Source: Escherichia coli (GTDB lineage: Bacteria > Pseudomonadota > Gammaproteobacteria > Enterobacterales > Enterobacteriaceae). Taken from it: a stretch of DNA of 64,000 bases. The notes beneath the pieces are model-generated. The model was given only the letters and a program-made list of their open reading frames with translations, had not been told where the DNA came from and ran no database searches. This document shows positions 1-64,000 of this stretch, one piece after another. The stretch is from NCBI RefSeq assembly GCF_011045215.1, contig NZ_CP049201.1, one strand, 5' to 3'. The position numbers and the translations under genes were made by a program. The number at the start of each line of letters is the position of its first letter. Position 1 is the stretch's first letter.

Positions 1-149
1 TGGCTAACGCCTCAATGAATTAAAATTCAATTTATATGGATGATTATTCATTTGCAAGTCTAAAGCATAAATCTTTGTCACAAAGGTGGAGGCAATGTCA
101 GTGGTGTGTGACAATAAGAGTATCGGCAGGACATTAAGAGGAATGAGCC

Positions 150-566
150 ATGGCAAACCCGGAACAACTGGAAGAACAGCGTGAAGAAACACGTTTGATT
201 ATTGAAGAATTACTGGAAGATGGCAGCGATCCGGACGCGCTGTACACCATCGAACACCATCTTTCCGCAGACGATCTGGAAACCCTGGAAAAAGCAGCAG
301 TTGAAGCGTTTAAACTCGGTTACGAAGTGACCGATCCAGAAGAGCTGGAAGTTGAAGATGGTGATATCGTGATTTGCTGCGACATCCTCAGCGAGTGCGC
401 GTTGAATGCCGATCTGATCGATGCCCAGGTTGAACAACTGATGACGCTGGCGGAGAAATTTGACGTTGAGTACGACGGTTGGGGCACTTACTTTGAAGAT
501 CCCAACGGCGAAGACGGCGACGATGAAGATTTTGTCGATGAAGACGATGACGGGGTTCGCCACTAA
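150..566 (+). CDS. rraB: RraB, regulator of ribonuclease activity B
   Basis: 138-aa ORF with a very acidic Asp/Glu-rich C-terminus; matches E. coli RraB from memory and sits in the expected position next to yjgM. Confidence 0.92.
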
Positions 567-579
567 TTAATTGATTAAA

Positions 580-613
580 ATGCCCGATAGCACACACTAG
601 CGGGCATTTTTTT
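580..613. terminator. Putative bidirectional rho-independent terminator between rraB and yjgM
   Basis: Inverted repeat atgcccg/cgggcat (580-586 and 601-607) followed by a run of seven T (607-613). Confidence 0.5.
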
Positions 614-1115
614 AGAGTTCGCGTAGCATCCGCACTTCACAATCGACATGGCCCGTGCAGCCAAGCGCATAGTCGATATGCTCAAAGCCCAAATGCTCAT
701 AAAGCGCAATGGCTTCCTTTAAAAAAGCGGTCGTTTCCAGATAGCAGCGTTTGAAGCCCATTTCTCGTGCCTGCTCCATCGCCATTAAGGCCAGTTTTTT
801 CGCCAGCCCTTTACCGCGAATAGCCGGAAGAAAATACATCTTTTGCAGTTCGCAAATGTCCGATTCACTACCTGCTAATGGCGCAATCCCACCGCCGCCG
901 ACCACTTCACCCTCGTACTCAACCACCCAATATGCATGACCCGGCTGACTATACACTTGATACAGCTCGTCAAGATTCGGATCGGCGACGGTGTAGCCTT
1001 TATCAGCGGTAAGACCGTATTCGGCGGATACCTGACGAATGACGCGGGCGATAGCAGGATTATCCTGCAGCGTCAGGCGACGCATTACAGGTGATTGCGG
1101 CGCAATGTTATTCAT
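612..1115 (-). CDS. yjgM: GNAT-family N-acetyltransferase YjgM
   Basis: 167-aa ORF with a GNAT-type acetyl-CoA binding region (glycine-rich stretch then RGKGLAKKL); length and position match K-12 YjgM. Confidence 0.88.
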
Positions 1116-1307
1116 AGTTTAACCCAATAAAAATAAAGTAATTATACATTTGTTTAATACCACTCTCTTCTTACGTGCGCAAGCGTCTTATAAAGCAATA
1201 AAGTTTTTGCCAGCCTATTACTGATAAGAGTATTGTAACGTGGCAGAACATTTTACTGTCTGTATATATAAATTATATCAATGGATTTTTTAATTCAGGG
1301 AATTTTT

Positions 1308-2504
1308 ATGGCTCAAGTTATTAATGAAATGGATGTTCCGTCCCATTCGTTTGTTTTTCATGGCACAGGTGAGAGATATTTTCTTATTTGTGTGGTGAAT
1401 GTGTTGTTAACGATTATAACGCTAGGTATCTATTTACCATGGGCATTAATGAAATGTAAGCGTTATCTCTATGCTAATATGGAAGTTAACGGACAACGAT
1501 TTTCTTATGGAATTACTGGTGGGAATGTTTTTTTTAGTTGTCTTGTTTTTGTTTTTTTCTATTTCGCAATCTTAATGACAGTGTCAGCAGATATGCCGCT
1601 TGTTGGCTGTGTTTTGACTTTGTCACTGTTGGTTTTGCTTATATTTATGGCAGCAAAAGGACTGCGTTATCAGGCCTTGATGACCAGTCTCAACGGCGTA
1701 AGATTTAGTTTTAATTGCTCTTTGAAAGGGTTCTGGTGGGTAACCTTTTTCTTGCCGATTTTAATGGCCATTGGGATGGGGACTGTTTTCTTTATCTCGA
1801 CAAAGATGCTACATGCCAATAGTTCAAGTAGTGTTATTATATCTGTGGTTCTGATGGCAATAGTTGGTATTGTTTCCATTGGTATTTTTAATGGTACTTT
1901 ATATAGCCTGGTAATGAGTTTTCTCTGGAGCAATACCAGTTTCGGTATACATCGTTTCAAGGTGAAATTAGATACTGCGTATTGTATAAAATATGCCATC
2001 CTCGCATTTTTAGCTTTATTACCTTTTCTCGCTGTTGCTGGTTATATTATCTTCGATCAAATATTAAATGCGTATGATAGTTCTGTGTATGCAAATGATG
2101 ATATTGAGAATTTACAGCAATTTATGGAAATGCAACGTAAAATGATAATCGCGCAGTTAATCTATTATTTTGGGATTGCTGTTAGCACCAGTTATTTAAC
2201 GGTGTCGTTGCGAAATCATTTTATGAGCAACCTGTCACTGAATGATGGGCGTATTCGTTTTCGCTCAACTTTAACATACCACGGTATGCTTTATCGCATG
2301 TGTGCGTTGGTGGTGATATCCGGGATTACGGGCGGTCTGGCTTATCCACTGCTGAAAATATGGATGATTGACTGGCAGGCAAAAAATACGTATTTGCTGG
2401 GCGATTTGGATGACCTTCCTTTAATCAATAAAGAAGAACAACCAGATAAAGGCTTCTTAGCCAGTATTTCACGGGGAATTATGCCTTCTTTACCATTTCT
2501 GTAA
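1308..2504 (+). CDS. yjgN: Inner membrane protein YjgN (DUF898 family)
   Basis: Strongly hydrophobic multi-pass ORF; start moved to the internal Met (MAQVINEM) to give 398 aa as in K-12 YjgN. Confidence 0.85.
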   Translation: MAQVINEMDVPSHSFVFHGTGERYFLICVVNVLLTIITLGIYLPWALMKCKRYLYANMEVNGQRFSYGITGGNVFFSCLVFVFFYFAILMTVSADMPLVGCVLTLSLLVLLIFMAAKGLRYQALMTSLNGVRFSFNCSLKGFWWVTFFLPILMAIGMGTVFFISTKMLHANSSSSVIISVVLMAIVGIVSIGIFNGTLYSLVMSFLWSNTSFGIHRFKVKLDTAYCIKYAILAFLALLPFLAVAGYIIFDQILNAYDSSVYANDDIENLQQFMEMQRKMIIAQLIYYFGIAVSTSYLTVSLRNHFMSNLSLNDGRIRFRSTLTYHGMLYRMCALVVISGITGGLAYPLLKIWMIDWQAKNTYLLGDLDDLPLINKEEQPDKGFLASISRGIMPSLPFL

Positions 2505-2510
2505 GAGATA

Positions 2511-2544
2511 AAAAAGGCCGGAGCATGCTCCGGCCTTCGTTTTC
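2511..2544. terminator. Bidirectional rho-independent terminator between yjgN and valS
   Basis: GC-rich palindrome ggccggagc/gctccggcc (2516-2535) flanked by an A-run on one side and a T-rich run on the other. Confidence 0.75.
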
Positions 2545-2559
2545 ATCACTGTGTTTTGA

Positions 2560-5415
2560 TTACAGCGCGGCGATAACAGCCTGCTGTTCAATCAGCTTAG
2601 CTTTCGCTTCTGCATAGCCTTCCAGCTTCTCACGCTCTTTCGCGATGACCGCTTCCGGTGCGCGGGCGACAAAGCCTTCATTCGCCAGCTTGTTCTCGAT
2701 ACGGCTGATTTCGCCTTCGATCTTCGCCACTTCTTTCGCCAGACGCGCCAGCTCATCTTCTTTGTTGATGAGGCCAGCCATCGGGATCAGCAGCTCTGCG
2801 CCGTCGATGATCTTCGTAACGGAAACCGGACCTTTGTCATCGGCAGGCAGCACGGTGATGCTTTCCAGACGCGCCAGGGTTTGCAGGAAGCCACGGTTTT
2901 CATTTACGCGACGTTCTGCATCCGCGCTGCAACCACGCAGCAGCAGCTCCAGCGGTTTGCCCGGCGCGATGTTCATTTCTGCACGGATGTTACGTACCGC
3001 AACGATCGCCTGTTTCAGCCATTCGGTGTCGGCCAGTGCGGCTTCATCAACCTGAGATGCATCGTACTGCGGGAACGGCTGCAGCATGATGGTGTCGGCA
3101 GTGATACCGCAAAGTACTTTCACACGCTGCCAGATGGTTTCGGTGATGAACGGAATGATCGGATGCGCGAGGCGCAGCAGACCTTCCAGTACAGTCACCA
3201 GCGTATGGCGAGTACCGCGCAGTTCGGCTTCGGTTCCACCGTTCATTACCGGCTTGGTCAGCTCCAGATACCAGTCGCAGAACTGGTTCCAGGTGAACTC
3301 ATACAGAATGCCTGCAGCGATATCGAAGCGGAAGCTGTCCAGCGCTTCGCGGTACGCTTTGATGGTCTGGTTGAACTCTGCCAGAATCCAGCGGTCCGCC
3401 AGCGACAGCGTCATTTCACCACCGTTGAAGCCGCAATCCTGACCTTCCGTGTTCATCAGCACAAAGCGGCTGGCGTTCCACAGCTTGTTACAGAAGTTAC
3501 GGTAGCCTTCCAGGCGTTTCATATCCCAGTTGATGTCACGACCGGTAGACGCCAGTGCCGCCAGGGTGAAGCGCAGGGCATCGGTGCCGTGCGGCTCAAT
3601 ACCGTTCGGGAACTGCTTCTCGGTGCGCTTACGGATTTTGTCCGCCAGCTGCGGCTGCATCATATTGCCGGTACGTTTCTCCAGCAGTTCCGGCAGCGAA
3701 ATACCGTCAACCATATCCAGCGGGTCAATAACGTTACCCTTGGATTTGGACATCTTCTGACCTTCGTCATCACGAATCAGACCAGTCATGTAAACGGTGT
3801 GGAACGGCACCTGCGGTTTGCCATTTTCATCTTTGATGAAGTGCATGGTCATCATGATCATGCGGGCAATCCAGAAGAAGATGATGTCGAAACCAGATAC
3901 CATCACGCTGGTTGGGTGGAACTGGCGCAGTGCGTCGGTGTTTTCCGGCCAGCCTAGGGTAGAGAAGGTCCACAGCGCAGAAGAGAACCAGGTGTCGAGA
4001 ACGTCTTCGTCCTGACGCAGGGCAACGTCGGCACCGAGGTTATTTTCCTTGCGCACTTCTTCTTCGTTGCGGCCAACATAAACGTTACCTGCTTCGTCGT
4101 ACCATGCAGGGATACGGTGACCCCACCACAGCTGACGAGAGATACACCAGTCCTGAATATCGCGCATCCAGGAGAAGTACATGTTTTCGTACTGCTTCGG
4201 TACGAACTGAATGTCGCCGTTCTCAACCGCTTCAACCGCCGGTTTCGCCAGTACATCGGCACGCACGTACCACTGGTCGGTCAGCATTGGTTCGATAACT
4301 ACGCCGCCACGGTCGCCGTAAGGAACGGTCAGGTCGTGCGGTTTAATTTCTTCCAGCAGGCCGAGTGCGTCAACCGCAGCAACGACTGCTTTACGTGCAG
4401 CAAAACGCTCGAGTTTCTGGAACTCTGCCGGGATTTCGCTGGAATAAACGTCAGATTCGTTACCTTTGGTATCGAACACCTGGGCGCTTTCACGGATATC
4501 GCCGTCAAAGGTCAGGATGTTGATCATCGGCAGCGCGTGACGTTTACCCACTTCATAGTCGTTAAAGTCGTGCGCCGGAGTGATTTTCACGCAGCCGGTG
4601 CCTTTTTCCATGTCGGCGTGTTCGTCGCCAACGATCGGAATACGACGGTTAACCAGCGGTAGAATGACATATTTGCCAATCAGGTCTTTGTAACGCGGAT
4701 CTTCCGGGTTAACGGCCACGCCGGTATCGCCCAACAGGGTTTCCGGACGGGTAGTCGCAACCACCAGATAATCTTTACCGTCTGCGGTTTTCGCGCCGTC
4801 AGCCAGCGGATAGCGGATGTGCCACATCGAACCTTTCGATTCGCGGTTTTCCACTTCCAGGTCAGAGATAGCGGTGCGCAGTTTCGGATCCCAGTTTACC
4901 AGGCGTTTGCCACGGTAAATCAGGTCTTCTTTATACAGACGAACGAAAACTTCTTTCACCGCATTGGACAGGCCTTCGTCCATCGTGAAGCGTTCACGCT
5001 CCCAGTCGACGGAGTTGCCGAGACGGCGCATCTGACGGGTAATCGTGCCGCCGGATTCCGCTTTCCATTCCCAAATTTTGTCGATGAAAGCTTCGCGGCC
5101 GTAGTCGTGACGGGTTTTACCTTCTTCTGCGGCAATCTTGCGCTCAACGACCATCTGGGTAGCGATCCCGGCGTGGTCAGTACCGACCTGCCACAGGGTG
5201 TTTTTGCCCTGCATGCGCTGATAGCGGATCATGGTATCCATGATGGTTTGCTGGAAGGCGTGACCCATATGCAAACTGCCGGTGACGTTCGGCGGCGGGA
5301 TCATGATGCAGAAACTTTCCTGGCTTTCATCGCCATTAGGCTTAAAGTAGCCCTGCTTTTCCCAGTGCTCGTAAAGCGGCTGTTCGATATCTTGTGGGTT
5401 GTATGTCTTTTCCAT
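2560..5415 (-). CDS. valS: Valine--tRNA ligase
   Basis: 951-aa ORF with class I aminoacyl-tRNA synthetase HMGH and KMSKS motifs and a C-terminal coiled coil; matches E. coli ValS length. Confidence 0.97.
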
Positions 5416-5858
5416 TATTTCCAGGTTGCCGTATTCAGGTTGAAACCAGCCACGCGGTAGGCTTTATAGCGTTCGCGCGCCAGTTGTTTCAGAGAATCTT
5501 CATAAGGGACGAAGTCTACCACTTCTGTGAAAGCGGTGGCAAAATCTGCAAAGCTTGTTCGCAGACTAATCAATATATCGCGCGGGCTGCTGCTGCGCTT
5601 TTGCGGCCAGGCGATCTCCACCGGCGCACCGCCGCGCGGTCCTTCTCCCGCTAAATTATGCGGAACAAAGCTTTCTGCCGGACGCGCCCACAGGGCTTCA
5701 TCCAGCCGGTAAGCCTGCTTTTCATCTTCACAGGCGATGAGCACGCGCTTACCGCTGCGCCAACGTTCTGCGGCAATTTCACACACCAGTTGCTCAACGG
5801 CGCTTAAGCCATCGACGGTGGTGTCATTGTCCAGAAGGTAGAACGTCGCGTTTTTCAT
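5415..5858 (-). CDS. holC: DNA polymerase III chi subunit
   Basis: 147-aa ORF directly upstream of valS with overlapping stop and start codons; matches E. coli HolC. Confidence 0.93.
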
Positions 5859-5890
5859 AAATGGGGCTTCTTGTGGTGGATTTAAATACG

Positions 5891-6212
<322 letters not shown>

Positions 6213-6214
6213 AA

Positions 6215-7729
<1,515 letters not shown>

Positions 7730-7992
7730 CTACGCTCCTGAATCTTAAAGACAACGGCGGTGGCTACAGATAGAATTGCAAGCTTTCGTAACTCATGTCC
7801 GCTGTTGCGATGACTTCGTGTTAATCTTAACGTTATTACGGCATTGGCACGTCAGAACAAAATCTGAGAGGTGAATCCGTTGAGTATAATTATCTTAGCG
7901 ACGATTTCGACGACTCAAGAGAATAAATGACGTTTAAGCCATGAAACAAGCTAAAATCCTGCAAAAGACGAGTTTTTACGGGCGTATTTAAA

Positions 7993-9093
7993 GTGATAAT
8001 CATAAGATATCTGGTGCGGGAGACGCTCAAAAGCCAGCTGGCGATACTCTTCATCTTGCTTTTGATCTTCTTCTGTCAAAAGTTAGTGAGGATCCTCGGC
8101 GCAGCGGTTGACGGCGATATTCCGGCGAATCTGGTGCTCTCCCTTCTCGGGTTGGGCGTGCCGGAAATGGCGCAGCTTATCCTGCCATTAAGCCTGTTCC
8201 TCGGGCTGCTGATGACGCTGGGCAAACTGTATACCGAAAGTGAAATTACGGTAATGCATGCCTGCGGCCTGAGCAAAGCGGTTCTGGTGAAAGCGGCAAT
8301 GATCCTTGCGGTATTCACGGCAATCGTCGCGGCGGTTAACGTGATGTGGGCGGGACCGTGGTCATCGCGTCATCAGGATGAAGTGTTAGCAGAAGCGAAA
8401 GCGAACCCTGGCATGGCGGCGCTGGCGCAAGGGCAATTCCAGCAAGCGACTAATGGCAGCTCGGTGCTGTTCATCGAAAGCGTTGACGGCAGCGATTTCA
8501 AAGATGTGTTCCTCGCGCAAATTCGACCAAAAGGTAATGCACGTCCTTCTGTGGTGGTGGCCGATTCCGGACATTTAACCCAGCTGCGCGACGGCTCCCA
8601 GGTCGTCACTCTCAACCAGGGAACGCGCTTCGAAGGCACTGCACTGTTACGTGATTTCCGCATTACGGACTTCCAGGATTATCAGGCGATCATTGGTCAC
8701 CAGGCGGTGGCGCTCGACCCGAACGATACCGACCAGATGGACATGCGTACATTGTGGAACACTGACACCGATCGTGCCCGCGCAGAACTGAACTGGCGTA
8801 TCACGTTGGTATTCACCGTGTTTATGATGGCACTTATGGTCGTACCGCTGAGCGTGGTTAACCCACGTCAGGGACGCGTACTGTCGATGCTGCCAGCCAT
8901 GCTGCTGTATCTACTTTTCTTCCTGATCCAGACCTCCCTGAAATCGAACGGCGGTAAAGGTAAGCTGGACCCGACGCTGTGGATGTGGACCGTTAACCTG
9001 ATTTATCTGGCTTTGGCGATTGTTCTCAACCTTTGGGACACCGTGCCGGTCCGCCGCCTGCGCGCCAGTTTTTCGCGTAAAGGAGCGGTGTGA
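7993..9093 (+). CDS. lptF: LPS export ABC transporter permease LptF
   Basis: 366-aa membrane ORF with a GTG start, translationally coupled to lptG; matches E. coli LptF. Confidence 0.94.
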   Translation: MIIIRYLVRETLKSQLAILFILLLIFFCQKLVRILGAAVDGDIPANLVLSLLGLGVPEMAQLILPLSLFLGLLMTLGKLYTESEITVMHACGLSKAVLVKAAMILAVFTAIVAAVNVMWAGPWSSRHQDEVLAEAKANPGMAALAQGQFQQATNGSSVLFIESVDGSDFKDVFLAQIRPKGNARPSVVVADSGHLTQLRDGSQVVTLNQGTRFEGTALLRDFRITDFQDYQAIIGHQAVALDPNDTDQMDMRTLWNTDTDRARAELNWRITLVFTVFMMALMVVPLSVVNPRQGRVLSMLPAMLLYLLFFLIQTSLKSNGGKGKLDPTLWMWTVNLIYLALAIVLNLWDTVPVRRLRASFSRKGAV

Positions 9094-10175
9094 TGCAACC
9101 TTTTGGCGTACTTGACCGCTATATCGGTAAAACTATTTTCACTACCATCATGATGACGCTGTTCATGCTGGTGTCGCTGTCGGGCATTATCAAGTTTGTC
9201 GATCAGCTGAAAAAAGCCGGGCAGGGGAGTTACGACGCGTTAGGCGCAGGAATGTATACCTTGCTGAGCGTGCCGAAAGATGTGCAAATCTTCTTCCCGA
9301 TGGCGGCTCTGCTTGGGGCGTTGCTTGGTCTTGGGATGCTGGCGCAGCGCAGCGAACTGGTGGTGATGCAGGCTTCTGGTTTTACCCGTATGCAGGTGGC
9401 GCTGTCGGTGATGAAAACCGCCATTCCGCTGGTCTTGCTGACGATGGCGATTGGCGAATGGGTCGCGCCGCAGGGCGAGCAGATGGCGCGTAACTACCGT
9501 GCGCAGGCGATGTACGGCGGCTCGTTGCTCTCTACCCAGCAAGGTTTATGGGCGAAAGATGGCAACAACTTCGTCTACATTGAGCGGGTTAAAGGTGACG
9601 AAGAGTTAGGTGGCATCAGTATTTATGCCTTTAACGAGAATCGTCGTCTGCAATCCGTACGCTATGCCGCTACCGCGAAGTTTGACCCGGAACATAAAGT
9701 CTGGCGTCTGTCGCAGGTTGATGAATCTGATCTGACCAATCCGAAACAGATCACCGGTTCGCAGACGGTGAGCGGCACCTGGAAAACCAACCTCACGCCG
9801 GACAAACTGGGCGTGGTGGCGCTGGACCCGGATGCACTCTCCATCAGTGGTTTGCACAACTATGTGAAGTATCTGAAGTCGAGCGGTCAGGATGCCGGAC
9901 GTTATCAGCTCAACATGTGGAGCAAAATCTTCCAGCCGCTATCTGTGGCGGTGATGATGCTGATGGCGCTGTCGTTCATCTTTGGCCCACTGCGTAGCGT
10001 ACCGATGGGCGTGCGTGTGGTCACCGGTATCAGTTTCGGTTTTGTCTTCTACGTACTGGACCAGATCTTCGGTCCGCTGACGTTGGTTTATGGTATCCCG
10101 CCGATCATCGGCGCACTGTTGCCAAGCGCCAGCTTCTTCTTAATCAGCCTGTGGCTGTTAATGAGAAAATCGTAA
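9093..10175 (+). CDS. lptG: LPS export ABC transporter permease LptG
   Basis: 360 aa from the second Met of the track ORF; matches E. coli LptG. Confidence 0.94.
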   Translation: MQPFGVLDRYIGKTIFTTIMMTLFMLVSLSGIIKFVDQLKKAGQGSYDALGAGMYTLLSVPKDVQIFFPMAALLGALLGLGMLAQRSELVVMQASGFTRMQVALSVMKTAIPLVLLTMAIGEWVAPQGEQMARNYRAQAMYGGSLLSTQQGLWAKDGNNFVYIERVKGDEELGGISIYAFNENRRLQSVRYAATAKFDPEHKVWRLSQVDESDLTNPKQITGSQTVSGTWKTNLTPDKLGVVALDPDALSISGLHNYVKYLKSSGQDAGRYQLNMWSKIFQPLSVAVMMLMALSFIFGPLRSVPMGVRVVTGISFGFVFYVLDQIFGPLTLVYGIPPIIGALLPSASFFLISLWLLMRKS

Positions 10176-10189
10176 CCGAATGAACGAAT

Positions 10190-10218
10190 AAAGGGAGCGA
10201 AAGCTCCCTTTATTATTG
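10190..10218 (+). terminator. Rho-independent terminator after lptG
   Basis: Stem aagggagc/gctccctt with a gaaa loop, followed by ttattatt. Confidence 0.7.
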
Positions 10219-10285
10219 TTAGCAAAGTGTGCTTCGTTCATTCCTGAAAAATAATTAAAATTCAATATATTGCTGTGGGGTGGGC

Positions 10286-10315
10286 ATGATAAGACGCGCC
10301 AGCGTCGCATCAGGC
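10286..10315. repeat. REP element
   Basis: gataagacgcgccagcgtcgcatcaggc motif of the same family as the holC-pepA array. Confidence 0.7.
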
Positions 10316-10335
10316 AAAGACAAATCTCGCCTGAC

Positions 10336-11838
10336 TTACCTTCTTCTCCCCCCCAGCAAACTCCCCAACATCCCGCGTACAATCTGATTCGTCACCTGGC
10401 GAGCGGCGCTTTTGGCCATTGTTTGCACCACACCATCTTTCTTCCCGCCGCGTGGTCCGGTAGTGCCAAACAAAATATCCTTCAATCCACCAAGAATGCC
10501 GTCATCCACCGCTACCTCTTTCCCTTTCGCGGGGGGATTATTTTGCTGCTCGGTACTGGCCTGAAAGCCTTTTTGCAACATCTCATAGGCGGATTCCCGG
10601 TCCACCTCATCCTCATATTTGCCATACACCGGGGAGTGATTAATCAAGCCATTACGCTCATCTTCCGTCACCGGCCCCATCCGCGAACAAGGCGCAATCA
10701 CCATCGCCCGTTCCACCACAGAAGGACTTCCTTTTGCATCGAGAAACGAGATTAACGCCTCGCCGGTCCCCAGTTCCTGGATTGCCTTTTCGGTATCAAA
10801 TGCAGGGTTGGGGCGCATGGTTTGCGCCGCAGCTTTTACCGCTTTCTGATCTTTGGGCGTAAAAGCACGCAAAGCGTGTTGAACGCGATTACCGAGCTGC
10901 CCGAGCACATTATCCGGAATATCAGACGGGTTTTGCGAAACGAACCAGACGCCCACGCCTTTTGAGCGAATAAGCCTTATCACCTGCTCAATCTTATCCA
11001 GCAGTACCTGCGGTGCATCGTTAAACAGCAGATGTGCTTCGTCGAAGAAAAACACCAGTTTTGGCTTCTCGAGATCGCCCGCTTCCGGCAATTGTTCATA
11101 CAACTCTGAAATCATCCACAGCAGGCTGGCGGCGTACAGTTTCGGCATCTGATAAAGTTTCTCGGCGCTGAGGATATTGATAACGCCTTTACCGTTGGCA
11201 TCGGTGCGCATCCAGTCTTTGATATCCAGCATCGGCTCACCAAAAAAGTGTGTTGCGCCTTGCTGTTCCAGCGATAACAGCCCGCGCTGGATGGCACCAA
11301 CCGATGCGCTACTGATATTACCGTACTGATTCTGGAAAGATTTGGCGTTATCGCCGATGTACTGGGTAATCGCCCGCAAATCTTTAAAGTCGAACAGTAA
11401 CAGCCCCTGATCGTCAGCAATGCGGAAGATGATATTCAGCACGCCAGATTGCACATCGTTGAGATTCAACAGCCGCGCCAGCAACAGCGGCCCCAGATCC
11501 GAAACCGTCGCCCGCACCGGATGGCCTTTCTCGCCAAAGATATCCCACACCACCACCGGATTGGCATGCGGTTGCCAGTCATTGACGCCGATATTTTTAA
11601 GCCTTGTGAGCAGTTTTTCCGATGCCGTTCCTGCCTGCGCGATACCGGTCAGATCGCCTTTCACATCAGCCATAAACACCGGCACGCCGATTTCCGACAA
11701 TGACTCTGCCAGTTTTTGCAGCGTAACGGTTTTACCCGTCCCCGTTGCGCCAGTAATCAGCCCGTGACGGTTAGCCATTCCCGGCAGTAAAAACAGTTCT
11801 GTGTCCGGCGTGCGGGCAATTAACAGGGGTTCGCTCAT
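10336..11838 (-). CDS. yjgR: YjgR, P-loop NTPase of the DUF853 family
   Basis: 500 aa from the internal Met ([12 protein letters not shown]), Walker A motif GATGTGKT; matches K-12 YjgR. Confidence 0.88.
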
Positions 11839-11967
11839 GAGATTTCCTCCAGTTTCCTGCCTGGAGTATAGGCAACGGCTGCGCACTCTTCACCGCCAAA
11901 TTCAGCAGATTGCGAGACGCCTTCCAAAGAGATTTAAGTGCCGGGCGACAGGCACCCGGCAAAGAGA

Positions 11968-12987
11968 TCAGAAGTCAGCTTTCAGAACCACGCGGTAACG
12001 CGCCTTACCGTCGCGCACATGCTGGATGGCGTCGTTAATTTTCGACATCGGGAACAGTTCGGTAGTCGGCGCAACCTTGCTGCGGGCGGCAAAGCGCATC
12101 AGCTTACGCAACTCATAAGGTGTACCGGTAGCAGAGCCAGAGACACTGCGATCGCCCGCAATCAGCGTAAAGGCCGGAACCGGCAACGGCGTGAGAACCG
12201 CACCGACTGTATGGAAATTACCGCCATAGGTCAGCGCCTCAAAATAAGGCTGCCAGTCGAGGCTGACGTTCACAGTATTGATAATGAGATCAAACTGCCC
12301 CGACAGGGCTTTCAGTGCCTGCGGATCGCGGCTATTCACCACTTTATCGGCACCCATCGCCAGTACTTCCTGCTCTTTCGCCGGATTAGAACTAAAGGCC
12401 GTCACCTCGCATCCCATTGCGTGCAGAAGTTTTATAGCGATATGCCCCAGCCCGCCAATACCAATTACCCCAACGCGGCTGGTAGCAGTGATATGGTGCA
12501 TCAACAGTGGTTTAAAGACCGTGATACCGCCGCACAACAGCGGCCCGGCGGACTCGATATCAATATTTTCTGGCAGTGGAATCACCCATTGCCAGTCCGC
12601 ACGCAACTTCTCGGCAAAGCCACCGCGATTCATAATCGTCGGCACCGCACCTTGCTCGCAGTTGATCTGATTACCGCTAATACAGGCGTCGCAATGCCCG
12701 CAGCTACGCGCCGTCCAGCCAATCCCGACACGCTGACCGACCTGCAAACCTTTATCCTGCGCGGCGCTCCCGAGCGCCACCACGCGACCAATCACCTCAT
12801 GCCCGGCAACCAGCGGATATTGCGAAAATCCCCATTCGTTATCGATCATCGACAGATCGGAATGGCAGATCCCGCAGTAATCCACCTGCACTTCAACATC
12901 TTGTGGCCTCAGCTCACCGGGATCGTACTCATAAACTTCCAGTTCGCCGCCCGCTTCTTTTGCGGCATAGCTTTTTATCATCGACAT
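11968..12987 (-). CDS. ahr: NADPH-dependent aldehyde reductase Ahr (zinc-dependent alcohol dehydrogenase family)
   Basis: 339 aa from the internal start [14 protein letters not shown]; zinc-binding GHEVIG and C-x2-C-x2-C motifs; matches K-12 Ahr/YjgB. Confidence 0.92.
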
Positions 12988-13182
12988 TTTTTGGTCCTTC
13001 TCTGGTGTTGTTTGGGAAGTGTAGAGCATGGCAGGGCGGGGTGCCTGGAGTGTGACAAAGGTTACACATCGCTGTATGCAATGCTGAAAATTTCAGCACT
13101 TAGCGAGGTGCGAGCAAGCTGGCGCTTGCATGGTGGCGTGCGACAGGTATAATCCACAACGTTTTCCGCATACCTCTTCAGT

Positions 13183-13267
13183 GCCGAAGTGGCGAAATCG
13201 GTAGACGCAGTTGATTCAAAATCAACCGTAGAAATACGTGCCGGTTCGAGTCCGGCCTTCGGCACCA
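13183..13267 (+). tRNA. leuX: tRNA-Leu (anticodon CAA)
   Basis: 85-nt sequence GCCGAAGTGGCGAAATCGGTAGACGC...TTCGAGTCCGGCCTTCGGCACCA with CAA anticodon loop, long variable arm and encoded CCA end. Confidence 0.93.
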
Positions 13268-13456
13268 TAAAAAGCTTTTTTCAAGTCTACCAACGTCTAC
13301 TTTAGTCCATAAAAACAGTAAGTTAAGCAGAGTTTTGGCCTTTCTTAGTCTGTTCACGTCTACTTACTTCTATCCACATATACCAACGAATGATGGTATA
13401 ACTGGTGGTATCTTCGGTTCGATTGATTTTGATACCAACAGCGGAGGTATCAACTG

Positions 13457-14707
13457 ATGGCACTTACTGATATCAAAGTTAGGACTACCAAGCCCTCCGA
13501 CAAACCTTTCAAACTCACAGATGGGCAGGGTATGCACCTGCTGATCAACCCCAATGGTTCAAAATACTGGCGACTCCAATACCGTTTCGATGGCAAACAG
13601 AAAGTTTTAGCATTGGGTGTTTATCCAATGGTCTCTCTTGGTGAAGCTCGCAGGAAACGAGATGAGGCTAAAAAGTTGGTATCTGATGGTATCGACCCTT
13701 CCGAGAAGAAAAAGGCAGACAAGATCGAGCAGAGCGAAGCTCTTACTTTTGAATCTGTTGCCAGGGACTGGCATAAGGCTTGTAAAAGGAAATGGTCAGA
13801 TTCCCATAGCGAGAGAGTTCTAAAAAGCATGGAAGATGGTCTCTTTACTGCTCTTGGTAAAAGAAAAATATCCGAGCTTAATACCAGAGATCTTCTTGCC
13901 CCTATCAAGGCTGTTGAAGCTTCTGGGCGACTGGAAGTTGCTTCCCGCCTACAGCAAAGAACAACGGCAGTGATGCGATATGCTGTCCAGAACGGGCTGA
14001 TAGATTACAACCCTGCCCAGGAGATGGCAGGAGCTATTGCAGTAGCTAAAAGAGTCCACAGGCCAGCTTTGCCATTCGAACGATTCTCAGAACTTTTAGA
14101 ACGAATTGATAGTTTCAAGGGTAGAAAACTCACGAAGTTAGCCGTAAAGCTGACATTGCTCATTTTCATTCGTTCCAGTGAACTTAGGTTTGCTCGTTGG
14201 TCAGAGATAGATTTCGACAATGCCATGTGGACTATCCCTGGGGAACGTGAGCCATTGCCAGGGGTCAAACATTCTCATCGAGGCTCAAAAATGAAGACAC
14301 CACACCTCGTGCCGTTAAGTCGCCAGGCTATAGAACTCCTCAAAGCTATCAAAGAAATCAGCGGTGAATGTGAACTTGTATTCATTGGTGATCATGATTT
14401 TAGAAAGCCTATGAGTGAAAACACGGTAAACAAGGCTTTAAGGTCTATGGGCTACGACACTACGGTTGAAGTATGTGGACATGGTTTTCGTGCGATGGCA
14501 TGTAGTGCGTTGATCGAATCGGGAAAATGGTCAAGGGATGCTGTTGAACGGCAGATGAGCCACCAAGAGCGAAACTCCGTTCGTGCTGCCTACATTCATA
14601 AAGCAGAACACCTTGATGAAAGAAGGCTTATGTTGCAGTGGTGGGCTGATTACCTTAATGCCTTGAAAGATAGGTTTATCAGTCCCTTTGATTTTACAAC
14701 AAAGTAG
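13457..14707 (+). CDS. P4-family tyrosine integrase
   Basis: 416-aa ORF adjacent to the tRNA; N-terminal KPFKLTDGQGMHLLINPNGSKYWRLQYRFDGK arm-binding region and a C-terminal catalytic domain typical of P4-like integrases. Confidence 0.9.
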   Translation: MALTDIKVRTTKPSDKPFKLTDGQGMHLLINPNGSKYWRLQYRFDGKQKVLALGVYPMVSLGEARRKRDEAKKLVSDGIDPSEKKKADKIEQSEALTFESVARDWHKACKRKWSDSHSERVLKSMEDGLFTALGKRKISELNTRDLLAPIKAVEASGRLEVASRLQQRTTAVMRYAVQNGLIDYNPAQEMAGAIAVAKRVHRPALPFERFSELLERIDSFKGRKLTKLAVKLTLLIFIRSSELRFARWSEIDFDNAMWTIPGEREPLPGVKHSHRGSKMKTPHLVPLSRQAIELLKAIKEISGECELVFIGDHDFRKPMSENTVNKALRSMGYDTTVEVCGHGFRAMACSALIESGKWSRDAVERQMSHQERNSVRAAYIHKAEHLDERRLMLQWWADYLNALKDRFISPFDFTTK

Positions 14708-14794
14708 CTTGATCAACGATTAACTATCCACTGGCATAGCCGTGTGATATGATTACAATGGCTATATTTTTAATTTAAATTTAATAGGTAAAAA

Positions 14795-15934
14795 ATGTCC
14801 ACAATTAACCCCGCAATTTTTTCTTTTTTCTCTGGTTCAGGATTTCTTGATCTTGGATTTGAAAAAAATGGTTATGAAGTGGTTTTCGTGAATGAATACC
14901 ATGCTCCGTTTATGGATGCATATAAACATTCGAGGAAAAAATTAAATATAGCACCACCTCGTTTTGGGTATGCAGAGTGCAGTATTGAAGATGTAGAACA
15001 TGAAAAAATTAAGTCTTCTATGCTTCAACTTAAAAATGAGGGGCGATTGACTGGATTTATTGGTGGTCCACCATGCCCGGATTTCTCTGTAGCGGGTAAA
15101 AATAAAGGTCGAGATGGTGAAAACGGTCGGCTTTCACAAAGCTATATTGATATCATTCTTGAAATGAAACCAGATTTCTTTCTTTTTGAGAATGTTAAAG
15201 GTCTATACCGTACCAGTAAACATAGGGAATTTTTTGACCATTTAAAAACTCAATTAGAATCGGTTGGTTATTGTTTGCATGAAAAACTAATAAATTCTAT
15301 TGAATATGGTGCTCCTCAAGATAGGCAACGAATCATATTGATTGGTTTCCTTGATGAAAAATATGCAAGCCAATTCAATTGGGGGCAAAGAGTCTACCCT
15401 GAAAGAACTGCATTTGAATATAAATGGCCGACGACAAACCAATTTTCAGAAAACACTTCTGTTATAAAACCAAAGGGTATCCCAGAAGAGTTAACAGTAG
15501 AGCATTGGTTCAAGAAAAACCAGGTTGATAATCATCCAAATGCAAAGCATGTATTCGCGGCAAGAGCAGGGCTTGCGAGGTTTTTGACTGTCGAAGAAGG
15601 GGATGATAGTAAAAAATCCTATAAAAGGTTACATAGATGGAGATTTTCACCAACTGCTGCTTACGGTAATAATGAGGTACATTTACATCCTTATAAACCA
15701 AGAAGAATTACTGTTGCCGAAGCATTAGCAATTCAGTCTTTACCAAAAGAATTTGAATTACCTGCTTATATGACTCTGTCTAATATGTTTAAAACTGTCG
15801 GTAACGGTGTACCCTACTTAGCAGCGGCCGGTATTGCCAAATCTATTATAGAGCATTTAGGAATCGAATATGAGAGTAACTGCGGCGAACTTAGCACAGG
15901 CGATTGCCAATCTACCAAGAAACACGCAGTTTAA
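14795..15934 (+). CDS. DNA (cytosine-5)-methyltransferase
   Basis: Motif I FSGSGF, motif IV GGPPCPDFS, motif VI ENV and motif VIII QDRQR, in the canonical order. Confidence 0.85.
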   Translation: MSTINPAIFSFFSGSGFLDLGFEKNGYEVVFVNEYHAPFMDAYKHSRKKLNIAPPRFGYAECSIEDVEHEKIKSSMLQLKNEGRLTGFIGGPPCPDFSVAGKNKGRDGENGRLSQSYIDIILEMKPDFFLFENVKGLYRTSKHREFFDHLKTQLESVGYCLHEKLINSIEYGAPQDRQRIILIGFLDEKYASQFNWGQRVYPERTAFEYKWPTTNQFSENTSVIKPKGIPEELTVEHWFKKNQVDNHPNAKHVFAARAGLARFLTVEEGDDSKKSYKRLHRWRFSPTAAYGNNEVHLHPYKPRRITVAEALAIQSLPKEFELPAYMTLSNMFKTVGNGVPYLAAAGIAKSIIEHLGIEYESNCGELSTGDCQSTKKHAV

Positions 15935-16946
15935 TTATGTAAATGTGCGAAATTCGGGAAGAATCATTGTAACGAATGTTCAACTTCCCGAAGGCCCAAT
16001 AGAATTCAAAAGATTCGATCCAAAAAAGGGTGAGACACTGCATAGTTCTAAATCGGAAAGCATCTCCACACAAATGTTGTGGAGATTGGCTAATGCTTTA
16101 CAGGAAGATGTCCCTGTCAATTTGGATCGTATTTTTGGTGCAAGCTATAATACACGTGCTGTTCTCGAAAGCCTTTTGGCCCATACTCCTGAGTTTTATT
16201 GGTGTAAGCTTGATCGCCTTGAGGTAATGAACACTCAGAAAAATATTAAAAAAGGTCACAAGCACCTTATTTATAGACCAAATGACCCACATGAAAATGG
16301 TGTAGCAATAGAACATACTACTAATGTTATAATTTCTGAAATGAATTTAGATGTTGTCCATCAATCAGTTGATATAGAGACAATCTTACCTACTAAAGGA
16401 ATGACGATTGAGGAAAAAAGACGTCATGCACAAATTCAAATCTCATTAGTAAAAATAGGTCATTACTTAGGTTATCGGACATGGGTTGCAGCAAATGATC
16501 GTGGCCTCCAATATAATGGAAAATCTATAGCCCAAATGGATGGGGTCATAGATAATTTAAGAAATGAACAAGTGCTTCAATCATATGATAAAGCTATCAA
16601 AGAAGCTCGGCTTATAGATTGTATTTGGTTTCGAAATGGAAAATTAATGCCTGCAGTTATGGAGATTGAGCATAGCACTGGTATTAAAAGTGGTTTGGTA
16701 AGGATGAAACAATTTTATGATTATGCACCACAGTTAAAAAATATACGTTGGACCGTTGTGGCACCTGACGAATATAGAAATAAAGTTATAGAGTTTTCTA
16801 ATATGCCACAATTTAAAGAATTAGATACTCGATTCTTCCCCTATTCTGCTGTAGAGGAACTCTATTCATTATGTGCAAGAAGGAATCCTCAAGGAATTAC
16901 AGACGATTTCCTTGATGCATTCATGGAAAAGTGTGTGACACATTAA
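15870..16946 (+). CDS. Hypothetical protein, candidate restriction endonuclease partner of the methyltransferase
   Basis: 358-aa ORF overlapping the methyltransferase 3' end by 65 nt on the same strand; assignment by context only, no motif recognised. Confidence 0.45.
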   Translation: MRVTAANLAQAIANLPRNTQFNYVNVRNSGRIIVTNVQLPEGPIEFKRFDPKKGETLHSSKSESISTQMLWRLANALQEDVPVNLDRIFGASYNTRAVLESLLAHTPEFYWCKLDRLEVMNTQKNIKKGHKHLIYRPNDPHENGVAIEHTTNVIISEMNLDVVHQSVDIETILPTKGMTIEEKRRHAQIQISLVKIGHYLGYRTWVAANDRGLQYNGKSIAQMDGVIDNLRNEQVLQSYDKAIKEARLIDCIWFRNGKLMPAVMEIEHSTGIKSGLVRMKQFYDYAPQLKNIRWTVVAPDEYRNKVIEFSNMPQFKELDTRFFPYSAVEELYSLCARRNPQGITDDFLDAFMEKCVTH

Positions 16947-17083
16947 TCCTTCATAATCAGTTACCGGAGCAAATTACTTTTCTCCGGTTGGTTAACTGAA
17001 TATTAGTATTAAAATCTGATGGTGTTTATTTTATAAATATCAAATGTAATGGTATTTTCAATAATTATATCTAAGAGCGGTTT

Positions 17084-17893
17084 ATGAGAGTAATTAGCCC
17101 CTTTGAGGAATTGAAGAACTGGTTTAATCTTGATAACTATGAACCGATAAAATCGTTTACAATCAAGGAACTACATAGAGAGATTGTCTTTAGAGAAGCG
17201 ATTTTCGACAGTGTAAATTTTGGATGGGAAGATGATAATCAAAATTTAAGGTCTATCCTTGAAGGTAATCCTATTTTAAGCAGACAAGATAATAATCATG
17301 GTCATTTTGGCAAGGGCCAAAGACATGTTGCGCAGGTTAGCTTTGGTGATATAAAAAAATTAGAGAATAAGTTGATAATGTTTAGCATGGATTTTTTTGA
17401 AGAAAATGGTGATTTCAAAAAAGAGTTGAAAAAGAAACCAATAACAAAAACTATGAGAGACTTTTTTCTCAACAAAAATAGCAGCAAGATGTATGTATCA
17501 TTTGATTTGGGGTTATCTAGTGATGAGGAAATTATATCAGCCCTGCAAACTATGCTTCCAACTCTAAGGAAAGAATACGAGATTGACCCAGTAAAAACAG
17601 AAAAGATAGGGCTCGCAAAAATAAGAAAACTTGTCGATTACAACATTATTCCTATGATGGACTTACTAATTTGGTCAAAATTCAAAAAAGCAAAAATCTC
17701 AAATATGGTCTTGTCTCGTGTGTTGTATCCTGATTTCACTCACGAGATTAGAGGCGAAGATCACATTAAAGATACAGACAGGCCCATTGCTGAGAAGGCT
17801 TTAAATGGAGAGATAACTCGTAGTTTGGAGTACTTTCTTAGTAAAAACAGTCATCTCATCAACATACCGATTTCAGAACTCGGATCTCTCTAG
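17084..17893 (+). CDS. Hypothetical protein
   Basis: 269-aa AT-rich ORF, no recognisable motif. Confidence 0.5.
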   Translation: MRVISPFEELKNWFNLDNYEPIKSFTIKELHREIVFREAIFDSVNFGWEDDNQNLRSILEGNPILSRQDNNHGHFGKGQRHVAQVSFGDIKKLENKLIMFSMDFFEENGDFKKELKKKPITKTMRDFFLNKNSSKMYVSFDLGLSSDEEIISALQTMLPTLRKEYEIDPVKTEKIGLAKIRKLVDYNIIPMMDLLIWSKFKKAKISNMVLSRVLYPDFTHEIRGEDHIKDTDRPIAEKALNGEITRSLEYFLSKNSHLINIPISELGSL

Positions 17894-18058
17894 CTATAAA
17901 TCATCATGCAATTGTCAAGGGGATGGTGAAAATATTTTTCTTCCCCTAAATTTCTCTCCATTCTTTCCTCATCTAAATTTTCAGTTATCAGCACTCCCTT
18001 CATAGATACAAATCTGTGTGGCTAATATCTCCTTAACGGAAGCGGAGGAGACAGCCAA

Positions 18059-18265
18059 ATGAATACAACCAATCAAAGCTTAATTCGTTTACCAGAAGTC
18101 TTGAAACGAACTGGTTTCGGCAAGGCCTGGATCTATCGTCTGATCAGTGAAGGTCGGTTTCCGGCACCCGTTAAGATCGGAATTCGTGCCGTTGCTTTTG
18201 TCGAGAGTGAAGTTGACGAGTGGATTCTATCAGTTATCGAAACAAACAGAATTAAAGTTGCTTAA
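18059..18265 (+). CDS. alpA: AlpA-family DNA-binding regulator (excisionase-like)
   Basis: 68-aa ORF; LIRLPEVLKRTGFGKAWIYRLISEGRFPAPVKIG is a typical AlpA/MerR-like helix-turn-helix. Confidence 0.8.
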   Translation: MNTTNQSLIRLPEVLKRTGFGKAWIYRLISEGRFPAPVKIGIRAVAFVESEVDEWILSVIETNRIKVA

Positions 18266-18286
18266 TTAAACCTAGGAGAGATTTTT

Positions 18287-18601
18287 ATGAATATCGAAGA
18301 ATTTATGAATGAAGAAAACCATATGTGCAATTTAGGCGAGGATCTTTTTTGCAAGATCTTCGAACCCGGAGCGATTTATGATTTGCCGAATAGCGATTTT
18401 AATAAAGAAATCATTTACTGGCTCAGTCAGTATCTTGTCGGAAATTTGAGACAACCTTTAGACGCGATCTCTGAGCTTGATATTTTCGAGCAGTTTTATG
18501 TTTACGAGACATGGTTCTCGCTAATTAAATGCCCAGATGAAATTAGAAATTTATCGAAACGGATAATTCGATATCAGATTGGGTTAAAAACCATTCTTTG
18601 A
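18287..18601 (+). CDS. Hypothetical protein
   Basis: 104-aa ORF starting 22 nt after alpA. Confidence 0.45.
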   Translation: MNIEEFMNEENHMCNLGEDLFCKIFEPGAIYDLPNSDFNKEIIYWLSQYLVGNLRQPLDAISELDIFEQFYVYETWFSLIKCPDEIRNLSKRIIRYQIGLKTIL

Positions 18602-18732
18602 AAGAACCTATATTTAGTACTATTTTGTAAATTGCATTGTTGAAATGATAGTGCTATTTGCTTTTTGATTTACAAAACATCTTTAACTTCTTTTAAAATA
18701 ATGGGTTAACTATTTTAAGTGAAAAGAAAGGA

Positions 18733-18762
18733 TTATAATATCCCTCTAGAGGGATATTATAA
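18733..18762. promoter_or_regulatory. Perfect 30-bp palindrome upstream of the recombinase trio (candidate operator or recombination core site)
   Basis: ttataatatccctctagagggatattataa is its own reverse complement; lies about 130 bp upstream of the first recombinase gene. Confidence 0.5.
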
Positions 18763-18893
18763 ATTTTCGGCCGGTATGCGTCATTGTAAAAGGGAATAAT
18801 ATTAAATTCAGGAAAATATATTTGTAAATTGCTTATGTTATATGCTTTATTTATTTTCACTGACAATTAAATGTAAATAGAGGCGATATTACT

Positions 18894-20156
18894 TTGAAAT
18901 ATAAAATAAAAAGATTGAAGAATAAAGATGGTATCAGAAGTTGCATTATTATTAATGAGAGCAACGGATTACCCTTGGTTTATTCTAACTTATATATGAG
19001 TGTTATTTCACGAACAAATAGCTATTCATTTTCAACAATGGAAGCAATAGCAAATGCTTTGCTTTTATTTGAAAGATATAATGCTTACATGAATGTGGAT
19101 GTTTTTGATATGGTAAATCCTGACATCGAAAAACTTGTCTCGAACAAAGGATATTTATTCGGGTTAATGAATGCCCTTTCTTACAGAAACGACTTAGAGA
19201 ATGTTACAAGCATTCTTAAAGAACAACATGTCTCTAAAAGAACCCTTTATTTCAAGATAATGACAATTGAAAATTACGTCAAATGGTTTTTTGATAACAT
19301 TGCTATCAATAATATTGATTCTTCTCGTTATGAAGCAATCAGTCGAGCATTTGATTTTATAAAGCCAAGAATAGAGAACGGAAAGAATTACAATATTGAA
19401 AGCGAAAGCAAATCATTGACAAATGAGCAAGTTACAACTTTGACTGATATGGTAAGTGTTAAATCTAAGATTAATCCATTTTCGGAGCATGTAAGGTTTC
19501 GAAATAATCTAATAATTAAAATTTTATTAGAGACAGGTATTAGGGGAGGGGAACTACTTAATATTAAGTTGGTTGATTTTGACTATGTCCACAAAAGTCT
19601 ATGCATAGTAAGAAGGCCAGATGATCAAAACGAACCACGATTAAGGCAACCATTGGTTAAAACTTTAGAAAGAAAAATACCATTGAGTATAGAATTGACT
19701 GAGTTAATACAGAATTATATTAGTGATTTCAGAGGTAAGCAGTGTCATGCAGGGGAGCATGACTATCTGCTTGTTACTCATAGCAGTAAAGGTCAATTAG
19801 GTCATGCATTAACTATTTCAGGTTATCAGAAAATTTTCGAACAAATTAGGAAAAATAGTAATGTTTTGAGCGATATTGTGGGGCATTCGCTAAGACATAC
19901 TTGGAATGTGAAATTCTCAGAAATGATGCTCATGAATTCGAACTCTCAGGAATATATTACTTATGAGAAAGTAAGAAATTATCTTATGGGGTGGAAAAAG
20001 AATAGTACAACCTCAGATATCTATAACCAAGCATTTATAGCACAAGAAAGCCGAAAAATAATGGCTGTTATTAATCCACTCAAAAACATAGTAGAGGACA
20101 AATCCAATGTTTCAAACTCTAAGAAAGCTACAAGAAAGTCAATATTCGGTTTTTGA
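18894..20156 (+). CDS. Tyrosine recombinase-like protein A (first of three tandem genes)
   Basis: 420 aa, probable TTG start; catalytic-domain elements TGIRGGE (Arg box), HSLRHT and a C-terminal Tyr (TSDIY). Confidence 0.75.
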   Translation: MKYKIKRLKNKDGIRSCIIINESNGLPLVYSNLYMSVISRTNSYSFSTMEAIANALLLFERYNAYMNVDVFDMVNPDIEKLVSNKGYLFGLMNALSYRNDLENVTSILKEQHVSKRTLYFKIMTIENYVKWFFDNIAINNIDSSRYEAISRAFDFIKPRIENGKNYNIESESKSLTNEQVTTLTDMVSVKSKINPFSEHVRFRNNLIIKILLETGIRGGELLNIKLVDFDYVHKSLCIVRRPDDQNEPRLRQPLVKTLERKIPLSIELTELIQNYISDFRGKQCHAGEHDYLLVTHSSKGQLGHALTISGYQKIFEQIRKNSNVLSDIVGHSLRHTWNVKFSEMMLMNSNSQEYITYEKVRNYLMGWKKNSTTSDIYNQAFIAQESRKIMAVINPLKNIVEDKSNVSNSKKATRKSIFGF

Positions 20157-21432
20157 AACCAAGGATGGTAATTTCAAAGTGAACTTTTCTTATTCCAAGT
20201 GGAAGATAAGTGAAAGTATAACATTGAACATTGATTCTTTAAGAGTGGTCATCAGTGCATATATACCTATCAAAACCACTTTGGCATATTTCGCTATAAA
20301 TTATAGTGCCAGTTATACTAAGAAAATGTTTTATGCAGTAAAGCATTACATTAAGGCCTGTAATACGAATGATAGCTTGTTTTCTAAAGATTGCATAAAG
20401 TATTACTATAAAGTTGTGAGCTCATTAGATTACACACATGCAGAGACAGTCAAATATTTTTTTATGAAGATGAGTGGTCTTTACCCATCTTTGTTTTCGG
20501 CAGAAGCAATCATATTTTTAGAAAATATTAAAGTTAAAAAAACAAATGCAAACAAGTCTATAAAGACACATGATTATAAAAAAGGTCCCTTTAGTGACTC
20601 GCAATTAAAGGTAATTATAGATTCTGTAGCGATAGCTTATAAGGAAGAAAAGGTAAGTCTGTCAAACTATCTGCTAACCTTCCTTGTTGCATATTCCGGG
20701 CGGCGACCTATGCAAATATCTCAACTTGAAGCTGGTGATCTCTTTGCTTTTAATGGAGAGTACTTTCTCAATATCCCAAGAATTAAACAACGAAATGGAT
20801 ATAGAAAAGAGTTTAGAAAATTACAAATTCCAGAAGAGCTTTTTAGCCAATTGACATATCTCGTTGAAGCTGTGAATTCGCTGGTCAGTGACACATTAAA
20901 AATCGATTTAAGTGAAAAACAAAAGAGAAAACTACCAATTTTTATAAACACATATCCATTCAAAAAAGGATGTGTTGAGCTAAACATGATTGAAAGTGGT
21001 GGATTAAAACTTAACCCCTATGCCATAACACTAAAAATAAGGAACACTATAAATCGTTCAATAAATGAATATCAAGCCTATCTGGGGTGTATAAATTCGC
21101 GCAGATTTAGATATTCATTAGGCACTAAGGTTGCACAATTGGGTTATAGTCCTTCACTGATAGCAAATGTTTTGGACCATTCTTCAATCAATTCTGTTAT
21201 GAGTTATATAGAAAATACAGCGGAAAATGGCAAGAGAATTAATGAAGCTGTAAATGAACTAATGAAGCCACTGGCTAACAAATTTATTGAGGGAAAAGAG
21301 CTTCAGAAAGAGTTAGATTCTTTGAAGCATTTGATAGAAGAATACTGCGGTGGATATAAAACTAACTCTTTTGATAATACAGCAATATCGTTAGTAACTA
21401 ATTCTATCGACGATATGATCAATAGCATTTAA
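20107..21432 (+). CDS. Tyrosine recombinase-like protein B (second of three)
   Basis: 441 aa; AYSGRRPMQISQLE Arg box, box II RRFRYSLGT with Arg in place of the usual first His, and a C-terminal Tyr (VMSYI); GAGGA ribosome-binding site; overlaps gene A by 50 nt. Confidence 0.7.
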   Translation: MFQTLRKLQESQYSVFETKDGNFKVNFSYSKWKISESITLNIDSLRVVISAYIPIKTTLAYFAINYSASYTKKMFYAVKHYIKACNTNDSLFSKDCIKYYYKVVSSLDYTHAETVKYFFMKMSGLYPSLFSAEAIIFLENIKVKKTNANKSIKTHDYKKGPFSDSQLKVIIDSVAIAYKEEKVSLSNYLLTFLVAYSGRRPMQISQLEAGDLFAFNGEYFLNIPRIKQRNGYRKEFRKLQIPEELFSQLTYLVEAVNSLVSDTLKIDLSEKQKRKLPIFINTYPFKKGCVELNMIESGGLKLNPYAITLKIRNTINRSINEYQAYLGCINSRRFRYSLGTKVAQLGYSPSLIANVLDHSSINSVMSYIENTAENGKRINEAVNELMKPLANKFIEGKELQKELDSLKHLIEEYCGGYKTNSFDNTAISLVTNSIDDMINSI

Positions 21433-21444
21433 AAGAAGGATAAA

Positions 21445-23052
21445 GTGATGAAAGAAATCCATGATAAAATGATTAATAACTTCATTATCGCTAATAAGGC
21501 CCATGCGAAAAATTTTGGAAATTTTGAGTGGGATAATTCAAGTTGGGGAGGCGGAATTACATTTTTTAGCGGAATCAAGGTTAGAATGGGGAACAAGAAT
21601 AAGAAATTAATGAATTATAACATTGCAGAGTTCGCAAAAGCATATGTATGGCATGAGTGCTTTCATGATTTATCTGTAGCTTTCAGAGTGCTGAGATTAT
21701 TTAGGATATTAGAAATTGCCATAGGTAAAACAAATAAAGAAGTTAAGATTTCAAGTATAGATCATAAAGTATTAGATGAAGTTATGACTATTGTTCAAGA
21801 AAATTTTGCAATATCCACTTCTTATAAAATATATTTAGATCTTAGGGTATTATGTTCTTTTATGTCTAAGAACGAAATGTTGCCAGAATCCATTACACGA
21901 TGGTCATATCCATTTAAGGCATATGATGCTTACACAAATAGCACAATGGATTCGATGGGAAATTTATCCAATCAGAAAAAACTTCCTGATGAAAAGGCTA
22001 TAGATTTTATTGGTAAAATATTTAGCTCTAATCCAGTTAATGAAAGGGATATATTTACATCTTCTATTTTTGCATTGCTCTTATGTGCTCCATCTCGAAT
22101 TAGTGAAATTATGCTTTTAGAAGAGGACTGTGAAGTTATAGTTGAAGATAGTAATGGCATATCAAGATATGGTTTGCGATTTCTTTCTCTGAAGGGCTTT
22201 GGATACAATACCAAATGGATTCCAGACTGTATGGTTTCTGTAGCTTCAAAGGCTATCATGCGATTGAAAAAACTTACAAGGAATGCAAGGGTTGTTTCTC
22301 GGTTAATAAAAGCAGGGGAAATTAATTTATACGAGTCATTAAACAAAAGTGCGTTTGATTGTTTAACAATTGAAGATCTCCACAAACTTGGCTTTGTTAT
22401 AAATCAATTAAATATCTCCCAAGAAAATCTAAAATTCTTGGCTAAGATAAAACATGGTACAGTCAGTGTAAAAGCATTTTGGATTTATATAGAGCGAAAG
22501 AATGTTAATTCTGAAAATATTAATGCTAATTTATGCTCCATAAATCATAATTTATTGGACTCTATCAAGGGTGCTGATATTTTTACAACAATTAAGGCAT
22601 CTTCAAAGTATTTTAGAGCGGATTTTCGCACCGATAATATGAATAACATATTTCATAGGAATATACATTTTAACTGTGATGGTTCTGTTTTAATTTTCCG
22701 CAGCCATCAAATTAGACATTTACTTAATACTATAGCTCAACGAAGCGTATTGTCAGAGATACAAATTGCCCAATGGTCTGGGAGAAGGAGTGTTAAGCAG
22801 AATTCAGTATATGATCATATGTCTCACAACGAGTTATCAGAACTATCAAGGAAACTATTGAACGGAAACACCTACGAAGAAACAAAAATTTCAGCATCTT
22901 CATTTAATGAACAATCGATTATTATGAATTTGATTAAAGATAAATTTGAAAAACTAGAATTAAAAATCCAAAATTCAGATCCAAGAAAAAGAAAATATAT
23001 TCTGGAAAAAATTAAAGATTTAAGATTGGAAATTGAATACATATTAATGTGA
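21445..23052 (+). CDS. Tyrosine recombinase-like protein C (third of three)
   Basis: 535 aa, GTG start; CAPSRISEI Arg box, HQIRHLL box II and a C-terminal Tyr (NSVYDH). Confidence 0.7.
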   Translation: MMKEIHDKMINNFIIANKAHAKNFGNFEWDNSSWGGGITFFSGIKVRMGNKNKKLMNYNIAEFAKAYVWHECFHDLSVAFRVLRLFRILEIAIGKTNKEVKISSIDHKVLDEVMTIVQENFAISTSYKIYLDLRVLCSFMSKNEMLPESITRWSYPFKAYDAYTNSTMDSMGNLSNQKKLPDEKAIDFIGKIFSSNPVNERDIFTSSIFALLLCAPSRISEIMLLEEDCEVIVEDSNGISRYGLRFLSLKGFGYNTKWIPDCMVSVASKAIMRLKKLTRNARVVSRLIKAGEINLYESLNKSAFDCLTIEDLHKLGFVINQLNISQENLKFLAKIKHGTVSVKAFWIYIERKNVNSENINANLCSINHNLLDSIKGADIFTTIKASSKYFRADFRTDNMNNIFHRNIHFNCDGSVLIFRSHQIRHLLNTIAQRSVLSEIQIAQWSGRRSVKQNSVYDHMSHNELSELSRKLLNGNTYEETKISASSFNEQSIIMNLIKDKFEKLELKIQNSDPRKRKYILEKIKDLRLEIEYILM

Positions 23053-23061
23053 GGAGATTAT

Positions 23062-23460
23062 ATGGCAAGAAAGTTTTATGATAAAGAAATAAAAGCTATT
23101 GTTAAACTTATTGAAACCTGGAGTAAGCCTGATTTCACTTGGGATTCTTTATGCGTGGCTTGCAAAAAAATTTTAGGTAAAGTACCTACACGGCAAGCAT
23201 TAAGCCAGCATAGTGAGATTGTCGTTGCGTATAGGACCAGAAAAAGATCTGGTATGGTTAAACGTCAAAATACGAAGTTACCCGGTAGCCTGAGCCTTGC
23301 GGCGAAAAGAATAGAACGACTTGAAAATGATAATTCGGCACTAAAATATGAAAATAATAATTTACTGCTTATGATTCAAAGAATGCACGAAAATGCTTAC
23401 AGGCATAATATATTGGCTTCTATTCTTGAAGAAGAATTTCCACAGAGAGCAAGAAAATAA
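23062..23460 (+). CDS. Small basic protein with a predicted coiled coil, coupled to the recombinase trio
   Basis: 132-aa ORF starting 9 nt after recombinase C; the C-terminal half (AAKRIERLENDNSALKYENNNLLLMIQRMHENAY) looks coiled-coil. Confidence 0.5.
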   Translation: MARKFYDKEIKAIVKLIETWSKPDFTWDSLCVACKKILGKVPTRQALSQHSEIVVAYRTRKRSGMVKRQNTKLPGSLSLAAKRIERLENDNSALKYENNNLLLMIQRMHENAYRHNILASILEEEFPQRARK

Positions 23461-23545
23461 TATTTTGATAGGTTTTATCTATTGACAGGTGATGTTAATA
23501 TGGTATTTGTAAATATAGTCAGGAAGACAAAACTAACTTGCAAGG

Positions 23546-23983
23546 ATGCAATTTATGGACAAACAACACAATTTTCCAGTGGAAACACTGGAAGAGCAGC
23601 TTATTATTATCGTTGATAAATATATCTCAAAACGGTACCAGCCGGGCGATAAAAGTTTCTCATACCAGCTATACCTGCTTTTTGTTGGCTATCACTTAAA
23701 GTATTTCTACCCCAAAAAACTTTATACTCGCTCTAATCGCAACATAGACAACATTATGACAATGTTTAGTTCTGTATACAAATGTCTTACAAGTACTTTG
23801 TTACAGCGATTAAATAATAAGGAAGCTGTTATCAGGGAGCTAAACTCTCTCGTTAACTATATTGATAACAATCAAGAACGAGCAGAAGAAATCTTTATAG
23901 CTATCAAAACTCAATATGAGATAAAAGCAATAGAGAAAGAACTAACCCATGAAGTCGTTAGAGTAAAAAATGTTAGATTATAA
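23546..23983 (+). CDS. Hypothetical protein
   Basis: 145-aa ORF followed by a terminator hairpin. Confidence 0.45.
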   Translation: MQFMDKQHNFPVETLEEQLIIIVDKYISKRYQPGDKSFSYQLYLLFVGYHLKYFYPKKLYTRSNRNIDNIMTMFSSVYKCLTSTLLQRLNNKEAVIRELNSLVNYIDNNQERAEEIFIAIKTQYEIKAIEKELTHEVVRVKNVRL

Positions 23984-23984
23984 A

Positions 23985-24010
23985 AGCTCCCGAAAGGGAG
24001 CTTCATTTTA
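23985..24010. terminator. Putative bidirectional terminator
   Basis: Stem agctccc/gggagct with a gaaa loop, flanked by A/T runs, between convergent genes. Confidence 0.6.
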
Positions 24011-24023
24011 CTAATTTTCTTTA

Positions 24024-24287
24024 TTAATAACTTCCTACTTGCCAGCCATCATCTGATTTTATTAATTTAACTGTTCCAGCTTGCTTTGTTCCGCTCATAT
24101 CCATAATTATATTGCACTTATAGCTTTTATCAGATTCTTTTGTGCAATCTACTTTTTTTACTGAAGTCAGATAGCTTCCAGTCCATTTTCGCATAGCTTT
24201 AAAAATATCATCTTGGGAAGGCTCACTACTACATGCAGTAAGAAGAAATACGGAAATAATAACAGCAAGGACCGAAGATATTTTCAT
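24024..24287 (-). CDS. Putative lipoprotein
   Basis: 87 aa; signal peptide with lipobox LLTAC. Confidence 0.6.
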   Translation of the reverse strand: MKISSVLAVIISVFLLTACSSEPSQDDIFKAMRKWTGSYLTSVKKVDCTKESDKSYKCNIIMDMSGTKQAGTVKLIKSDDGWQVGSY

Positions 24288-24311
24288 TAGACTTAATCCT
24301 GATTAAGTATG

Positions 24312-24698
24312 TTACTGAAAAATGCCAGATTTTGTATTATTATTATCAGTAGAGAATGTCCATTTGCTGACAATTTCGCCTTTAAAATCTATTTCAAGAG
24401 TTTTGGACTGAGTCTGTGAACCACCAGTTAGTAGCCCAACTACAGGAATGAAAGTCGAGGCATTGAACTGATTGTTATACATAAAATATCTCCATTGCTC
24501 GTTGCCATCATCAAGAGTCGTTCTTGTATCTGGTTCACCTAACTTAGCGAGTAGCTCGTTCTTAGTAGTCTTGTTTTTAATGATCTTTGACTGAAGACTT
24601 TGTGCAGTTTCATTTTCAATTTGTTGGTTCCCGGATGTTGAGCAGCCAGAAATTAAAAATATTGCAATGAAAAAGGCGGTAACAATAGATTTATTCAT
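24312..24698 (-). CDS. Putative lipoprotein
   Basis: 128 aa; signal peptide with lipobox LISGC. Confidence 0.6.
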   Translation of the reverse strand: MNKSIVTAFFIAIFLISGCSTSGNQQIENETAQSLQSKIIKNKTTKNELLAKLGEPDTRTTLDDGNEQWRYFMYNNQFNASTFIPVVGLLTGGSQTQSKTLEIDFKGEIVSKWTFSTDNNNTKSGIFQ

Positions 24699-24727
24699 TC
24701 TATCTTCCTTATTATATTTGGTCAGGG

Positions 24728-25006
24728 TTAACTTTTATGTGTGAAAACGGCTCTGTGGGCAAATTTCTTGCGTAAATAAAATCTTAAAGAAATTGCTGAG
24801 GCAAAATAGATAACGACAGTTAATATAAAACTTTGACTGATAGCGAATATGAAGAAAGCAATTACTAACAGCACAATTCCTATGAGTAAAGCTAACCAGG
24901 CCGAAGGTTCACCATAATTTATTGTTGCGTGACAGCCGATACAGACACGAACTCCGAACGGACTCTCTTTGAAGCAGAACGGGCACTTAATGGTCTCTTT
25001 ACTCAT
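24728..25006 (-). CDS. Zinc-ribbon membrane protein
   Basis: 92 aa; N-terminal CPFC...CIGC four-cysteine motif followed by two hydrophobic helices. Confidence 0.55.
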   Translation of the reverse strand: MSKETIKCPFCFKESPFGVRVCIGCHATINYGEPSAWLALLIGIVLLVIAFFIFAISQSFILTVVIYFASAISLRFYLRKKFAHRAVFTHKS

Positions 25007-25259
25007 ACAAACTCCGTTTATTCAACAGGTTCCTGATACTACAAATTGTTTAAAAATCATCAGGTTCTTTTCAGGGATTCTCGATGAATAATTATCTTTA
25101 GTAAAATCACTTGTACCGATCGATGTTTGAATCATGATAGGTAAAAACTATCATAACTAGATTATCGATCTGTATTAACGATCAATAATTTCTTGACATA
25201 ATATAAATTAGTTACTGTATAGTTAAGAGTGTTTGAGAATAATCAATACAAGTAATTGT

Positions 25260-26405
25260 CTATAAACGAATTTTTATCGCCTTGTTTAAAGGTTTCATTG
25301 CGTAGATATTTGAGAAGGTCGTGTGTGTTTTGTGAAGAATGGTCTTACCAAAGCTTCTCAGAAGCTCGATGTAATGCTTTATGGAAGCAAGCCACTCTAC
25401 GAATCTGAGATGCTTTTGCCGTTGTACTGCATTTTTTTGAAGAATCTTTCCTACGATTTCGTTTCGTTTGTCTTCTCTAAGCCGTAATTCCAGTTCTGCA
25501 ATTTTTTCAACGATACTTTCCTTTCTCTCAGTGGTTTTCAACACTGTTGCAGGAGCAGGAGCAGCAGGTTGGTCTTTTGTCGATATGTCGCTTCGTAGAG
25601 CTTCTAAGTGGTCGGGGTTGTAGTTAAGCCGATTACTGAGATTTGCCCAGGAGTAGCTCTTGCCCAATTGTGAAGCTTTGAAAGCTATGCCTGTGTATTC
25701 GAAAGAGAAGCCGTTCATTTTACCGGTAGAGGCAATATTGGCCTTCCAAGATACTTCAGCTTCTTCCAGCCTCTTGATAAAAGTTAGAAGGTCCGGCTTA
25801 TCAGATAAACTTTTATCAAGTATCTGCTGCAGAGCTTCTCTTGGTGAAAGCACCCCGGTTCGTTCCGATAGCATTTTCTCATTACGGGACACTCTCTTCC
25901 GCTTCGGTTGTGCTTGCGAGGGGGGAGATGCAGTTTTGGTCACTGTCAGGCCATGAGCGATTTCGAGTTTACTGATGATCTGTGTGCTGATGAGGTTTTC
26001 GTTCCTACCCAAGTAGAGCTTCCCACCATTGAGATCTATGCGACTTGCGATAATGTGTATGTGCTGGCCATCGTCGTCATGAAGCACATAGCAACGAAGG
26101 TGAGTATCCCTGAACCCCATCCTCTTCATGTAGTCATCTGCGATAATGGACCACTGTTCATTCGTTAGTGTTTCACCGTCGGGTAAGCGAAGTGAGTTGT
26201 GCCAAACGGGTTTTGCGACATCTAGGCGAAGATGCTTGGTGCTATCGAATTCAGCGATCATTTCAACGGCTGAATCACTTAACATGTTCCCGCCAATGAC
26301 GACTGGATCGCTTTTGTGGTGTGCTCCCGATTGTAATACATAACGAACAACACCAGCGAAGCTCTTACCCCTCTTGATCTTCCGCATACCCTTCACGAGG
26401 GACAC
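25260..26405 (-). CDS. Relaxase (MobA/VirD2-type mobilisation nuclease)
   Basis: 381 aa; three-histidine motif HDDDGQHIHII typical of the relaxase/mobilisation nuclease domain; overlaps the upstream mobC-like gene. Confidence 0.75.
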   Translation of the reverse strand: MSLVKGMRKIKRGKSFAGVVRYVLQSGAHHKSDPVVIGGNMLSDSAVEMIAEFDSTKHLRLDVAKPVWHNSLRLPDGETLTNEQWSIIADDYMKRMGFRDTHLRCYVLHDDDGQHIHIIASRIDLNGGKLYLGRNENLISTQIISKLEIAHGLTVTKTASPPSQAQPKRKRVSRNEKMLSERTGVLSPREALQQILDKSLSDKPDLLTFIKRLEEAEVSWKANIASTGKMNGFSFEYTGIAFKASQLGKSYSWANLSNRLNYNPDHLEALRSDISTKDQPAAPAPATVLKTTERKESIVEKIAELELRLREDKRNEIVGKILQKNAVQRQKHLRFVEWLASIKHYIELLRSFGKTILHKTHTTFSNIYAMKPLNKAIKIRL

Positions 26406-26739
26406 TCCAAAAATCTGTTCTTAACAAGTTGTGACGAAGCTCTTCAAGTTGTCGCTTCACAGCGAAAAGCTCTGTATGAGTAAGCTGGCTATCTTTACTC
26501 TTACTGTCGATATGGAGAGCAATACGATTCAACTTTTGTGATATGTCAGACAATTTTTTCCAGGCTTCAGTATTAATTGTCGGTACTACTGGTGGCAGGT
26601 TTTGCAGAAATGACATGCGGAGCCATTCACCTTTACTTTTATTACCTCGTTTTATATTTAAAATCTGTAATTCATTGTTGTTGAGTCGAACACTTATACA
26701 ATGTATTCTAATTCTGTCATCTAATCTTAATTTAGCCAT
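26365..26739 (-). CDS. MobC-like relaxosome accessory protein
   Basis: 124 aa; KLNRIALHI resembles the MobC N-L-N-Q-I-A-R motif; 41-nt overlap with the relaxase gene. Confidence 0.65.
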   Translation of the reverse strand: MAKLRLDDRIRIHCISVRLNNNELQILNIKRGNKSKGEWLRMSFLQNLPPVVPTINTEAWKKLSDISQKLNRIALHIDSKSKDSQLTHTELFAVKRQLEELRHNLLRTDFWSVPREGYAEDQEG

Positions 26740-26885
26740 ATAAGTTCCTTTTATATGATTTAATATGATTAATGATAGTTATTATTTCCCATTAGTCAAT
26801 AGCAGAACGGTTTTGATATATGGGTTTAATGTGCTAAAAATAAATCTCTCTGAAATAAAGTATTCAAAGATTCCCTAAATTAAAA

Positions 26886-28049
26886 TTAAGGATGATCTAT
26901 TGAAACAAACTTTTGACTAAACTCCAGCCATCTTGCATTATCAACATCCTTCACAAAAGCAATCAGACCTGCGACATGATTGTAAAAGCCAATTGGAGAG
27001 TCAAATTTTTCATGTCTTGCAACTTCTGAGAGACCAAATTTTTTTATTGAGTAAAGGTGGCGTTCAATACGTTTATAAGTTTGTTTAGATAATCGAGGGA
27101 CATTGCCATCAACAAGTAATCCTAAAACTATTTTTTTTGAACCAGGTCCAGCTACTCTTATTTTGCTTACGTTTTCTTTGAAATGGTGCTTACGAATGAT
27201 GCTGATAATGTTATTTTGTATTTTTCCAACCGAAACACCGTCGGGTAGAGTACCACCGCAGGATAATGTTATATCATCAGCATATCGAGTATAAGTGAAG
27301 CCATATTTATTAGCATATTCAGATAGAGAAATATCTAACTTTACAGTGGCTAAATTACTAAGCATTGGGCTACTCGGTGCCCCTTGAGGTAGCACTCCTA
27401 ACGGCCATGGTTCTGATATGTCCCAAAAAAGGCTCTTCTCTTTATTTTGTCCGTAAAGCTTATATTCCTTAGTTGAGTGCTTAGGAACAGAAATTAGAGA
27501 TTGTAAATGTTGTGGTAAACGTATAGTTGTGCATAGCCTTGATAGTTCAAATGCTATTAATGGCCGATATCCAGCATTTTTAAAAACCATATAAACATCA
27601 GATTCATTTATTGAATAAAAGAAATCGGAAATGTCGAATTGGAAGAGCCATTTAGCACCACAATGCTGTTCTGCACATTTTCTGATGCCACCATTAGGAT
27701 GGAAAGCAAAAGAAGTATTATGGGGAACTAACTTTTTTAATATTTCACTATTGATGAAATGCTGTACTTTAAATATCTCGCCAGTTACAGCATGAATATG
27801 GCGTCTTCCACCTGAACGTTTTTTTATAGCAAACATGCGATAATTTGCTGATTCACGGCGGCGTGATACAGTGGATCGTAGCAAGCGATAATCAACACCA
27901 GTAATTTTTGAAAGATGGCGTAATGTAAAAATTACAGGGAGATTATTTTTCTTCAGATTACTTGCATAATTTCTTAAGTTTAGAGCCTGTGTCTTCCCTA
28001 AGGATGACTCTGCATTTTGATAAAGTTGGTGTGCTGACCAGATTTCCAT
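26886..28049 (-). CDS. Reverse transcriptase, retron-type or defence-associated
   Basis: 387 aa; motifs FDISDFFYSI, LPQGAPSSP, catalytic YADD, and a thumb-like KIRVAGPGSKKIVLGLLV; no maturase, endonuclease or other extra domain. Confidence 0.85.
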   Translation of the reverse strand: MEIWSAHQLYQNAESSLGKTQALNLRNYASNLKKNNLPVIFTLRHLSKITGVDYRLLRSTVSRRRESANYRMFAIKKRSGGRRHIHAVTGEIFKVQHFINSEILKKLVPHNTSFAFHPNGGIRKCAEQHCGAKWLFQFDISDFFYSINESDVYMVFKNAGYRPLIAFELSRLCTTIRLPQHLQSLISVPKHSTKEYKLYGQNKEKSLFWDISEPWPLGVLPQGAPSSPMLSNLATVKLDISLSEYANKYGFTYTRYADDITLSCGGTLPDGVSVGKIQNNIISIIRKHHFKENVSKIRVAGPGSKKIVLGLLVDGNVPRLSKQTYKRIERHLYSIKKFGLSEVARHEKFDSPIGFYNHVAGLIAFVKDVDNARWLEFSQKFVSIDHP

Positions 28050-28237
28050 TCACCTATCCTTTGAGCCCAGGGGGCCATCAGTGTCATACATTTTCCGAGT
28101 CCTCGATGGCCGTTAATGTATGACATTGAAGGGCGGCGTAGCCGCCTTTGCGTCAGATCTTTCCAGAGATGTTTCTCCAACATCCCCATCCGTTGTAACA
28201 AAAGCCACAACAGATTCTGTCAAACAAGCGGTGAACT
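28050..28237 (-). ncRNA. Candidate structured non-coding RNA upstream of the reverse transcriptase (possible retron msr-msd)
   Basis: 188-bp intergenic region with an 11-bp perfect stem (28082-28092 with 28115-28125), an interleaved 7-bp stem (28073-28079 with 28105-28111) and a GGCGGC-gta-GCCGCC hairpin (28132-28146). Confidence 0.35.
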
Positions 28238-29458
28238 TCACTCATCATTGTTTAACGGCTGAACGGAGTGCTGATCAGCACACCAAGACTCTGGAATGTA
28301 AAGACCAAAATCCCATACACTATCGTTTTTAACATGCCTAGAATTTACAAGTATGTCAAGTCCGAATTTAGATAATCGTTTTTGAGTTGTCAATAGTCCT
28401 AATGTCTCTGCATATATGAGTAGTTTTTCTACATACGAACAATCAACATTCAAACGTAAGGCAATGCTTTTGTTATCTCTGACACCTCTTTTTATAAGTT
28501 TTAGTAAATTTATAATTTCGGGAGATAAAGATGAATGGGGGGAAGTGTTATGCTTTGTTCCATTTTCTAACAAGGCAAGCAGCCATCCTGGAATTGCTCT
28601 ATCAGGCATTAGTCCTTGCCATTTTTTATTAGAAAACCATAGTATTCCAGGAAGGTTATTAGGGACGCTATGATAAAAAATTATATTAGATAAAACATTA
28701 CCATAGCCAAGACGAGCCCATGGAGGAATTTTGGTTTGATTTTTACAAAGATTGATTATTTCATTATACTGCTCACCCCACCGAGTTTCTAACCAATTTT
28801 CATTATATACGATGTTACTTATGAAATTGATTTTTTCAGATTTTCTATATTTTCTTACTCCATGGTCTGAGCCGCGAATAGTATTGATTATTCTATTTTC
28901 AGAACCTAGTGTTCTGGCGAAAGAAATTAAAGTTAATCTTACTAGTCCTAAACTCCACCAACTTAAAAAGGTAGGGTTATCGAGCATGGCATTAATAAAT
29001 CCGGATACTCTATCACCACTACCAATCGAATCATCAATAAGTAAAAAATCGTTGACTTTAGATTTTTTCAGATCATTGAGTGATGGATGATCTAAAAACA
29101 TAGTTTTATTAGACCGCACAAGGTTTGAAATAATTGAATATACTAAGTCTTCGCTACCTTGCGAATGACCTGGTCTATTAACAACATCACCATTAAGGTC
29201 CCATAATACTTGTTTGTCTGGATCTAATTTGCGAACTGAATAAAGGGCATAATTTTTATTTTTTGGTAAATCAGAAATGCTCTTTTGAAGCCATATGGTA
29301 AACTCATCTCTACTTACAAAAGTTAACTTGCTCAAGATGTTTTTTGCAATCGCTTTTTGGCTGCTATTAAATTGCATAAGCCATTGAGCTATTTCCTGAG
29401 AGGATTCAATTTTTTCTACTGAAAGTATTTTAAATTTAGGTTTGTCTCTTGTTTTCAT
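28238..29458 (-). CDS. Phosphoribosyltransferase-like protein with a C-terminal helix-turn-helix region (candidate effector)
   Basis: 406 aa; PRPP-binding-type motif FLLIDDSIGSGDRVSG in the N-terminal half; HTH-like KSIALRLNVDCSYVEKLLIYAETLGLL near the C-terminus. Confidence 0.65.
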   Translation of the reverse strand: MKTRDKPKFKILSVEKIESSQEIAQWLMQFNSSQKAIAKNILSKLTFVSRDEFTIWLQKSISDLPKNKNYALYSVRKLDPDKQVLWDLNGDVVNRPGHSQGSEDLVYSIISNLVRSNKTMFLDHPSLNDLKKSKVNDFLLIDDSIGSGDRVSGFINAMLDNPTFLSWWSLGLVRLTLISFARTLGSENRIINTIRGSDHGVRKYRKSEKINFISNIVYNENWLETRWGEQYNEIINLCKNQTKIPPWARLGYGNVLSNIIFYHSVPNNLPGILWFSNKKWQGLMPDRAIPGWLLALLENGTKHNTSPHSSLSPEIINLLKLIKRGVRDNKSIALRLNVDCSYVEKLLIYAETLGLLTTQKRLSKFGLDILVNSRHVKNDSVWDFGLYIPESWCADQHSVQPLNNDE

Positions 29459-29693
29459 TTTTTTTAACCACTGTCAGGGCAATTGTTATTTCATAACATA
29501 AAAAGTAATGATGGTAAAGGTTTTGTTGTATCATTAACCTTCTTTATAACTGAGTAGACTAAGTTTAGTACTCTTATACGAAGCTAAATGAGCTAAATAT
29601 TAAATACTAAAATGTAATGGCGGATATTTTTCAACCGAAGGGCGAAAAACAAGGGAACGCAAAGAAGCGGAGCTTCGATGAGTTAGCCCTTGC

Positions 29694-30278
29694 TTATTCA
29701 TATGATTTGTATTTCTTTTCATCTACTAAATTTATTATGGACGATGAGGTTTTATATATCAACTTTACATTGTGTAAAGATATATTGTGTTTGCTAATAA
29801 AATATAAAAGATCCAATAGCATCTGTTCTTGCCGTTCTTGTGGAAACTCTAATTTTACGATTGGAGTAAATTCAACAATAAAACCACTATTCAACAGTAG
29901 TTTTATGTAGCTAAATGAGTTTGGCGTAACTGTTTTGATTTTTATTATTTTATTAGTAATTAGATGCTTATGGTTTATAATAATGTGAGGGTTGAGCAGT
30001 GCCATATCATATGACATGAATGTTAAACCATGACTATCTATTATGTTCAAGTCGATACCAAGTTGTATAAACATATCGATTATTGCTTTGCTATGTATCC
30101 AGTTATAAAATAAAGGTGTCCTTCCATAGTTATCTAAATGATTTAGGTCGGCTCCTGCAGCTAAAAGAGATGTTGTAAGTAAATAGTCATTAGAATAAAA
30201 TAATGGTGTACGACCACAATTATCCTTTAAGTTTATTAAACCATTGTCTATGAATATATTAGATAAATTATTGTGCAT
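29694..30278 (-). CDS. Ankyrin-repeat protein
   Basis: Two GRTPLFY...L..GADLN ankyrin units; start placed at the Met preceded by a perfect AAAGGAGGT ribosome-binding site. Confidence 0.65.
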   Translation of the reverse strand: MHNNLSNIFIDNGLINLKDNCGRTPLFYSNDYLLTTSLLAAGADLNHLDNYGRTPLFYNWIHSKAIIDMFIQLGIDLNIIDSHGLTFMSYDMALLNPHIIINHKHLITNKIIKIKTVTPNSFSYIKLLLNSGFIVEFTPIVKLEFPQERQEQMLLDLLYFISKHNISLHNVKLIYKTSSSIINLVDEKKYKSYE

Positions 30279-30339
30279 TTTACCTCCTTTTATCATTATG
30301 TATATTAAAAAAAGGAGGTTGTCAATATTTAGAGGTTAG

Positions 30340-30588
30340 TTAACCACCAAATGTTTTTTTCTTAGGTTGTGGGGGCTCTGCATTAAGTATGATAGTTTTA
30401 ATATTTGCATTTATTTGATTGATATTATCAGTCAATATATTAATAACTGATAATGCTTCTACAGGTGTGCTAAATGATGATTCTAAAAACACGCCTGAGC
30501 CTTTCAAAAATATATGGTAAGTGAGTATGCCATTTTCTTCATTTTCATATATATCATAAAGTTCATTTACTGTTTCGTACAATTTCAT
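30340..30588 (-). CDS. Hypothetical protein
   Basis: 82-aa ORF in the same minus-strand gene string. Confidence 0.4.
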   Translation of the reverse strand: MKLYETVNELYDIYENEENGILTYHIFLKGSGVFLESSFSTPVEALSVINILTDNINQINANIKTIILNAEPPQPKKKTFGG

Positions 30589-30643
30589 TATTATACTCCT
30601 TGATAATGATGGTTTATTTCAATGGGCTCGCGATATCACTACC

Positions 30644-31519
30644 TTATAAATGATCTCCAATGTGAGCAATAGCGATTTGTGCCGGTCTATCAGGAATTCT
30701 ATTAAAGAAGCCAAAGTATATTCTATTGTAGTAATAAGTTCCTTTTCGATTAGTATTGTCCATGTATTCAAGTTTATAATGGAATTCACAATTCACGTCT
30801 TTATAGATACAATCACCCACTTTAAAATCACGTTTTAATTCCCCTATGGCTCGTTTATTTTTGCCTCCACCTTCTGGTGTTACAAGATAAGGTAACGATG
30901 AATTCATAATTCTAATGTTATGTTGTGAGTCATTAGGTATAATTGTATAGTTATTAACAAAATAAAGAAATTCAGTGATGCTTTTCAAAAAATTTTCATA
31001 TCCACCTTCAATTTTCCTAATAAAATTAAAGGTTTGTGGTGGGTTATCCAAAAAAATGACATTCTTGAAAATGTTTTTAATATTGTCAGCATATTCATCA
31101 CAATCCGATGGGAATTCATCAAGGATTTTCTTAGAAAGATCAATTATTTCACTTTCACTAGAAACTGTATTATCCTTTTTTAAAGGTATGTCTGGAGATT
31201 GATAGGCACAGAGTTTTCTTTCGGCAAGTATCGATGGGGATGTATTGATGATATTTAGAAGTTCATTGCAGCCTATTTCATCCAATAAACTAATTTGGCC
31301 TATTTTATAATACTCATTAACAAGGCCACCGTAATCAGGGTTTGTTGAAAATAATTTAGTGACAAATTTTCCATCAAATTCATTGGAGCGAAGAAACTTT
31401 ATAAAATCTGAATCCACTCTCTCTACAAGTGCTTTAAGATCTTTAATCTGGTTAAAAATCTTAATTTGTTCTTCTTCAAGAGAAAAACTATCTATGAACA
31501 AGCAAACACCTGCTTTCAT
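30644..31519 (-). CDS. Hypothetical protein (third gene of the DUF262-ATPase operon)
   Basis: 291-aa ORF starting 9 nt after the ATPase stop; no confident motif. Confidence 0.55.
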   Translation of the reverse strand: MKAGVCLFIDSFSLEEEQIKIFNQIKDLKALVERVDSDFIKFLRSNEFDGKFVTKLFSTNPDYGGLVNEYYKIGQISLLDEIGCNELLNIINTSPSILAERKLCAYQSPDIPLKKDNTVSSESEIIDLSKKILDEFPSDCDEYADNIKNIFKNVIFLDNPPQTFNFIRKIEGGYENFLKSITEFLYFVNNYTIIPNDSQHNIRIMNSSLPYLVTPEGGGKNKRAIGELKRDFKVGDCIYKDVNCEFHYKLEYMDNTNRKGTYYYNRIYFGFFNRIPDRPAQIAIAHIGDHL

Positions 31520-31528
31520 GAAATCCCC

Positions 31529-32680
31529 TTAATTTTCAATATCAGGAGTATTAAATGATCCTGTCATAATGGTATACATATCAATTGATTGCTGGTCAAA
31601 GAATCCTTTCGGCCAACTAGAAAGTTTTCCATCTTTGCCAATAGATATCTTTTCTGCAGTAGATTCATTATTCTCATGTGAAATATAAAATAACGAAATT
31701 AGCTCAGGTGAAAAGTCAGGAGATGTTCTTGCTACGACACGGATTCCGTTGAGAAGGTGATCGCTATGAGTTTCTATGAATACCTGTACTCCCGCTTGAG
31801 CAGTGTAAGCTATTAATCTACCCATATAGCTTTGTCCTCTAGGGTGCAAATGGGCTTCCGGGTTTTCTAAAACTACTAATTCGCCCGGTTTTGCTAAAAG
31901 TAATGCTGAAACAATACTCAAAGCATAGCTATAACCAAAACCAATGTTTTTGGGTTTAGTTTGTTTTCCTGACTCAGCCTGTATTGTGTTATAAGCAATG
32001 TTTGCACTAACTTCCAATTTTGGCTGTATTTTATAATTTGGGGATATTTCATCCATCCATGCCTGTATATTATTCGCAACCCTTACATTATTATAATTAT
32101 GATGTATTCTTGGGTCGTCTTTATTTGGATTACCATCTTTCAGTATTAGTCTATCTTGCCTATTCATTATATTGTCTAATACTTCGATGACATATTCACC
32201 TTTTTTCCCCAACCAATCGCTATGAAAATTGTGTTGTGATAAAGAAATATTGTCTCTTGGACCAATACGTTCGGCTTCAATATATTGAAAATTACTTGCA
32301 TGTATAAAGTTTTTAATTGTTTTAATGCTATCCATACCTGAAATACATGGAAGTTCATTACGAAGATTTGCTGAGTCCTCTTGTGTAACCCCCCAACTGA
32401 CTTCACATTCTTTAACTGAAAGAGTGATTTTCAGTTGATCATCATCTGAAATAAAGTCATTAATAATATCGTCAATACGACCAATGTTTATCAGTTCACC
32501 ATTTAACTTTATATCATTTTTACTACTAAAATCAGACTGTAACACCATACCTATGGCTTGCATTACTGTACTCTTACCGACAGAGTTATTACCACAAAAT
32601 ACATTTAGACCTGACAAATCAAAAGATTGCTCTTTGTATGATTTAAAATTTTTGAGTTTTATCGATTTAATAGGGAGCAT
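31529..32680 (-). CDS. ABC-type (AAA_21-like) ATPase
   Basis: Walker A GNNSVGKST near the N-terminus; LENPEAHLHP Walker B/D-loop region and ETHSDHLL H-loop near the C-terminus; ATG sits 3 nt after the upstream gene's stop, with a GAGGG ribosome-binding site. Confidence 0.75.
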   Translation of the reverse strand: MLPIKSIKLKNFKSYKEQSFDLSGLNVFCGNNSVGKSTVMQAIGMVLQSDFSSKNDIKLNGELINIGRIDDIINDFISDDDQLKITLSVKECEVSWGVTQEDSANLRNELPCISGMDSIKTIKNFIHASNFQYIEAERIGPRDNISLSQHNFHSDWLGKKGEYVIEVLDNIMNRQDRLILKDGNPNKDDPRIHHNYNNVRVANNIQAWMDEISPNYKIQPKLEVSANIAYNTIQAESGKQTKPKNIGFGYSYALSIVSALLLAKPGELVVLENPEAHLHPRGQSYMGRLIAYTAQAGVQVFIETHSDHLLNGIRVVARTSPDFSPELISLFYISHENNESTAEKISIGKDGKLSSWPKGFFDQQSIDMYTIMTGSFNTPDIEN

Positions 32681-32682
32681 TA

Positions 32683-34599
32683 TCAATTACCCTCATTAGC
32701 ATTAACAATCTTAATGCCTGTGCTTTGTTCAAGAATTTTCGCAAAAGAATTGAATCTATATAATATAGTTATTTTCTTTCCTGTTGAGGTAGAGATAGAG
32801 TCCTTAAACCCTCGCTCTGCTTCAATGTAAGTCTGTGAATCCCATGTGGCATATTCTTTTGAATTGCTATCAATAGCAGAATAAAGGGTATCAACCAATT
32901 TATCAGAATTTTTCAGCAATAACTCTTCTTGTTCCTCAGTAACATAATAGAAATAGTAAATTATCACTTCATAAAGTTGCTTACTTATAGGTGATGTATT
33001 AGAGCCAATCTCTTTTATGAAAGCTAAATCACCGAAAACATCATAGGCGAGGTTTAAAGCCCTCAAATATTTTCTTTCTATTTGAAGATACTCGTTGCAT
33101 TCATTCGAAATGTACGCACTTCCTAAATCTATTTCTTTTTCGTTTAATAAGTTTAATTTATATAGATTTAAGTTTTCCATGGCTTTTGATAAAAACTTAT
33201 CATAGGAATTAAAATTATAATTTTTAAAGCCAATATTTATAAATGCAAGAGCAGCAAGGCAAAGCTCCATATCCTTTTGTCTATCAGGCTTAACCTTACC
33301 ATGCGTTGCTTGTTTGAATTCGTTTTTGGATGCCAGATACCGTAAAAACTTAACACTTGAACCTTGATTCAGGGCCGAACGAATTTCTTGATCACTTAAC
33401 TTAACACCATATGTATTGATACGGTGGAATAATTCAACTATGAGATCAGTGCTATCTTTATTCATTTCTATAAAGTAAGCCGTGATTTCATATTCTCTTA
33501 TGGCTCTTTGTTCAGTGCGAGTAAGCTCACCAAACTCTTTACCATTTAAATCCTCAAGGATATCAAGTTTAGAAAGTTTAAATTCTCCACTCATAAAATC
33601 ATAAATTGTTGTGATCCGTTGTAAACCATCAACAACGACCCACTTATCTTCTGCGATTCGATTACCAAAATAAAATACAGGAAGTGGGAGTTTTAAGAGA
33701 ATAGACTCGATTAATTTAGACTTCTTCTCATTATTCCAAATACGATCTTTTCTTTGGAAGTCAGGTTGTAGTTCAATATCACCAAAATGAACCCGATCAA
33801 AAATGAGAGATAAAACCGGAGTCTTGGAGGTAATTCTTGCAACACCAAGTTTAGCTTGTAGAGTTTTTAATTCCAAGTTCAACTGTGATGATGTTGTATC
33901 ATTTTCACCCTCATCTACTCCATAAGTATTGGGTGACTCTATAAGTTCTTCTACAGTAGTATTATTACTAATTTTTAATGTTGGCACCTCTATATTATAA
34001 TCAAGAGTCACAACTGAGTTAGCCATATCTGCGGAAAGCTCTTTAAATCTATTAAGAGTAACCTCAACCATTTTTGAAGCAATTTCAGATGGGAATTTCT
34101 TCAAAACTATTTGATAAGCATCATCAAGGCTTTGAACTAATTCAACCTGCTGTTCATAAATTTTCCCAAGATTCAAATTGAGAAAATTATCAATTTTTTT
34201 TCTTAAAACCCTAAATTCAGAGCCTTGAACTTCTGATAATGTCGCTGCTTCATGGACATTATGACTACGCAATAACAGGTGTTTTTTGTTTTCATACTTG
34301 AAATGTTGAATATAGGGTAAGTTAGCAAATATTGTTTCTGGTTGGTTCCTGCTCGAAGAACTACCGTAAAGAACCTGCTCTACATTACAAAAACCTCTAA
34401 TATTTAAATTGCTGTAAATCGATTCAAGCTCTGATAATGAACGTGTTTTAGATTCAGAATTAGAAGAGACTTTATATTTACCGTTTTCACGATCAATGCT
34501 TATAATACATAGTGGAGGCGTAGAAGGATTAATTGGCTGTAGCTGTTTGCCAAAAAGAAGATTTTCGATGTCGTTTAGCACTTGTTCAAAGTTAAGCAT
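32683..34599 (-). CDS. DUF262 (ParB-like nuclease fold) domain protein
   Basis: 638 aa; central QPDFQRKDRIWNNEK...VVDGLQRITTI matches the DUF262 IPxFQR and DGQQR signatures. Confidence 0.7.
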   Translation of the reverse strand: MLNFEQVLNDIENLLFGKQLQPINPSTPPLCIISIDRENGKYKVSSNSESKTRSLSELESIYSNLNIRGFCNVEQVLYGSSSSRNQPETIFANLPYIQHFKYENKKHLLLRSHNVHEAATLSEVQGSEFRVLRKKIDNFLNLNLGKIYEQQVELVQSLDDAYQIVLKKFPSEIASKMVEVTLNRFKELSADMANSVVTLDYNIEVPTLKISNNTTVEELIESPNTYGVDEGENDTTSSQLNLELKTLQAKLGVARITSKTPVLSLIFDRVHFGDIELQPDFQRKDRIWNNEKKSKLIESILLKLPLPVFYFGNRIAEDKWVVVDGLQRITTIYDFMSGEFKLSKLDILEDLNGKEFGELTRTEQRAIREYEITAYFIEMNKDSTDLIVELFHRINTYGVKLSDQEIRSALNQGSSVKFLRYLASKNEFKQATHGKVKPDRQKDMELCLAALAFINIGFKNYNFNSYDKFLSKAMENLNLYKLNLLNEKEIDLGSAYISNECNEYLQIERKYLRALNLAYDVFGDLAFIKEIGSNTSPISKQLYEVIIYYFYYVTEEQEELLLKNSDKLVDTLYSAIDSNSKEYATWDSQTYIEAERGFKDSISTSTGKKITILYRFNSFAKILEQSTGIKIVNANEGN

Positions 34600-34799
34600 T
34601 AGTGCTTCCTAAATCCATGTTAGAATTGAAAACCATCCTGTAGGATACCATCATTTGGGTATTGGTTCAATTTTTATCTTTACTTCAATAAAAAATTACG
34701 TTATGCGTTTAAATGACTATGTTGCGTGATGGTATTTATGATGGTATTGATTATCTTGTATTAAGAAAATGACATATAAACCAATGAGGTAAGTGCGAT

Positions 34800-34822
34800 G
34801 TTCGAGTCCGGCCTTCGCACCA
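34800..34822 (+). repeat. Direct repeat of the leuX 3' end (attR-like island boundary)
   Basis: gttcgagtccggccttcgcacca matches tRNA positions 13244-13267 with one missing G. Confidence 0.8.
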
Positions 34823-35499
34823 CACCGTATGCAAATCGAGTCGCTCAAGAGCGGCTTTTTTTGTGTCTGAAATCACCCATATCCGTGCAGTATATAGGCC
34901 TGCCAGAAAAGCAGTTCAGTATTATTCATTTTGTAGTCGATGGTCCCAAGTTTGCTCTGGCTGGAAGCTGCATCGTCCACATTACGTGGGCAGGGTGGTT
35001 TCGCTATGCTATTTGAACGTTTTGACCATGTGGCTCAGGTAGCTAATATCAAAAGACGTCATTTTGTCTCCACGCCCACCTTGGTGAATATTCAATAAAT
35101 AGTTTCGGTCGAGAGCAGTTATGTAGGGCTAGCAGACGAGATGCGCAGACATCTTGTTGAAGACAATTTTACTGACCACCTGAGAACGCTATTTTACCGA
35201 ATAATATTTATTATCTTGGCGAATAATGATGATTACCTGTGTAACTATGGTTTTATGCTGATGGGACCGGCAGTACAATTTCTGTAGTGTACTCGCAATT
35301 TCAGATCTCTGGCGTTTATTCTGGTGCAAAGGAGGTATGTGATGAAAACTTTGCTACCATGCCATTAAATGCGACCAATATCGGATTATACATCAGTTGC
35401 TTGTTGTAGATTTCATTGGTTATAAAAATGCAAGGTGTAAAAGATGAAATTTATAATTATTAGTTAAGTGGCTAGTTTTATAGTAATTTAGACAATAGG

Positions 35500-36051
35500 A
35501 TGTATGGAAAAATGGGAAAAGTTTATGATACCACTAGAATTAGTAATCTTGCTAACGACCCGAAACAGTTTTGTTCTTTTTTTTGTGAGTACATAAAAAG
35601 AGATGATATTAGTATAGATATCGCCTTGGATGTGCTGAGAATATCTTCCATCTATTATAATAGATTTTCAGTTCAGACTGAAGTTGAGTATAACAATACA
35701 TTCAAAAAATGTATTAATGAGCTAGTAAACTCATTTCCTGATAACATTGAACTAATCTCTGAGTTCGAGAGTCAATGTAAAATTATGCATGATATAAATA
35801 ATTCTTTCTTTGCGGCTACAAAATGTGCTGGTATTTGGCGTAAAAATACAAAAAAATCACATGCATTAATACTTAATCTCATCATGTTTTGTGAGATGTT
35901 TTTATCATCATTATCATCCTTGGTTGTGGTCAATGATCCTAAAAAAATGAAGAGGATTTTTCCATTATTTATCGTTTCTAAAATATTAATATTCATGCTG
36001 AACCTGATATCGAATATTTTCGAGTTATCGATAGGGCATTTGATGAGGTAG
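35500..36051 (+). CDS. Hypothetical protein
   Basis: 183-aa AT-rich ORF with a hydrophobic C-terminus. Confidence 0.45.
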   Translation: MYGKMGKVYDTTRISNLANDPKQFCSFFCEYIKRDDISIDIALDVLRISSIYYNRFSVQTEVEYNNTFKKCINELVNSFPDNIELISEFESQCKIMHDINNSFFAATKCAGIWRKNTKKSHALILNLIMFCEMFLSSLSSLVVVNDPKKMKRIFPLFIVSKILIFMLNLISNIFELSIGHLMR

Positions 36052-36098
36052 CCAATTACACCGGAAGAATATTTTCTTATTTACGGACTCATGGGCCA

Positions 36099-37547
36099 TT
36101 GAAACTAACTTCTTGTGTGAATAAACAAACCTTGCTTTCAATGGGAGGGTACCTTAATGAGTGGAATGTTTTTGACTCATTAAGCAGAGTAAGAGACTTT
36201 TTCAGACTAAGTAGTGCAGTATTTACAAAATTGGATAATAACATTTACTCTCTTGAGGTTGATAGTTTTTGTTTATACCGAGATTATGAGATTGCAAGAA
36301 ATAGACTAATGATGAGAGCGTCACATCTATATAGCGAAGTTCATGAATTTAGTAACAAACATTTTCATCTAAATAGTTGGGTAAAGGATCATATGCCATC
36401 TTACTTAAATTCTGATGGCGTTTTTAGCTCATTTCATCTAAGCGAGTTGGAAAATATGTCTCCTGATGACCTTCATGAAGAATATGGGAATATATCATTA
36501 TTTAATTGGGTGCACGCTTATCAATGTTTAGTCGAGTTATCTAAAGAAGAAATGAGAAAAAGATTTTCATCGACAAAACCTATACCCCTACAGTTGGATC
36601 GCTGGCTGATCATAAAAAGCCGTGAGAGTTGGTTATCATTCTTTCAACGTAAGGGGATTGCAGCAGATGCAGCAAAAAAACTGATAGATTATTTTACCTT
36701 CAATTCAAAATCACATGATCTTAATGATTGCCCATTTATTCCCTGTATGGACGGTTTATGCTTAATGCCTGCATTAATAGCAAATAGCTCAGTGACTCGC
36801 TCTCTAATGTCATTATTTGGTTCCAAAAAAATTTCTCAAGCAAGTAAAGGGCGATTTCATGAGCAACAATTTATAAAACAAGTTCGTGATGCGGGGATTA
36901 AAGCTTCTCCAATTGATGCTCATGCTAATTATCAGTGCGATTGCGTGATTCTCCTGGATGATTGTTTGATTTTTACAGAACTAAAATCAAATGGTCAACC
37001 AATATATTATGGTAAGTACTATCAGCAAGTGTGTAACATCGTTGGAGATAGCTCATTAATACATGATCATAATAATAAATTTATGCGTTCTTATTTTCAA
37101 CAAATAAATCGAATTTCTGAACATTATCTTAATCATCTTGATGTGATCATTAAAGAATTCGAACTACCATCAACATGGCAACCCAAAGGTGTGTATAAGC
37201 TTATTGTTACTACAACTATGCTCGGTGGAAAATATCATGTGGATGATACATATGTAGCGGACAAATATGCATTATCTAGTTTTTTTCAACGAATACCTGG
37301 AGTGATATATCAAACAAATGAAAATGGAAAAATGGCGAAAAATATCATTGATGGGTTTGAGTGTTGCGAAGGGGAAATCACTATCGATAAGTTTATAGAT
37401 TATCTTTCCTCTTTGCCCAGTATTAATGCTGTACGTAAAAATATAAAAAAATTAACTTATAGTGTTCGATTTAATGAAAAATTAGTCCATCACCCTTATT
37501 ATGATTCTTGGGCTTTTGGTCCATATATTCGTAAGGGAAATGATTAG
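36099..37547 (+). CDS. Hypothetical protein, possible PD-(D/E)xK-like nuclease
   Basis: 482-aa AT-rich ORF; CDCVILLDDCLIFTELKS resembles a D...ExK nuclease core, weak evidence. Confidence 0.45.
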   Translation: MKLTSCVNKQTLLSMGGYLNEWNVFDSLSRVRDFFRLSSAVFTKLDNNIYSLEVDSFCLYRDYEIARNRLMMRASHLYSEVHEFSNKHFHLNSWVKDHMPSYLNSDGVFSSFHLSELENMSPDDLHEEYGNISLFNWVHAYQCLVELSKEEMRKRFSSTKPIPLQLDRWLIIKSRESWLSFFQRKGIAADAAKKLIDYFTFNSKSHDLNDCPFIPCMDGLCLMPALIANSSVTRSLMSLFGSKKISQASKGRFHEQQFIKQVRDAGIKASPIDAHANYQCDCVILLDDCLIFTELKSNGQPIYYGKYYQQVCNIVGDSSLIHDHNNKFMRSYFQQINRISEHYLNHLDVIIKEFELPSTWQPKGVYKLIVTTTMLGGKYHVDDTYVADKYALSSFFQRIPGVIYQTNENGKMAKNIIDGFECCEGEITIDKFIDYLSSLPSINAVRKNIKKLTYSVRFNEKLVHHPYYDSWAFGPYIRKGND

Positions 37548-38168
37548 AGCAATTTATTATATAGTCCATGTTATTCACTGATTATATTATTGATAAAATA
37601 ATCAGTGAATAACTCTAATTTTTTAATGTTGGGGTTTAGCCTGAAATTGAAATTGGTACTACGGAACGGTATGATCATATCGCATCAAAATATCAAGGTA
37701 GTGATGATTTTCTACGCAACGATCCAGAAGCGTGGATTTTATCATCACCATAAGCAATGGCAGCGACAACACCATCAATTTCTATATCAAAGGTGGTGAA
37801 ATGAATTAGAAAATTGTTTATTTAATCCATTAGCGATAAGTTTTATTGTTATTTAGCCGAGATATATTCCATTGAAAAAAGTAAATTGGCACTGATATTA
37901 TATCAAATGGGAATAATCCTTTTGTAAATAAGCTGAGGAATGTGTTAATTCATATCCAGCGCCTTATAAACCGCATCAACCGGTTATGAGTAAAAACTTA
38001 CCTGAAACTTGGTAAACAACTCTGCCGGAACTGTTGGAATATCCATAGCCCAGGATATCGGTAACAGAACTCGTTTTGCGCCGCTATCGAAGGCGAGTTG
38101 TAAACTAGCGGCAAGATCCTGCACTGATTATGTCAGCAATATTGAACATACTGCGATAGTTATCAACC

Positions 38169-39098
38169 TCACCCCCTAAAAACCTCATTCCGATGCCACT
38201 CCACAAACCCCTCATAAGGGTAATTTTTACGCACCTGCGGCAACGCAATAGTTTTCCCGTCAAAATCCCAGAATAATCTCTCAACGATCCCTCCGCCGTT
38301 TACCGCATCTGATACCAGTACCCGCATATTTTCGTCCAGGCCAATCGATCCTTTATCAAAGGCTTTATGGTGAATTGCGCAAAGCGCCAGGCCATTAGGA
38401 ATTTCACAAGGACCGCCGTGCTGTTTCCATTTTATATGCGCCGCTTCCAGCGCGACGGTGGTGTCGTCGTGGCGCATATTAAAGCCACATATCGCGCACT
38501 GGTAGTTATAAGCGCGTAATACATTTTTGCGAAATAACGGGTCGCGCTGTTTACGGATTTGCTGGAGATCAAAACCCAGCTCGTCAGCAATTTCTTCCTG
38601 AATACTCTCGGTGAAGTGCGCTTCGAGTATCTGTTGCGCCAGAGTATTGATGAGTTTTTTATTGCCTGTTACCAGGGCGTAGTGCTGTTCATCGAAACCG
38701 CCTGCAACGTGGTATTCGTTCAGTTCCTTCACTGGCGGTTGTCGGCTGCTACCTGCTGTTGAGCAAAGCTCGGCATTGTGTAATTGCCAGAATCCGTCGC
38801 CTTGTAATCGCCAGAACGGCATATCAGGTCGGTACTGTGAACGCTGTGGCCCAAAACGTTCCAGTAAATTGTGCAGAGGTTCGTAGATTTCCGATCCATA
38901 ATCGAAAAGGCGCGGATGCCCATTCAGGTATCCCGCTAATACGTATAGCAGTAACAATGGTTTATGCGGCGCGCGCTGTTCACCCTTGTGCCAGATTTTT
39001 ATATTGGCAATTGCCTGCTGTAGCGATTTACTGGAAGCCATTGATATCCCTGGCAGTGAAATAATTGCGATCATGCTCGCAAATTTTCTGCTGTTCAA
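38169..39098 (-). CDS. HNH endonuclease-domain protein
   Basis: 309 aa; C-terminal YQCAICGF...AAHIKW...ALCAIHH HNH motif; N-terminal domain of about 200 aa unassigned. Confidence 0.7.
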   Translation of the reverse strand: MNSRKFASMIAIISLPGISMASSKSLQQAIANIKIWHKGEQRAPHKPLLLLYVLAGYLNGHPRLFDYGSEIYEPLHNLLERFGPQRSQYRPDMPFWRLQGDGFWQLHNAELCSTAGSSRQPPVKELNEYHVAGGFDEQHYALVTGNKKLINTLAQQILEAHFTESIQEEIADELGFDLQQIRKQRDPLFRKNVLRAYNYQCAICGFNMRHDDTTVALEAAHIKWKQHGGPCEIPNGLALCAIHHKAFDKGSIGLDENMRVLVSDAVNGGGIVERLFWDFDGKTIALPQVRKNYPYEGFVEWHRNEVFRG

Positions 39099-39177
39099 GC
39101 CTGCAAGTGAAGATATATTACCTTGATCTCATTTGTTTTTTTGCTGCTTGTTCTGAGAACGTATAAGGACATTCTCC

Positions 39178-39828
39178 ATGAATAAACTCCCCGATCATCT
39201 TCCTCGGCGGTATATCATCAAAGCTATTCATTTATGGGATGCGGGAGAAACTCATCAGTTCCAGCCTGCACGGTTGTATGAGATTGAATATCATGGCCGA
39301 CGTTACCCCTCGAAGGCGATTGCTGGCATCGCAGCGACATTGATGACGGGGACGCAATTTACCCCTGCGGATTTCACCGGCGGAATAAAATCTAAATGCG
39401 TCAAGCTACTTATAGATCAGGGATTTCATATTCATCAGGATAAAGCCGCTGCGGCTCCCATAGCCGATGTTCTGTTCCCGGATGAGTTGCCGTCGCAGGG
39501 GACCTACGTTGAAGGTGCGGCGATAAAGGTGACGGTAAACCGCTATGAACGAGATAAAAAAGCTCGCGAGAAAGCAGTCGAACATCACGGATGCCAGTGC
39601 AACGTATGCGGCGTTGATCTGGTGAAGATCTATGGCGATATCGCTGAGGGTTTTATCCATATGCATCACCTGGTGCCGCTTTCAGCCATTAAAGAGGATT
39701 ACCAGCTGGATCCAGTTAATGATTTACTTCCTGTGTGCCCTAATTGCCATGCGATGTTGCACCGACGCAAACCACCGTTTACGCCGGAGGAGTTAAAAGC
39801 GCTGATGGATGCGAATAAATCAAATTAA
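39178..39828 (+). CDS. HNH endonuclease-domain protein
   Basis: 216 aa; CQCNVCG...HMHHLVPLS...CPNCHAMLH HNH motif; N-terminal domain of about 130 aa unassigned. Confidence 0.7.
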   Translation: MNKLPDHLPRRYIIKAIHLWDAGETHQFQPARLYEIEYHGRRYPSKAIAGIAATLMTGTQFTPADFTGGIKSKCVKLLIDQGFHIHQDKAAAAPIADVLFPDELPSQGTYVEGAAIKVTVNRYERDKKAREKAVEHHGCQCNVCGVDLVKIYGDIAEGFIHMHHLVPLSAIKEDYQLDPVNDLLPVCPNCHAMLHRRKPPFTPEELKALMDANKSN

Positions 39829-39835
39829 TGAACGC

Positions 39836-40816
39836 TCACCTTTCGCGCCAAAACTGCAAAATTGCTTCTACAAACTTGTCAGAAATAATCCCCCGACGGG
39901 CTGCCGCGCTGAAATGACTGCTTCGCAGTGCCGTCGTCCAGTTCTCCGGTGACCGGTACGCTGAACCGTAATATCCCGTGCTTAAATCGTCCGGATCTTC
40001 ATCAGGCGCGTTCGTCAGTCCTCTTTCACCTTGTTGCTGGAAGTCGACGAAAATAATATTGGCTAAAACATTATTTTGATAATTGCCATAAATAGCTTCA
40101 TACGCATGAGGGAAATTTTCTTTCCAGTACCAGGTGGTATCGCCGCAAAACCACGGCGCATCAGTAATATTATTAAGCTGAGAATGGTATTGTTTTAGAT
40201 CCCTACGAAAGGCTTCAACCATATGATTAAAGTGTTGAGGGTGTGACGCGTAGTCACTGGTCATTAAGTCAAATTCGCCTTGCATCCAGCATACGCCGAG
40301 GAATTTGTTCTGCGGATTTTTTGCCAGTGCGGCTCGCGTTCTGCTGACTAAATCCTGGTACAGCGGAGTATCCGTTCCCCAACGACAAGCATCATGGCTG
40401 GCTCCGTGCCGTTCTGAATATGTCCCCTCGCTGCCAGCGGTAAAAGCCGATCCGCCACGGCAACACGGAACGATGAGAACCCCTGCGTTATCAGGAATAA
40501 AGGGCAGTAATTTCCGTGCAATATGCAGTGCCTGGCCAACGGTGCCGTACTGTGTTTGATGATTCGTTGCCAGAGGATGGTGATAACCCTGCATATCCTG
40601 AACATCGTGTGGGCAGTGAGTCAGTGGAATAATGTCGTTAAAGTGACATGACGGGCCTCCGGGATGCGTATGCGCAAATCTCGCTAATTGTTTAATTCTG
40701 GGATGAGGCGCATCTTCCCTGTCCGGTAATGGCAGTCCTTCGCCATACGCCATAGCATTAGACTGACCAGCAACGGTAAGAACAAAGTAATAATCAGGCG
40801 ATATTATTGCGTTCAT
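39836..40816 (-). CDS. nanS: 9-O-acetyl-N-acetylneuraminate esterase
   Basis: 326 aa from the internal Met; SGNH-hydrolase GQSN motif; matches K-12 NanS/YjhS. Confidence 0.9.
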   Translation of the reverse strand: MNAIISPDYYFVLTVAGQSNAMAYGEGLPLPDREDAPHPRIKQLARFAHTHPGGPSCHFNDIIPLTHCPHDVQDMQGYHHPLATNHQTQYGTVGQALHIARKLLPFIPDNAGVLIVPCCRGGSAFTAGSEGTYSERHGASHDACRWGTDTPLYQDLVSRTRAALAKNPQNKFLGVCWMQGEFDLMTSDYASHPQHFNHMVEAFRRDLKQYHSQLNNITDAPWFCGDTTWYWKENFPHAYEAIYGNYQNNVLANIIFVDFQQQGERGLTNAPDEDPDDLSTGYYGSAYRSPENWTTALRSSHFSAAARRGIISDKFVEAILQFWRER

Positions 40817-40880
40817 ATAAATTTCGCGTAATTGAAATGACAAATTGATAGCAGGGCCCCTTTACTGGGGCCCTGAAGCG

Positions 40881-41987
40881 TTAGTTTTGTACTGTGGCTT
40901 TATTATCCTTCACAGAGATCAAAACTGAATCCGTCACCGCTTTGCCGCCTGCAGTTTCACCGCCAATAATCAATAGGCTATTATTCCAGGGCAATGATAC
41001 TCCGTAGGCCCGACCTTGCGACAATTCGCCCGATTTATCCCATTTCCCGTTATGCCAAAGATGAATATCAGCGCTATATGATTTTTTCAGGCCTTCATGC
41101 GCATAGTTCTTACCGTTTTGGTAATTTTCTCGTGAACCTTTGAATCCGGCCCCTCCGGCAAATATCAGTGAGTCATTGCTCATGCCTGCAAAACCGCCAG
41201 CGACGCCATCTGGTGATGAGACGGGAGCAAGCTTATTCCATTGTAAATTATTATCGGTGAAATCAAGTTCAAATACGGCATCCGTTCGCAATCCTGGTTT
41301 GGCTTCGCCATTAATAAGCCAGGTTATATCACCTTTATTCACAACCGCCGCACCAGCCGTCCCGTACCAGGGAGATTCGCCAGCGTAACTCCATTGCTGT
41401 GTTGAGGGATCAAAAGACAATAGAAACTTATTGAAGAAATAATCTTCTGCTTTTTTGTCAAAATAGTGGGCGTTGATTTTATCTATAGCGGTTGAATCTT
41501 TTCCAGCTTCGTTGAGATCTTCAAAATAGCCATTGAAGATATTCTGGTTAACACCGCCAGTAACATAAGCCTTGCCGTTGTGTACAAAAGTCACATGGCC
41601 CGCCATGCCCATCGGCGCGTGCGACATCAATTTAACCCAGCTATTGGTTTTGGGGTTGTATTTGTGTACGTCATTAAATACCTGAGTCAAGCCCTCGCTG
41701 TTTTTGCCAATGCCGCCAAACACATACAGATTGCCATCAATAAATGCAGAGGTTGCTTGATCTCTTGGTCCGCCAGGGAATGCAGCTAACGCTGTCCATT
41801 TTTTATCTTTGGCCTGTGTATCCAGCTTGTACCATGCCGTACCTGCGCTACCTAAACCAATGTAGACAGTGTCGTTATCAATTGCTCCGGTACCACTTTT
41901 AAATGGCACAGGAGTTTCCGGTAATACAGACGCGTTTGCGGCAAATGAAGCCATCATGATAGCAAGCGCCGTTATTGTTTTATTCAT
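40881..41987 (-). CDS. nanM: N-acetylneuraminate epimerase/mutarotase
   Basis: 368 aa from the internal Met (MNKTITALAIMMASFAANA signal peptide); Kelch-repeat protein matching K-12 NanM/YjhT. Confidence 0.9.
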   Translation of the reverse strand: MNKTITALAIMMASFAANASVLPETPVPFKSGTGAIDNDTVYIGLGSAGTAWYKLDTQAKDKKWTALAAFPGGPRDQATSAFIDGNLYVFGGIGKNSEGLTQVFNDVHKYNPKTNSWVKLMSHAPMGMAGHVTFVHNGKAYVTGGVNQNIFNGYFEDLNEAGKDSTAIDKINAHYFDKKAEDYFFNKFLLSFDPSTQQWSYAGESPWYGTAGAAVVNKGDITWLINGEAKPGLRTDAVFELDFTDNNLQWNKLAPVSSPDGVAGGFAGMSNDSLIFAGGAGFKGSRENYQNGKNYAHEGLKKSYSADIHLWHNGKWDKSGELSQGRAYGVSLPWNNSLLIIGGETAGGKAVTDSVLISVKDNKATVQN

Positions 41988-42006
41988 TGTGACTGTCTCC
42001 TGTCTA

Positions 42007-42723
42007 CTACAGTTTAAATGACACACCAATGCGATAACTGTTTTCCGATAAATTATCTCTGCCGTTGTAAACACCCTGACGGTCAAGGTAGTCATATTCT
42101 ATGTATGGCGTAATATCGGGCGTCATATGGTATTGTAGAACAAATGCATTTTCCGTCGCCCATTTCTTATGGTTTGCATAGCGATAATCGTTCTGTTTGC
42201 TGTATAGCGTCGTTTGCCATGCGAAGGTGAAATCACTATTAATATGGTAAGTGACATATCCATCCCAACGATGAACGTTATCACGAGACATATCACCGGA
42301 TAAGTCTTGTTGTCGGTAAGCTTTCCAGTCGTAACGATAGCGAATGCCAAAATTAAGATCTTTTGTCGCGTCCCAGGACAGTTTTACGTAGGGTCCGTAG
42401 CGTGTGCCGTTGCTGCTAAAATGCGTTAACATTCCCGGGCGCACCGTCCATTGATCATCAAGTTTAATTGCGTAATTAACTTCAACCTGAACATCATTGA
42501 GTGCGGCATTTTCCTTTTTATTATCATGAATGGTATTCCAGGTATTACTTTCCATGCTTGCCCACCATCCATTTTGCCATCCCTCACTGACTTTGAGTCG
42601 AGTCTCATAGGCGTGGCTTCCACTACGATATCCACCACGTACGTCCAGTGTCGCAGCCTGAGAAATTAATGGTGACGAAAAGCACAGTAATAATACGCCA
42701 GAAAGTATTTTAGCCTTTTTCAT
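42007..42723 (-). CDS. nanC: N-acetylneuraminic acid outer-membrane channel (KdgM family)
   Basis: 238 aa from MKKAKILSGVLLL; signal peptide and beta-barrel pattern; matches K-12 NanC. Confidence 0.9.
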   Translation of the reverse strand: MKKAKILSGVLLLCFSSPLISQAATLDVRGGYRSGSHAYETRLKVSEGWQNGWWASMESNTWNTIHDNKKENAALNDVQVEVNYAIKLDDQWTVRPGMLTHFSSNGTRYGPYVKLSWDATKDLNFGIRYRYDWKAYRQQDLSGDMSRDNVHRWDGYVTYHINSDFTFAWQTTLYSKQNDYRYANHKKWATENAFVLQYHMTPDITPYIEYDYLDRQGVYNGRDNLSENSYRIGVSFKL

Positions 42724-43140
42724 AAATTTCACTCATTTGTAGGATACAGAAAGCAATACAAAGCCCGCATAAACAATTAGCATTTATGTTGTGTAATATT
42801 TTTTTGCCAGGCTTATAGTGTCTTTGGCAACCGGTAGCTGTATTTTATATTTTTTGTATAAGGTCTCCTGTGAAAAATCTCTTTTCACATTATTTAAATA
42901 AACAGAGAGCCAGATTAAATATCTGAGTATAAAATCTCTTCTGATGTTTAATTGATTTGAATGTTCGTAAGCTATATCACTTACTCAATCCATTTTACCC
43001 AGAGTCATAAAATAGAATGTCTGTTGATCTCATTTTCATATTCCTTTCAGACTGAAGTGCGTTTTCATCACCCGATGAGAAAGAACTGAAGTGATGTTTG
43101 CCATAGATTACGAGATGCCCTGTCTCATTGACTATCTTGG

Positions 43141-43164
43141 TGCACCTTTATACCTGTTATACCA
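43141..43164 (-). promoter_or_regulatory. Candidate NanR operator in the nanC-fimB intergenic region
   Basis: Minus strand reads T-GGTATA-aca-GGTATA-aa-GGTGCA, closely resembling the nanA operator GGTATA hexamer repeats. Confidence 0.6.
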
Positions 43165-44178
43165 GATCAAAAATCACGCAATCCATACAACAAAACCAGA
43201 TTTGCAATTCGTGTCACAAAATATGTCGATCTTTTTCTAAGAAGAAGATGCCATGTGAAGCCAGCCGAACACTTGCGGTGGTTTTCAAAAACCAAAGATT
43301 ATTGTTTAGTTATCTGTTTTATATGTGATTTATTTAGGATCTAAACAAGGGAAGCTTTGCAAGTTAACTCAGTGGGTGTGGTGAAAATAAGTGTTTACCC
43401 GCCATCAGGCTGAGCATAATTCTCATCATGAAATATGTTTCCTGGTTTGTGGCTTGTAACTGGTCACTCCTGAAGTCGATCTGGAGAGGCTTGTTGATGT
43501 TGGTGTTTTCAGGGTGATGCCTCACTTAGTTTGTTTGCCGTATCGCCCGGCGAACAGCTGTGATTGAGGAAGGTTTAAGTCGTAGTGACCAAAGCCATAT
43601 TTACCAACGGATGCAGATGAAAAAATCGTTTCCTGCTTTCCCCCATATCTCCATGATAAAAAGGAATGTAACAATCTCATGGCCTAAACTGACGAACCAG
43701 CCAGGAATAATCGCTAGGGACCTAAGAATTAGCATGATAATAGCCACTAAGAAATTACTGCGTTCCATGAAATAGCCATTTTGTGGCAAATGGAGTTGAC
43801 TAATAATGTCATATGTGAGACGGCTAGTTGAACGAATATTAAATTTTGCTGAATTTTTTATGTTGATTTTACTTGTTACAGAACATATCACATGATATAT
43901 AGATAAGATTAGTTGCATTAATGATGAGGGTTATTATTAGATTCGTATCAGATTGATAAATATATAAAGGTACATAGCATGCAAGAGCATAGCGTTTGTA
44001 TGGCAACGTTATTATAATTAACTGTTGCTACTCCATTTAAGTTCACTCAGAAGAACTGGTCCACTTACGTTAGTTATTAAGCAAACGTTCGCTTTTATAA
44101 ACATAATCAGGATAAAAATGTTGGATTATTGCTAACCCAGCACAGCTAGTGCGCGTCTGTAATTATAAGGGAAAAACG

Positions 44179-44781
44179 ATGAAGAATAAGGCTGATAACA
44201 AAAAAAGGAACTTCCTGACCCATAGTGAAATCGAATCACTCCTTAAAGCAGCAAATACCGGGCCTCATGCAGCACGTAATTATTGTCTGACTTTGCTTTG
44301 TTTTATTCATGGTTTCCGGGCGAGTGAAATTTGTCGATTGAGGATTTCGGATATTGATCTTAAGGCAAAGTGTATATATATCCATCGATTAAAAAAAGGC
44401 TTTTCAACAACGCACCCGCTATTGAACAAAGAAGTTCAGGCTTTAAAAAACTGGTTGAGTATCCGTACTTCGTACCCGCATGCTGAGAGCGAGTGGGTAT
44501 TTTTATCGCGTAAGGGTAATCCGCTTTCTCGGCAACAGTTTTACCATATTATCTCGACTTCCGGTGGTAATGCCGGGTTGTCACTGGAGATTCATCCGCA
44601 CATGTTACGCCATTCGTGTGGTTTTGCTTTGGCGAATATGGGAATAGATACGCGACTTATCCAGGATTATCTTGGGCATCGCAATATTCGTCATACTGTC
44701 TGGTATACCGCCAGCAATGCAGGGCGTTTTTACGGCATCTGGGATAGAGCCAGAGGACGACAGCGTCACGCTGTTTTATAG
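44179..44781 (+). CDS. fimB: Type 1 fimbriae switch recombinase FimB
   Basis: 200 aa from MKNKADNKK; tyrosine recombinase; matches K-12 FimB. Confidence 0.95.
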   Translation: MKNKADNKKRNFLTHSEIESLLKAANTGPHAARNYCLTLLCFIHGFRASEICRLRISDIDLKAKCIYIHRLKKGFSTTHPLLNKEVQALKNWLSIRTSYPHAESEWVFLSRKGNPLSRQQFYHIISTSGGNAGLSLEIHPHMLRHSCGFALANMGIDTRLIQDYLGHRNIRHTVWYTASNAGRFYGIWDRARGRQRHAVL

Positions 44782-45258
44782 AGATAGTTGAGATACCAGG
44801 GATGGTGTTAAAAACTACATTATTCTTACGATATATCAAAAATGATTAACCATTTATTAATTGATGTTATTGTAAGTATAATTCTTAATTATCATAATAA
44901 ACATTAAGTTAACCATATCCATACAAAATACAATGGTTTATGTTCTTCAAAATAAATAAACAAAATCATTCATAAATTTACACATCACTTAAATTCTCCT
45001 GTTTTCGCACTTTTTTCTTTATTTTTTAAGCAACTGGAAGTTAATCCACTGCAATCTATTGTTATATTGAATCAAATCAATGAAAATAGATGTTGTCACA
45101 TCAGTGATATTTTATTTTTGTATGATATTTAATGTAATTGACTGATAGCCACATCACTTCGTGTGTGGTTATCTTTTTATCTATTGGGCTAATTTTGACC
45201 GATTGAGGTTTCCTATAGGTATTCATTCAAATATATCTCAGTTAGGAGTACTACTATT

Positions 45259-45855
45259 GTGAGTAAACGTCGTTATCTTACCGGTAAAGAAGTTCAGGCC
45301 ATGATGCAGGCGGTTTGTTACGGGGCAACGGGAGCCAGAGATTATTGTCTTATTCTGTTGGCATATCGGCATGGGATGCGTATTAGTGAACTGCTTGATC
45401 TGCATTATCAGGATCTTGACCTTAATGAAGGTCGAATAAATATTCGCCGACTGAAGAACGGATTTTCTACCGTTCACCCGTTACGTTTTGATGAGCGTGA
45501 AGCTGTGGAACGCTGGACCCTGGAACGTGCTAACTGGAAAGGCGCTGACCGGACCGACGCCATATTTATTTCTCGCCGCGGGAGTCGGCTTTCTCGCCAG
45601 CAGGCCTATCGCATTATTCGTGATGCCGGTATTGAAGCTGGAACCGTAACGCAGACTCATCCTCATATGTTAAGGCATGCTTGCGGTTATGAACTGGCGG
45701 AGCGTGGTGCCGATACCCGTTTAATTCAGGATTATCTCGGGCATCGAAATATTCGCCATACTGTGCGTTATACCGCCAGTAATGCTGCTCGTTTTGCCGG
45801 ATTATGGGAAAGAAATAATCTCATAAACGAAAAATTAAAAAGAGAAGAGGTTTGA
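45259..45855 (+). CDS. fimE: Type 1 fimbriae switch recombinase FimE
   Basis: 198 aa, GTG start; paralog of FimB (HPHMLRH..., RHTVRYTAS); matches K-12 FimE. Confidence 0.95.
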   Translation: MSKRRYLTGKEVQAMMQAVCYGATGARDYCLILLAYRHGMRISELLDLHYQDLDLNEGRINIRRLKNGFSTVHPLRFDEREAVERWTLERANWKGADRTDAIFISRRGSRLSRQQAYRIIRDAGIEAGTVTQTHPHMLRHACGYELAERGADTRLIQDYLGHRNIRHTVRYTASNAARFAGLWERNNLINEKLKREEV

Positions 45856-45902
45856 TTTAACTTATTGATAATAAAGTTAAAAAACAAATAAATACAAGAC
45901 AA

Positions 45903-46216
45903 TTGGGGCCAAACTGTCCATATCATAAATAAGTTACGTATTTTTTCTCAAGCATAAAAATTTTAAAAAACGACAAAAATCATCTAACTGTTTGATATGT
46001 AAATTATTTCTCTTGTAAATTAATTTCACATCACCTCCGCTATATGTAAAGCTAACGTTTCTGTGGCTCGACGCATCTTCCTCATTCTTCTCTCCAAAAA
46101 CCACCTCATGCAATATAAAAATCTATAAATAAAGATAATAACAGAATATTAAGCTAACAAATAAACTGAAAAAGTTTGTGCGCGATGCTTTCCTCTATGA
46201 GTCAAAATGGCCCCAA
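45903..46216. promoter_or_regulatory. fimS: fimS invertible promoter element (fim switch), apparently phase-OFF
   Basis: 314-bp element bounded by 9-bp inverted repeats ttggggcca (45903-45911) and tggccccaa (46208-46216); the sigma70-like promoter lies next to the left repeat on the minus strand. Confidence 0.85.
45921..45951 (-). promoter_or_regulatory. Sigma70-like promoter inside fimS, directed toward fimE
   Basis: Minus strand reads TTGAGA (-35), an 18-nt spacer, then TATGATA (-10, reverse complement of 45921-45927). Confidence 0.55.
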
Positions 46217-46335
46217 ATGTTTCATCTTTTGGGGGAAAACTGTGCAGTGTTGGCAGTCAAACTCGTTGACAAAACAAAGTGTACAGAACGACTGCCCATG
46301 TCGATTTAGAAATAGTTTTTTTAAAGGAAAGCAGC

Positions 46336-46884
46336 ATGAAAATTAAAACTCTGGCAATCGTTGTTCTGTCGGCTCTGTCCCTCAGTTCCGCAGCGGCTCT
46401 GGCCGATACTACGACGGTAAATGGTGGGACCGTTCACTTTAAAGGGGAAGTTGTTAATGCCGCTTGCGCAGTTGATGCAGGCTCTGTTGATCAAACCGTT
46501 CAGTTAGGTCAGGCTCGTACCGCTTCGCTGGACCAGGATGGAGCGACCAGCTCTGCTGTCGGTTTTAACATTCAGCTGAATGATTGCGATACCGATGTTG
46601 CAAGCAAAGCTGCTGTTGCCTTCTTAGGTACAACAATTGACACGAATCATACCAACGTACTGGCTCTGCAGAGTTCTGCTGCGGGTAGCGCAACAAACGT
46701 TGGTGTACAGATCCTGGATAAAACAGGAGCTGCGTTGGCGCTGGATGGTGCGTCATTTAGTGCACAAACAACCCTGAATAACGGAACCAACACCATTCCG
46801 TTCCAGGCGCGTTATTATGCAATTGGTGCCGCAACCCCTGGCGCAGCTAATGCGGATGCGACCTTCAAGGTTCAGTATCAATAA
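46336..46884 (+). CDS. fimA: Type 1 fimbrial major subunit FimA
   Basis: 182 aa from [14 protein letters not shown]; signal peptide and pilin fold; conserved C-terminus FKVQYQ. Confidence 0.95.
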
Positions 46885-46948
46885 CCTACCCAGGTTCAGG
46901 GACGTCATTACGGGCAGGGATGCCCACCCTTGTGCGATAAAAATAACG

Positions 46949-47488
46949 ATGAAAAGGAAGAGATTATTTCTATTAGCGTCGTTGCTGCCAATGTTTGCTC
47001 TGGCCGGAAATAAATGGAATACCACGCTGCCCGGCGGAAATATGCAATTTCAGGGCGTCATTATTGCGGAAACTTGCCGGATTGAAGCCGGTGATAAACA
47101 AATGACGGTCAATATGGGGCAAATCAGCAGTAACCGGTTTCATGCGGTAGGGGAAGATAGCGCACCGGTGCCTTTTGTTATTCATTTACGGGAATGTAGC
47201 ACGGTGGTGAGTGAACGTGTAGGTGTGGCGTTTCACGGTGTCGCGGATGGTAAAAATCCGGATGTGCTTTCCGTGGGAGAGGGGCCAGGGATAGCCACCA
47301 ATATTGGCGTAGCGTTGTTTGATGATGAAGGAAACCTCGTACCGATTAATCGTCCTCCAGCAAACTGGAAACGGCTTTACTCAGGCTCTACTTCGCTACA
47401 TTTCATCGCCAAATATCGTGCTACCGGGCGTCGGGTTACTGGCGGCATCGCCAATGCCCAGGCCTGGTTCTCTTTAACCTATCAGTAA
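46949..47488 (+). CDS. fimI: Fimbrial protein FimI
   Basis: 179 aa from [13 protein letters not shown]; pilin-like, ends FSLTYQ. Confidence 0.88.
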
Positions 47489-47524
47489 TTGTTCAGCAGA
47501 TAATGTGATAACAGGAACAGGACA

Positions 47525-48250
47525 GTGAGTAATAAAAACGTCAATGTAAGGAAATCGCAGGAAATAACATTCTGCTTGCTGGCAGGTATCCTGATGTTCA
47601 TGGCAATGATGGTTGCCGGACGCGCTGAAGCGGGAGTGGCCTTAGGTGCGACTCGCGTAATTTATCCGGCAGGGCAAAAACAAGTGCAACTTGCCGTGAC
47701 AAATAATGATGAAAATAGTACCTATTTAATTCAATCATGGGTGGAAAATGCCGATGGTGTAAAGGATGGTCGTTTTATCGTGACGCCTCCTCTGTTTGCG
47801 ATGAAGGGAAAAAAAGAGAATACCTTGCGTATTCTTGATGCAACAAATAACCAATTGCCACAGGATCGGGAAAGTTTATTCTGGATGAATGTTAAAGCGA
47901 TTCCGTCAATGGATAAATCAAAATTGACTGAGAATACGCTACAGCTCGCAATTATCAGCCGCATTAAACTGTACTATCGCCCGGCTAAATTAGCGTTGCC
48001 ACCCGATCAGGCCGCAGAAAAATTAAGATTTCGTCGTAGCGCGAATTCTCTGACGCTGATCAACCCGACACCCTATTACCTGACGGTAACAGAGTTGAAT
48101 GCCGGAACTCGGGTTCTTGAAAATGCCTTGGTGCCTCCAATGGGCGAAAGCACGGTTAAATTGCCTTCTGATGCGGGAAGCAATATTACTTACCGAACAA
48201 TAAATGATTATGGCGCACTTACCCCAAAAATGACGGGCGTAATGGAATAA
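47525..48250 (+). CDS. fimC: Periplasmic pilus chaperone FimC
   Basis: 241 aa, GTG start; PapD-like chaperone matching E. coli FimC. Confidence 0.95.
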   Translation: MSNKNVNVRKSQEITFCLLAGILMFMAMMVAGRAEAGVALGATRVIYPAGQKQVQLAVTNNDENSTYLIQSWVENADGVKDGRFIVTPPLFAMKGKKENTLRILDATNNQLPQDRESLFWMNVKAIPSMDKSKLTENTLQLAIISRIKLYYRPAKLALPPDQAAEKLRFRRSANSLTLINPTPYYLTVTELNAGTRVLENALVPPMGESTVKLPSDAGSNITYRTINDYGALTPKMTGVME

Positions 48251-48316
48251 CGCAGGGGGAATTTTTCGCCTGAATAAAAAGAATTGACTGCCGGGTGATT
48301 TTAAACCGGAGGAATA

Positions 48317-50953
48317 ATGTCATATCTGAATTTAAGACTTTACCAGCTAAACACACAATGCTTGCATATTCGTAAGCATCGTTTGGCTGGTTTTTTTGTC
48401 CGGCTCGTTGTCGCCTGTGCTTTTGCCGCACAGGCACCTTTGTCATCTGCCGAACTCTATTTTAACCCGCGTTTTTTAGCGGATGATCCCCAGGCTGTGG
48501 CTGATTTATCGCGTTTTGAAAATGGGCAAGAATTACCGCCAGGGACGTATCGCGTCGATATCTATTTGAATAATGGTTATATGGCAACGCGTGATGTCAC
48601 ATTTAATACGGGCGACAGTGAACAAGGGATTGTTCCCTGCCTGACACGCGCGCAACTTGCCAGTATGGGGCTGAATACGGCTTCTGTCTCCGGTATGAGT
48701 CTGCTGGCGGATGATGCCTGCGTGCCATTAACCACAATGATCCATGACGCTACTGCGCATTTAGATGTTGGTCAGCAGCGACTCAACCTGACGATCCCTC
48801 AGGCATTTATGAGTAATCGCGCGCGTGGTTATATTCCTCCTGAGTTATGGGATCCCGGTATTAATGCCGGATTGCTCAATTATAATTTCAGCGGAAATAG
48901 TGTACAGAATCGGATTGGGGGTAACAGCCATTATGCATATTTAAACCTACAGAGTGGGTTAAATATTGGTGCGTGGCGTTTACGCGACAATACCACCTGG
49001 AGTTATAACAGTAGCGACAGATCATCAGGTAGCAAAAATAAATGGCAGCATATCAATACCTGGCTTGAGCGAGACATAATTCCTTTACGTTCCCGGCTAA
49101 CGCTGGGTGATGGTTATACTCAGGGCGATATTTTCGATGGTATTAACTTTCGCGGCGCACAATTGGCCTCAGATGACAATATGTTACCCGATAGCCAAAG
49201 AGGATTTGCCCCGGTGATCCACGGTATTGCTCGTGGTACTGCACAGGTCACTATTAAACAAAATGGGTATGACATTTATAATAGTACGGTGCCACCGGGG
49301 CCTTTTACCATCAACGATATCTATGCCGCAGGTAATAGTGGTGACTTGCAGGTAACAATTAAAGAGGCTGACGGCAGCACGCAGATTTTTACCGTACCCT
49401 ATTCGTCAGTCCCGCTTTTGCAACGTGAAGGGCATACTCGTTATTCCATTACGGCAGGAGAATACCGTAGTGGAAATGCGCAGCAGGAAAAACCCCGCTT
49501 TTTCCAGAGTACATTACTCCACGGCCTTCCGGCTGGCTGGACAATATATGGTGGAACGCAACTGGCGGATCGTTATCGTGCTTTTAATTTCGGTATCGGG
49601 AAAAACATGGGGGCACTGGGCGCTCTGTCTGTGGATATGACGCAGGCTAATTCCACACTTCCCGATGACAGTCAGCATGACGGACAATCGGTGCGTTTTC
49701 TCTATAACAAATCGCTCAATGAGTCAGGCACGAATATTCAGTTAGTGGGTTACCGTTATTCGACCAGCGGATATTTTAATTTCGCTGATACAACATACAG
49801 TCGAATGAATGGCTACAACATCGAAACACAGGATGGAGTTATTCAGGTTAAGCCGAAATTCACCGACTATTACAACCTCGCTTATAACAAACGCGGGAAA
49901 TTACAGCTCACCGTTACTCAGCAACTCGGGCGCACATCAACACTGTATTTGAGTGGTAGCCATCAAACTTATTGGGGAACGAGTAATGTCGATGAGCAAT
50001 TCCAGGCTGGATTAAATACTGCGTTCGAAGATATCAACTGGACGCTCAGCTATAGCCTGACGAAAAACGCCTGGCAAAAAGGACGGGATCAGATGTTAGC
50101 GCTTAACGTCAATATTCCTTTCAGCCACTGGCTGCGTTCTGACAGTAAATCTCAGTGGCGACATGCCAGTGCCAGCTACAGCATGTCACACGATCTCAAC
50201 GGTCGGATGACCAATCTGGCTGGTGTATACGGTACGTTGCTGGAAGACAACAACCTCAGCTATAGCGTGCAAACCGGCTATGCCGGGGGAGGCGATGGTA
50301 ATAGCGGAAGTACAGGCTACGCCACGCTGAATTATCGCGGTGGTTACGGCAATGCCAATATCGGTTACAGCCATAGCGATGATATTAAGCAGCTCTATTA
50401 CGGAGTCAGCGGTGGGGTACTGGCTCATGCCAATGGCGTAACGCTGGGGCAGCCGTTAAACGATACGGTGGTACTTGTTAAAGCGCCTGGCGCAAAAGAT
50501 GCAAAAGTCGAAAACCAGACGGGGGTGCGTACCGACTGGCGCGGTTATGCCGTGCTGCCTTATGCCACCGAATATCGGGAAAACAGAGTGGCGCTGGATA
50601 CCAATACCCTGGCTGATAACGTCGATTTAGATAACGCGGTCGCTAACGTTGTTCCCACTCGTGGGGCGATCGTGCGAGCAGAGTTTAAAGCGCGCGTTGG
50701 GATAAAACTGCTCATGACGCTAACCCACAATAATAAGCCGCTGCCGTTTGGGGCGATGGTGACATCAGAGAGTAGCCATAGTAGCGGCATTGTTGCGGAT
50801 AATGGTCAGGTTTACCTCAGCGGAATGCCTCTAGCGGGAAAAGTTCAGGTGAAATGGGGAGAAGAGGAAAATGCTCATTGTGTCGCCAATTATCAACTGC
50901 CACCAGAGAGTCAGCAGCAGTTATTAACCCAGCTATCAGCTGAATGTCGTTAA
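48317..50953 (+). CDS. fimD: Outer-membrane usher FimD
   Basis: 878-aa usher protein matching E. coli FimD. Confidence 0.96.
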   Translation: MSYLNLRLYQLNTQCLHIRKHRLAGFFVRLVVACAFAAQAPLSSAELYFNPRFLADDPQAVADLSRFENGQELPPGTYRVDIYLNNGYMATRDVTFNTGDSEQGIVPCLTRAQLASMGLNTASVSGMSLLADDACVPLTTMIHDATAHLDVGQQRLNLTIPQAFMSNRARGYIPPELWDPGINAGLLNYNFSGNSVQNRIGGNSHYAYLNLQSGLNIGAWRLRDNTTWSYNSSDRSSGSKNKWQHINTWLERDIIPLRSRLTLGDGYTQGDIFDGINFRGAQLASDDNMLPDSQRGFAPVIHGIARGTAQVTIKQNGYDIYNSTVPPGPFTINDIYAAGNSGDLQVTIKEADGSTQIFTVPYSSVPLLQREGHTRYSITAGEYRSGNAQQEKPRFFQSTLLHGLPAGWTIYGGTQLADRYRAFNFGIGKNMGALGALSVDMTQANSTLPDDSQHDGQSVRFLYNKSLNESGTNIQLVGYRYSTSGYFNFADTTYSRMNGYNIETQDGVIQVKPKFTDYYNLAYNKRGKLQLTVTQQLGRTSTLYLSGSHQTYWGTSNVDEQFQAGLNTAFEDINWTLSYSLTKNAWQKGRDQMLALNVNIPFSHWLRSDSKSQWRHASASYSMSHDLNGRMTNLAGVYGTLLEDNNLSYSVQTGYAGGGDGNSGSTGYATLNYRGGYGNANIGYSHSDDIKQLYYGVSGGVLAHANGVTLGQPLNDTVVLVKAPGAKDAKVENQTGVRTDWRGYAVLPYATEYRENRVALDTNTLADNVDLDNAVANVVPTRGAIVRAEFKARVGIKLLMTLTHNNKPLPFGAMVTSESSHSSGIVADNGQVYLSGMPLAGKVQVKWGEEENAHCVANYQLPPESQQQLLTQLSAECR

Positions 50954-50962
50954 GGGGGCGTG

Positions 50963-51493
50963 ATGAGAAACAAACCTTTTTATCTTCTGTGCGCTTTTTT
51001 GTGGCTGGCGGTAAGTCGCGTTTTGGCTGCGGATAGCACGATTACTATCCGCGGCTATGTCAGAGATAACGGCTGTAGTGTGGCCGCTGAATCAACCAAT
51101 TTTACTGTTGATCTGATGGAAAACGCGGCGAAGCAATTTAACAACATTGGCGCAACGACTCCTGTCGTTCCATTTCGTATTTTGCTGTCACCCTGTGGTA
51201 ACGCCGTTTCTGCCGTAAAGGTTGGGTTTACCGGCGTTGCAGATAGCCACAATGCCAACCTGCTTGCACTTGAAAATACGGTGTCAGCGGCTTCGGGATT
51301 GGGAATACAGCTTCTGAATGAGCAGCAAAATCAAATACCCCTTAATGCTCCATCGTCCGCGATTTCGTGGACGACCCTGACGCCGGGTAAACCAAATACG
51401 CTGAATTTTTACGCCCGGCTAATGGCGACACAGGTGCCTGTCACTGCGGGGCATATCAATGCCACGGCTACCTTCACTCTTGAATATCAGTAA
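50963..51493 (+). CDS. fimF: Fimbrial minor subunit FimF
   Basis: 176 aa from MRNKPFYLL; pilin-like, ends FTLEYQ. Confidence 0.92.
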
Positions 51494-51505
51494 CTGGAGA
51501 TGCTC

Positions 51506-52009
51506 ATGAAATGGCGCAAACGTGGGTATTTATTGGCGGCAATATTGGCGCTCGCAAGTGCGACGATACAGGCAGCCGATGTCACCATCACGGTGAACGG
51601 TAAGGTCGTCGCCAAACCGTGCACAGTTTCCACCACCAATGCCACGGTTGATCTCGGCGATCTTTATTCTTTCAGTCTGATGTCTGCCGGGGCGGCATCG
51701 GCCTGGCATGATGTTGCGCTTGAGTTGACTAATTGTCCGGTGGGAACGTCGAGGGTCACTGCCAGCTTCAGCGGGGCAGCCGACAGTACCGGATATTATA
51801 AAAACCAGGGGACCGCGCAAAACATCCAGTTAGAGCTACAGGATGACAGTGGCAACACATTGAATACTGGCGCAACCAAAACAGTTCAGGTGGATGATTC
51901 CTCACAATCAGCGCACTTCCCGTTACAGGTCAGAGCATTGACGGTAAATGGCGGAGCCACTCAGGGAACCATTCAGGCAGTGATTAGCATCACCTATACC
52001 TACAGCTGA
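51506..52009 (+). CDS. fimG: Fimbrial minor subunit FimG
   Basis: 167 aa from MKWRKRGYLLAAILAL; pilin-like. Confidence 0.92.
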   Translation: MKWRKRGYLLAAILALASATIQAADVTITVNGKVVAKPCTVSTTNATVDLGDLYSFSLMSAGAASAWHDVALELTNCPVGTSRVTASFSGAADSTGYYKNQGTAQNIQLELQDDSGNTLNTGATKTVQVDDSSQSAHFPLQVRALTVNGGATQGTIQAVISITYTYS

Positions 52010-52028
52010 ACCCGAAGAGATAATTGTA

Positions 52029-52931
52029 ATGAAACGAGTTATTACCCTGTTTGCTGTACTGCTGATGGGCTGGTCGGTAAATGCCTGGTCATTCGCCTGT
52101 AAAACCGCCAATGGTACCGCTATTCCTATTGGCGGTGGCAGCGCTAATGTTTATGTAAACCTTGCGCCTGCCGTGAATGTGGGGCAAAACCTGGTCGTAG
52201 ATCTTTCGACGCAAATCTTTTGCCATAACGATTATCCGGAAACCATTACAGACTATGTCACACTGCAACGAGGCTCGGCTTATGGCGGCGTGTTATCTAA
52301 TTTTTCCGGGACCGTAAAATATAGTGGCAGTAGCTATCCATTTCCGACCACCAGCGAAACGCCGCGGGTTGTTTATAATTCGAGAACGGATAAGCCGTGG
52401 CCGGTGGCGCTTTATTTGACGCCTGTGAGCAGTGCGGGCGGGGTGGCGATTAAAGCTGGCTCATTAATTGCCGTGCTTATTTTGCGACAGACCAACAACT
52501 ATAACAGCGATGATTTCCAGTTTGTGTGGAATATTTACGCCAATAATGATGTGGTGGTGCCTACTGGCGGCTGCGATGTTTCTGCTCGTGATGTCACCGT
52601 TACTCTGCCGGACTACCCTGGTTCAGTGCCAATTCCTCTTACCGTTTATTGTGCGAAAAGCCAAAACCTGGGGTATTACCTCTCCGGCACAACCGCAGAT
52701 GCGGGCAACTCGATTTTCACCAATACCGCGTCGTTTTCACCAGCGCAGGGCGTCGGCGTACAGTTGACGCGCAACGGTACGATTATTCCAGCGAATAACA
52801 CGGTATCGTTAGGAGCAGTAGGGACTTCGGCGGTAAGTCTGGGATTAACGGCAAATTACGCACGTACCGGAGGGCAGGTGACTGCAGGGAATGTGCAATC
52901 GATTATTGGCGTGACTTTTGTTTATCAATAA
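52029..52931 (+). CDS. fimH: Mannose-specific fimbrial adhesin FimH
   Basis: 300 aa; FACKTANGTAIPIGGGSANVYVNLAPAVNVGQNLVVDLSTQIFCHNDYPETITDYV lectin domain followed by a pilin domain. Confidence 0.96.
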   Translation: MKRVITLFAVLLMGWSVNAWSFACKTANGTAIPIGGGSANVYVNLAPAVNVGQNLVVDLSTQIFCHNDYPETITDYVTLQRGSAYGGVLSNFSGTVKYSGSSYPFPTTSETPRVVYNSRTDKPWPVALYLTPVSSAGGVAIKAGSLIAVLILRQTNNYNSDDFQFVWNIYANNDVVVPTGGCDVSARDVTVTLPDYPGSVPIPLTVYCAKSQNLGYYLSGTTADAGNSIFTNTASFSPAQGVGVQLTRNGTIIPANNTVSLGAVGTSAVSLGLTANYARTGGQVTAGNVQSIIGVTFVYQ

Positions 52932-53002
52932 AGAAATCACAGGGCATTGCTAATGCAGGTACGCAATATTACCTGAAGCTAAAAACCTGCACGTTAGCCC
53001 TT

Positions 53003-53040
53003 TGTAGGCCAGATAAGACGCGTCAGCGTCGCATCTGGCA
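53003..53040. repeat. REP element
   Basis: gtaggccagataagacgcgtcagcgtcgcatctggca. Confidence 0.7.
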
Positions 53041-53073
53041 TAAACAAAGCGCACTTTGCCGACAATCCGAACT

Positions 53074-53094
53074 GAGCCTGCCATTGGCAGGCTC
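53074..53094. terminator. Putative terminator hairpin between fimH and gntP
   Basis: Stem gagcctgcc/ggcaggctc with a 3-nt loop; T-rich on the plus side. Confidence 0.55.
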
Positions 53095-53104
53095 TGGTGT
53101 TCTT

Positions 53105-54448
53105 TTACGCTACCATGCTAATAATCAGCACAATAATCAGCCCAACCACGGAGTTGACCAGCTCCAGCAGACCCCAGGTTTTCAACGTGTCTTTTACCGA
53201 CAGGTCAAAGTAACCTTTGAACAACCAGAAAGATGCATCGTTAATGTGGGTGAGGGTGTTGGAACCCGCAGCCGTCGCCAGCACCAGCAGCGCCGGATTC
53301 ACGCCAACCAGCTGACCGGTTGCTGGATCAAGGATTGCAGCACTGATAATCCCGGCGGCGGTCATCGCCGAAACGACACCCTGACCCGTCGCCAGACGAA
53401 TTAGCACAGTGATCAGCCATGCCATAATGTAGGGCGAGATATTGCCGTGGGACATCAACATGCCGATGGTGTCGCCAATGCCGGTGTCGATGATAGTTTG
53501 CTTCAGCACGCCACCCGCACCGATGATCAGAATCACCATTGCAATGCTTTTCACCGCACTTTCAAAAGCGTTCATCACCCACTGCATGTCATGACCACGT
53601 GCGGTGCCAAAGAGTACGAATGCAACCACCATCGCAATAAACATTGCAATCGGCGAGGAACCGATAAAGTTAACCACTTCCCAGGCAGGGGTATCTTTTA
53701 CCAGCCAGATATTGGCGATGGTGGTAGAGATCATAATGATCGCCGGGATCAGCGGCACCAGAATCGAAACGCCGAAAGAGGGCAGATTGTTCATATCTAC
53801 CGGTTGATCTGCTTTCAGGAATGATGGCGTTGGGCGCTCAAGATTGCCGAGGAACTTCGGCAGGATCAGACCTGCGCAGATTACACTTGGGATCGTCACC
53901 AGTACGCCATAGATATAAACCATCCCCATATCTGCGCCATAAGCATTCACCAGCGCCACCGGACCCGGCTGCGGTGGGAACAGTGAATGTGCGGTAGTGG
54001 CAGCTGCTACTGCCGGGATCGCCAGTTTCAGGAACGGAATTTTAGCTTCGGCGGCAATAACAATAACCAGCGGCGCTAACATGATAAAGGCCACTTCATA
54101 GAACATCGCCAGACCAAAAATCAGGCCGATGATAATCACTGACAGCTGTACATAGCGCAGACCGAGACGCGCCAGCAGCGTATGCGCTATCTGGTGAGCC
54201 GCGCCGGAGTCGACCATCAATTTACCGATGACCGCACCGAACACCACGATGATAGCCAGTTCCCCCAGCGTGTTGCCGAAGCCCGCTTTCATGGTGTGCA
54301 GCAGCGACATCAAATCCATGCCCGCCAGCATCCCGACGGACAGCGCCGCCACCAACAAAGCCACCATTGAATTGATTTTGAACTTCAAATTCAGTACCAG
54401 CATCAGACCAATGCCGAATACCACCCAGAGAATGTTAAGCACATGCAT
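53105..54448 (-). CDS. gntP: Fructuronate/gluconate transporter (GntP family)
   Basis: 447-aa polytopic membrane protein divergent from uxuA; matches E. coli GntP. Confidence 0.92.
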
Positions 54449-54787
54449 AACGTTTTACCTTACCTGGTTGAACCGTTGTTATTTTGGGCGACATGTTATG
54501 TAAATTGGTCAACCATTGTTGCGATGAATGTCACATCCTCTGATCAATAACCATCGATTACCCTTTGCTGCAATTTGCAGCAACAACCAGGAGAGTGAAA
54601 TTCTTGTGATGTGGTTAACCAATTTCAGAATTCGGGTTGACATGTCTTACCAAAAGGTAGAACTTATACGCCATCTCATCCGATGCAACGCCACGGCTGC
54701 GGTCTGGTTGTTCATCCGGATACCTAAACAACTCCAGGGTTCCGCGTCTCTTTGCTGTGGAACCCACTATGTGAAAGAGGAAAAATC

Positions 54788-55972
54788 ATGGAACAGACCT
54801 GGCGCTGGTACGGCCCAAACGATCCGGTTTCTTTAGCTGATGTCCGTCAGGCGGGCGCAACTGGCGTGGTTACCGCGCTGCACCATATCCCGAACGGCGA
54901 AGTATGGTCCGTAGAAGAGATCCTCAAACGCAAGGCGATCGTTGAAGACGCAGGCCTGGTGTGGTCTGTCGTAGAAAGCGTACCAATTCACGAAGATATC
55001 AAAACCCACACTGGCAACTATGAGCAGTGGATCGCTAACTATCAGCAGACTCTGCGCAACCTGGCGCAGTGCGGCATTCGCACCGTGTGCTACAACTTCA
55101 TGCCGGTGCTCGACTGGACCCGTACTGACCTCGAATACGTGCTGCCAGACGGCTCCAAAGCTCTGCGCTTCGACCAGATCGAATTCGCTGCATTCGAAAT
55201 GCATATCCTGAAACGTCCAGGCGCGGAAGCGGATTACACCGAAGAAGAAATTGCTCAGGCAGCTGAACGCTTCGCCACTATGAGCGATGAAGACAAAGCG
55301 CGTCTGACGCGTAACATCATTGCCGGTCTGCCGGGCGCGGAAGAAGGGTATACCCTCGACCAGTTCCGTAAGCACCTGGAGCTGTACAAAGATATCGATA
55401 AAGCGAAGCTGCGCGAAAACTTTGCCGTCTTCCTGAAAGCGATTATTCCAGTTGCTGAAGAAGTTGGCGTGCGTATGGCGGTTCACCCGGACGATCCGCC
55501 GCGCCCGATCCTCGGCCTGCCGCGCATTGTTTCCACCATTGAAGATATGCAGTGGATGGTTGATACCGTAAACAGCATGGCGAACGGTTTCACCATGTGC
55601 ACCGGTTCCTACGGCGTGCGTGCTGACAACGATCTGGTTGATATGATCAAGCAGTTCGGTCCGCGTATTTACTTCACCCATCTGCGCTCCACCATGCGTG
55701 AAGATAACCCGAAAACCTTCCACGAAGCGGCGCACCTGAACGGTGACGTTGATATGTACGAAGTGGTGAAAGCGATTGTTGAAGAAGAACACCGTCGTAA
55801 AGCGGAAGGCAAAGAAGACCTGATCCCGATGCGTCCGGACCACGGTCATCAGATGCTGGACGACCTGAAGAAGAAAACCAACCCAGGTTACTCCGCAATT
55901 GGTCGTCTGAAAGGCCTGGCCGAAGTTCGCGGTGTCGAACTGGCGATCCAGCGCGCTTTCTTTAGCCGTTAA
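54788..55972 (+). CDS. uxuA: Mannonate dehydratase
   Basis: 394 aa from [28 protein letters not shown]; matches E. coli UxuA. Confidence 0.95.
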
Positions 55973-56052
55973 TATCCACCGGCATGGCTGCGCGCCGTGC
56001 CGGTTCCTTCTTCCTTGCCGTCACTCTCTGAAGACGGATTCTGGAGTTTACG

Positions 56053-57513
56053 ATGACTACTATTGTTGACAGCAATCTGCCGGTTGCCCGCCCGTCATGG
56101 GATCATTCTCGTCTGGAATCACGCATTGTGCATCTCGGTTGCGGGGCGTTTCACCGCGCGCACCAGGCGCTGTATACCCATCATCTGCTGGAAAGCACCG
56201 ACAGCGACTGGGGCATCTGCGAAGTTAACCTGATGCCAGGCAACGACCGCGTGCTGATCGAAAACCTGAAAAAACAGCAACTGCTGTACACCGTAGCGGA
56301 AAAAGGCGCAGAAAGCACCGAGCTGAAAATTATCGGTTCGATGAAAGAAGCGCTGCATCCGGAAATCGACGGCTGCGAAGGTATTCTCAACGCGATGGCG
56401 CGTCCGCAAACGGCGATTGTCTCTCTAACGGTCACGGAAAAAGGCTACTGCGCTGATGCGGCAAGCGGTCAGCTGGATCTCAATAACCCGCTGATCAAGC
56501 ACGATCTGGAAAACCCGACTGCGCCGAAGTCCGCGATTGGTTACATCGTCGAAGCCTTGCGTCTGCGTCGTGAAAAAGGGCTGAAAGCGTTTACGGTGAT
56601 GTCCTGCGACAACGTGCGTGAAAACGGTCATGTGGCGAAGGTCGCGGTACTGGGGCTGGCTCAGGCGCGTGACCCGCAGCTAGCGGCATGGATTGAAGAG
56701 AACGTCACCTTCCCGTGCACCATGGTTGACCGCATCGTTCCGGCGGCGACGCCAGAAACCTTACAGGAAATTGCTGACCAGCTGGGTGTTTACGACCCGT
56801 GCGCCATTGCCTGCGAACCGTTCCGTCAGTGGGTGATTGAAGATAACTTCGTTAATGGTCGTCCGGACTGGGATAAAGTGGGCGCACAGTTCGTTGCAGA
56901 CGTTGTGCCGTTCGAAATGATGAAACTGCGTATGCTGAACGGCAGCCACTCTTTCCTGGCGTACCTCGGTTACCTCGGCGGCTATGAAACCATTGCTGAC
57001 ACCATGACTAACCCGGATTATCGCAAAGCGGCCTTTGCCCTGATGATGCAGGAACAAGCGCCAACGCTGTCGATGCCGGAAGGTACGGACCTGAACGCCT
57101 ATGCGACGCTGCTGATCGAGCGTTTCAGCAACCCGTCTCTGCGTCACCGTACCTGGCAGATTGCGATGGACGGCAGCCAGAAGTTACCGCAACGTCTGCT
57201 GGACCCGGTGCGTCTGCACCTGCAAAACGGCGGCAGCTGGCGTCACCTGGCGCTGGGCGTGGCTGGCTGGATGCGTTACACCCAGGGCGTGGATGAGCAG
57301 GGTAATGCCATTGACGTGGTCGACCCGATGCTGGCCGAGTTCCAGAAGATTAACGCGCAGTATCAGGGCGCAGACCGCGTGAAAGCGCTGCTGGGCCTGA
57401 GCGGTATTTTTGCCGATGATCTGCCGCAGAATGCCGACTTTGTTGGCGCGGTGACGGCGGCATATCAGCAGCTGTGCGAACGCGGTGCGCGCGAGTGTGT
57501 GGCTGCGCTGTAA
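56053..57513 (+). CDS. uxuB: D-mannonate oxidoreductase (fructuronate reductase)
   Basis: 486-aa ORF immediately downstream of uxuA; matches E. coli UxuB. Confidence 0.95.
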   Translation: MTTIVDSNLPVARPSWDHSRLESRIVHLGCGAFHRAHQALYTHHLLESTDSDWGICEVNLMPGNDRVLIENLKKQQLLYTVAEKGAESTELKIIGSMKEALHPEIDGCEGILNAMARPQTAIVSLTVTEKGYCADAASGQLDLNNPLIKHDLENPTAPKSAIGYIVEALRLRREKGLKAFTVMSCDNVRENGHVAKVAVLGLAQARDPQLAAWIEENVTFPCTMVDRIVPAATPETLQEIADQLGVYDPCAIACEPFRQWVIEDNFVNGRPDWDKVGAQFVADVVPFEMMKLRMLNGSHSFLAYLGYLGGYETIADTMTNPDYRKAAFALMMQEQAPTLSMPEGTDLNAYATLLIERFSNPSLRHRTWQIAMDGSQKLPQRLLDPVRLHLQNGGSWRHLALGVAGWMRYTQGVDEQGNAIDVVDPMLAEFQKINAQYQGADRVKALLGLSGIFADDLPQNADFVGAVTAAYQQLCERGARECVAAL

Positions 57514-57649
57514 CTAACTGATTACCCTACAGACTTACTGGTCAATCAAACTGATATTTGGTTGACCAGTTTTCGTTTTTTTGCCCACCTGTACGTGCCA
57601 ACTTCCAGTGCTAATGGTATAGTTTGAGATTAACGGGGGCCGTAAAATT

Positions 57650-57692
57650 GCCCGTTGTAGGCCGGATAAGGCGTTCACGCCGCATCCGGCAA
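57650..57692. repeat. REP element
   Basis: gcccgttgtaggccggataaggcgttcacgccgcatccggc. Confidence 0.7.
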
Positions 57693-57727
57693 AAATTTGA
57701 TTAACCGCACCTAACGGACACAACACC

Positions 57728-58501
57728 ATGAAATCTGCCACCTCTGCGCAAAGACCTTACCAGGAAGTCGGGGCGATGATCCGCGATCTGATCATAAAGA
57801 CGCCGTACAATCCTGGCGAACGGCTGCCGCCGGAGCGTGAAATTGCAGAAATGCTTGATGTCACGCGGACGGTGGTACGTGAAGCGCTGATCATGCTGGA
57901 GATCAAAGGGCTGGTGGAAGTGCGCCGGGGTGCCGGTATCTATGTTCTTGATAGCTCAGGCAGCCACAACACAGACAGTCCGGATGCCAACGTCTGCAAT
58001 GATGCGGGTCCTTTTGAGCTGTTACAGGCGCGTCAGTTACTGGAAAGTAACATCGCCGAGTTTGCCGCCCTGCAGGCTACCCGCGAAGATATCGTCAAAA
58101 TGCGTCAGGCATTGCAACTGGAAGAGCGTGAACTGGCTTCCAGTGCGCCGGGCAGCAGCGAAAGCGGTGACATGCAGTTCCATCTCGCTATTGCCGAAGC
58201 AACGCATAACAGCATGCTGGTGGAGCTGTTCCGTCAGTCCTGGCAGTGGCGGGAAAACAACCCAATGTGGATCCAGTTGCACAGCCATCTGGATGACAGC
58301 CTGTATCGCAAAGAGTGGTTGGGCGATCACAAACAGATCCTCGCCGCGTTAATCAAAAAAGATGCCCGAGCGGCGAAGCTGGCAATGTGGCAGCATCTGG
58401 AAAACGTTAAGCAACGTCTGCTGGAATTCTCGAACGTTGACGATATTTATTTTGACGGCTATCTGTTTGATTCATGGCCGCTGGATAAAGTCGACGCCTG
58501 A
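57728..58501 (+). CDS. uxuR: GntR-family transcriptional repressor UxuR
   Basis: 257 aa; N-terminal GntR-type HTH and FadR-like C-terminal domain; matches E. coli UxuR. Confidence 0.95.
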   Translation: MKSATSAQRPYQEVGAMIRDLIIKTPYNPGERLPPEREIAEMLDVTRTVVREALIMLEIKGLVEVRRGAGIYVLDSSGSHNTDSPDANVCNDAGPFELLQARQLLESNIAEFAALQATREDIVKMRQALQLEERELASSAPGSSESGDMQFHLAIAEATHNSMLVELFRQSWQWRENNPMWIQLHSHLDDSLYRKEWLGDHKQILAALIKKDARAAKLAMWQHLENVKQRLLEFSNVDDIYFDGYLFDSWPLDKVDA

Positions 58502-58512
58502 CTTATTATAAT

Positions 58513-58545
58513 AAGCGCAAGGGTAAACGTTCCTTGCGCTTTCTT
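58513..58545. terminator. Putative bidirectional terminator between uxuR and yjiC
   Basis: Stem aagcgcaagg/ccttgcgctt with a 9-nt loop, followed by tcttaaatt. Confidence 0.6.
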
Positions 58546-58641
58546 AAATTAAGAAGTCGCAATGAGTATTACTTTGTAAATTGCAGGGTATTGTTTAAAT
58601 ATCTGTATAACCTGAATATTAGTACTCATTCTTCTCAGTGG

Positions 58642-59472
58642 CTATTTACCAATATAATTCCATTCACCATTTTTTAATTCAAACAGTTCTGGAAGAGATG
58701 ACGGTTGCAGAGTCATGCGTTTGAGTGGCGCATCTTCATCACCGGGGATAACTTTATATCCCATTTTTGCATGGATCTCCGCGGTACCAGGATAGGCTTC
58801 TATACCAATGATTGGGTCATTTCCCATCTCAATATTAGCATTAAGTAATGCGGCAAGGGCGAATCCGGAAGAATTTGCTACCCCTGAGACAGTTATTATC
58901 TGATCAATATAGATATCAATTCTTGGCTGCTCATTGGTCCATCTTTTTGCCTGAGAAACTGGAAGGGTTGAAATATATCCTATCGTGGTTCCGGCGTAAC
59001 CTGGAACATTGCAACCAGGGCCTAATGTTATTTCATGAACTGTATAGTCCTCAACAGGATCGAAAGGGCTCTTCATAAATAAATTTAGCCGTAAACCTTC
59101 TGCTAATTCTGTAGCAGCATGCGCCTTTTTACATATGCCACCATATATTTCGTCTAAAGCTGAGGTGATTTTCAAGTTTCGATAGAGCATACGTCCTGTT
59201 GTTGTAATACCATCGGATTCTCTGCATGCTTCTGTCACATAATTAAATGGCCAGGACTCTTTACTAATATCAAGTTTTCTAATTTCGACAACGCTTTTTC
59301 CATCGTAATTATGGTTATTGCCACGAGCAAGAGGCAGAAGATAGATATTTTCCGTATCCAGGCGTGCACGTTCATATTTACGTGTTAACTCACTGTCGAC
59401 TTTTGGATGATGAAGGAAGTGATTATCTGTAATAATTTGGCTCTGAAGGGTATTGCTTAATGGCATAGACAT
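58642..59472 (-). CDS. yjiC: Uncharacterised protein YjiC
   Basis: 276-aa ORF; position and length match K-12 YjiC. Confidence 0.8.
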   Translation of the reverse strand: MSMPLSNTLQSQIITDNHFLHHPKVDSELTRKYERARLDTENIYLLPLARGNNHNYDGKSVVEIRKLDISKESWPFNYVTEACRESDGITTTGRMLYRNLKITSALDEIYGGICKKAHAATELAEGLRLNLFMKSPFDPVEDYTVHEITLGPGCNVPGYAGTTIGYISTLPVSQAKRWTNEQPRIDIYIDQIITVSGVANSSGFALAALLNANIEMGNDPIIGIEAYPGTAEIHAKMGYKVIPGDEDAPLKRMTLQPSSLPELFELKNGEWNYIGK

Positions 59473-60144
59473 AATAGTTACCTTTTATGAGTATTTCACT
59501 GATGTTTAGAAAAATAGATAAATTTTTCTGTAGTAAAATGAGAAGTAAACAAATGACATGCATGTTTCTGTTGTAGTGATATCAACTCTACACGGTGATA
59601 TTAAAGGGTAGGAAACACTCTAAAGTATCAAAAAACGCTCATTTGAAATTATTTCCATGCAATTAAAAAGCATATCTTATTACTAATTGGAATTTGATGT
59701 TGCTATATTGGTGTCTATATTAATAATGCCTGTGAATGGTATTTTTGATGTATTTGATATGTTATCAATTTATATTATTTACAAACTAATTGTTTCAAAT
59801 AATACATGGCTGATTATGCGGAAATAAATAATTTCCCACCGGAATTAAGTAGCGGCGGTGACAAGTATTTTCATCTACGTAACTATTCGGAATATTCAGA
59901 ATATGCTAGCGGTTTTTTTTTGAGTTTGATGATTTTTATCAAATCATGACTTTTTTCCTGAAAAGTCAGTAGATATTCATAGGCAAGTAAGGTTTTATAC
60001 TTTGCTGACAGGATTCAGGCCTGTCTCAGACTGACATGGATGTAATGAACAAAAGGGAATGGCTATGGAAAATGAGCATCAATACAGTGGTGCCCGGTGT
60101 TCAGGGCAAGCCGCATATGTTGCTAAACGTCAGGAGTGCGCAAA

Positions 60145-60537
60145 ATGATGCGCCAATCACTTCAGGCTGTTTTACCTGAAATTTCAGGCAATAAAACGTC
60201 ATTGCTGCGTAAATCGGTATGCAGCGATCTCCTCACTCTTTTTAATTCTCCTCATTCGGCATTACCGTCATTACTTGTTTCAGGCATGCCCGAGTGGCAA
60301 GTGCATAACCCGAGCGACAAACATCTCCAGAGCTGGTATTGCCGTCAGCTGCGTTCTGCACTGTTATTTCATGAGCCACGGATTGCGGCGTTGCAGGTTA
60401 ATTTGAAAGAAGCGTACTGCCACACTCTGGCGATCAGCCTTGAGATAATGCTGTACCACGACGATGAACCGCTAACGTTTGATCTGGTCTGGGATAATGG
60501 CGGTTGGCGCAGTGCGACGCTTGAGAATGTCAGCTAA
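60145..60537 (+). CDS. iraD: Anti-adaptor protein IraD (stabilises sigma S)
   Basis: 130 aa from [17 protein letters not shown]; matches E. coli IraD/YjiD. Confidence 0.88.
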
Positions 60538-61441
60538 GCACAATCTCCAGCTCGCGCAGTTCACGCCAGAAGCGTTCGGCAACTGGATTCATGCGGGTAT
60601 TCATCCGGTATGCGTAGGCCTGAATCGGGATCACCAGTTCGTCCCGATTCAGCACAACGAGCTGCCCGCTGCGAATTTCTTGTTGGATGGCATACTCCGG
60701 CAGCCAGGCAATCCCACAGCCGTCGAGGGCAACCTGCTTTAAAAGCTCGCTCATCGAAGAGACAAAAAAGGTGCTGAAACTTAACTCACTGTGGCGCGTC
60801 AGGGTGCGATTAATCAATCGCCCCATGTAGGAGTTGCGGCTGTAATTCAGTAACGGAAAGTGTGGCTGCGCGAGGTTAAAAAGTGCTTCTCCGTGTTCGT
60901 CACTGGCGCAGACAGGGAACAATTGAGATTCAAATAAGCGAATGTGGTCAAACGGCGCTTCCAGCAAATCTTCGTCGTGAAAGGAAAAAATACAGTCACT
61001 TTGCCCTTCACGCAGTTTATCGACCGCTTCATCGACATCAATGGCTTCAATTGCCCAGGTAAAGAGCGGCGGCATCTGGCTGATAATGGACGGTAACAGA
61101 CCGAGGGAAAGAGAGTGTGCAGCGGCTATCTTGATTTTACGTTGCGCGTAATCGCTGCCGCCACGCAGCTCTGCAAGGTTACTTTCTAACTGTTGCAACA
61201 GATGGCGGATCTGCGAATGGAAGATTTTCCCTTGTTCTGAGAGTTGCAGCGGCGTCACCTGGCGGTTAAACAATTCAACGCCAATCGCCTGTTCCAGCGC
61301 GCGGATGCGGCGGCTGAATGCCGGTTGCGAGACGTTACGACTGACTGCCGCCTGGGAAAAATTGCGGCATTTTTCCAGGGTCAGAAAATCATAAAGCCAT
61401 TTGGTTTCAATATTATGCAAAACCGCACCACAGTCATCCAT
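60530..61441 (-). CDS. hypT: LysR-family hypochlorite-responsive regulator HypT
   Basis: 303 aa; N-terminal LysR HTH ([29 protein letters not shown]); matches E. coli YjiE/HypT. Confidence 0.9.
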
Positions 61442-61505
61442 TACGTTTTACTCTGTCAGCCGCCCTTGCGGGCATTCTACGTCCATTAGGGCGGCTGACA
61501 ACCGT

Positions 61506-62678
61506 TTAAGCCGTTTCAAACGTTCCTTTCACGCAGGCTTTGCCGTCTTTGACCATCAGTTTGCCGCGAGCGTATACCTGCTCAATGCGCAATTCTGGCG
61601 TCATGACCAGTAAGTCTGCGTCATTGCCTGGCAGAATTTCGCCTTTCCCGCTCAGGTTAAGGAAACCGGCTACGCTACTGGTGAGCGGGCGCAGGGCATC
61701 GCTGATACTGAAATCATAGTCTTTAACCAGCACCTGCACGGTTTCCAGCAACGTTTCAAAACCTACAACGCCGATATGGGTTAAATTCCCTTCATCATCG
61801 AAGAACGGCTGGCTACCGTTGCCGTCGGAGCTGAGGGTGACGCGTGCCAGCGGAATACCCGCCTGAACGGCGCGGGCAATACCTTCGGCAGGGGCGACCG
61901 GTTCGTCAATGCTGCTGGTGATATCGATGGTGCCGCCTTTGCGCGCGAACTCCAGCGCCTGCTCAAACAACGGTACGTTGCGGTTAACGTGGGTCGGCAG
62001 CAGCTTGCTGATCGGCACATCGCAGTTTTCCAGCAGGTCATAAATAGGCTGTAACGCCTTTTTACTGTCGCCCATGTGGAATACGGTGACGCCAGGTTTA
62101 CCGCCGAGCAAACCGCCAACGCGGGATTCTGCCGCCATATTAGCCAGGTGATAAACGTCCGGTGCGGCAGAACGGTGATCAGAGATGGCGCATTTCACAC
62201 CAATCACACGATCGATAATCGCCACGTCTTTTTCCACGGAACCCGTAATAGTGCGGGAAGGGACATGATAAGCGCCGGTCAGCATCCAGGCGCTGATGCC
62301 TTCTTCATTGAGCGCACGGGTCTTGGCGAGCAGGGATTCCGGGTGGCGAGAGATAGAGTCGGTGCCCAGCAGACCAACCACTGACGTGACGCCCGCTTCC
62401 GTCAGGCGACTTAGCGCCACTTCCGGCGTGCGCGTCGTGGGACCTGCTTCGCCGCCACCGCCAATCAAATGGACGTGTTGATCAATAAAACCTGGGCAGA
62501 GGATCTGCCCGCTGAGATCGACAACCGTGCAGTCCGGTACAATGTCAGAAGGGATATTGCTGGCAACGGCGATAATTTTGCCGTTAGCGACGAGGACATC
62601 GCAAATTCCCCGATCTTCCGGCGCATACAAATGCGCTCCCTGCAGCAGGGTAAAACCGGCTGCGGTATAATCAATCAT
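61506..62678 (-). CDS. iadA: Isoaspartyl dipeptidase
   Basis: 390-aa amidohydrolase-fold protein with metal-binding His residues (DQHVHLIGGGGE); matches E. coli IadA. Confidence 0.93.
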   Translation of the reverse strand: MIDYTAAGFTLLQGAHLYAPEDRGICDVLVANGKIIAVASNIPSDIVPDCTVVDLSGQILCPGFIDQHVHLIGGGGEAGPTTRTPEVALSRLTEAGVTSVVGLLGTDSISRHPESLLAKTRALNEEGISAWMLTGAYHVPSRTITGSVEKDVAIIDRVIGVKCAISDHRSAAPDVYHLANMAAESRVGGLLGGKPGVTVFHMGDSKKALQPIYDLLENCDVPISKLLPTHVNRNVPLFEQALEFARKGGTIDITSSIDEPVAPAEGIARAVQAGIPLARVTLSSDGNGSQPFFDDEGNLTHIGVVGFETLLETVQVLVKDYDFSISDALRPLTSSVAGFLNLSGKGEILPGNDADLLVMTPELRIEQVYARGKLMVKDGKACVKGTFETA

Positions 62679-62690
62679 GGTAACTCCTTG

Positions 62691-63152
62691 TTAAACAATA
62701 AGCTGCATAACCCAGATCGACAGCAATGCGTTAATCACGCAGACCGTAATGATATGCGGGTAATATTTGGCATTCACTTCGGCTGTCCCCAGGCAGCGAC
62801 CGACATTTTGCACCGGGTTGCCCATTAAATACATCGCGGGCAGTAAAACGGTGACATCGTGACCGGTTAATGCGCCAGCGGTTGCCAGACTGGCGGCAAC
62901 ACCGACTGCGCCACCCATACTCATTAATGCGGCTAAAAGGACGGTTGCCGCTTCACCGGGTAATCCCCACAGCGCCATTACGGGTTCACAGATATGCCCC
63001 ACCCAGTCGAGCAGGCCGGTAATTTTCAGCGCCTGAATGATGACAAACGCCATCACCACGTTTGGCAGCAGGTTGGTCGTGGCGATAGTAAAGCCACGGC
63101 GCGCGCCATCGATAAACATATCCATGACGTTTTTGCGGACCTGAGTTGTCAT
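62691..63152 (-). CDS. yjiG: Inner membrane protein YjiG
   Basis: 153-aa hydrophobic ORF; matches K-12 YjiG. Confidence 0.88.
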   Translation of the reverse strand: MTTQVRKNVMDMFIDGARRGFTIATTNLLPNVVMAFVIIQALKITGLLDWVGHICEPVMALWGLPGEAATVLLAALMSMGGAVGVAASLATAGALTGHDVTVLLPAMYLMGNPVQNVGRCLGTAEVNAKYYPHIITVCVINALLSIWVMQLIV

Positions 63153-63832
63153 GCTTGCGCTCCTTGCGTTGGGTTGCGACGTTCTTCGAAGTTAAGCCAG
63201 ACGCGCAAAATGTTGGCTCCGACAAATTTAAACACCAGGATGACGGCTAAAGGTACGATTACGGACGTGCCCAGAAAGGCGAACACCGCGACGCCGGAAG
63301 AGAAGTAGTTGGTGATGATGGCGCTACCGCTGGTTTGATATGCGGCGAAAATCACTTTATCGCGTTCGGTAATTTCACCTTCCTGCGCCAGCTCTTTGGT
63401 CATACCGGCGGCGGCATCCGTGTTTTGCAAGTTAGCGATCAGCGCCAGCGAGCAGATCCCTGGAATGCCCAACAACGGTTTTAGCACAGGTGTCATTAAC
63501 TGCTGCGCGGCGCGTAATCCACCAAGACCATCGGTAATTGAAATAATCCCCAGAGAGAGAATGACTGACGGTGCCAGCTCCAGCGCAAAGAGAAAGCCAT
63601 CTTTAGCCCCCGCGCCGCCCGCCCCGCGAAATGAGGTGGTGGCTCCATTCGCACCAGGCAACTGCCCAAACGATCCGTTCAGCACGGAAAAATCAAAAAC
63701 GCGCCACCAGCTGTCTGTCCCGGAAAAAACACCGGAAAAAAAGATTATGGTGAGAAAAAAAGCCAGATACCCTTTAATGCCCACTTTTTCTGTCGCCAGC
63801 TCCCCGGCTACAGCATCCCCTTGTTGTGTCAT
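63149..63832 (-). CDS. yjiH: Inner membrane protein YjiH
   Basis: 227 aa from the internal Met MTQQGDAVAG; overlaps yjiG by 4 nt; matches K-12 YjiH. Confidence 0.85.
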   Translation of the reverse strand: MTQQGDAVAGELATEKVGIKGYLAFFLTIIFFSGVFSGTDSWWRVFDFSVLNGSFGQLPGANGATTSFRGAGGAGAKDGFLFALELAPSVILSLGIISITDGLGGLRAAQQLMTPVLKPLLGIPGICSLALIANLQNTDAAAGMTKELAQEGEITERDKVIFAAYQTSGSAIITNYFSSGVAVFAFLGTSVIVPLAVILVFKFVGANILRVWLNFEERRNPTQGAQA

Positions 63833-64000
63833 AACAATCCCCATTGTTTTTTTGTGTTTGTGTGTTGCTTGAGCCAGGAAAATTCCTGGAGCTGAAAAAC
63901 CTTATCAGCCATGTGGGTATGGGGAAAATGCAAGTATGTTTCTGGCTATGCGTTTTTTGCATAGCGGAAACATTACGCTGTGTGGAAAAGGTTCTACGCA

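Follow-up and report, generated by a model that had tools for sequence, protein, structure and literature searches.

The regulatory region described here is similar in design to those of agn43 (flu), the P22-type gtrABC operon and Salmonella opvAB, which are horizontally acquired loci that alter the cell surface. In all three loci the OxyR half-sites embed GATC sequences, so that OxyR binding and Dam methylation are mutually exclusive. The gtr region carries three half-sites, with GATCs in the outer ones and none in the central one, and in this it resembles the element upstream of the gene trio studied in this work. The consensus of an OxyR half-site is reportedly ATAGnTnnnAnCTAT. A 10-nt OxyR consensus is confirmed in the literature, and half-site spacing of 31-32 bp has been called canonical for reduced OxyR in opvAB (PMC4856963). 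OpvA and OpvB are small inner-membrane proteins, and both opvAB and gtr are OxyR/Dam loci that provide phase-variable phage resistance (PMC3350482). A further OxyR-regulated promoter drives the ucl (F17-like) fimbriae of ExPEC: OxyR binding was demonstrated by gel shift, and SNPs at -78 and -76 in the central half-site of Pucl raise the fraction of fimbriated cells from 12% to 79% (Hancock et al., 2022; PMC9236248). The 12% and 79% labelled cells reflect heterogeneity of expression. The same paper reports OxyR control and does not mention Dam or GATC (PMC9236248).

A second group of described systems is comparable in its proteins. The exclusion proteins TraS/TraT of F, the Eex/TrbK lipoproteins, Sfx of IncC plasmids and of integrative mobilisable elements (PMC11493245), and MbeD of ColE1 combine an inner-membrane protein and outer-membrane lipoproteins beside transfer genes, with non-homologous replacements at a fixed position. 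Integrative mobilisable elements offer a precedent for orphan surface-exclusion lipoproteins (PMC11493245). On island ROD21 of Salmonella Enteritidis a relaxase gene is followed by genes for a small membrane protein, the lipoprotein SEN1982 and the BamE-like SEN1984, whose similarity to BamE was detected by Phyre2 (PMC10655114). Genomic islands of the GInt type have been defined by their architecture (PMC5385486; PMC10121019), and their transfer route was left open when they were described.

The trio studied here and its neighbours in the window, by which we mean the whole 64-kb stretch of Escherichia coli DNA that was analysed, are as follows.

18894-23460, plus strand: ginABCD-type module of GInt, three tandem tyrosine recombinases and a 132-aa protein (ORFs, conserved synteny, PF00589 on homologues)
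18894-20156, 20107-21432, 21445-23052 and 23062-23460, plus strand: the ginABCD-type ORFs in the ORF list
23546-23983: ORF of a 145-aa backbone gene, convergent to the trio operon
23984-24003, no strand assigned: G+C-rich hairpin terminator AAGCTCCC-GAAA-GGGAGCTT, separating the operon from the convergent 145-aa gene
24024-24287, minus strand: ORF of a small lipoprotein with a predicted cystatin fold, 87 aa, lipobox LTAC
24312-24698, minus strand: ORF of a lipoprotein with a predicted BamE-like fold, 128 aa, lipobox LISGC
24728-25006, minus strand: ORF of the zinc-ribbon protein ZnR92, 92 aa
25260-26405, minus strand: MobA/VirD2-type relaxase (PF03432, E 1e-23)
26365-26739, minus strand: MobC/NikA-like accessory protein (weak NikA-like match, E 0.008; kept with the relaxase in all related loci)

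The first-pass annotation had described three minus-strand genes for a Cys4 zinc-ribbon protein with two membrane helices and for two lipoproteins, next to mobilisation genes. The ORFs and lipoboxes bear this out, and the relaxase gene lies directly upstream of the trio on the same strand. The genes of the trio are separated by only 29 and 24 nt and each is preceded by an RBS-like sequence (GGAG for the first gene, AAGGA and AGGA in the gaps); we infer that they are co-transcribed as one transcription unit. The convergent half of the backbone, facing the mob genes and the trio, is the GInt-type module, whose architecture agrees with the GInt definition: a small protein gene comes after three tyrosine recombinase genes in tandem. 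The trio sits in the accessory slot of a GInt-type genomic island, which is integrated at leuX in E. coli. A plasmid megablast search with the 1.4-kb locus gave no match, and literature searches on DUF4755 (see below) and on recombinase trios with relaxases returned nothing useful.

The slot was compared among 37 species-level relatives in which three tandem integrases are followed by a MobC-like protein and a relaxase. In nearly every backbone the first gene after the relaxase encodes a two-helix membrane protein (locus L017 has none), either of the ZnR type or of a non-homologous type (DUF4755 or a 265-aa protein; a 222-aa type occurs as well). Among loci with a callable gene chain this first gene is followed by 0-2 lipoprotein genes in shuffled combinations, and in relatives with a mapped slot the predicted products encoded directly downstream of the relaxase are again inner-membrane proteins and lipoproteins. 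Each gene of the trio is found without the other two, and ZnR alone is stably carried in locus L021. The trio is therefore not the co-conserved unit that had been expected, since its genes occur separately and ZnR is swapped for non-homologous proteins; it encodes three envelope proteins, each of which can be exchanged separately. Diversifying selection, which would have hinted at an arms race, was looked for, but purifying selection acts on all three genes instead (dN/dS 0.06-0.32 overall, 0.12-0.24 for ZnR92 and 0.06-0.25 for the 128-aa lipoprotein).

Short palindromes around CGATCG and ATCGAT had been noticed at 25090-25210. They are real and belong to the best-conserved non-coding element of the whole backbone, with a conservation peak at 25080-25200 that equals the catalytic domain of the relaxase. 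Rather than incidental short repeats, they form a three-half-site OxyR/GATC element that, judged from its sequence, is homologous to the ucl/F17 fimbrial promoter. Its parts, together with a second half-site elsewhere in the window, are listed here.

25168-25182, minus strand: OxyR-like half-site A, ATCGTTAATACAGAT, 7/10 against the consensus
25180-25183 (GATC1) and 25167-25170 (GATC2): GATC sites at the two ends of half-site A
25137-25151, minus strand: central OxyR half-site B, ATAGTTTTTACCTAT, 10/10 against the consensus, no GATC
25106-25120, minus strand: OxyR-like half-site C, ATCGGTACAAGTGAT, 7/10 against the consensus
25118-25121 (GATC3): GATC site at the upstream end of half-site C
25077-25105, minus strand: predicted promoter, -35 TTTACT (25100-25105), 17-nt spacer, -10 GAGAAT (25077-25082)
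23468-23482, plus strand: second perfect OxyR-type half-site, ATAGGTTTTATCTAT, abutting a TTGACA hexamer upstream of the 145-aa gene

Conservation of the element was analysed in 32 distinct relatives. Half-site B scores 8-10/10 and half-sites A and C score 7-8/10, and variation in B falls mainly at positions that the consensus does not specify. The half-site centres are 31 nt apart for A-B in 32/32 and for B-C in 30/32 relatives, a spacing compatible with an OxyR tetramer on one helix face. The GATC sites are equally fixed relative to B: the offset is -32 in 31/32 relatives, -19 in 32/32 and +30 in 30/32, with the other two at +31. The 16-mer CATCGATCGGTACAAG at half-site C is found in 33 of 47 loci and, in those with mapped neighbours, is flanked by the relaxase and the first slot gene. 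Half-site B is one of only two perfect matches to the consensus within the 64-kb window, and the A-B-C/GATC triple occurs there once. The other perfect match, ATAGGTTTTATCTAT, is located inside a conserved non-coding peak of its own at 23460-23550. Counted by itself, the switch element occurs in 727 of 5,426 complete E. coli genomes.

An element with the same A-B-C arrangement lies upstream of f17A on pVir68, one of the IncF plasmids, and of uclA in NU14. The ucl/F17 promoter shares with the trio element a half-site A with two GATCs, a central half-site B of the form ATAG-N7-CTAT and a half-site C with one GATC; the half-sites are 31-32 bp apart and their order relative to the downstream genes is identical. 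In the alignment, the G/T SNP at ucl -78 affects the G of the central ATAG, which is homologous to half-site B (PMC9236248). The genes downstream differ, being chaperone-usher fimbriae in ucl and small envelope proteins here. Half-site A is also about 75% identical over 40 nt to the GATC-II/III region of agn43, with identical GATC spacing. At the protein level, in contrast, Ag43, GtrABC and OpvAB have no homology to the trio, and a blastn search of the element against phage genomes for gtr-type relatives found no match.

By analogy with ucl, transcription of the trio is predicted to start near 25070. We call this promoter because its position matches that of the ucl promoter, where TTGAAA-17-GATGAT abuts half-site C. 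The two predicted trio hexamers are weak (4/6 each) and unlike those of ucl; the -10 box is conserved in the alignment of relatives. A TTGACA hexamer upstream of the trio, listed in the first-pass annotation, does exist (25193-25198), but it is on the plus strand and points away from the operon, and it is no part of the promoter predicted here. A second candidate for the main promoter, TTAATA-17-TATGAT, which overlaps half-sites A and B, was rejected since the A at position 2 of its -10 box is not conserved. A 37-aa leader-peptide ORF (25022-25135) was discarded as well, its ATG being absent from relatives. An Rfam search of 23800-27200 gave only chance microRNA-level matches, and a known RNA element in the leader is therefore unlikely.

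None of the three proteins had been assigned to a nameable family. This does not hold for the 128-aa lipoprotein, which belongs to the SEN1984 family and phrog_3135, or for the 87-aa lipoprotein, which PGAP labels 'cell wall-binding protein'. The 128-aa protein is 90% identical to WP_001547654.1 (E. coli, locus L001), which carries the PGAP name SEN1984 family lipoprotein, as do close relatives. The NCBIfam HMM library returned no SEN1984-family model, and the PGAP name therefore probably stems from a BLAST rule. The 128-aa protein matches phrog_3135 with an E of 3e-23, a PHROG annotated as 'unknown function'. We predict a BamE-like fold for this protein from its AF2 model (pLDDT 81.5): the best six Foldseek matches in PDB are all BamE chains (prob 0.90-0.98, TM 0.50-0.62, E 0.04-0.15). 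The Pfam BamE profile (PF04355, SmpA_OmlA) reaches 13.7 bits (E 0.056), below the cut-off of 23.2 bits, and a profile search with the 128-aa family against PDB sequences did not find BamE. The modelled protein differs from BamE, whose fold packs two helices onto a three-strand sheet, in its longer strands, and its gene, which is carried by mobile elements, is distinct from the housekeeping bamE.

The mature domain of the 87-aa lipoprotein is modelled as one helix and a curved four-strand sheet with two conserved cysteines, suggestive of a cystatin/NTF2-like fold. Such a fold is generic and points to no function. Both lipoproteins have Ser at +2. ZnR92 consists of an N-terminal Cys4 zinc ribbon (CPFC...CIGC), a two-helix hairpin and a basic C-terminal tail, RKKFAHRAVFTH, and is predicted to be an inner-membrane protein of N-in/C-in topology. 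Residues C8, C11, C22, C25, H26, Y31 and G32 are invariant among 33 homologues. The wider ZnR family comprises about 183 clusters of 90-105 aa with a common architecture. The periplasmic loop of the ZnR92 hairpin has only 3-4 residues, and with so little of ZnR92 reaching the periplasm, the protein is unlikely to interact directly with the lipoproteins. In profile searches of all three families against PDB sequences nothing significant was found; Pfam and NCBIfam gave no match of the trio to a characterised exclusion, immunity or defence protein, and PHROGs matched only families of unknown function. PADLOC (PADLOC-DB profiles) had 0 matches for the trio proteins or the alternative slot proteins.

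Our best explanation, which we hold tentatively and with a little under an even chance, is that the trio is an OxyR- and probably Dam-controlled, phase-variable envelope operon, most likely with a role in exclusion or receptor masking. Transcription would begin downstream of the three-half-site OxyR operator A-B-C. Following the pattern of gtr, opvAB and agn43, OxyR would be bound to one of two pairs of half-sites, A+B or B+C. Bound OxyR would shield the covered GATCs from Dam, and methylation would bar OxyR at the remaining sites. The outcome would be heritable ON and OFF lineages, with the trio expressed in only part of the population. ON cells would have parts of their envelope changed or masked by the trio proteins, with exclusion of phage or conjugative DNA as the most likely effect, and OFF cells would avoid the cost. 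ZnR92 would present its zinc ribbon to the cytoplasm, and the BamE-like lipoprotein would reside in the outer membrane. Dam control is probable by analogy with the known OxyR/Dam switches; bistability and the exclusion function are what we infer from the whole. The trio differs from the known exclusion systems in that TraS, TraT, Eex, TrbK, Sfx and MbeD show no sequence or profile similarity to it (Pfam, NCBIfam), and in that the island itself lacks mating-pair genes. A more specific form, which we regard as unlikely in its full detail, is that the slot is an epigenetically switched exclusion cassette in which, in ON cells, a BamE-mimic lipoprotein would bind a machine or receptor of the outer membrane, such as BAM/BamA or another porin-type receptor, and the other two proteins would block later steps of DNA entry.

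The constant position of a two-helix membrane protein directly after the relaxase in nearly every backbone might also be read in terms of transfer. The first-slot protein (ZnR92 or DUF4755) would then be a mobilisation accessory that tethers the relaxosome to the membrane or to a helper coupling protein, with the lipoproteins as passengers. MobB of R1162/RSF1010 and MbeB/MbeD of ColE1 are mobilisation accessories that tether the relaxosome. The zinc ribbon and basic tail of ZnR92 are predicted to face the cytoplasm, plasmids of 3.9 kb with a MobA_MobL relaxase have just five genes, among them one for a distant ZnR homologue, and another such homologue lies on a Pseudomonas island next to a lone TrbL gene. 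However, the slot is filled by non-homologous proteins and is empty in some loci (L017), ZnR92 has its own predicted fimbria-type OxyR promoter outside the mob operon, and ZnR family members are also found in non-mobile chromosomal settings. We consider this explanation improbable.

It also seems rather improbable that the trio is a host-interaction or fitness module (for example for serum resistance, adhesion modulation or envelope stress tolerance) and not an exclusion system. Its promoter is common to adhesins (ucl, F17 and partly agn43), and the slot of ROD21 is similar, where organs are reportedly colonised less well once SEN1982 is lost (PMC10655114). On the other hand, the host islands mostly have anti-phage cargo on both sides (Gabija-like genes, ToxN, Abi and a retron-type reverse transcriptase), and homologues of the BamE-like lipoprotein occupy the cI-adjacent phage position that is typical of lysogen-expressed exclusion genes. 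In Salmonella phage S107 and Escherichia phage PhiR26_1 the genes for such homologues (40-44% identity) immediately follow cI and share its strand, and in a Herbaspirillum phage-plasmid a 36%-identical one is next to a repressor-like gene. Their placement is like that of superinfection-exclusion and other cI-adjacent genes (Llp of T5, Cor of phi80/N15, the RexAB/SieB positions); no homology of Llp or Cor to the 128-aa lipoprotein was detected.

The element at 25090-25200 could instead be the island's origin of transfer (oriT), with an inverted repeat ahead of a nick site, and the downstream genes its leading region, which enters the recipient first. It follows the relaxase gene immediately, it is the top non-coding conservation of the backbone, and it contains an inverted repeat TGATAG-N7-CTATCA within a 27-nt imperfect repeat, with an invariant 15-mer after it; within the window no conserved sequence precedes mobC. 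We downgraded this interpretation, and now hold it to be quite improbable, because the element is also found upstream of fimbrial operons: all three boxes precede f17A and uclA, where there is no relaxase. Conservation moreover tracks the OxyR consensus, with the specified bases largely kept, the unspecified ones variable and a 31-bp phasing, and many relatives have a separate promoter and inverted repeat, AGCATAnGGAnTATGCT, upstream of mobC as an alternative oriT or operator.

That the trio is a membrane toxin with partners (holin/spanin-like or toxin-antitoxin) or an abortive-infection module is very improbable: ZnR92 is indeed a small, two-helix membrane protein and the 87-aa protein has a weak PHROG match to Rz-like spanins (E 0.005), but that match spans only the signal peptide (residues 6-25), an endolysin or antitoxin-like partner is absent, purifying selection and the stable carriage of ZnR alone disfavour an unneutralised toxin, and the abortive-infection option of the first-pass annotation found no supporting evidence, PADLOC being without a match.

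The comparison of backbones reveals a GInt subfamily with a conserved MobC-like protein and relaxase, and such islands are probably mobilisable. The trio-type genes form an uncharacterised set in many Enterobacterales, for which there is now a concrete regulatory model. Members of the SEN1984/phrog_3135 family turn up next to cI in lambdoid phages as well as on phage-plasmids and islands, which makes the family a promising candidate for a new class of exclusion factors expressed from lysogens or islands. Our results suggest that mobile elements have reused the OxyR-bound ucl/F17 promoter, as a portable and Dam-sensitive switch, for unrelated surface genes. If the slot is indeed an epigenetically switched exclusion cassette, a subpopulation of cells would be protected from phages, from contact-dependent toxins or from rival conjugative DNA, a mobilisable island would for the first time be seen to carry an exclusion module switched by Dam/OxyR, and one portable switch cassette would drive fimbriae and exclusion genes alike.

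The three minus-strand genes described by the first-pass annotation are present exactly as claimed, and its observation as a whole was correct. The operon and its surroundings are as follows.

24728-25006, minus strand: ZnR92, a zinc-ribbon membrane protein, with MSKETIKCPFCFKESPFGVRVCIGCHATINYGE followed by two hydrophobic helices, a loop of 3-4 residues between them and the basic tail RKKFAHRAVFTHKS
24312-24698, minus strand: 128-aa lipoprotein, BamE-like by predicted fold, lipobox LISGC, Ser at +2
24024-24287, minus strand: 87-aa lipoprotein, lipobox LTAC, Ser at +2
23984-24003: G+C-rich hairpin between the last operon gene and the convergent 145-aa gene
Upstream of the operon, minus strand: MobA/VirD2-type relaxase gene (PF03432, E 1e-23), intact, 381 aa
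Upstream of the operon, minus strand: MobC/NikA-like gene
Convergent to the operon, plus strand: 145-aa gene, 132-aa (ginD-like) gene and three tandem tyrosine recombinase genes

The operon genes are separated by 29 and 24 nt, each with a Shine-Dalgarno-like sequence, and the low pairwise dN/dS against relatives (0.12-0.24 for ZnR92, 0.06-0.25 for the 128-aa and 0.12-0.32 for the 87-aa lipoprotein) indicates that all three are real, constrained coding genes. Under the usual sorting rule Ser at +2 directs a lipoprotein to the outer membrane, so both lipoproteins are predicted to be targeted there. The island is located at tRNA-Leu(CAA), i.e., leuX, beside the core genes lptF, lptG, and ahr (99% identity to E. 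coli). GInts, islands with a ginABCD-type recombinase module, are carriers of defence systems in E. coli (PMC10121019); in the paper that defined them transfer could not be shown and a relaxase is not mentioned (PMC5385486). Because the subfamily studied here (window 18894-26739; loci L001, L006, L008-L042) has a conserved MobC-like gene and relaxase beside the recombinases and small protein, it is probably mobilisable. In the E. coli relatives closest to the window (96% identity across the operon; L002, 13331-19184, from E. coli 120899, with five similar genomes), IS100 and IS66-family insertions disrupt the relaxase gene. In several relatives a dinucleotide-type repeat of variable length lies between the N- and C-terminal relaxase parts and reads poly(Ala-Gly) on the opposite strand (e.g., L012 10786-10968; L014 10792-10950; L020 10777-10992); the window relaxase has only a short Pro/Ala stretch (AAPAPA) there. 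Directly upstream of mobC we found a retron-type reverse transcriptase gene (26886-28049; E 1e-51 to NF038233, the retron St85 family, under the curated cut-off), followed by a 406-aa ORF (28238-29458). This position looks like a variable defence slot, since the closest E. coli relatives hold other cargo there.

Anchoring the search on the relaxase, we retrieved 37 loci from species-level Enterobacterales genomes. Their backbone order is mobC, relaxase, accessory slot, convergent 145-aa gene, ginD-like gene and recombinases. Almost every locus has the mobC-relaxase pair, and most of those that extend far enough also show the recombinase side. The slot content varies, and the trio is not a fixed unit:

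ZnR alone: L021
ZnR and small lipoprotein, without the BamE-like gene: L006, L008-L010
ZnR, BamE-like gene and small lipoprotein: window, L001, L011, L013, L014
DUF4755 protein (PF15947, two N-terminal helices) alone, with the BamE-like gene or with another lipoprotein: L018-L020, L031-L040
265-aa two-helix protein and both lipoproteins: L023, L026
One lipoprotein only: L017

Neighbouring genes also differ sharply in dS: when the window is compared with L011, it is 0.08 for the last gene, reaches 1.2 for the BamE-like gene and is saturated for ZnR. Because of these two patterns, we read the operon as a mosaic that recombination has assembled from independent units; the three proteins do not make up a fixed machine.

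Close members of the ZnR92 family come from Enterobacterales only. A profile search of 1.8 billion representative proteins found about 183 clusters, mostly of 90-105 aa, that share the ZnR92 layout and, in the C-terminal part, the conserved motif R-V-x-F-x-R. Proteins of this wider set are encoded by 3.9-kb plasmids that also carry a MobA_MobL relaxase and, among pilin genes, by a 42-kb Klebsiella plasmid; in Caballeronia the context is ordinary chromosome. A distant ZnR-type protein adjoins a lone TrbL/VirB6-family gene in an integrase-bearing Pseudomonas island (L057/L058, 7001-8758), whose defence cargo differs between two genomes. For the 128-aa lipoprotein, the six best PDB matches of the predicted model (pLDDT 81.5) are all BamE chains (probability 0.90-0.98, TM 0.50-0.62), and the Pfam BamE score was under the cut-off. 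It matches phrog_3135 (E 3e-23; annotated as function unknown), and a 90%-identical E. coli homologue carries the PGAP name 'SEN1984 family lipoprotein'. SEN1984 of the S. Enteritidis island ROD21 is BamE-like by independent prediction and lies in a run similar to that of the window, with relaxase, small membrane protein and lipoproteins (PMC10655114, PMC3198454). Homologues with 33-44% identity are found on Burkholderia conjugative plasmids and in phage-plasmids. Two further phages, S107 of Salmonella and PhiR26_1 of Escherichia, have a homologue directly 3' of cI on the same strand, the position of lysogen-expressed genes in lambda. The 87-aa family (PGAP label 'cell wall-binding protein') is found in Enterobacterales only and has two conserved cysteines; in the predicted fold (pLDDT 80) a single helix packs on a curved sheet of four strands. 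A PADLOC search of the three operon proteins gave no match.

Upstream of the operon, a non-coding conservation peak at 25080-25200 (nucleotide level, 40 loci) equals the relaxase catalytic domain in strength, and the adjoining coding DNA is conserved in just 3-5 loci. The 16-mer CATCGATCGGTACAAG is present in 33 of 47 loci and, in those with mapped neighbours, separates the relaxase from whichever gene comes first in the slot. The peak resolves into three OxyR-type half-sites and a predicted promoter:

25168-25182: half-site A, ATCGTTAATACAGAT, degenerate, exactly 31 nt from B
25137-25151: half-site B, ATAGTTTTTACCTAT, 10/10 against the OxyR half-site consensus
25106-25120: half-site C, ATCGGTACAAGTGAT, degenerate, exactly 31 nt from B
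25100-25105: predicted -35, TTTACT
25077-25082: predicted -10, GAGAAT, conserved in aligned relatives; predicted transcription start near 25070

Half-sites A and C have GATC where ATAG and CTAT ends have been replaced. Among 32 distinct relatives the 31-nt distance to B is kept by A in 32 and by C in 30, the three GATCs are retained in 31-32, and variation falls mainly at positions free in the OxyR consensus. The A-B-C triple occurs once in the 64 kb and was absent from the unrelated loci checked. The TTGACA hexamer reported by the first-pass annotation (25193-25198), conserved among the closest relatives only, is on the plus strand and reads into the relaxase gene from its 3' end; it may be an antisense promoter or have no meaning. 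Non-coding conservation peaks a second time at 23460-23550, between the 132-aa and 145-aa genes. This stretch holds ATAGGTTTTATCTAT (23468-23482, without GATC), the one further perfect OxyR-type half-site of the window. The site directly abuts a TTGACA and is shared by about 20 related loci, and for this reason the GInt backbone itself may be OxyR-regulated.

Blastn of the element against plasmids matched IncF plasmids, pVir68 for example, at 140-220 bp upstream of f17A. It is also present in 727 of 5,426 complete E. coli genomes, with copies upstream of the chromosomal F17-like uclABCD operon (NU14) and, in O157:H7, on an island with the same backbone. The layout is common to all copies, and ATAG-N7-CTAT is the central half-site in each. 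OxyR binding to the ucl promoter has been demonstrated by Hancock et al., and SNPs at -78 and -76 changed expression, with 12% to 79% of cells fimbriated (PMC9236248). According to their mutagenic oligonucleotides -78 is the G of the central ATAG, which places -76 at the T of consensus position 6. With 78 nt counted off downstream from there in NU14, a TTGAAA-17-GATGAT promoter comes directly after half-site C, the position equivalent to our predicted promoter. In the agn43 switch (E. coli K-12) the GATC-II/III part resembles half-site A, with about 75% identity over 40 nt and identical GATC spacing, and in opvAB a spacing of 31-32 bp is called canonical for reduced OxyR (PMC4856963). Dam dependence is unreported for ucl, and the ucl-OxyR paper is silent on GATC sites (PMC9236248). 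Three conserved GATCs are embedded in the outer half-sites of the ucl and F17 fimbrial promoters (L066, NU14, 4000-4075; L062, pVir68, 4990-5075), which suggests that phase variation of Ucl/F17 has a Dam component not yet described.

A role of the operon in host interaction is possible in view of the ROD21 data. The first-slot protein might be a mobilisation accessory, as its position and the ZnR homologue on a small plasmid would indicate; however, it is replaced by non-homologous proteins and has a separate, fimbria-type promoter. The conserved element was initially read as an oriT, a reading weakened by its copies upstream of fimbrial genes, by the OxyR-type conservation pattern and by an alternative site upstream of mobC. 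Many relatives (L017-L039) have TTGACA-17-TATAAnT there, some 40-110 nt before mobC, and then the inverted repeat AGCATAnGGAnTATGCT, which could be an operator or oriT; the window has TTGACT-16-TATCAT (26799-26772) without this repeat. A toxin or lysis cassette is unlikely.

From the element anatomy and the homology to an OxyR-bound promoter, we infer an OxyR/Dam switch at the operon. OxyR would occupy either A+B or B+C; GATCs under OxyR would remain unmethylated and Dam methylation of the free half-site would keep OxyR off, so that each state would be inherited. Of the two, only one would turn on the promoter that abuts C. This logic is established for gtr, opvAB and agn43 (in part PMC4856963, PMC3350482). 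To our knowledge every known locus with such a switch alters the cell surface; gtr and opvAB trade phage resistance against fitness. A costly envelope-masking function would fit these precedents, the BamE-like phage homologues at a lysogen-type position, the anti-phage cargo on both flanks of the islands, and the orphan surface-exclusion lipoproteins described on integrative mobilisable elements (PMC11493245). The first-pass interpretation, an envelope-targeted trio with exclusion or abortive-infection functions, is partly supported: envelope targeting stands, and exclusion is a candidate function. We read the locus as a mosaic and probably phase-variable envelope operon that occupies the accessory slot of a GInt, itself probably mobilisable, and it would extend the range of OxyR/Dam-switched surface loci known from mobile DNA.

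Follow-up and report, generated by a model that had tools for sequence, protein, structure and literature searches.

A mobC-relaxase module on an Escherichia coli leuX island and a candidate origin of transfer set apart from it by a retron

A relaxase gene preceded by a small accessory gene raises the question of which DNA the pair would act on, i.e., where its origin of transfer (oriT) is located, and whether the island carrying the pair could be moved by a co-resident conjugative element. The first-pass annotation of the window (the whole stretch of E. coli DNA analyzed here, 64,000 nucleotides) had proposed that short tandem repeats in the 146-bp spacer between mobC and the next gene (26740-26885) could be the oriT or a promoter. 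We arrived at a different placement, which we hold with somewhat better than even confidence: the island would be a 21.5-kb mobilisable element at leuX, its mobC-relaxase operon would be transcribed from a promoter in the spacer, and the cognate oriT would be a conserved hairpin element, here called element A, displaced from the operon by a retron.

The relaxase and its accessory gene

The relaxase gene (25260-26405, minus strand) encodes 381 aa; its start is ambiguous, with three in-frame start codons among the first 7 codons, and its 5' part overlaps the 3' end of mobC. The protein matches Pfam PF03432 (MobA/VirD2-like nuclease) with an E value of 1.3e-23 (84.2 bits, cut-off 24.6), residues 22-153 covering the full profile (positions 1-132 of 132). 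The histidine triad on which the relaxase call was first made is confirmed in residues 108-119, which read LHDDDGQHIHII. The HUH nuclease domain residues are Y22, H69/S71, and H109/H115/H117, all of them invariant among 23 homologues that are 36-81% identical; an N-terminal catalytic Tyr, the lack of which had been named as evidence against a relaxase, is thus present as Y22. More than 3000 homologues were found in many genera. Beyond the HUH domain, a Pro-Ala linker, which is variable, leads to a second domain that is conserved (residues ~220-255).

The relaxase falls under all NCBIfam equivalog cut-offs. It matches the TraI_MobP_relax model with an E value of 3.3e-18, under that model's cut-off, in an alignment that pairs residue 9 with profile position 8, and we take Y22 to be in register with Tyr22 of RP4 TraI. 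For the RP4 TraI/MobA(P) equivalog NF041893, the score is 65.9 bits against a cut-off of 250, and by these profile scores the protein is a relative of RP4 TraI outside that equivalog. The AF2 model (pLDDT 84-94 over residues 20-150) has an HUH relaxase fold, its top PDB match being MobA of R1162 (2NS6; probability 0.99, E value 7.5e-3, TM 0.45), with MobM (4LVM) also among the structure matches. PDB sequence searches with the relaxase, with a profile of 23 relaxase sequences, and with MobC returned nothing usable. On the profile match, the conserved residues, and the modeled fold, the gene product is a MobA/VirD2-type (PF03432) HUH relaxase, MOBP-like, with predicted nicking activity.

The upstream ORF (26365-26739, minus strand; 124 aa) is present as annotated, and its description as MobC-like holds by homology, but not by Pfam thresholds applied to the protein alone: it scores 16.7 bits against the NikA-like model, for which the cut-off is 27, and does not match the MobC model. 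Its identity as MobC rests solely on homology to MobC of plasmid pGNB2 (39% identity over 74 aa, E value 1e-17), because the protein alone passes no Pfam threshold; pGNB2 MobC passes both models (NikA-like, 40.6 bits against 27; MobC, 24.5 bits against 23.2). The gene lies immediately upstream of the relaxase gene and overlaps it, and the pairing was detected in 39 of 40 related loci, the exception being a locus (L037) in which mobC was not detected. Read through its plasmid homologue, the accessory protein is a predicted ribbon-helix-helix protein of the NikA/MobC type, homologous to MobC of IncQ-3 plasmids.

The spacer upstream of mobC

The 146-bp spacer contains a predicted sigma-70 promoter for mobC and the relaxase gene, TTGACT-16-TATCAT (26772-26799, minus strand), which agrees at 10/12 positions, is the best sigma-70 match of a 3.6-kb scan, and lies directly upstream of the repeat. 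A TTGAC(A/G/T) hexamer is found ~50-95 nt upstream of the mobC ATG in most related loci examined. Since the spacer holds the region's best sigma-70 match, its most likely role is that of promoter and 5' leader for mobC, in keeping with the promoter alternative of the first-pass annotation.

The tandem repeats claimed for the spacer do exist as an array (26749-26770, period 10, 2.2 copies), but the array is no better than chance: its TRF score of 37, where the usual threshold is 50, was equalled or exceeded in 126 of 2000 composition-matched random 146-mers of 24% G+C (p about 0.06), and ten arrays scoring at least 30 were found in the 25-kb island. The repeats and a 14-bp near-palindrome, TATCATTAATCATA, which overlaps the -10 hexamer, together occupy 26749-26777 on the minus strand, are specific to the lineage of the window and one related locus (L002), and are probably part of a 5' leader or an operator.

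Could the spacer nevertheless be the oriT, its AT-rich short repeats serving as binding sites for the relaxosome? An oriT is usually found in the intergenic region immediately upstream of the relaxase operon, and large surveys place it by this rule (bioRxiv 10.64898/2026.01.13.699239); the weak repeat and the near-palindrome would also fit. By blastn-short, however, the sole match of the spacer is L002, which has the same adjoining retron, while no other family member matches. Neither strand of the spacer folds better than shuffled sequences (z of +0.4 and +0.2), and the distal half of the spacer is the 3' flank of the reverse transcriptase (RT) gene. In other words, the spacer is the junction of an inserted retron with the mobC promoter, and the ancestral upstream region, with element A, persists 2.9 kb away. 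We consider it very improbable that the spacer is the oriT, and that claim is not upheld.

Conserved non-coding elements and the displaced oriT candidate

Across 35 related loci, there are three conserved non-coding elements besides the spacer (A, B, and C), and these are the only non-coding blocks kept in loci whose relaxase is no more than 62% identical. Element A (29627-29695), our best oriT candidate, lies 2.9 kb upstream of mobC. Read down the minus strand, it begins with hairpin 1 (29695 to 29650) and a T run (29649 to 29645), followed by a small hairpin, CGCCCTTCGGTTG (29644 to 29632), and an A run (29631 to 29627); its exact core, AAGCAAGGGCTAAC, occupies 29682-29695 on that strand. 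In 35 of the 36 Enterobacterales loci that hold this DNA, A is upstream of mobC on the same strand. The distance is 176-207 nt in 22 loci, where A and the mobC promoter have nothing between them, and 1.1-3.75 kb in the other 13.

The hairpin of element A is 84.7% paired, compared to 29-56% in slid controls, and shows 25 compensatory cells, a result reached by 0 of 500 shuffles; here the structure was written by hand and its pairs counted, as RNAalifold on a MAFFT alignment missed the hairpin through indels. The DNA fold z scores are -3.7 and -2.8, and A remains ~88% identical while the proteins drop to 45% identity. In the islands, A can also be read by eye as an intrinsic terminator, with a G+C-rich hairpin followed by a T run.

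A blastn search of element A against plasmids gave no match. Its likeness to plasmids was seen after a protein search for relatives, by reading the regions upstream of their mobC genes: an A-like core stands beside relaxase relatives of 41-50% identity in pGNB2, pWES-1, two Pseudomonas plasmids, a Komagataeibacter plasmid, and a Paracoccus contig (L036). In A, GTTAGCCCTTGCTT is identical at 10/12 positions to 5'-TTACACCTTGCT-3', the conserved putative oriT core of 29 IncQ-3 plasmids, which was named by homology (PMC7557826); a literature search for this 12-mer retrieved unrelated primer sequences only. Element A thus has, upstream of mobC, the core and inverted repeat of an IncQ-3/MOBP-type oriT, with a predicted nick. 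It is also the sole one of the three blocks that accompanies the plasmid relatives, B and C being absent from all of them. The core follows the promoter in the plasmids and precedes it in the islands, which argues for a function at the DNA level rather than as an RNA leader.

From the likeness to the IncQ-3 core, we infer a nick region, GTTAGCCCTTG|CTT (29682-29695, plus strand), in which the relaxase would cut between 29692 and 29693, 8 nt 3' of the inner inverted repeat. The core has the same strand and position in the five plasmid relatives and L036, and homology between the window and L002 starts exactly at 29695, the first base of A. Because the arms of A are near-symmetrical, the nicked strand is not decidable from sequence, and the plus-strand placement is to be read accordingly as a prediction.

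Element C (23465-23564) offers another candidate, with a minus-strand nick at an IncP-like GTC(A/T)TCCTG|AC, in which case A would be just a terminator insulating the mob operon from upstream cargo. ATCCTG is the MOBP nick core of RP4, R64, and T-DNA borders (classical IncP/IncI). It is found in most copies of C, with a small palindrome ahead of it; C is conserved in 18 other loci, and A does have the shape of a hairpin plus T run. Nevertheless, the five plasmid relatives and L036 all have an A-like core but no C, the distance of C to the relaxase gene varies from 1 to 7 kb, and its core reads CTTCCTG in the clade of the window. By eye, the plus strand of C shows an OxyR half-site abutting a TTGACA -35 hexamer, then a leader containing a pair of GGA hairpins, of which one is the Shine-Dalgarno sequence of an ORF starting at 23555. 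In addition, a plain terminator would not be expected to stay ~88% identical when proteins are at 45%. We judge an oriT in C to be quite unlikely.

Element B (25104-25190), a conserved palindrome that closely follows the relaxase stop codon, was an early hypothesis for the oriT. It is the most widely conserved non-coding block (33/33 loci), is in every case within about 60-180 nt of that codon, and is a 61-bp imperfect palindrome. It was dropped when IncF plasmids proved to carry the same block ahead of the fimbrial gene f17A, where no relaxase is close by, and then when its layout was recognized as that of the OxyR/Dam phase-variation switch at gtr of phage P22: a pair of GATC sites 13 nt apart, a central ATAGnTnnnAnCTAT box, and a second GATC, the three GATC sites being kept in 32/33, 33/33, and 33/33 loci. 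In the window, these GATC sites lie at 25118, 25167, and 25180. A blastn search of B against phages gave spurious 25-nt matches only. With B also absent from the plasmid relatives, there is next to no chance that it is the oriT, and element A remains our candidate.

What separates A from the operon in the window is a type III-A retron cassette (26886-29458, minus strand), made up of a PRTase-wHTH gene (28238-29458; PADLOC PRTase_III-A, 2e-93; Pfam PRTase-CE and wHTH), a structured 188-nt spacer that is a candidate msr-msd RNA (28050-28237; RNA fold z of -6.3), and the RT gene (26886-28049; PADLOC RT_III-A, 5.6e-160; Pfam RVT_1), all on the minus strand. An Rfam scan of 24500-29700 gave only chance-level miRNA and snoRNA matches, leaving the retron spacer without an Rfam family. 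The retron is inserted between A and the mobC promoter, so the oriT candidate is displaced by 2.9 kb. Other loci carry other cargo in this interval, namely Tin, PDC-M68, and, in several more, unknown AT-rich genes.

It is conceivable, if doubtful, that the short stretch from the oriT hairpin to the mobC promoter is a dedicated slot for small defence cassettes, whose cargo is swapped by recombination linked to the relaxase or to transfer. One boundary of the variable DNA is exactly at the putative nick site, which would point to recombination of this kind. If this were true, rule-based surveys would misplace the oriT in about 1/3 of these islands.

The island and its likeness to known systems

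The island (13244-34817) is 21.5 kb in size and inserted at tRNA-Leu (leuX), where the flanking sequence matches the yjgR-lptFG-ahr-leuX region of E. coli at 97.9% identity. It is bounded by 18-bp direct repeats, GTTCGAGTCCGGCCTTCG, at 13244-13261 (within tRNA-Leu CAA) and 34800-34817, and encodes a P4-type integrase with Arm-DNA-bind_3, Phage_int_M, and Phage_integrase domains. Three defence systems are aboard: a type II restriction-modification system, the type III-A retron, and NsnABC. Pfam and PADLOC scans of the island ORFs (those of <100 aa only partly covered) found no coupling protein (T4CP) or mating-pore (T4SS) families. With a relaxase and an integrase but no coupling protein or secretion genes in the ORFs scanned, the island looks like an integrative mobilisable element, presumably mobilisable in trans via a co-resident conjugative element, which agrees with the proposal of the first-pass annotation.

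Alternatively, the module could be a relic, with genes intact on an island that no longer has a working oriT or is never transferred, the conserved elements serving transcription control only. A literature search found no reported transfer of this island family, the module is chromosomal at 141/141 E. coli places found, and the retron parts A from the operon. Against this, both ORFs are intact with invariant catalytic residues, A is under constraint at the sequence level, and the backbone is shared by islands at differing attachment sites (leuX, ssrA) in many genera, which points to its ongoing horizontal spread. We regard a relic as unlikely.

Under the mobilisable-element reading that we prefer, mobC and the MOBP-like HUH relaxase gene would form a two-gene operon under the sigma-70 promoter of the 146-bp spacer, and ancestral A, which is 176-207 nt from mobC in most relatives, would have been pushed away by the insertion of the type III-A retron. 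Excision by the P4-type integrase would come first. MobC would then bind near A, and the relaxase would nick one strand at the predicted site and remain joined to the DNA through Tyr22, after which the complex would leave the cell by way of a co-resident conjugative element, through that element's coupling protein and pore. With the nick placed as above, the ankyrin/NsnABC side would enter the recipient first, and the retron, mobC, and relaxase gene last.

Such a route would explain how a leuX defence island carrying restriction-modification, retron, and NsnABC systems could move among Enterobacterales, and a concrete oriT candidate of 70 bp is now given for it. The island family is common among E. 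coli, the module being found in 130 of 5426 complete genomes, with relatives in Klebsiella, Salmonella, Enterobacter, Pectobacterium, Yersinia, and Pantoea; a literature search found no description of this enterobacterial mobilisable island family. For automated oriT and mobility typing, it carries the caveat that cargo beside the operon defeats the "nearest upstream spacer" rule. MOB-suite, via PLSDB, calls three records with this relaxase (OX345050.1 and two Pseudomonas plasmids) non-mobilisable.

Overall, the element is an ordinary example of a type already known, and it is instructive for its displaced oriT candidate. As in integrative mobilisable elements described elsewhere (iMOB; Guedon et al. 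2017, PMC5704250; Ares-Arroyo et al. 2026 preprint), there are an integrase, att sites, and a relaxase without mating-pore genes, defence genes cluster around the oriT, and the size approaches the 23 kb reported as their mean. The rule used for such elements, by which the oriT is sought in the nearest intergenic region ahead of the relaxase, would lead to the wrong DNA here due to the cargo between oriT and operon. The EARL/ROD21-like islands (ICEKp258.2; PMC10763509) are likewise enterobacterial and tRNA-linked, with a P4-type integrase, a DUF6387 protein, and a relaxase. They were considered as the parent family because of the shared DUF6387 but ruled out, as they carry TraD, a 506-aa MOBQ relaxase, and type IV pilus genes (PMC10763509), whereas the island family here has a MobC-MOBP-like pair and a three-recombinase block.

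More distant likenesses are found in IncP RP4 (TraJ-TraI) and IncI R64 (NikA-NikB), which share with the window the relaxase motifs (N-terminal Tyr, an HxS-type motif II, and HxDx3-4HxH) and a ribbon-helix-helix accessory gene immediately upstream of the relaxase. In IncP and IncI plasmids, an inverted repeat is followed by the nick region and then by the promoter and operon, so that the operon is transferred last, and the window element has this layout in common with them. Their nick core is ATCCTG|C, compared to the proposed CCCTTG|C here, and, unlike RP4, the window island has no T4CP/T4SS of its own and a relaxase far under the TraI equivalog cut-off.

The closest counterpart is the IncQ-3 group (pGNB2 family; mobC and mobA/repB; MOBP by MOB-suite), in which mobC overlaps the relaxase gene as it does in the window. 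The N-terminal 250 aa of the relaxase are 42-43% identical to those of the window's relaxase and MobC is 39% identical, and both systems have, upstream of mobC, a hairpin with the core AGCAAGG-nn-TAA, which includes the published putative oriT 12-mer. In contrast to IncQ-3, the window relaxase (381 aa) has no primase fusion, the module resides in an integrated island rather than a replicon, and the hairpin element stands before the promoter instead of after it, with the retron placing it 2.9 kb from mobC. Some IncQ-3 relatives were transferable in bi- and triparental matings, with pRK2013 as helper.

The relaxase-mobC pair and the spacer upstream of mobC

The mob pair consists of two overlapping ORFs on the - strand, namely a relaxase ORF encoding 381 aa (25260-26405) and a mobC-like ORF encoding 124 aa (26365-26739). 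The first-pass annotation had called the larger product a relaxase with a histidine triad, and this call holds up well: the Pfam MobA/VirD2-like nuclease domain is spanned entirely by the 381-aa protein (E 1.3e-23, 84.2 bits with a cut-off of 24.6), and H109, H115, and H117 are invariant in an alignment of 23 homologues (36-81% identity), as is the WHNSLRLP motif (H69, S71). That annotation hung on an N-terminal catalytic tyrosine, and one was found, i.e., the equally invariant Tyr22. In NCBIfam, the protein also matches the Bacteroides MobB and TraI/MobA(P) relaxase models, in each case far under the equivalog cut-off. A sequence search of PDB structures retrieved no relative of the relaxase; the best PDB match to its AlphaFold model (pLDDT 84-94 across residues 20-150) is the R1162 MobA relaxase domain (probability 0.99, E 7.5e-3). 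The relaxase linker is a Pro-Ala/Pro-Val repeat of very variable length among homologues, from a few residues to ~40 (alignment columns 300-400), and a GCAGGA micro-repeat at 25549-25564 falls inside it.

The description of the upstream gene as MobC-like rests on homology rather than on a domain score. By itself, the 124-aa protein stays below every Pfam threshold (NikA-like, 16.7 bits vs. a cut-off of 27), but it is 39% identical over 74 residues to MobC of the IncQ-3 plasmid pGNB2 (E 1e-17), which scores above threshold with the NikA-like as well as the MobC model. Of 40 related loci compared, 39 showed the pairing of relaxase and mobC. The mob pair is distantly related to the IncQ-3 and IncP modules.

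Short tandem repeats in the 146-bp spacer upstream of mobC (26740-26885) had been put forward as marking an oriT or a promoter. A repeat does exist, though a weak one (26749-26770, period 10, 2.2 copies, TRF score 37), and it stands at chance level, as the island holds 10 arrays of similar TRF score and 126 of 2000 random sequences matched in length and dinucleotide composition reach its score. Compared with shuffles, the spacer gains no folding on either strand (z +0.4, +0.2). In a 3.6-kb scan for sigma-70 promoters, the top match, TTGACT-16-TATCAT, has its end at 26772, immediately upstream of the repeat; its -10 hexamer is overlapped by a near-palindrome of 14 bp. When the 300 nt upstream of mobC were searched with sensitive blastn against the related loci, only L002, a locus with the same adjoining retron, was matched. 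Given the chance-level repeat, the lack of folding, the sigma-70 match, and the match in L002 only, the spacer most plausibly consists of the 3' flank of the retron RT gene and, after it, the promoter and leader of mobC. The promoter half of the proposal is thus retained, and the oriT half is not.

Element A as the preferred oriT candidate

Loci for comparison came from species representatives (37 loci), with two E. coli loci in addition. When the island was scanned against the loci with a relaxase at most 62% identical, only three conserved blocks were found outside coding DNA: A (29627-29698), B (25104-25190), and C (23465-23564). On the mob-sense strand, element A reads AAGCAAGGGCTAAC, a variable stem-loop-stem, GTTnCCTTGCTT, a T run, a small hairpin (CGCCCTTCGGTTG or variants), and an A run. 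Its long hairpin has 84.7% of cells paired, vs. 29-56% with slid partners, and 25 compensatory cells, which 0 of 500 shuffles reached; folded as DNA, the window copy gives z scores of -3.7 and -2.8. An intrinsic terminator is another possible reading of element A in the islands. It lies upstream of mobC on the same strand in 35 of the 36 Enterobacterales loci holding that DNA, at 176-207 nt in 22 "basal" loci and at 1.1-3.75 kb in 13, the window (2956 nt) among them. In the basal loci, the stretch from A to mobC comprises, in order, ~60 A-rich bases, a TTGACA promoter, an operator containing an inverted repeat, and a ribosome-binding site. In the window, the conserved sequence stops directly after the small hairpin, and a retron fills the interval.

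A protein search retrieved plasmid-borne relatives of the relaxase (42-50% identity), which are MOBP wherever MOB-suite gave a type. Upstream of mobC, an A-like core with a hairpin (GCAAGGTGTAAC or GCCAGGGCTAAC) occurs in five plasmid relatives and a Paracoccus contig, at 90-125 nt in the plasmids and ~520 nt in the contig; B, C, and the OxyR-type box are absent from all six. Because the core follows the promoter in the plasmids and precedes it in the islands, a shared role as an RNA leader is unlikely. The conserved putative oriT core of 29 IncQ-3 plasmids, 5'-TTACACCTTGCT-3', was described in a comparative study (PMC7557826). The pGNB2 core is its reverse complement, and GTTAGCCCTTGCTT on the + strand of the window (29682-29695) agrees with the putative IncQ-3 core at 10 of 12 positions. 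Judged by eye, in islands and plasmids alike, the motif is more strongly conserved in its + strand version than in the opposite arm. In RP4, R64, and R1162, an inverted repeat is followed by 8 nt and then the nick. From the better-conserved strand and by analogy with this geometry, we place a putative nick near 29692/29693 on the + strand, although sequence alone does not settle the strand. Such a nick would let the ankyrin/Nsn side lead and the mob operon enter last. We treat A, rather than B or C, as the preferred candidate oriT.

Homology between the window and L002, an E. coli island integrated at ssrA (the window island is at leuX), starts exactly at the first base of A (29695), which fits the putative nick placement. 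Identity is 96-100% through the retron and spacer and for another 250 nt into mobC, and 74-93% thereafter; the two islands thus share a 3.2-kb mosaic block that ends inside mobC and has the putative nick site as its other edge. The gap between A and the mobC promoter (window 26886-29626) holds differing cargo of 1-3.5 kb in 13 of 35 loci (the window, L002, L003-L005, L007-L009, L011-L014, and L016): a type III-A retron in the window and L002, Tin plus an IS in L016, PDC-M68A/B in L011 and L013, a 900-aa P-loop protein in L014, and AT-rich ORFs of no known identity in the remaining loci. The instructive feature is a candidate oriT parted from its mob operon by a defence cassette, so the standard rule of taking the nearest upstream spacer, which the first-pass annotation also used, would pick the wrong DNA here. 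The spacer between the retron PRTase and RT genes (28050-28237, - strand; 188 nt) is G+C-rich, folds with z -6.3 vs. shuffles, and is likely the msr-msd RNA; an Rfam scan of it gave no family match.

Elements B and C

Element B (25104-25190), just downstream of the relaxase, is conserved in all 33 related loci compared. Two GATC sites spaced by 13 nt (25180-25183 and 25167-25170) are followed by a central box, ATAGtTtttAcCTAT (25137-25151), and by a third GATC (25118-25121) 49 nt from the second, with GATT at the position of a fourth; 32, 33, and 33 of the 33 loci retain these three GATC sites. The P22 record shows the same layout in the gtr regulatory region, an OxyR/Dam phase-variation switch (Broadbent et al., PMC2909390), which B resembles in architecture. 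After B, a conserved promoter-like hexamer pair reads into three small membrane/lipoprotein genes (25006->24024), which B probably controls. In IncF plasmids such as pVir68, the F17 fimbrial gene f17A has a B-like block 140-210 nt upstream (75-77% identical over 72 nt), suggesting that F17 expression may be phase-variable by a B-type mechanism. The block, with three GATC sites and TGATAG-N7-CTATCA, is at 4985-5075 in pVir68, and also occurs in pUTAK-5-1 and seven other IncF plasmids.

Element C (23465-23564) comprises an OxyR-type box, TTGACA, and a leader on the + strand. The box is identical to the P22 OxyR(B) half-site at 18 of 19 positions and abuts the TTGACA -35 hexamer. Two GGA-loop hairpins in the leader resemble CsrA sites, one being the Shine-Dalgarno sequence for the ORF that begins at 23555. 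Because ATCCTG, the IncP-type nick core, is present on the opposite strand of the leader, C remains a minority candidate for the oriT.

The island and its family

The chromosomal flank is the E. coli yjgR-lptFG-ahr-leuX region (97.9% identity). The island starts inside tRNA-Leu(CAA), has a G+C content of 31-40% vs. ~53%, and is bounded by 18-bp direct repeats (13244-13261 and 34800-34817). Besides the mob pair, it carries a P4-type integrase, a type II restriction-modification pair, a DUF6387 protein, two tyrosine recombinases and then a 535-aa ORF, small envelope proteins, the type III-A retron (RT, 5.6e-160; PRTase, 2e-93), an ankyrin-repeat protein, and NsnABC. NsnABC (30644-34599, - strand) and the restriction-modification pair (14795-16946, + strand) are further defence cargo. 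The three successive ORFs at 18894-23052 (+ strand), two with Phage_integrase domains and the 535-aa one with an HQIRH...Y motif seen by eye, form a recombinase-in-trio-like block that is syntenic with the mob pair throughout the island family; the window block is just 26-38% identical to copies from islands whose relaxase is 76-80% identical. Past attR, ~3 kb more of low-G+C DNA (34818-38000) contains two ORFs without a family match and may be what is left of a second, tandem island.

Enterobacterales chromosomes harbour a very large family of these relaxases (>3000 database proteins), and the module occurs in 130 of 5426 complete E. coli genomes and never on E. coli plasmids. PLSDB/MOB-suite labels OX345050.1, NZ_CP118679.1, and NZ_CP077984.1 "non-mobilizable" though each holds relaxase and mobC, the latter two with an A-like element in addition; we regard these labels as a blind spot of mobility typing. 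Literature searches by DUF6387 or by the term combinations tried retrieved no description of this island family. The EARL/ROD21 islands were considered and set aside, as they have DUF6387 in common but a different relaxase. Protein-family scans found no coupling-protein or type IV secretion families among the island ORFs scanned. Its gene content places the island among the relaxase-encoding integrative mobilisable elements, a class already well known (PMC5704250; bioRxiv 10.64898/2026.01.13.699239), and its 21.5 kb is near the 23-kb mean published for such elements.

Follow-up and report, generated by a model that had tools for sequence, protein, structure and literature searches.

The window, a 64,000-nucleotide stretch of Escherichia coli DNA (NZ_CP049201.1), carries a gene for a reverse transcriptase (RT) directly downstream of a gene for a protein with features of a phosphoribosyltransferase (PRTase). 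This pair raises the question of which system it belongs to and whether that system is new. A retron of this kind is a bacterial antiviral system that combines an RT, a structured RNA from which the RT makes a DNA copy, and a PRTase-like toxin. We conclude that the locus is a real and complete retron, but one that is already known: its type has been published, and it is listed in a published retron catalogue.

A complete type III-A3 retron

Both open reading frames are exactly as originally predicted, a 387-residue RT and an upstream 406-residue protein on the minus strand, and the motifs quoted for them (FDISDFFYSI, LPQGAPSSP, YADD and FLLIDDSIGSGDRVSG) are all found in the translations. The two coding regions are separated by 188 nt. 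A non-coding RNA (ncRNA) gene spans this gap and extends into the 3′ end of the effector gene on one side and the 5′ end of the RT gene on the other, giving the minus-strand order effector–ncRNA–RT:

28238–29458, minus strand: effector gene, 406 amino acids, PRTase-like domain plus C-terminal winged helix (Pfam, PADLOC)
28026–28286, minus strand: retron ncRNA gene msr–msd, 261 nt (fold, covariation, match to census node 1373)
26886–28049, minus strand: retron RT gene, 387 amino acids (PADLOC, Pfam RVT_1)
27273–27284, minus strand: YADD catalytic motif of the RT (translation)

PADLOC models match both proteins over their full lengths with E-values of 1e-93 to 1e-160, far beyond chance, and the best retron III-A sub-models for both are those of the characterised Retron-Eco11. 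The RT matches RT_III-A (PDLC02944) over its full length at 5.6e-160, its sub-models rank as they do for the Eco11 RT, with the best model shared, and the best 25 PADLOC matches listed for it are all retron RT models. Its top NCBIfam match is the retron St85-family RT. The solved structures nearest to it in a PDB profile search are those of Ec86 (1e-46), then Kva2, Ec67 and Ec78, all of them retron RTs. Pfam gives RVT_1 and nothing else, in agreement with the expectation that maturase and endonuclease domains are lacking, and the PADLOC and PDB profile matches place the enzyme with retron RTs, as had been proposed, and not with group II intron RTs. The enzyme is a retron RT.

Type III-A3 is characterised by one effector protein in which a PRTase-like domain at the N terminus is fused to a winged helix at the C terminus (cluster 67_3). 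This effector is present, all three retron parts are intact, and the locus is a member of the type. We hold this identity and architecture with high confidence. Taken as a whole, the locus is very probably a complete tripartite type III-A3 retron that, by homology to Eco11, would be triggered by a helicase, deplete 5-phosphoribosyl-1-pyrophosphate (PRPP) and act through abortive infection.

A covarying ncRNA spans the gene junction

Shuffled controls fold much less well than the 188-nt gap (z = −6.3 for the gap). Folded alone, the gap offers GUUCACC/GGUGAAU as the a1/a2 arms, an assignment that was discarded because homologues place the true arms inside both coding regions. An Rfam scan of positions 24000–32000 (E ≤ 10) returned no retron msr family, only chance matches to miRNAs and snoRNAs; the ncRNA family is not in Rfam. 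Relatives were collected by a genome scan, which gave at least five close relatives among the matches listed, by look-ups of the exact proteins and by scanning metagenomes with a conserved motif of 18 bases; about half of the motif matches arose by chance and were removed with two anchors. This yielded 40 distinct ncRNA sequences, 39 of which entered the alignment for RNAalifold.

The consensus from these 39 sequences contains 70 pairs, 45 of them with compensatory change. Paired alignment cells amount to 95.9%, compared with 36–44% when the partners are slid by 1–3 columns, and the covariation score is 0.428, compared with 0.06–0.09; these pairing and covariation values were not attained in any of 500 shuffles. 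The full 261-nt RNA of the window, folded by itself, recovers the family consensus structure with every helix intact (minimum free energy −118 kcal/mol). [quoted passage not shown]

28260–28285, minus strand: arm a1, an outer part of about 15 bp and an inner part of 6–8 bp, separated by a 3-nt internal loop (covariation)
28259, minus strand: candidate branching G (2′-OH primer), invariant column G28, directly after a1
28168–28258, minus strand: msr, not reverse-transcribed, three RNA hairpins (covariation, G·U content)
28219–28256, minus strand: msr hairpin SL1, containing the effector stop codon
28189–28214, minus strand: msr hairpin SL2
28165–28187, minus strand: msr hairpin SL3
28054–28167, minus strand: msd, msDNA template of about 114 nt (node 1374 RT-DNA, G·U content)
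28132–28146, minus strand: small hairpin of the msd
28076–28131, minus strand: long hairpin of the msd
28066–28074, minus strand: short hairpin of the msd
28027–28052, minus strand: arm a2, with TGA-ATG (RT start) and RT codons 1–8 (pairing, fold)

The closing stem pairs effector codons for SWCADQ with RT codons for MEIWSAHQ; a1 lies within effector codons 392–400, and the final codons of the effector peptide YIPESWCAD double as this arm. Across homologues, the outer arm measures 15–17 bp. Position-by-position pairing of a1 with a2 is 90–100% in the 40 sequences, with compensatory C-G↔U-A and G-C↔A-U exchanges at positions 9, 10, 16 and 26; 20 a1/a2 pairs are 97–99% paired, and 7 of these 20 show compensatory change. 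In the msr (helices 3–5), 18 of the 26 pairs do so.

Directly after a1, the context TT(C/T)A-G-CCG is invariant in 39 sequences (TTCA-G-CCG in the window), and it is shared, as is the position, with rG28 of Eco11 (PMC12746101). From this conservation we infer that G28259 is the branching G. G·U wobbles set the msd stems apart: they account for only 0.4–0.7% of the pairs in the two main ones, compared with 12–26% in the msr hairpins and the closing stem. This is as expected, since the msr stems need to form in RNA only, whereas the main msd stems must form in the DNA copy as well. The msd also holds a conserved single-stranded stretch. The sequenced 114-nt RT-DNA of the related census node 1374 maps exactly to window positions 28054–28167, which fixes the msd and confirms the assignment based on G·U content.

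A separate observation concerns the effector reading frame, which is stop-free across the whole ncRNA in 27 of the 39 distinct ncRNAs and ends at a TGA abutting the RT ATG; this TGAATG is itself part of the a1/a2 stem. Of the remaining frames, one is stop-free in just 5 and the other in 1 of the 39, and when the sequences are collapsed to 23 clusters, the effector frame is open in 15 and the others in 4 and 1. Stop triplets are conserved in a single alignment column, and stop counts are bimodal, being either 0 or mostly 2–8. In the window copy, its closest relative and Eco11, the frame stops just after the C-terminal peptide. A protein domain formed by read-through was considered and rejected: codon periodicity is absent (entropy 0.66/0.59/0.68), the synonymous fraction is not above that of another frame, and 8 of 15 indels are multiples of 3, a bias that is not significant. 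Judging from these sequences, stop codons appear to be avoided without peptide constraint, a pattern that fits translational coupling, although lineage effects might also produce it. It is conceivable, but in our view doubtful, that translation has to run on across the ncRNA gene, which would couple RT synthesis to that of the effector or time the folding of the ncRNA. If so, the lineages of the window and of its closest relative, as well as Eco11, would have lost or never had the coupling and would use the conserved Shine–Dalgarno sequence alone.

The effector combines a PRTase fold with a winged helix

Pfam assigns the upstream protein to PRTase-CE (PF24390, 1e-22) and wHTH-PRTase_assc (PF24409, 5e-12). 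No sequence relative of it was found in the PDB. Its AlphaFold model (pLDDT 85) resembles uracil and orotate PRTases with an additional MarR-like winged helix. According to this model, the effector adopts the fold of a type I PRTase, its PRPP loop is intact, and a winged helix is fused to it. The PRPP-type loop, the C-terminal helix–turn–helix and the PRTase fold that had been proposed for this protein are thereby supported by invariant loop residues, by the Pfam families and by the model, respectively. Three segments of the protein stand out:

29015–29035, minus strand: PRPP-binding loop DDSIGSG, residues 142–148 (homologue alignment)
28649–28708, minus strand: retron-PRTase signature G-x14-PNNxP, residues 251–270, GYGNVLSNIIFYHSVPNNLP (alignment)
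28274–28300, minus strand: C-terminal peptide YIPESWCAD, residues 387–395, a variant of the Eco11 YYPxxLRxx

The loop is the counterpart of VVILTDTIGSGNQ in Eco11 (PMC12746101), and D143, G146, S147 and G148 are invariant among 27 homologues, including Eco11. The same holds among 27 sequences, again including Eco11, for G251, H263, P266, N268 and P270 of the G-x14-PNNxP motif, which was defined for retron PRTases in PMC12746101 and reads PNNLP at residues 266–270 of the effector. Profile searches do not place it among stand-alone PRTase-like defence proteins: the effector scores 19.3 bits against DS32_1_antiphage (curated cut-off 250), and no ShosT match is among the PADLOC matches listed.

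The C-terminal tail was mutated in the Eco11 work, and its authors suggest that it is accessible for binding or modification (PMC12746101). Only the Y-x-P core of YYPxxLRxx is retained here, and YIPESWCAD is followed by 11 more residues. The sub-clade of the window has the peptide LY[IV]PxSWC, Eco11-like loci have YYPxSLRxP, and two loci (L013 and L019) are intermediate. The literal YYPxxLRxx motif probably marks the Eco11-like subgroup and not the type, because the census still lists node 1373 as III-A3.

The retron is already catalogued

The original prediction described the locus as an uncharacterised RT-based anti-phage module. The retron with a PRTase effector stood up to analysis; "uncharacterised" did not, since the same retron is node 1373 of the retron census. 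Retron Terminal 1373, from Klebsiella pneumoniae ISC21, is assigned to clade 9 and type III-A3 (Khan et al. 2024, PMC10849725) and stems from the Mestre 2020 dataset and the census (PMC10849725). The window ncRNA is identical to its predicted ncRNA at 256 of 258 positions; the differences are one substitution in the SL1 loop and an additional T, possibly a transcription artefact, in the sequence as published. Judged by sequence, the window retron is, for practical purposes, node 1373. Host and island context differ, the window copy residing in an Escherichia leuX island. The census assayed node 1373 only for editing in human cells, in which it gave 0.52% precise edits, 4.5 times the value for Eco1 (PMC10849725).

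The exact RT and effector proteins correspond to NCBI multispecies Enterobacteriaceae entries with generic names, and identical proteins occur in four genera, the sources being Salmonella, Klebsiella, Enterobacter and E. coli. A literature search for the accession numbers found no articles. Retron Terminal 1374, from Providencia heimbachae, is likewise of type III-A3 and produces RT-DNA at 1.09 times the level of Eco1 in E. coli (PMC10849725). It falls in the same sub-clade, with 229 of 258 ncRNA positions identical to the window (89%, about 11% divergence). The Eco11 article (PMC12746101) also names Retron-Sen3 and Retron-Kpn1 as III-A3 retrons of enterobacteria; both were ruled out as the window retron, their ncRNAs being Eco11-like.

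PADLOC or DefenseFinder would annotate this locus automatically, and the remaining value of the analysis is modest. The ncRNA, the candidate branching G and the msd of the window copy are now mapped to base level. Clade 9 / III-A3 retrons also have a practical side, as donors for genome editing; node 1373 reached 4.5 times the Eco1 value in human cells.

The retron is cargo on a mobilisable leuX island

As predicted, the pair lies in an AT-rich leuX island next to mobilisation genes. The flank of the island is E. coli yjgR–ahr–leuX at 97.7% identity, and GC content is 30–40% between about 13 and 38 kb. The landmarks are:

13183–13267: tRNA-Leu(CAA)
25260–26405: MOBP-type relaxase, adjoining the RT, with a small gene upstream of the relaxase
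29627–29696: 70-bp conserved non-coding element at the outer edge of the retron cargo (no strand assigned)
29664–29676: terminator-like hairpin within the 70-bp element

From leuX, the island contains an integrase, a type II restriction–modification pair, three consecutive tyrosine recombinases, the relaxase operon and the retron, followed by an ankyrin-repeat gene, NsnCBA and, further on, a phosphorothioate-DNA restriction enzyme. The retron is cargo on a leuX-integrated mobilisable island that carries other defence systems. It occurs in only 2 of 5,426 complete E. coli genomes (about 98% identity), in one of them at leuX, and the similarity of both genomes to the window stops at about 29696; no plasmid matches were found. 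The 70-bp element, possibly the oriT of the island or a terminator, is present in ten other E. coli genomes that lack the retron. Strain CFSAN061761 has the element on a related island, where 118 bp, without a retron, separate it from the mob operon downstream. This arrangement identifies the retron as a cargo of about 2.9 kb inserted between the mob operon and the element. A mobilisable leuX island common to genera of the Enterobacteriaceae also explains the multispecies distribution of the retron.

Proposed mechanism and alternatives

Supported by the experiments on node 1374, the RT would prime from the conserved G after a1 and copy about 114 nt (28167→28054) into msDNA; the expected product, of about 114 nt, would begin 5′-CTATCCTTTGAGCCC... 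on the template 28167→28054. The remaining steps are modelled on Eco11. The RT, msDNA and PRTase effector would form a complex that keeps the effector inactive, and a phage SF2 helicase of the T4 UvsW or T5 D10 type, acting catalytically on this complex, would switch the PRTase on. Activation would depend on helicase catalysis and not on mere binding, and would proceed without release of the effector. PRPP would then drop, nucleotide metabolism would be disturbed and the infected cell would abort the infection. We have moderate confidence that the trigger and chemistry resemble those of Eco11. Even for Eco11 the killing mechanism is in part tentative, as PRPP is depleted by only about 50% (P = 0.04; PMC12746101). 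Searches of the literature found no published defence phenotype or trigger for the sub-clade of the window.

A variant of this reading keeps the retron architecture but supposes that this sub-clade senses something different from UvsW/D10-type helicases, or that its PRTase-like domain acts on a compound that is not PRPP. Identity to Eco11 is just 24% for the PRTase and 37% for the RT, and the C-terminal peptide is replaced; trigger specificity, and even the effector substrate, could therefore differ. The sub-clade also has its own highly conserved msr sequence beside the clade-specific LY[IV]PxSWC, and, according to the Eco11 authors, the response of III-A3 retrons to UvsW occurs 'to varying degrees', and the retrons may be adapted to the phages that infect their particular hosts (PMC12746101). 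Against this, the PRPP-loop and PNNxP residues are invariant in both lineages, Eco11 has the same arrangement of protein domains and of the ncRNA, and UvsW activated each of five other, unnamed III-A3 retrons (PMC12746101). On balance we consider such a departure unlikely, although it is the most serious of the alternatives. Far less probable is an inactive relic, carried passively on the island after loss of msDNA production and defence. Decay of retrons does occur, as the IS3-disrupted Eco11-like copies in complete E. coli genomes demonstrate; the census gives RT-DNA production of node 1373 as 'undetermined' (PMC10849725), and the window copy, unlike most of the clade, no longer has a frame that stays open across the ncRNA. 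Yet both genes are full length with every invariant residue in place, no ncRNA helix is broken, and identical proteins have been maintained in four genera. The templated editing by node 1373 in human cells also speaks against decay, because it needs a working RT and ncRNA.

The idea that a non-retron RT (DRT/UG, Abi, group II intron or diversity-generating retroelement) lies by chance beside a nucleotide-salvage PRTase has a negligible likelihood and is already refuted. The RT does have NCBIfam matches to group II RT-maturase (34.6 bits, cut-off 300), Drt2 (39.5, cut-off 390) and Drt3a (24.9, cut-off 200), but scores of 25–40 bits fall far short of such cut-offs, and the top PADLOC and PDB matches are all to retron RTs. 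Neither the covarying msr–msd with its a1/a2 arms and conserved branching-G column, nor the lack of Pfam maturase and endonuclease domains, nor the membership of the PRTase in the retron-specific PRTase-CE family agrees with a chance neighbourhood.

Comparison with known retrons

With Eco1 (Ec86, type II-A3), the nearest RT of solved structure, the window retron shares RT clade 9. The Eco1 effector is also a two-lobed enzyme with a winged helix and a functional C-terminal tail (PMC12746101), but it is nucleoside-deoxyribosyltransferase-like, whereas that of the window is a PRTase. The ncRNA family and the trigger differ as well, Eco1 being triggered by Dcm-type modification of its msDNA (as cited in PMC12746101).

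The closer parallel is Eco11, a type III-A3 retron from E. coli EC2608 (PMC12746101). Both have the same gene order and an ncRNA that overlaps both genes, with an a1/a2 repeat in two arms, a branching G (a candidate in the window) at about nt 28, three msr hairpins and an msd with long and short hairpins. Both effectors contain the PRPP loop, the G-x14-PNNxP motif, a fused winged helix and a disordered C-terminal tail. By contrast, the catalytic motif is YADD in the window and YSDD in Eco11, and YIPESWCAD with its extension stands where Eco11 ends in YYPTTLRRP. The window msd, 114 nt by homology compared with the 101-nt msdDNA reported for Eco11, has an extra small hairpin at 28132–28146. Of the two retrons, only Eco11 has experimental evidence for defence, for its triggers and for PRPP depletion.

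Among the genome-scan matches listed, PRTase-linked loci fall into two groups. The group of the window retron is tight, with RTs 52–70% identical to that of the window retron and 34–37% identical to that of Eco11, whereas the Eco11-like group is broad, its members being just 33–42% identical to Eco11. The window retron belongs to an abundant sub-clade, with hundreds of homologues at 55–70% RT identity, that is distinct from Eco11. Given the breadth of the Eco11-like group, identities of 35–40% are normal within type III-A3, and low identity alone is no argument for a new type.

In most homologues, the effector frame runs through the ncRNA gene

In alignment A2, which comprises 39 distinct homologous ncRNAs, the reading frame of the PRTase effector is free of stop codons across the entire msr–msd gene in 27 of the 39 homologues, or in 15 of 23 clusters at 90% nucleotide identity. 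The remaining two frames are stop-free in just 5 and 1 of the 39 sequences. The open-frame set consists of loci L003, L004 and L085–L088 together with 21 metagenomic loci, and the window copy (28026-28286) serves as the comparison. Where the frame is open, it terminates at a TGA immediately 5′ of the RT ATG, and the annotated effectors are then ~465 aa long. In the window copy, the PRTase frame ends early, within SL1, the first msr hairpin. Neither codon periodicity nor a synonymous excess was found over the open-frame stretch of A2; therefore, stop codons alone seem to be avoided in this frame.

G.U wobbles delimit the msd

In the same alignment, G.U wobbles make up just 0.4-0.7% of the pairs in the reverse-transcribed stems (helices 6-7, window 28076-28146) versus 12-26% in the stems that exist only as RNA. 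This low-G.U statistic singled out the msd first, and the published RT-DNA sequence from a close relative then confirmed it. The statistic is simple and could serve to delimit the msd of other retron families.

Genomic setting of the retron

The features of the island and its flank that surround the retron are as follows.

Features neighbouring the retron
14795-16946, type II restriction-modification pair adjoining the leuX integrase
18894-23052, three tyrosine recombinase-like genes in a row (420, 441 and 535 aa)
29627-29696, conserved non-coding element of 70 bp that contains an inverted repeat and a hairpin resembling a terminator
29694-30296, ankyrin-repeat protein, 200 aa, between the retron and NsnCBA
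30644-34599, minus strand, NsnCBA candidate defence system, complete (6e-94, 1e-110 and 2e-115 in PADLOC)
38169-39098, minus strand, restriction endonuclease that binds phosphorothioated DNA (NCBIfam NF045808; 438 bits, cut-off 180)

Copies of the 70-bp element, 83-99% identical, are present in ten further complete E. coli genomes, all of which lack the retron. In one of these strains, CFSAN061761 (L184), the mobC-like/relaxase operon follows 118 bp downstream of the element; the window retron is therefore a ~2.9-kb insertion separating the mob operon from the element, which may itself be the oriT of the island.

NsnCBA lies directly beyond the retron, past the ankyrin-repeat protein. Two E. 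coli genomes have this retron as well, and both carry other cargo at the ankyrin/NsnCBA position; in L001, this cargo comprises caspase-family, TIR and adenylate/guanylate cyclase genes. L001 and L184 carry related islands in which the three recombinase-like genes are conserved. The methyltransferase of the restriction-modification pair is a Dcm-type cytosine enzyme (PADLOC MTase_II, 1e-163), and its gene overlaps that of the restriction enzyme (REase_II, 2e-124); the phosphorothioated-DNA-binding endonuclease falls within a higher-GC block past the AT-rich island.

Distribution of related retrons

One member of the window retron's sub-clade, L091, resides on a 67-kb contig (IMGVR_UViG_3300027863_001680) classed as viral in IMG/VR, and the sub-clade may therefore also travel on prophages. 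Copies resembling Retron-Eco11, the characterized type III-A3 reference, occur in only two of 5,426 complete E. coli genomes, L002 (PSS-15) and L083 (tcmA_3), and are sited near tnaA/tnaB. In both, the same IS3 insertion splits the PRTase effector gene and the ncRNA and RT are intact, an arrangement in which the toxin of these Eco11-like retrons looks to have been inactivated.

Follow-up and report, generated by a model that had tools for sequence, protein, structure and literature searches.

An Escherichia coli retron locus: a probable type III-A3 msr–msd RNA gene between a PRTase–wHTH effector and a reverse transcriptase

The locus and its flanking genes

Retrons are anti-phage systems in which part of a template RNA is copied into a small single-stranded DNA. 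The locus described here lies in a 64,000-nucleotide stretch of the E. coli chromosome (the window, i.e., the whole of the DNA that was analyzed) and is read from the minus strand in the order effector–ncRNA–reverse transcriptase (RT). The 188-bp spacer which the preliminary description had placed between a PRTase stop codon and an RT start codon is indeed the gap between the ORFs 29458..28238 and 28049..26886, both on the minus strand:

28238..29458, minus strand: effector gene, 406 aa, with a PRTase-like domain and a fused C-terminal winged helix
26886..28049, minus strand: retron reverse transcriptase gene, 387 aa, with YADD at residue 256

The RT matches the PADLOC model RT_III-A PDLC02944 with an e-value of 5.6e-160 (532 bits), and the nearest solved chain is the RT of the retron Ec86 (1e-31); thus, an RT of the retron clade with an intact YxDD motif adjoins the ncRNA. 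The effector matches the PADLOC model PRTase_III-A PDLC02933 (2e-93, 312 bits) and displays the Pfam domains PRTase-CE (residues 24–285) and wHTH-PRTase_assc (residues 317–394). Its PRPP-binding motif, DDSIGSG, lies at residue 142, and Gx14PNNxP, which is specific to retrons, is found at residue 251. A sequence search found no solved structure of a related effector.

Inverted repeats and folding of the spacer

Three inverted repeats reported earlier within the spacer can be read directly from the sequence. The first is an 11-bp perfect repeat, with TGTCATACATT at 28082-28092 pairing with AATGTATGACA at 28115-28125 across a 22-nt loop; a perfect repeat of this length arose in only 4 of 2000 shuffles of the 188 nt, and an inverted-repeat search lengthened it to 18 nt at 89% (28075-28092/28115-28132). 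The second is a 7-bp repeat, with GGCCATC at 28073-28079 pairing with GATGGCC at 28105-28111 and crossing the 11-bp pair, and the third is the GGCGGC-gta-GCCGCC hairpin at 28132-28146. As RNA, the minus strand of the 188 nt has a folding energy of −75.7 kcal/mol, compared with −52.5 ± 4.3 in shuffled sequences (z = −5.5, 0/200); with 40–50 nt of flank on each side the values are −120.2 against −78.2 ± 5.1 kcal/mol (z = −8.3, 0/200 shuffles).

A terminator or attenuator was considered and rejected: the interval has no terminator-like site, and no U-run follows the GC hairpin on the minus strand. A promoter scan near the 5′ end of the RNA described below returned one good −35 match (TTGACA, 28393-28365, minus strand), with the number of promoter-like sites equal to the shuffled expectation and the −35/−10 match itself within chance. 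A search against curated covariance models found nothing in the interval: with a permissive threshold, the Rfam scan of positions 26000-31000 gave no relevant match, its sole matches (E ~4–10) being to a snoRNA and a miRNA family outside the interval.

Architecture of the ncRNA

The inverted-repeat search further detected a 27-nt, 81% complementary repeat that brackets the spacer (28026-28052 with 28260-28286). The arms of this repeat correspond to the a1 and a2 elements of retrons, which had escaped assignment in the preliminary description because they lie outside its interval, in the coding ends of the two genes. The full ncRNA accordingly spans ~28286 to 28026, with the following parts in 5′ to 3′ order:

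28260..28286, minus strand: a2 (IRa2), the 5′ arm of the terminal duplex, encoding W-C-A-D-Q-H-S-V-Q of the effector
28259, minus strand: predicted branching (priming) guanosine, unpaired and immediately 3′ of a2; its context U-N-A-G-C-N-G is invariant
28151..28258, minus strand: msr, predicted to remain RNA, from the RNAalifold consensus
28256-28219, minus strand: msr hairpin P1, 97% paired
28214-28189, minus strand: msr hairpin P2, 91% paired
28187-28165, minus strand: msr hairpin P3, 99.7% paired
28169-28151, minus strand: conserved single-stranded msr motif UCUCUGGAAAGAUCUGACG, following P3
28054..28150, minus strand: msd, the predicted DNA template, which would be copied into DNA of ~95–100 nt that corresponds to the plus strand from near 28054
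28132-28146, minus strand: GGCGGC msd hairpin, compensatory changes in 3 of 6 stem pairs
28075-28132, minus strand: long msd hairpin, containing the 11-bp repeat, compensatory changes in all 13 of 13 stem pairs
28064-28076, minus strand: small msd hairpin, adjoining a1
28053, minus strand: opposing G, directly 5′ of a1 and facing G28259, invariant in 36/36 sequences
28026..28052, minus strand: a1 (IRa1), the 3′ arm of the terminal duplex, with the RT start codon (28049-28047) and codons 1–8 (MEIWSAHQ)

The a2 arm has the RNA sequence UUGGUGUGCUGAUCAG-CAC-UCCGUUCA (28286-28260), i.e., an outer arm (28286-28271), a 3-nt internal loop (28270-28268) and an inner arm (28267-28260). Its partner a1 reads UGAAUGGA-AAU-CUGGUCAGCACACCAA (28052-28026), with the inner arm at 28052-28045, the loop at 28044-28042 and the outer arm at 28041-28026. 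Together they form a duplex of 24 bp, comprising a 16-bp outer arm and an 8-bp inner arm on either side of a 3 × 3 internal loop.

Homologues and covariation

The RT belongs to a family of 686 proteins at E <= 1e-60, many of them 55–63% identical to it, with members in Halomonas, Burkholderia, Marinomonas, Pseudomonas and Snodgrassella. We searched genome contigs with profile patterns from the RT alignment, which were too general and missed the Proteobacterial relatives, and recovered at least 7 close loci; the same RNA was found upstream of the RT in at least 6 genome loci from Verrucomicrobia, Planctomycetes, Sumerlaeota and Gastranaerophilales. Further homologues were retrieved with the exact 19-nt msr motif, which hit 69–71 metagenome or viral stretches, ~47 of them true and ~22 discarded as chance matches. 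The invariance of this motif is partly by construction, because most of the homologues were retrieved through it; in loci found through the RT, it is present with 0–1 mismatch. No relatives above 40% identity were found by tblastn of plasmids, and distant blastn searches in E. coli returned no further ones.

We aligned 36 distinct sequences from several phyla with MAFFT, without reference to structure, and derived a consensus structure with RNAalifold, which comprised 68 pairs distributed over 8 helices. First, 45 of the 68 pairs were found to be changed on both sides. Second, 95.4% of cells were paired, against 82.2% in column shuffles (0/500), and pairing fell to 35–43% upon sliding the partners by 1–3 columns. 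Third, every helix was supported: the outer and inner arms of the a2/a1 duplex, P1, P2, P3 and the GGCGGC, long and small hairpins. The two a2/a1 helices are paired in 94.6% and 99.1% of cells, with changes on both sides in 10 of 22 pairs, and P1–P3 combined show compensatory changes in 18 of 25 pairs. The stems whose conservation had been posed as a test therefore split into two kinds: the 11-bp stem (as part of the long hairpin) and the GGCGGC stem are kept in homologues with compensatory changes, and the 7-bp crossing repeat is not. The latter pairs in just 53% of cells (n = 36), not above shuffled columns, which argues against the earlier proposal that the interleaved repeats form a pseudoknot or mutually exclusive structures. 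We accordingly rejected it as a conserved element, with solely its CC/GG core being invariant among the 36 homologues.

We built a covariance model from the 36-sequence alignment. Its single match in the window is on the minus strand, at 265.8 bits, with the plus strand reaching 31 bits. The model also recovers, at 180 bits, a locus that was outside the training set (L005). A full-length match of 30.6 bits was seen in the actinomycete Nonomuraea sp. (L040:2706-2936), where an RT of only 33% identity follows immediately downstream; the ncRNA plan may hence reach well beyond this clade. At one metagenome locus (the region of L093:2361-2379), P2, P3 and the msr motif are present with no recognizable a2 or effector tail upstream, and this is possibly a decayed or rearranged copy.

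The terminal duplex, the predicted priming guanosine and the overlap with both genes

G28259, like the G that faces it across the base of the duplex, is invariant in 36/36 homologous sequences. Two opposing G residues are a feature of the retron transcript as drawn by Mestre et al. 2020 (PMC7736814, Figure 2B legend), and by analogy with such transcripts we infer that G28259 acts as the priming guanosine, which the preliminary description had been unable to assign.

The ncRNA is embedded in coding sequence at either end. The final 49 nt of the effector gene overlap it, covering a2, the branching G and the start of P1, with the effector stop codon (28240-28238) lying inside P1. The tail encoded here is LYIPESWCAD followed by 10 more residues, ending in ...YIPESWCADQHSVQPLNNDE, and takes the form LY[IV]Pxx[WS]C... 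in homologues. On the other side, the RT residues M1, E2, W4, S5 and H7 are invariant across 25 homologues. Since protein-coding sequence makes up both arms of the duplex, the tail of the effector co-varies with the N-terminus of the RT: an a2 GCU (Ala) is accompanied by an a1 AGC, and an a2 ACC or AUU by an a1 GGU or AAU. The RT start codon (28049-28047) is buried in the inner arm of a1, and the effector ORF is translated across all of a2 and the branching G. Hence, a transcript that has folded into the priming duplex should be unavailable for translation of either gene, and vice versa.

The msd and the segment predicted to become DNA

An A·C mismatch in the RNA sense corresponds to a G·T wobble in the complementary DNA, and an RNA G·U to a C·A mismatch in DNA. 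We counted wobble cells in the helices of the 36 sequences. The a2/a1 duplex and P1–P3 contain 297 G·U versus 22 A·C cells (162 versus 12 in P1–P3 alone), whereas the GGCGGC and long hairpins contain 3 G·U versus 26 A·C. Fisher P values on these counts are very small and are indicative only, overstating the significance because the sequences are related and the cells not phylogenetically independent. The sequence of the locus itself offers an instance: in the RNA, CAAUG stands opposite CACUG with an A·C mismatch, and the fold in the DNA sense is continuous.

We also folded each hairpin in the RNA sense and in the complementary sense with the same parameters, counting the sequences in which each was the more stable:

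P1: RNA sense in 34 of 35; complement in 1
P2: RNA sense in 30 of 36; complement in 4
P3: RNA sense in 35 of 36; complement in 1
GGCGGC hairpin: RNA sense in 2 of 36; complement in 34
Long hairpin: RNA sense in 6 of 36; complement in 30
Small hairpin: neutral, RNA sense in 19, complement in 15

The split in both wobble and stability places the msr/msd boundary between P3 (which ends at 28165) and the GGCGGC hairpin (which starts at 28146), i.e., near 28150. The substitution pattern and the sense test together point, if indirectly, to the segment from ~28054 to ~28150 being selected as DNA. The small hairpin departs from this pattern: though in the stretch that would have to be copied first, it shows wobble of the RNA type (22 G·U among 158 pairs) and no strand preference. 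The plus strand of the msd folds as DNA at −22.2 kcal/mol (z = −4.7). The 5′ end of this DNA is placed at 28054 of the plus strand because, in the characterized Retron-Eco11, the base 5′ of the opposing G serves as template for the first DNA base, a start rule that is our own reading of an Eco11-like copy (L084) against the stated dT1 (PMC12746101). The 3′ end would lie at ~28147-28152.

The apical loop of the long hairpin (28096-28109, minus strand) displays an invariant or nearly invariant CC.UC ... G..G.CUCG across phyla, atop a stem that varies freely. No pairing partner was found for these bases, and the loop could be where the msDNA contacts a protein or senses the trigger.

Comparison with Retron-Eco11 and other retrons

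Retron-Eco11 is a characterized type III-A3 retron tested in E. coli (Garcia-Rodriguez et al., Nucleic Acids Res 2025, PMC12746101). Its ncRNA extends into the effector gene at the 3′ end of the latter and into the RT gene at the 5′ end. The IRa2/IRa1 duplex of 25 bp, with a 14-bp outer and an 11-bp inner arm, precedes the branching G28, and the msdDNA produced is 101 nt long; the system defends by PRPP depletion upon triggering by phage SF2 helicases (PMC12746101). By inspection, the present locus shares this layout, with effector, ncRNA and RT on one strand and the ncRNA overlapping both genes. It also has a two-part a2/a1 duplex with a small interruption, the branching G directly after it and the RT start codon inside a1, as well as three hairpins in the msr. 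A 13-nt hairpin just before the Shine–Dalgarno sequence is likewise common to both, as is a long msd hairpin whose basal stem measures 18 bp. The predicted DNA of ~100 nt compares with the 101 nt measured in Eco11. We observed that the hairpin at 28064-28076 fits in size and position the 13-nt hairpin of Eco11, the latter probably being the published DSLa.

At the protein level, both systems match PDLC02944 and PDLC02933 best (RT, 532 bits here versus 557 in Eco11; effector, 312 versus 305, the latter for the IS3-truncated N-terminal fragment of Eco11), and both effectors have the PRPP motif and Gx14PNNxP. The proteins of the locus score 70–240 bits better on these models than on other III-A models. 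These PADLOC scores favor type III-A3, an assignment that rests on the best models being the same as those of Eco11, as the PADLOC output gives no correspondence between model and subtype. We located Eco11 in two complete E. coli genomes by means of a published primer. In both copies (L082 and L083, from E. coli tcmA_3 and PSS-15), the PRTase effector is split by an IS3 element and the ncRNA and RT are intact.

The locus also differs from Eco11, the sole relative to have been characterized, in several respects. The RTs share just 37% identity and the effector PRTase domains 24%, whereas the five other III-A3 retrons tested are 45–98% identical to each other (PMC12746101). The catalytic motif of the RT is YADD here versus YSDD in Eco11, and the effector tail ends in ...YIPESWCADQHSVQPLNNDE versus ...YYPTTLRRP. 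The C-terminal peptide YYPxxLRxx of the Eco11 family (cluster 67_3) is absent from the end of the effector, with only Y-x-P-x-x-hydrophobic being common to the two. Eco11 has its stop codon in the a2 bulge; the corresponding codon of the present locus is a sense codon, so that the ORF continues across the inner arm and the branching G and ends 21 nt inside the msr. The RNA, too, has its own elaborations: an additional GC-rich hairpin of 15 nt (28132-28146) that separates the long hairpin from the msr, and the 19-nt msr motif of this clade, UCUCUGGAAAGAWCUGACG, which is absent from Eco11. Our covariance model aligns to the Eco11 ncRNA (L084:428-678) from end to end at a weak 22.4 bits with filters off, setting rG28 of Eco11 opposite G28259, and gives no match with default filters.

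Retron-Eco1/Ec86 (type II-A3; RT clade 9) also has a2/a1 repeats, a branching G, msr hairpins and one long msd hairpin, and its effector likewise has a C-terminal winged helix (PMC12746101). However, that effector is nucleoside deoxyribosyltransferase-like and encoded downstream of the RT, whereas here it is a PRTase encoded upstream and overlapping the ncRNA. Types III-A4 and III-A5 resemble the locus in their fused PRTase–wHTH effector, combined with an RT of clade 9 (III-A4) or of clades 5, 6 and 9 (III-A5) (PMC7736814); their ncRNA was not determined by Mestre et al. 2020, who give an ncRNA class for III-A3 (PMC7736814).

Interpretation

A retron msr–msd template, as proposed in the preliminary description, is supported both by the type III-A protein pair and by the hallmarks of a retron ncRNA with covariation. 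We are confident that the interval is the core of the msr–msd ncRNA gene of a three-part type III-A3 retron; as such, the locus is a divergent example of an already characterized kind of retron. In this retron, the a2/a1 ends would pair into the 24-bp duplex, presenting G28259. By analogy with characterized retrons, the RT would prime from the 2′-OH of this base and, beginning at ~28054, reverse-transcribe leftward across the small, long and GGCGGC hairpins, stopping near 28150. The product would be a branched RNA–DNA molecule (msDNA) with ~95–100 nt of DNA. If Eco11 is a guide, a complex of msDNA and RT would restrain the PRTase–wHTH effector for as long as no phage factor acts on the msDNA. 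In Eco11 itself, a superfamily-2 helicase plays this part, whereupon the effector depletes PRPP and aborts the infection. For the present locus, G28259 as the priming site, the ends of the DNA, the role in defence and its trigger have the standing of predictions.

The alternative that survives best is a cis-regulatory mRNA structure that is never reverse-transcribed, one that hides the RT start codon and couples RT to effector translation, with the inner hairpins acting as stabilizers or processing sites. The RT AUG (28049-28047) does lie within the inner arm of a1 and the effector ORF does read through all of a2, so that translation and folding must interact; moreover, no separate promoter is established, the −35/−10 match near a2 (28393-28365) being within chance expectation. 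Nevertheless, we consider this very unlikely. The terminal duplex, the invariant G pair, the msr and the long hairpin together reproduce the plan of a retron ncRNA beside an RT of the retron clade, and an element that functions solely as RNA would not tolerate A·C while shunning G·U in just two helices. The homologous region of Eco11, moreover, makes msDNA (PMC12746101), and a regulatory side-effect is compatible with a role as template.

Chance palindromes or a generic intergenic repeat, such as a REP-like element or a transcription terminator, can be set aside with near certainty: short GC hairpins like GGCGGC-gta-GCCGCC are common between genes, but the fold z-scores are −5.5 and −8.3, the element is single in the window with no terminator-like site called, and the conservation of the structure across phyla with compensatory changes refutes this explanation. 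An unannotated small protein gene is equally implausible, for although two 70-aa ORFs (28210..27998 on the minus strand and 28120..28332 on the plus strand) appear in the mechanical ORF list, the homologous regions range over 249–299 nt with length differences that are not multiples of three, and the variation takes the form of paired compensatory substitutions rather than changes at codon third positions.

Beyond the retron assignment, we tentatively raise a joint reading that we regard as rather unlikely to hold in full, namely, that the clade constitutes a structurally distinct ncRNA subfamily within type III-A, in which translation and priming are mutually exclusive. The traits that may set such a subfamily apart are the extra GC-clamp hairpin of the msd, the near-invariant 19-nt msr motif and the invariant apical-loop motif of the long hairpin, and it may be widespread, from E. 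coli to Planctomycetes. If this were true, a given transcript could serve only one of effector translation, RT initiation and msDNA priming, which would give the system a built-in control of the component ratio.

The locus leaves the current understanding of retrons unchanged. What it offers is a formerly unannotated spacer now mapped as a retron, with a2, branching G, msr, msd, a1 and a predicted DNA product, in a deep and widely distributed III-A3 branch that is much further from Eco11 than any retron tested so far. Because of this distance, it is a useful second reference for the features of the ncRNA and the effector tail in helicase sensing. The compact 58-nt hairpin makes it a candidate for a new retron-editing scaffold. 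The asymmetry between G·U and A·C provides a cheap test for which hairpins of a retron RNA end as DNA, and could serve generally to map msr/msd boundaries in uncharacterized retrons from sequence only.

Genomic context

The retron resides on an island inserted at the tRNA-Leu(CAA) gene (leuX, 13183-13267). We considered a mobilisable defence island of 13183-35000, which includes the following features besides the retron:

13457-14707: island integrase
14795-16946: type II methyltransferase and restriction enzyme
18894-23052: three adjacent tyrosine recombinases
25260-26405: MobP-type relaxase
30644-34599: NsnABC defence system

The retron module is rare, being found in 2 of 5426 complete E. 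coli genomes; with one of these two carriers, only 25586-29695 of the window is shared. Other E. coli strains have the same island backbone with different cargo, e.g., DUF262/DUF3696, Kiwa or HsdM. Members of the clade were also encountered on contigs filed as viral: a 26 kb contig filed as viral in IMG/VR (L155) carries an ncRNA with the same sequence as in E. coli strain 300444, and a second clade member lies on a 67-kb viral contig (L154).

Follow-up and report, generated by a model that had tools for sequence, protein, structure and literature searches.

A Type II Menshen defense operon and a separate small protein-ankyrin gene pair predicted in a mobilizable island of Escherichia coli

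Five minus-strand genes in a 64,000-nucleotide (nt) stretch of Escherichia coli DNA (the window) very probably represent, from end to end, a Menshen nsnA-nsnB-nsnC operon followed by a separate gene pair encoding a small protein (SP) and an ankyrin-repeat protein (Ank), as judged from sequence and profile comparisons. The open reading frame (ORF) listing of the window contained all five ORFs on the minus strand, with the coordinates, quoted motifs, and spacings given in a first-pass annotation. That annotation was also right to interpret the locus as a defense locus; it did not recognize the combination as a named system, but a DUF262 protein, an ABC ATPase with a DUF3696 tail, and a third protein together constitute Menshen. 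PADLOC and DefenseFinder would already name this operon, a presumed Type II Menshen, and the result is a correction and not a new five-gene system. The SP-Ank pair is an undescribed module and the sole part of the locus with potential for novelty.

The Menshen operon and its predicted mechanism

Menshen was discovered by Millman et al. (2022), and just three genes are conserved across 1,997 loci (Li et al., 2025; PMC12065111). The gene order nsnA-nsnB-nsnC, adjacent and on one strand, is the same in all related loci that we compared. The first gene, nsnA (32683..34599, minus strand), encodes the Menshen sensor protein of 638 amino acids (aa) with an N-terminal extension, is 99% identical at the protein level to an E. 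coli IAI1 protein that RefSeq names "DUF262 domain-containing," and matches the PADLOC NsnA profile with an E value of 2.4e-115 (residues 226 to 627 on profile positions 22 to 383 of 385). Its ParB-DUF262 (GmrSD_N) domain (33373..33771, minus strand; Pfam PF03235, E value of 3e-24, residues 277 to 409) contains the motifs FQRKDRIW (residues 281 to 288), DGLQR (324 to 328), and FHRIN (391 to 395); the QR..W motif has four intervening residues, compared to three in the Menshen QRxxxW motif. The C-terminal part (32719..33372, minus strand) is the apparent equivalent of the DNA-binding domain termed ParBDB by Li et al. (2025; PMC12065111), through which the PADLOC profile alignment extends at the sequence-profile level only. 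Approximately 225 to 275 residues precede the PADLOC profile and Pfam matches. Within them, residues ∼1 to 225 (33925..34599, minus strand), which lie outside both the NsnA profile and Pfam GmrSD_N, presumably form an extra sensor domain; no sequence match for this extension was found in Pfam, NCBIfam, or the PDB. It is kept in a Klebsiella relative, and Vibrio cholerae NsnA has a similar length (649 aa), with just ∼100 nt of the N-terminal region aligned. In Type II Menshen, a further globular domain precedes DUF262 in NsnA (Li et al., 2025; PMC12065111), and because of the ∼225-aa extension we presume that this locus belongs to Type II.

A gap of two nucleotides separates nsnA from nsnB (31529..32680, minus strand), the ATG at 32680 being the third base past the nsnA stop codon. 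The 385-aa ATPase ORF previously listed is present, but the start is best placed at ATG 32680 (383 aa) instead of TTG 32686, in line with the gene calls in all relatives. NsnB matches the PADLOC NsnB profile over its full length (E value of 1.2e-110) and the Pfam families AAA_15, AAA_21, and AAA_23, as well as DUF3696 in its tail (E value of 5e-11, residues 325 to 368). Its motifs are a Walker A motif, GNNSVGKST (residues 30 to 38, with K36); a GxG signature, GFG (247 to 249), in the place of SGG; a Walker B motif, VVLEN (269 to 273), containing the family-specific "EN" (E272-N273); and ETHSDH (303 to 308, with H305). The AriA, GajA, and OLD profiles of PADLOC match NsnB weakly, which makes it reasonable that the ATPase had been likened to those of Septu, Gabija, and PARIS, and the DUF262 and ABC ATPase assignments likewise held in the PADLOC and Pfam searches.

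Nine nucleotides further downstream, nsnC (30644..31519, minus strand) encodes the 291-aa protein that had been left without an assignment and that matches the PADLOC NsnC profile with an E value of 6.3e-94. Its AlphaFold model (pLDDT of 85.9) matches the PIN fold and BECR toxins (RelE/YoeB). A check of conserved residues among NsnC relatives showed that the PIN acidic tetrad is absent and that H247, R266, H286, and H290 are invariant. On the basis of the model, NsnC is predicted to be the effector, with an inactive PIN-like N-domain and a RelE/YoeB-like (BECR) RNase C-domain, and PIN-like plus BECR is also the published NsnC architecture (Li et al., 2025; PMC12065111).

The Solibacillus silvestris Menshen was the first with validated antiphage activity (against T2, T4, T6, and Fado), and the mechanism of Menshen is still predicted only (Li et al., 2025; PMC12065111). 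Following the proposals of Li et al. (2025), invading DNA would be sensed by NsnA through its ParB-like DUF262 NTPase domain, the ParBDB domain, and the extra ∼225-aa N-terminal domain, while NsnB, a predicted tetramer, would hold NsnC at the PIN-like N-domain through its DUF3696 tails. NTP binding or hydrolysis by NsnB would release or activate NsnC, whose RelE/YoeB-like C-domain would then cut RNA and stop phage production, probably at a cost to the cell.

Island context and the nsnC allele mosaic

The whole locus, SP-Ank included, sits in the cargo slot of a mobilizable island beside leuX, with low GC extending from 13 to 38 kb of the window and with tRNA-Leu(CAA), three tandem recombinase ORFs (18894-23052; 420, 441, and 535 aa), MobC, and a relaxase as landmarks. 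In homologous regions, the RefSeq annotation of the tandem ORFs is three tyrosine recombinases. Three tandem integrase genes together with a small helix-loop-helix gene are the hallmark of GInts, GInts carrying defense systems have been described in E. coli (Hochhauser et al.), and Menshen has been recorded on mobile islands of E. coli before. A type III-A retron combines a retron-type RT with a PRTase-like effector and an msr-msd noncoding RNA; PADLOC matches (RT_III-A, E value of 5.6e-160; PRTase_III-A, E value of 2e-93) point to such a retron at 26886-29458, inserted beside the Menshen locus; its 5′ region is structured (z score of −2.7), and an Rfam search there gave no match.

Comparison with related loci showed that the operon is a mosaic. 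The nsnAB genes of E. coli IAI1 and six ETEC genomes are 98 to 99% identical to those of the window, but the nsnC allele behind them shares 47% identity with the window nsnC and is followed by an Abi gene, and the similarity between the window and IAI1 breaks at the nsnB/nsnC junction. In Salmonella, a gene for a 179-aa membrane protein follows nsnC; in Klebsiella, a 123-aa gene and no ankyrin gene follow it; and in V. cholerae, nothing does. The window nsnC allele is found together with SP and Ank in every locus that has this allele (∼20 loci), where it sits on two nsnAB backgrounds that are 9 to 10% apart. A recombination crossover lies inside nsnB, at ∼32020-32170, and from there down to the relaxase the two backgrounds are 97 to 100% identical. 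Together, these loci form a natural allelic series, in which the same nsnAB occurs with any of three nsnC alleles and, conversely, a single nsnC allele occurs with two types of nsnAB. As Menshen lacks an established mechanism, this series in E. coli is a handy starting point for genetic work with coliphages. The mosaic also resolves, down to the nucleotide, the shuffling of effectors inferred at the family level by Li et al. (2025).

The SP-Ank pair and its intergenic element

The fourth gene (30340..30588, minus strand), the first of the pair, is predicted to encode the 82-aa SP; a strong ribosome-binding site (AAGGAG) precedes the ORF by 8 nt. SP had no match in Pfam, PADLOC, PHROGs, or NCBIfam, and its only homologues are close ones (84 to 97% identity), all behind the window nsnC allele. 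The longest ankyrin ORF (29694-30296, minus strand) comprises 200 aa; the start of Ank is most likely ATG 30278 (29694..30278, 194 aa), which has AAAGGAGGT 5 nt upstream and is the gene-caller start in eight related loci. Ank consists of about three ANK repeats and a C-terminal beta-alpha-beta-alpha-beta-beta domain; neither an effector-like domain nor a conserved catalytic residue was found in the protein, and its gene is under purifying selection (dN/dS of 0.14 to 0.21).

The pair recurs without Menshen in four loci (L033, L192, L034, and L039), with ankyrin identities of 32 to 36%. It follows Septu PtuAB in L033 and in E. coli ESBLEC_HM24, a type III restriction-modification (R-M) system in Pantoea, and two unrelated genes in L034. 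In L033, L034, and L039, a small gene in the equivalent position precedes the ankyrin homologue and encodes a basic ..K/R..[FYL]G tail, a C-terminal motif defined post hoc, after the sequences had been seen; among the small proteins, just the Klebsiella and Pantoea versions have statistically supported homology (E value of 6e-5). The small proteins are acidic, with net charges of −3 to −10, and SP of the window likewise combines an acidic character with a basic C-terminal tail. The earlier idea that the five genes are one co-conserved system therefore fails for genes 4 and 5, because each set occurs without the other, and by the same comparison SP-Ank is a separate recurring pair and not a set of Menshen components.

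A short element between the two genes (30284..30325, minus strand) comprises TTGAC, an anti-Shine-Dalgarno (anti-SD) sequence, CCTCCT, an AT-rich loop, and the SD sequence AGGAGG, and it folds with −15.6 kcal/mol (z score of −3.8). The window contains it once, where chance would give 0, and in a survey of 192 loci it turned up nowhere but at the SP-Ank junctions of four divergent lineages; every SP-Ank instance contains the TTGAC/anti-SD/SD arrangement. The predicted hairpin sequesters the ribosome-binding site of Ank. A terminator scan detected no terminator between nsnC and the Ank gene, and an intrinsic terminator-like hairpin (29645..29693, minus strand; CAAGGG...CCCUUG, then UUUUU) lies directly 3′ of the Ank stop codon, as found by folding, with the inner stem also detected in the terminator scan. 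IAI1 has this hairpin, too, behind its final cargo gene, and L009 and L030 have a different one at this position. SP-Ank is thus arranged in a way that points to a transcript probably shared with Menshen. Since SP and Ank accompany this nsnC allele in every locus that has it and the three are probably cotranscribed, a functional link between the allele and the pair is possible.

Our tentative reading, which we regard as quite possible though short of probable, is that SP-Ank is an undescribed self-contained two-gene module that settles behind various defense operons in enterobacterial mobilizable defense islands, that the hairpin uncouples Ank translation from read-through transcripts, and that the pair acts by protein binding, whether as a counter-defense or establishment factor, a modulator, or a new defense. 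Binding to other proteins would be the most likely mode of action because no catalytic residues are recognizable. If functional, SP-Ank would extend the defense or counter-defense repertoire by a module built on ankyrin repeats, and it would be an example of a cis-regulatory device conserved far deeper than the proteins it controls.

Narrower readings appear less likely. The pair might be a counter-defense or establishment module of the island, consisting of nonenzymatic binders that are expressed on host entry and blunt resident defenses, an idea we consider unlikely. Anti-defense genes, all in one orientation, are found in the leading regions of transferable elements (Samuel et al., 2024; PMC11541004), and SP-Ank lies near the MobC-relaxase end of the island (the presumed oriT end), adjoining MobC-relaxase directly or with one inserted system or gene between, and has the same orientation as MobC-relaxase in the window, L034, L039, and ESBLEC_HM24. 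The acidity of the small proteins, the lack of conserved catalytic residues in Ank, and the pair's own control by the conserved TTGAC element and ribosome-binding site are also consistent with this role. However, location is not diagnostic, because complete defense systems are found in this slot with an identical orientation; moreover, searches of the phage and plasmid collections did not recover the family, and sister islands exist without the pair.

Equally doubtful is the possibility that SP-Ank is an autonomous, undescribed two-gene phage defense or toxin-antitoxin-like module within defense islands. The pair always lies amid known systems (Menshen, retron, Septu, type III R-M, DUF262 plus HEPN, and Shedu), it has been kept as a gene pair at low identity under purifying selection, and there is a weak, ANK-level match to the PADLOC candidate protein PDC-M72A. 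Against this stand the lack of an effector-like domain or conserved catalytic residue, the absence of the pair from the PADLOC systems, the small number of known lineages (four or five), and a 60%-identical ankyrin homologue that has no small-gene partner and is surrounded by LRR and ANK genes on contigs of 23.5% GC.

That all five genes are one system, with SP and Ank as accessory subunits of Menshen (for example, a regulator or inhibitor silencing NsnC, or an added sensor or adaptor), is improbable: the common strand, the short gaps (55 and 61 nt), the terminator only after Ank, the constant company of the window nsnC allele on both nsnAB backgrounds, and the distantly related small gene directly behind Klebsiella nsnC would fit, but nsnC alleles of 47 to 57% identity with the same invariant residues do without such a gene in IAI1, Salmonella, and V. 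cholerae, the pair stands behind Septu, type III R-M, and other systems with neither NsnB nor NsnC nearby, and a single crossover inside nsnB explains the two-background pattern.

Comparison with known systems

The Menshen of S. silvestris StLB046 shares with the E. coli operon the three-gene order, a DUF262/ParB plus ParBDB protein, an ABC ATPase with a DUF3696 tail, Walker B EN, and GxG, and a third protein with inactive PIN-like and BECR RNase-like parts and conserved His and Arg residues. It differs in being Type I, whereas NsnA of the E. coli locus has the ∼225-aa N-terminal extension (presumed Type II); here, moreover, the host is an enterobacterium and two extra genes trail the operon. 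The IAI1 Menshen (NC_011741; WP_000931475, WP_000936774, and WP_000643586) lies in the same type of island and in the same nan/fim chromosomal neighborhood, but has the Abi gene and two other genes in place of SP-Ank and the retron.

In PARIS (AriA-AriB), Septu (PtuA-PtuB), and Gabija (GajA-GajB), an ABC ATPase likewise controls a bound nuclease, and the geometry of an ATPase dimer holding the effector is predicted for Menshen as in these systems (Li et al., 2025; PMC12065111). Menshen has, in addition, a DUF262 sensor as a protein of its own, and its effector is PIN-like plus BECR RNase-like instead of a Toprim or HNH nuclease. In GmrSD, SspE, and DndB, too, a DUF262 domain with the nucleotide-binding motif DGxQR precedes a helical DNA-binding domain; in contrast to them, Menshen has no fused DUF1524 nuclease and uses a separate effector protein reached through the ATPase. 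For SP-Ank, the nearest known analogy is the anti-defense islands of Samuel et al. (2024; PMC11541004), whose genes are also small, nonenzymatic, uniformly oriented, and near the relaxase/oriT module; no ankyrin family is reported among them, and the likeness is one of analogy and not of membership.

The Menshen genes and their island

Five consecutive minus-strand open reading frames (ORFs) of 638, 385, 291, 82, and 200 codons lie where the first-pass annotation had placed them, with the spacings it gave and the motifs it quoted (FQRKDRIW at residues 281 to 288 and DGLQR at residues 324 to 328 of the first protein; GNNSVGKST and ETHSDH in the ATPase). The first protein also contains FHRIN (residues 391 to 395), and the ATPase contains VVLEN. 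Two starts were revised: the 385-codon ATPase ORF is present, but ATG 32680 is the better start and gives 383 amino acids (aa), as in all relatives, and the 200-codon ORF of the ankyrin protein (Ank) most likely begins at ATG 30278 (194 aa), with AAAGGAGGT located 5 nt upstream.

The domain calls and the reading as a defense locus held up, but the statement that this is not a named system did not: genes 1 to 3 are nsnA (32683-34599), nsnB (31529-32680), and nsnC (30644-31519) of Menshen, and the locus is an island-borne Escherichia coli member of that system, probably of Type II. Menshen goes back to Millman et al. 2022, and Li et al. 2025 (PMC12065111) examined 1,997 of its loci and report validated anti-phage activity for the Solibacillus system only; it is also on record among the defense systems of E. 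coli mobile islands. This assignment of the three-gene combination draws on the literature together with PADLOC, Pfam, and the architecture of NsnC. PADLOC profiles matched NsnA, NsnB, and NsnC with E values of 2.4e-115, 1.2e-110, and 6.3e-94, respectively, the latter two at full length. Pfam identified GmrSD_N (DUF262) in protein 1 and AAA_15, AAA_21, and AAA_23 with a DUF3696 tail in protein 2, which carries the NsnB hallmarks, namely, a Walker B motif with EN instead of DE and GxG in place of the SGG signature. The profile match of NsnA begins only at residue 226; an extra N-terminal region on NsnA defines Type II Menshen (PMC12065111), and the locus is therefore provisionally assigned to this type.

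NsnC had no Pfam match. Its AlphaFold model (pLDDT of 85.9, from a 33-homologue alignment) shows the architecture published for NsnC, in which an inactive PIN-like domain precedes a BECR RNase domain (PMC12065111). In the same alignment, the N-terminal half has no conserved acidic tetrad, and H247, R266, H286, and H290 are invariant in the C-terminal half, a set that recalls the H-R-H triad of the S. silvestris NsnC-C domain, PB-BECR1 (PMC12065111). Searches of PDB sequences with NsnA and with an NsnC profile gave no significant match, and by sequence search no close relative has a solved structure.

Loci L033 (7352-9148 [−]), L034 (8874-10552 [+]), and L035 encode a short NsnA-like DUF262 protein (353 to 375 aa) paired with a HEPN RiboL-PSP protein. 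These DUF262 proteins match the PADLOC NsnA profile with E values of 1e-55 to 1e-60 and have no NsnB or NsnC nearby, so the NsnA profile alone is not diagnostic of Menshen.

The five genes sit in a 25-kb block of 30 to 39% GC within DNA of 47 to 56% GC, and the flanks, with nanS/nanM/nanC and fim genes, are E. coli sequence at 98 to 99% identity. The island starts at tRNA-Leu(CAA) (leuX; 13183-13267 [+]) and contains an integrase (13457-14707), a cytosine methyltransferase with a neighboring gene (14795-16946), a DUF6387 gene, three tandem GInt-like recombinases (18894-23052), and MobC with a relaxase (25260-26739); with this content it is a putative GInt-like mobilizable element. Ank and MobC are separated by a probable type III-A retron (26886-29644 [−]), comprising the reverse transcriptase (26886-28049 [−]; PADLOC E value of 5.6e-160) and a PRTase-like effector (28238-29458 [−]; 2e-93); its 5' region (29459-29644 [−]) is structured and may represent the msr-msd RNA. 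MobC directly adjoins the five genes, without a retron, in 14 related loci, which identifies the retron as an insertion and rules out Ank as a part of it.

Two further low-GC cargo genes, unassigned and located between Menshen and the end of the island, encode proteins of 183 aa (35500-36051 [+]; no significant PADLOC or NCBIfam match) and 482 aa (36099-37547 [+]; a marginal PADLOC match to PDC-M29B with an E value of 8e-4 and no significant NCBIfam or Pfam match). Just outside the island, one intact gene encodes a ScoMcrA-like "phosphorothioated DNA-binding restriction endonuclease" (38169-39098 [−]) and another is an HNH gene (39178-39828 [+]); E. coli IAI1 retains only fragments of both. 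Rfam also matched naRNA4, in two copies, and Ysr276 at 5966-7168 (+), in the core-genome part of the window and unrelated to the locus.

Mosaic structure of nsnB and nsnC

From nsnA into nsnB, up to about position 32170, the window is 99% identical to the Menshen locus of IAI1, to a Salmonella locus, and to L014, whereas its identity to the allele of loci L008 to L024 is only about 90%. The last third of nsnB, together with nsnC, the small-protein gene, Ank, MobC, and the relaxase, is 97 to 100% identical to L008 to L024. This two-part profile is explained by one crossover inside nsnB (breakpoint at about 32020-32170), and an independently mobile cassette of nsnC with the two genes behind it is not needed to account for it. 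A second breakpoint maps to the nsnB/nsnC junction (31520-31670), precisely where similarity to IAI1, Salmonella, and Klebsiella collapses; their nsnC genes share 47 to 57% identity with that of the window, and the same nsnAB is joined to three different nsnC alleles. Judged from these alignments, the mosaic is the effector shuffling described by Li et al. (PMC12065111), here at nucleotide resolution.

Some copies of the five-gene locus are decaying. On two enterobacterial contigs (L015, with miaE, rraB, and pmrD, and L016), nsnA is lost, nsnB is truncated and carries a stop codon, nsnC has a stop codon, Ank contains indels, and the stop codon of the small ORF has moved; in L014, an IS element cuts the ankyrin gene (10311-10727).

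The small-protein and ankyrin gene pair

The first-pass annotation had treated the five genes as one system, a proposal left unsupported by the relatives, in which the gene content 3' of nsnC varies and the pair formed by the 82-aa small-protein gene (SP; 30340-30588) and Ank (29694-30278) recurs without Menshen. In IAI1, nsnC is followed by an Abi gene plus two further genes, and no small ORF is hidden there; in Salmonella, by a gene for a 179-aa membrane protein; in Klebsiella, by a 123-aa gene without any remnant of an ankyrin gene; and in V. cholerae, by nothing. By this comparison of gene content, genes 4 and 5 are not Menshen components. The idea that SP neutralizes the NsnC RNase domain, as an immunity protein or an antitoxin, was rejected, since other nsnC alleles in this family share the invariant residues but are followed by unrelated genes or by none. 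Direct homology of SP to the Klebsiella 123-aa gene was not supported (Smith-Waterman z score of −1.1; no phmmer match).

Genes 4 and 5 are instead, as their neighborhoods indicate, a conserved pair in their own right. Each Ank relative (in L033, L034, and Pantoea) has a same-strand small gene upstream (121, 127, or 205 aa), and the system preceding the pair differs between the three: Septu PtuA/PtuB in L033, as also in E. coli ESBLEC_HM24, whose island likewise has MobC, a relaxase, and recombinases; a type III restriction-modification system in Pantoea, with MobC-relaxase directly after the pair; and two unrelated genes in L034, where a DUF262-HEPN pair and MobC-relaxase follow.

The pair is also joined by a cis element. 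In four lineages, the spacer before the Ank start reads TTGAC, 1 to 3 nt, CTCCT, an AT-rich loop, AGGAG, and the start codon (window, 30284-30325 [−]; L033, 6214-6268; L034, 7943-7992; the Pantoea locus, 7802-7844; ESBLEC_HM24, 12415-12469), and it is kept though the proteins share only 32 to 36% identity. The predicted hairpin buries the Shine-Dalgarno (SD) sequence (z scores of −3.0 to −4.4). The pattern occurs once in the window (chance expectation of 0) and, among the 192 fetched loci, only at SP-Ank junctions. Because TTGAC is invariant with differing pairing partners, it may be a −35 box, and the element may combine an internal promoter with a translational lock: transcripts starting in the loop, without the anti-SD arm, would be translatable, and read-through transcripts would not. 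A terminator hairpin follows the Ank stop codon; in IAI1, L009, and Klebsiella, the cargo slot ends with this hairpin or an analogous one. Transcription of all five genes as a single unit is therefore probable, although they make up two functional units.

Large multi-repeat ANK proteins dominated the output of a full HMMER scan against 1.84 billion representatives, which nevertheless gave two same-size Ank relatives (194 and 196 aa; 34 to 36% identity). Scans of genome contigs with peptide patterns, and of viral and metagenome contigs with a DNA pattern for D(K/N)xG(R/K)TPxFY, returned almost only generic ANK proteins, with one true family member, from Pantoea, among the genome contigs. Phage and plasmid collections held no family member (the only match was a generic ankyrin repeat on a Ralstonia plasmid), and no pair of the window type was found in complete E. 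coli genomes, even at low stringency. The nearest divergent Ank homologue (60% identity) is a solo gene on human-gut metagenome contigs of 23.5% GC (L002 to L007; e.g., L004, 10001-10576) whose content is almost entirely ORFan genes together with genes for LRR and ANK proteins; these contigs have no tRNA, and their NCBIfam matches are weak and confined to the LRR repeats.

The Ank model (pLDDT of 85.8) shows roughly three ANK repeats, followed at the C terminus by a beta-alpha-beta-alpha-beta-beta domain, with no conserved catalytic-type residues in the protein, and the gene is under purifying selection (dN/dS of 0.14 to 0.21). The small proteins are acidic with a basic C-terminal tail (KKKTFGG, RRSRYGK, SRKKYGF, or PPKLGS), a pattern defined post hoc from these sequences and present in ∼0.3% of background ORFs; among them, significant homology links only the versions from Klebsiella and Pantoea (E value of 6e-5). 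SP itself has close homologues only, and these all lie behind this nsnC allele. PADLOC, PHROGs, NCBIfam, and Pfam yielded nothing for the pair past ANK-level matches, and we found no ankyrin family in such a context in the literature.

SP-Ank is most likely a binder-type module independent of Menshen. Within this reading, a counter-defense or establishment function for the island, suggested by analogy to leading-region anti-defense genes (Samuel et al. 2024, PMC11541004), appears unlikely, and we consider an autonomous defense or toxin-antitoxin-like pair similarly improbable. More doubtful still is a role as an accessory of this nsnC allele. The novelty remaining in the locus would reside in the SP-Ank module and its conserved hairpin.

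Predicted roles of the Menshen proteins

Following Li et al. 2025, NsnA would act as the sensor, combining a DUF262 NTPase with a ParBDB DNA-binding domain and the added N-terminal sensor region, and NsnC would be the RNase effector. NsnB would form a tetrameric ABC ATPase that grips NsnC at its PIN-like domain with the DUF3696 tails, an arrangement that may be likened to those of PARIS, Septu, and Gabija.
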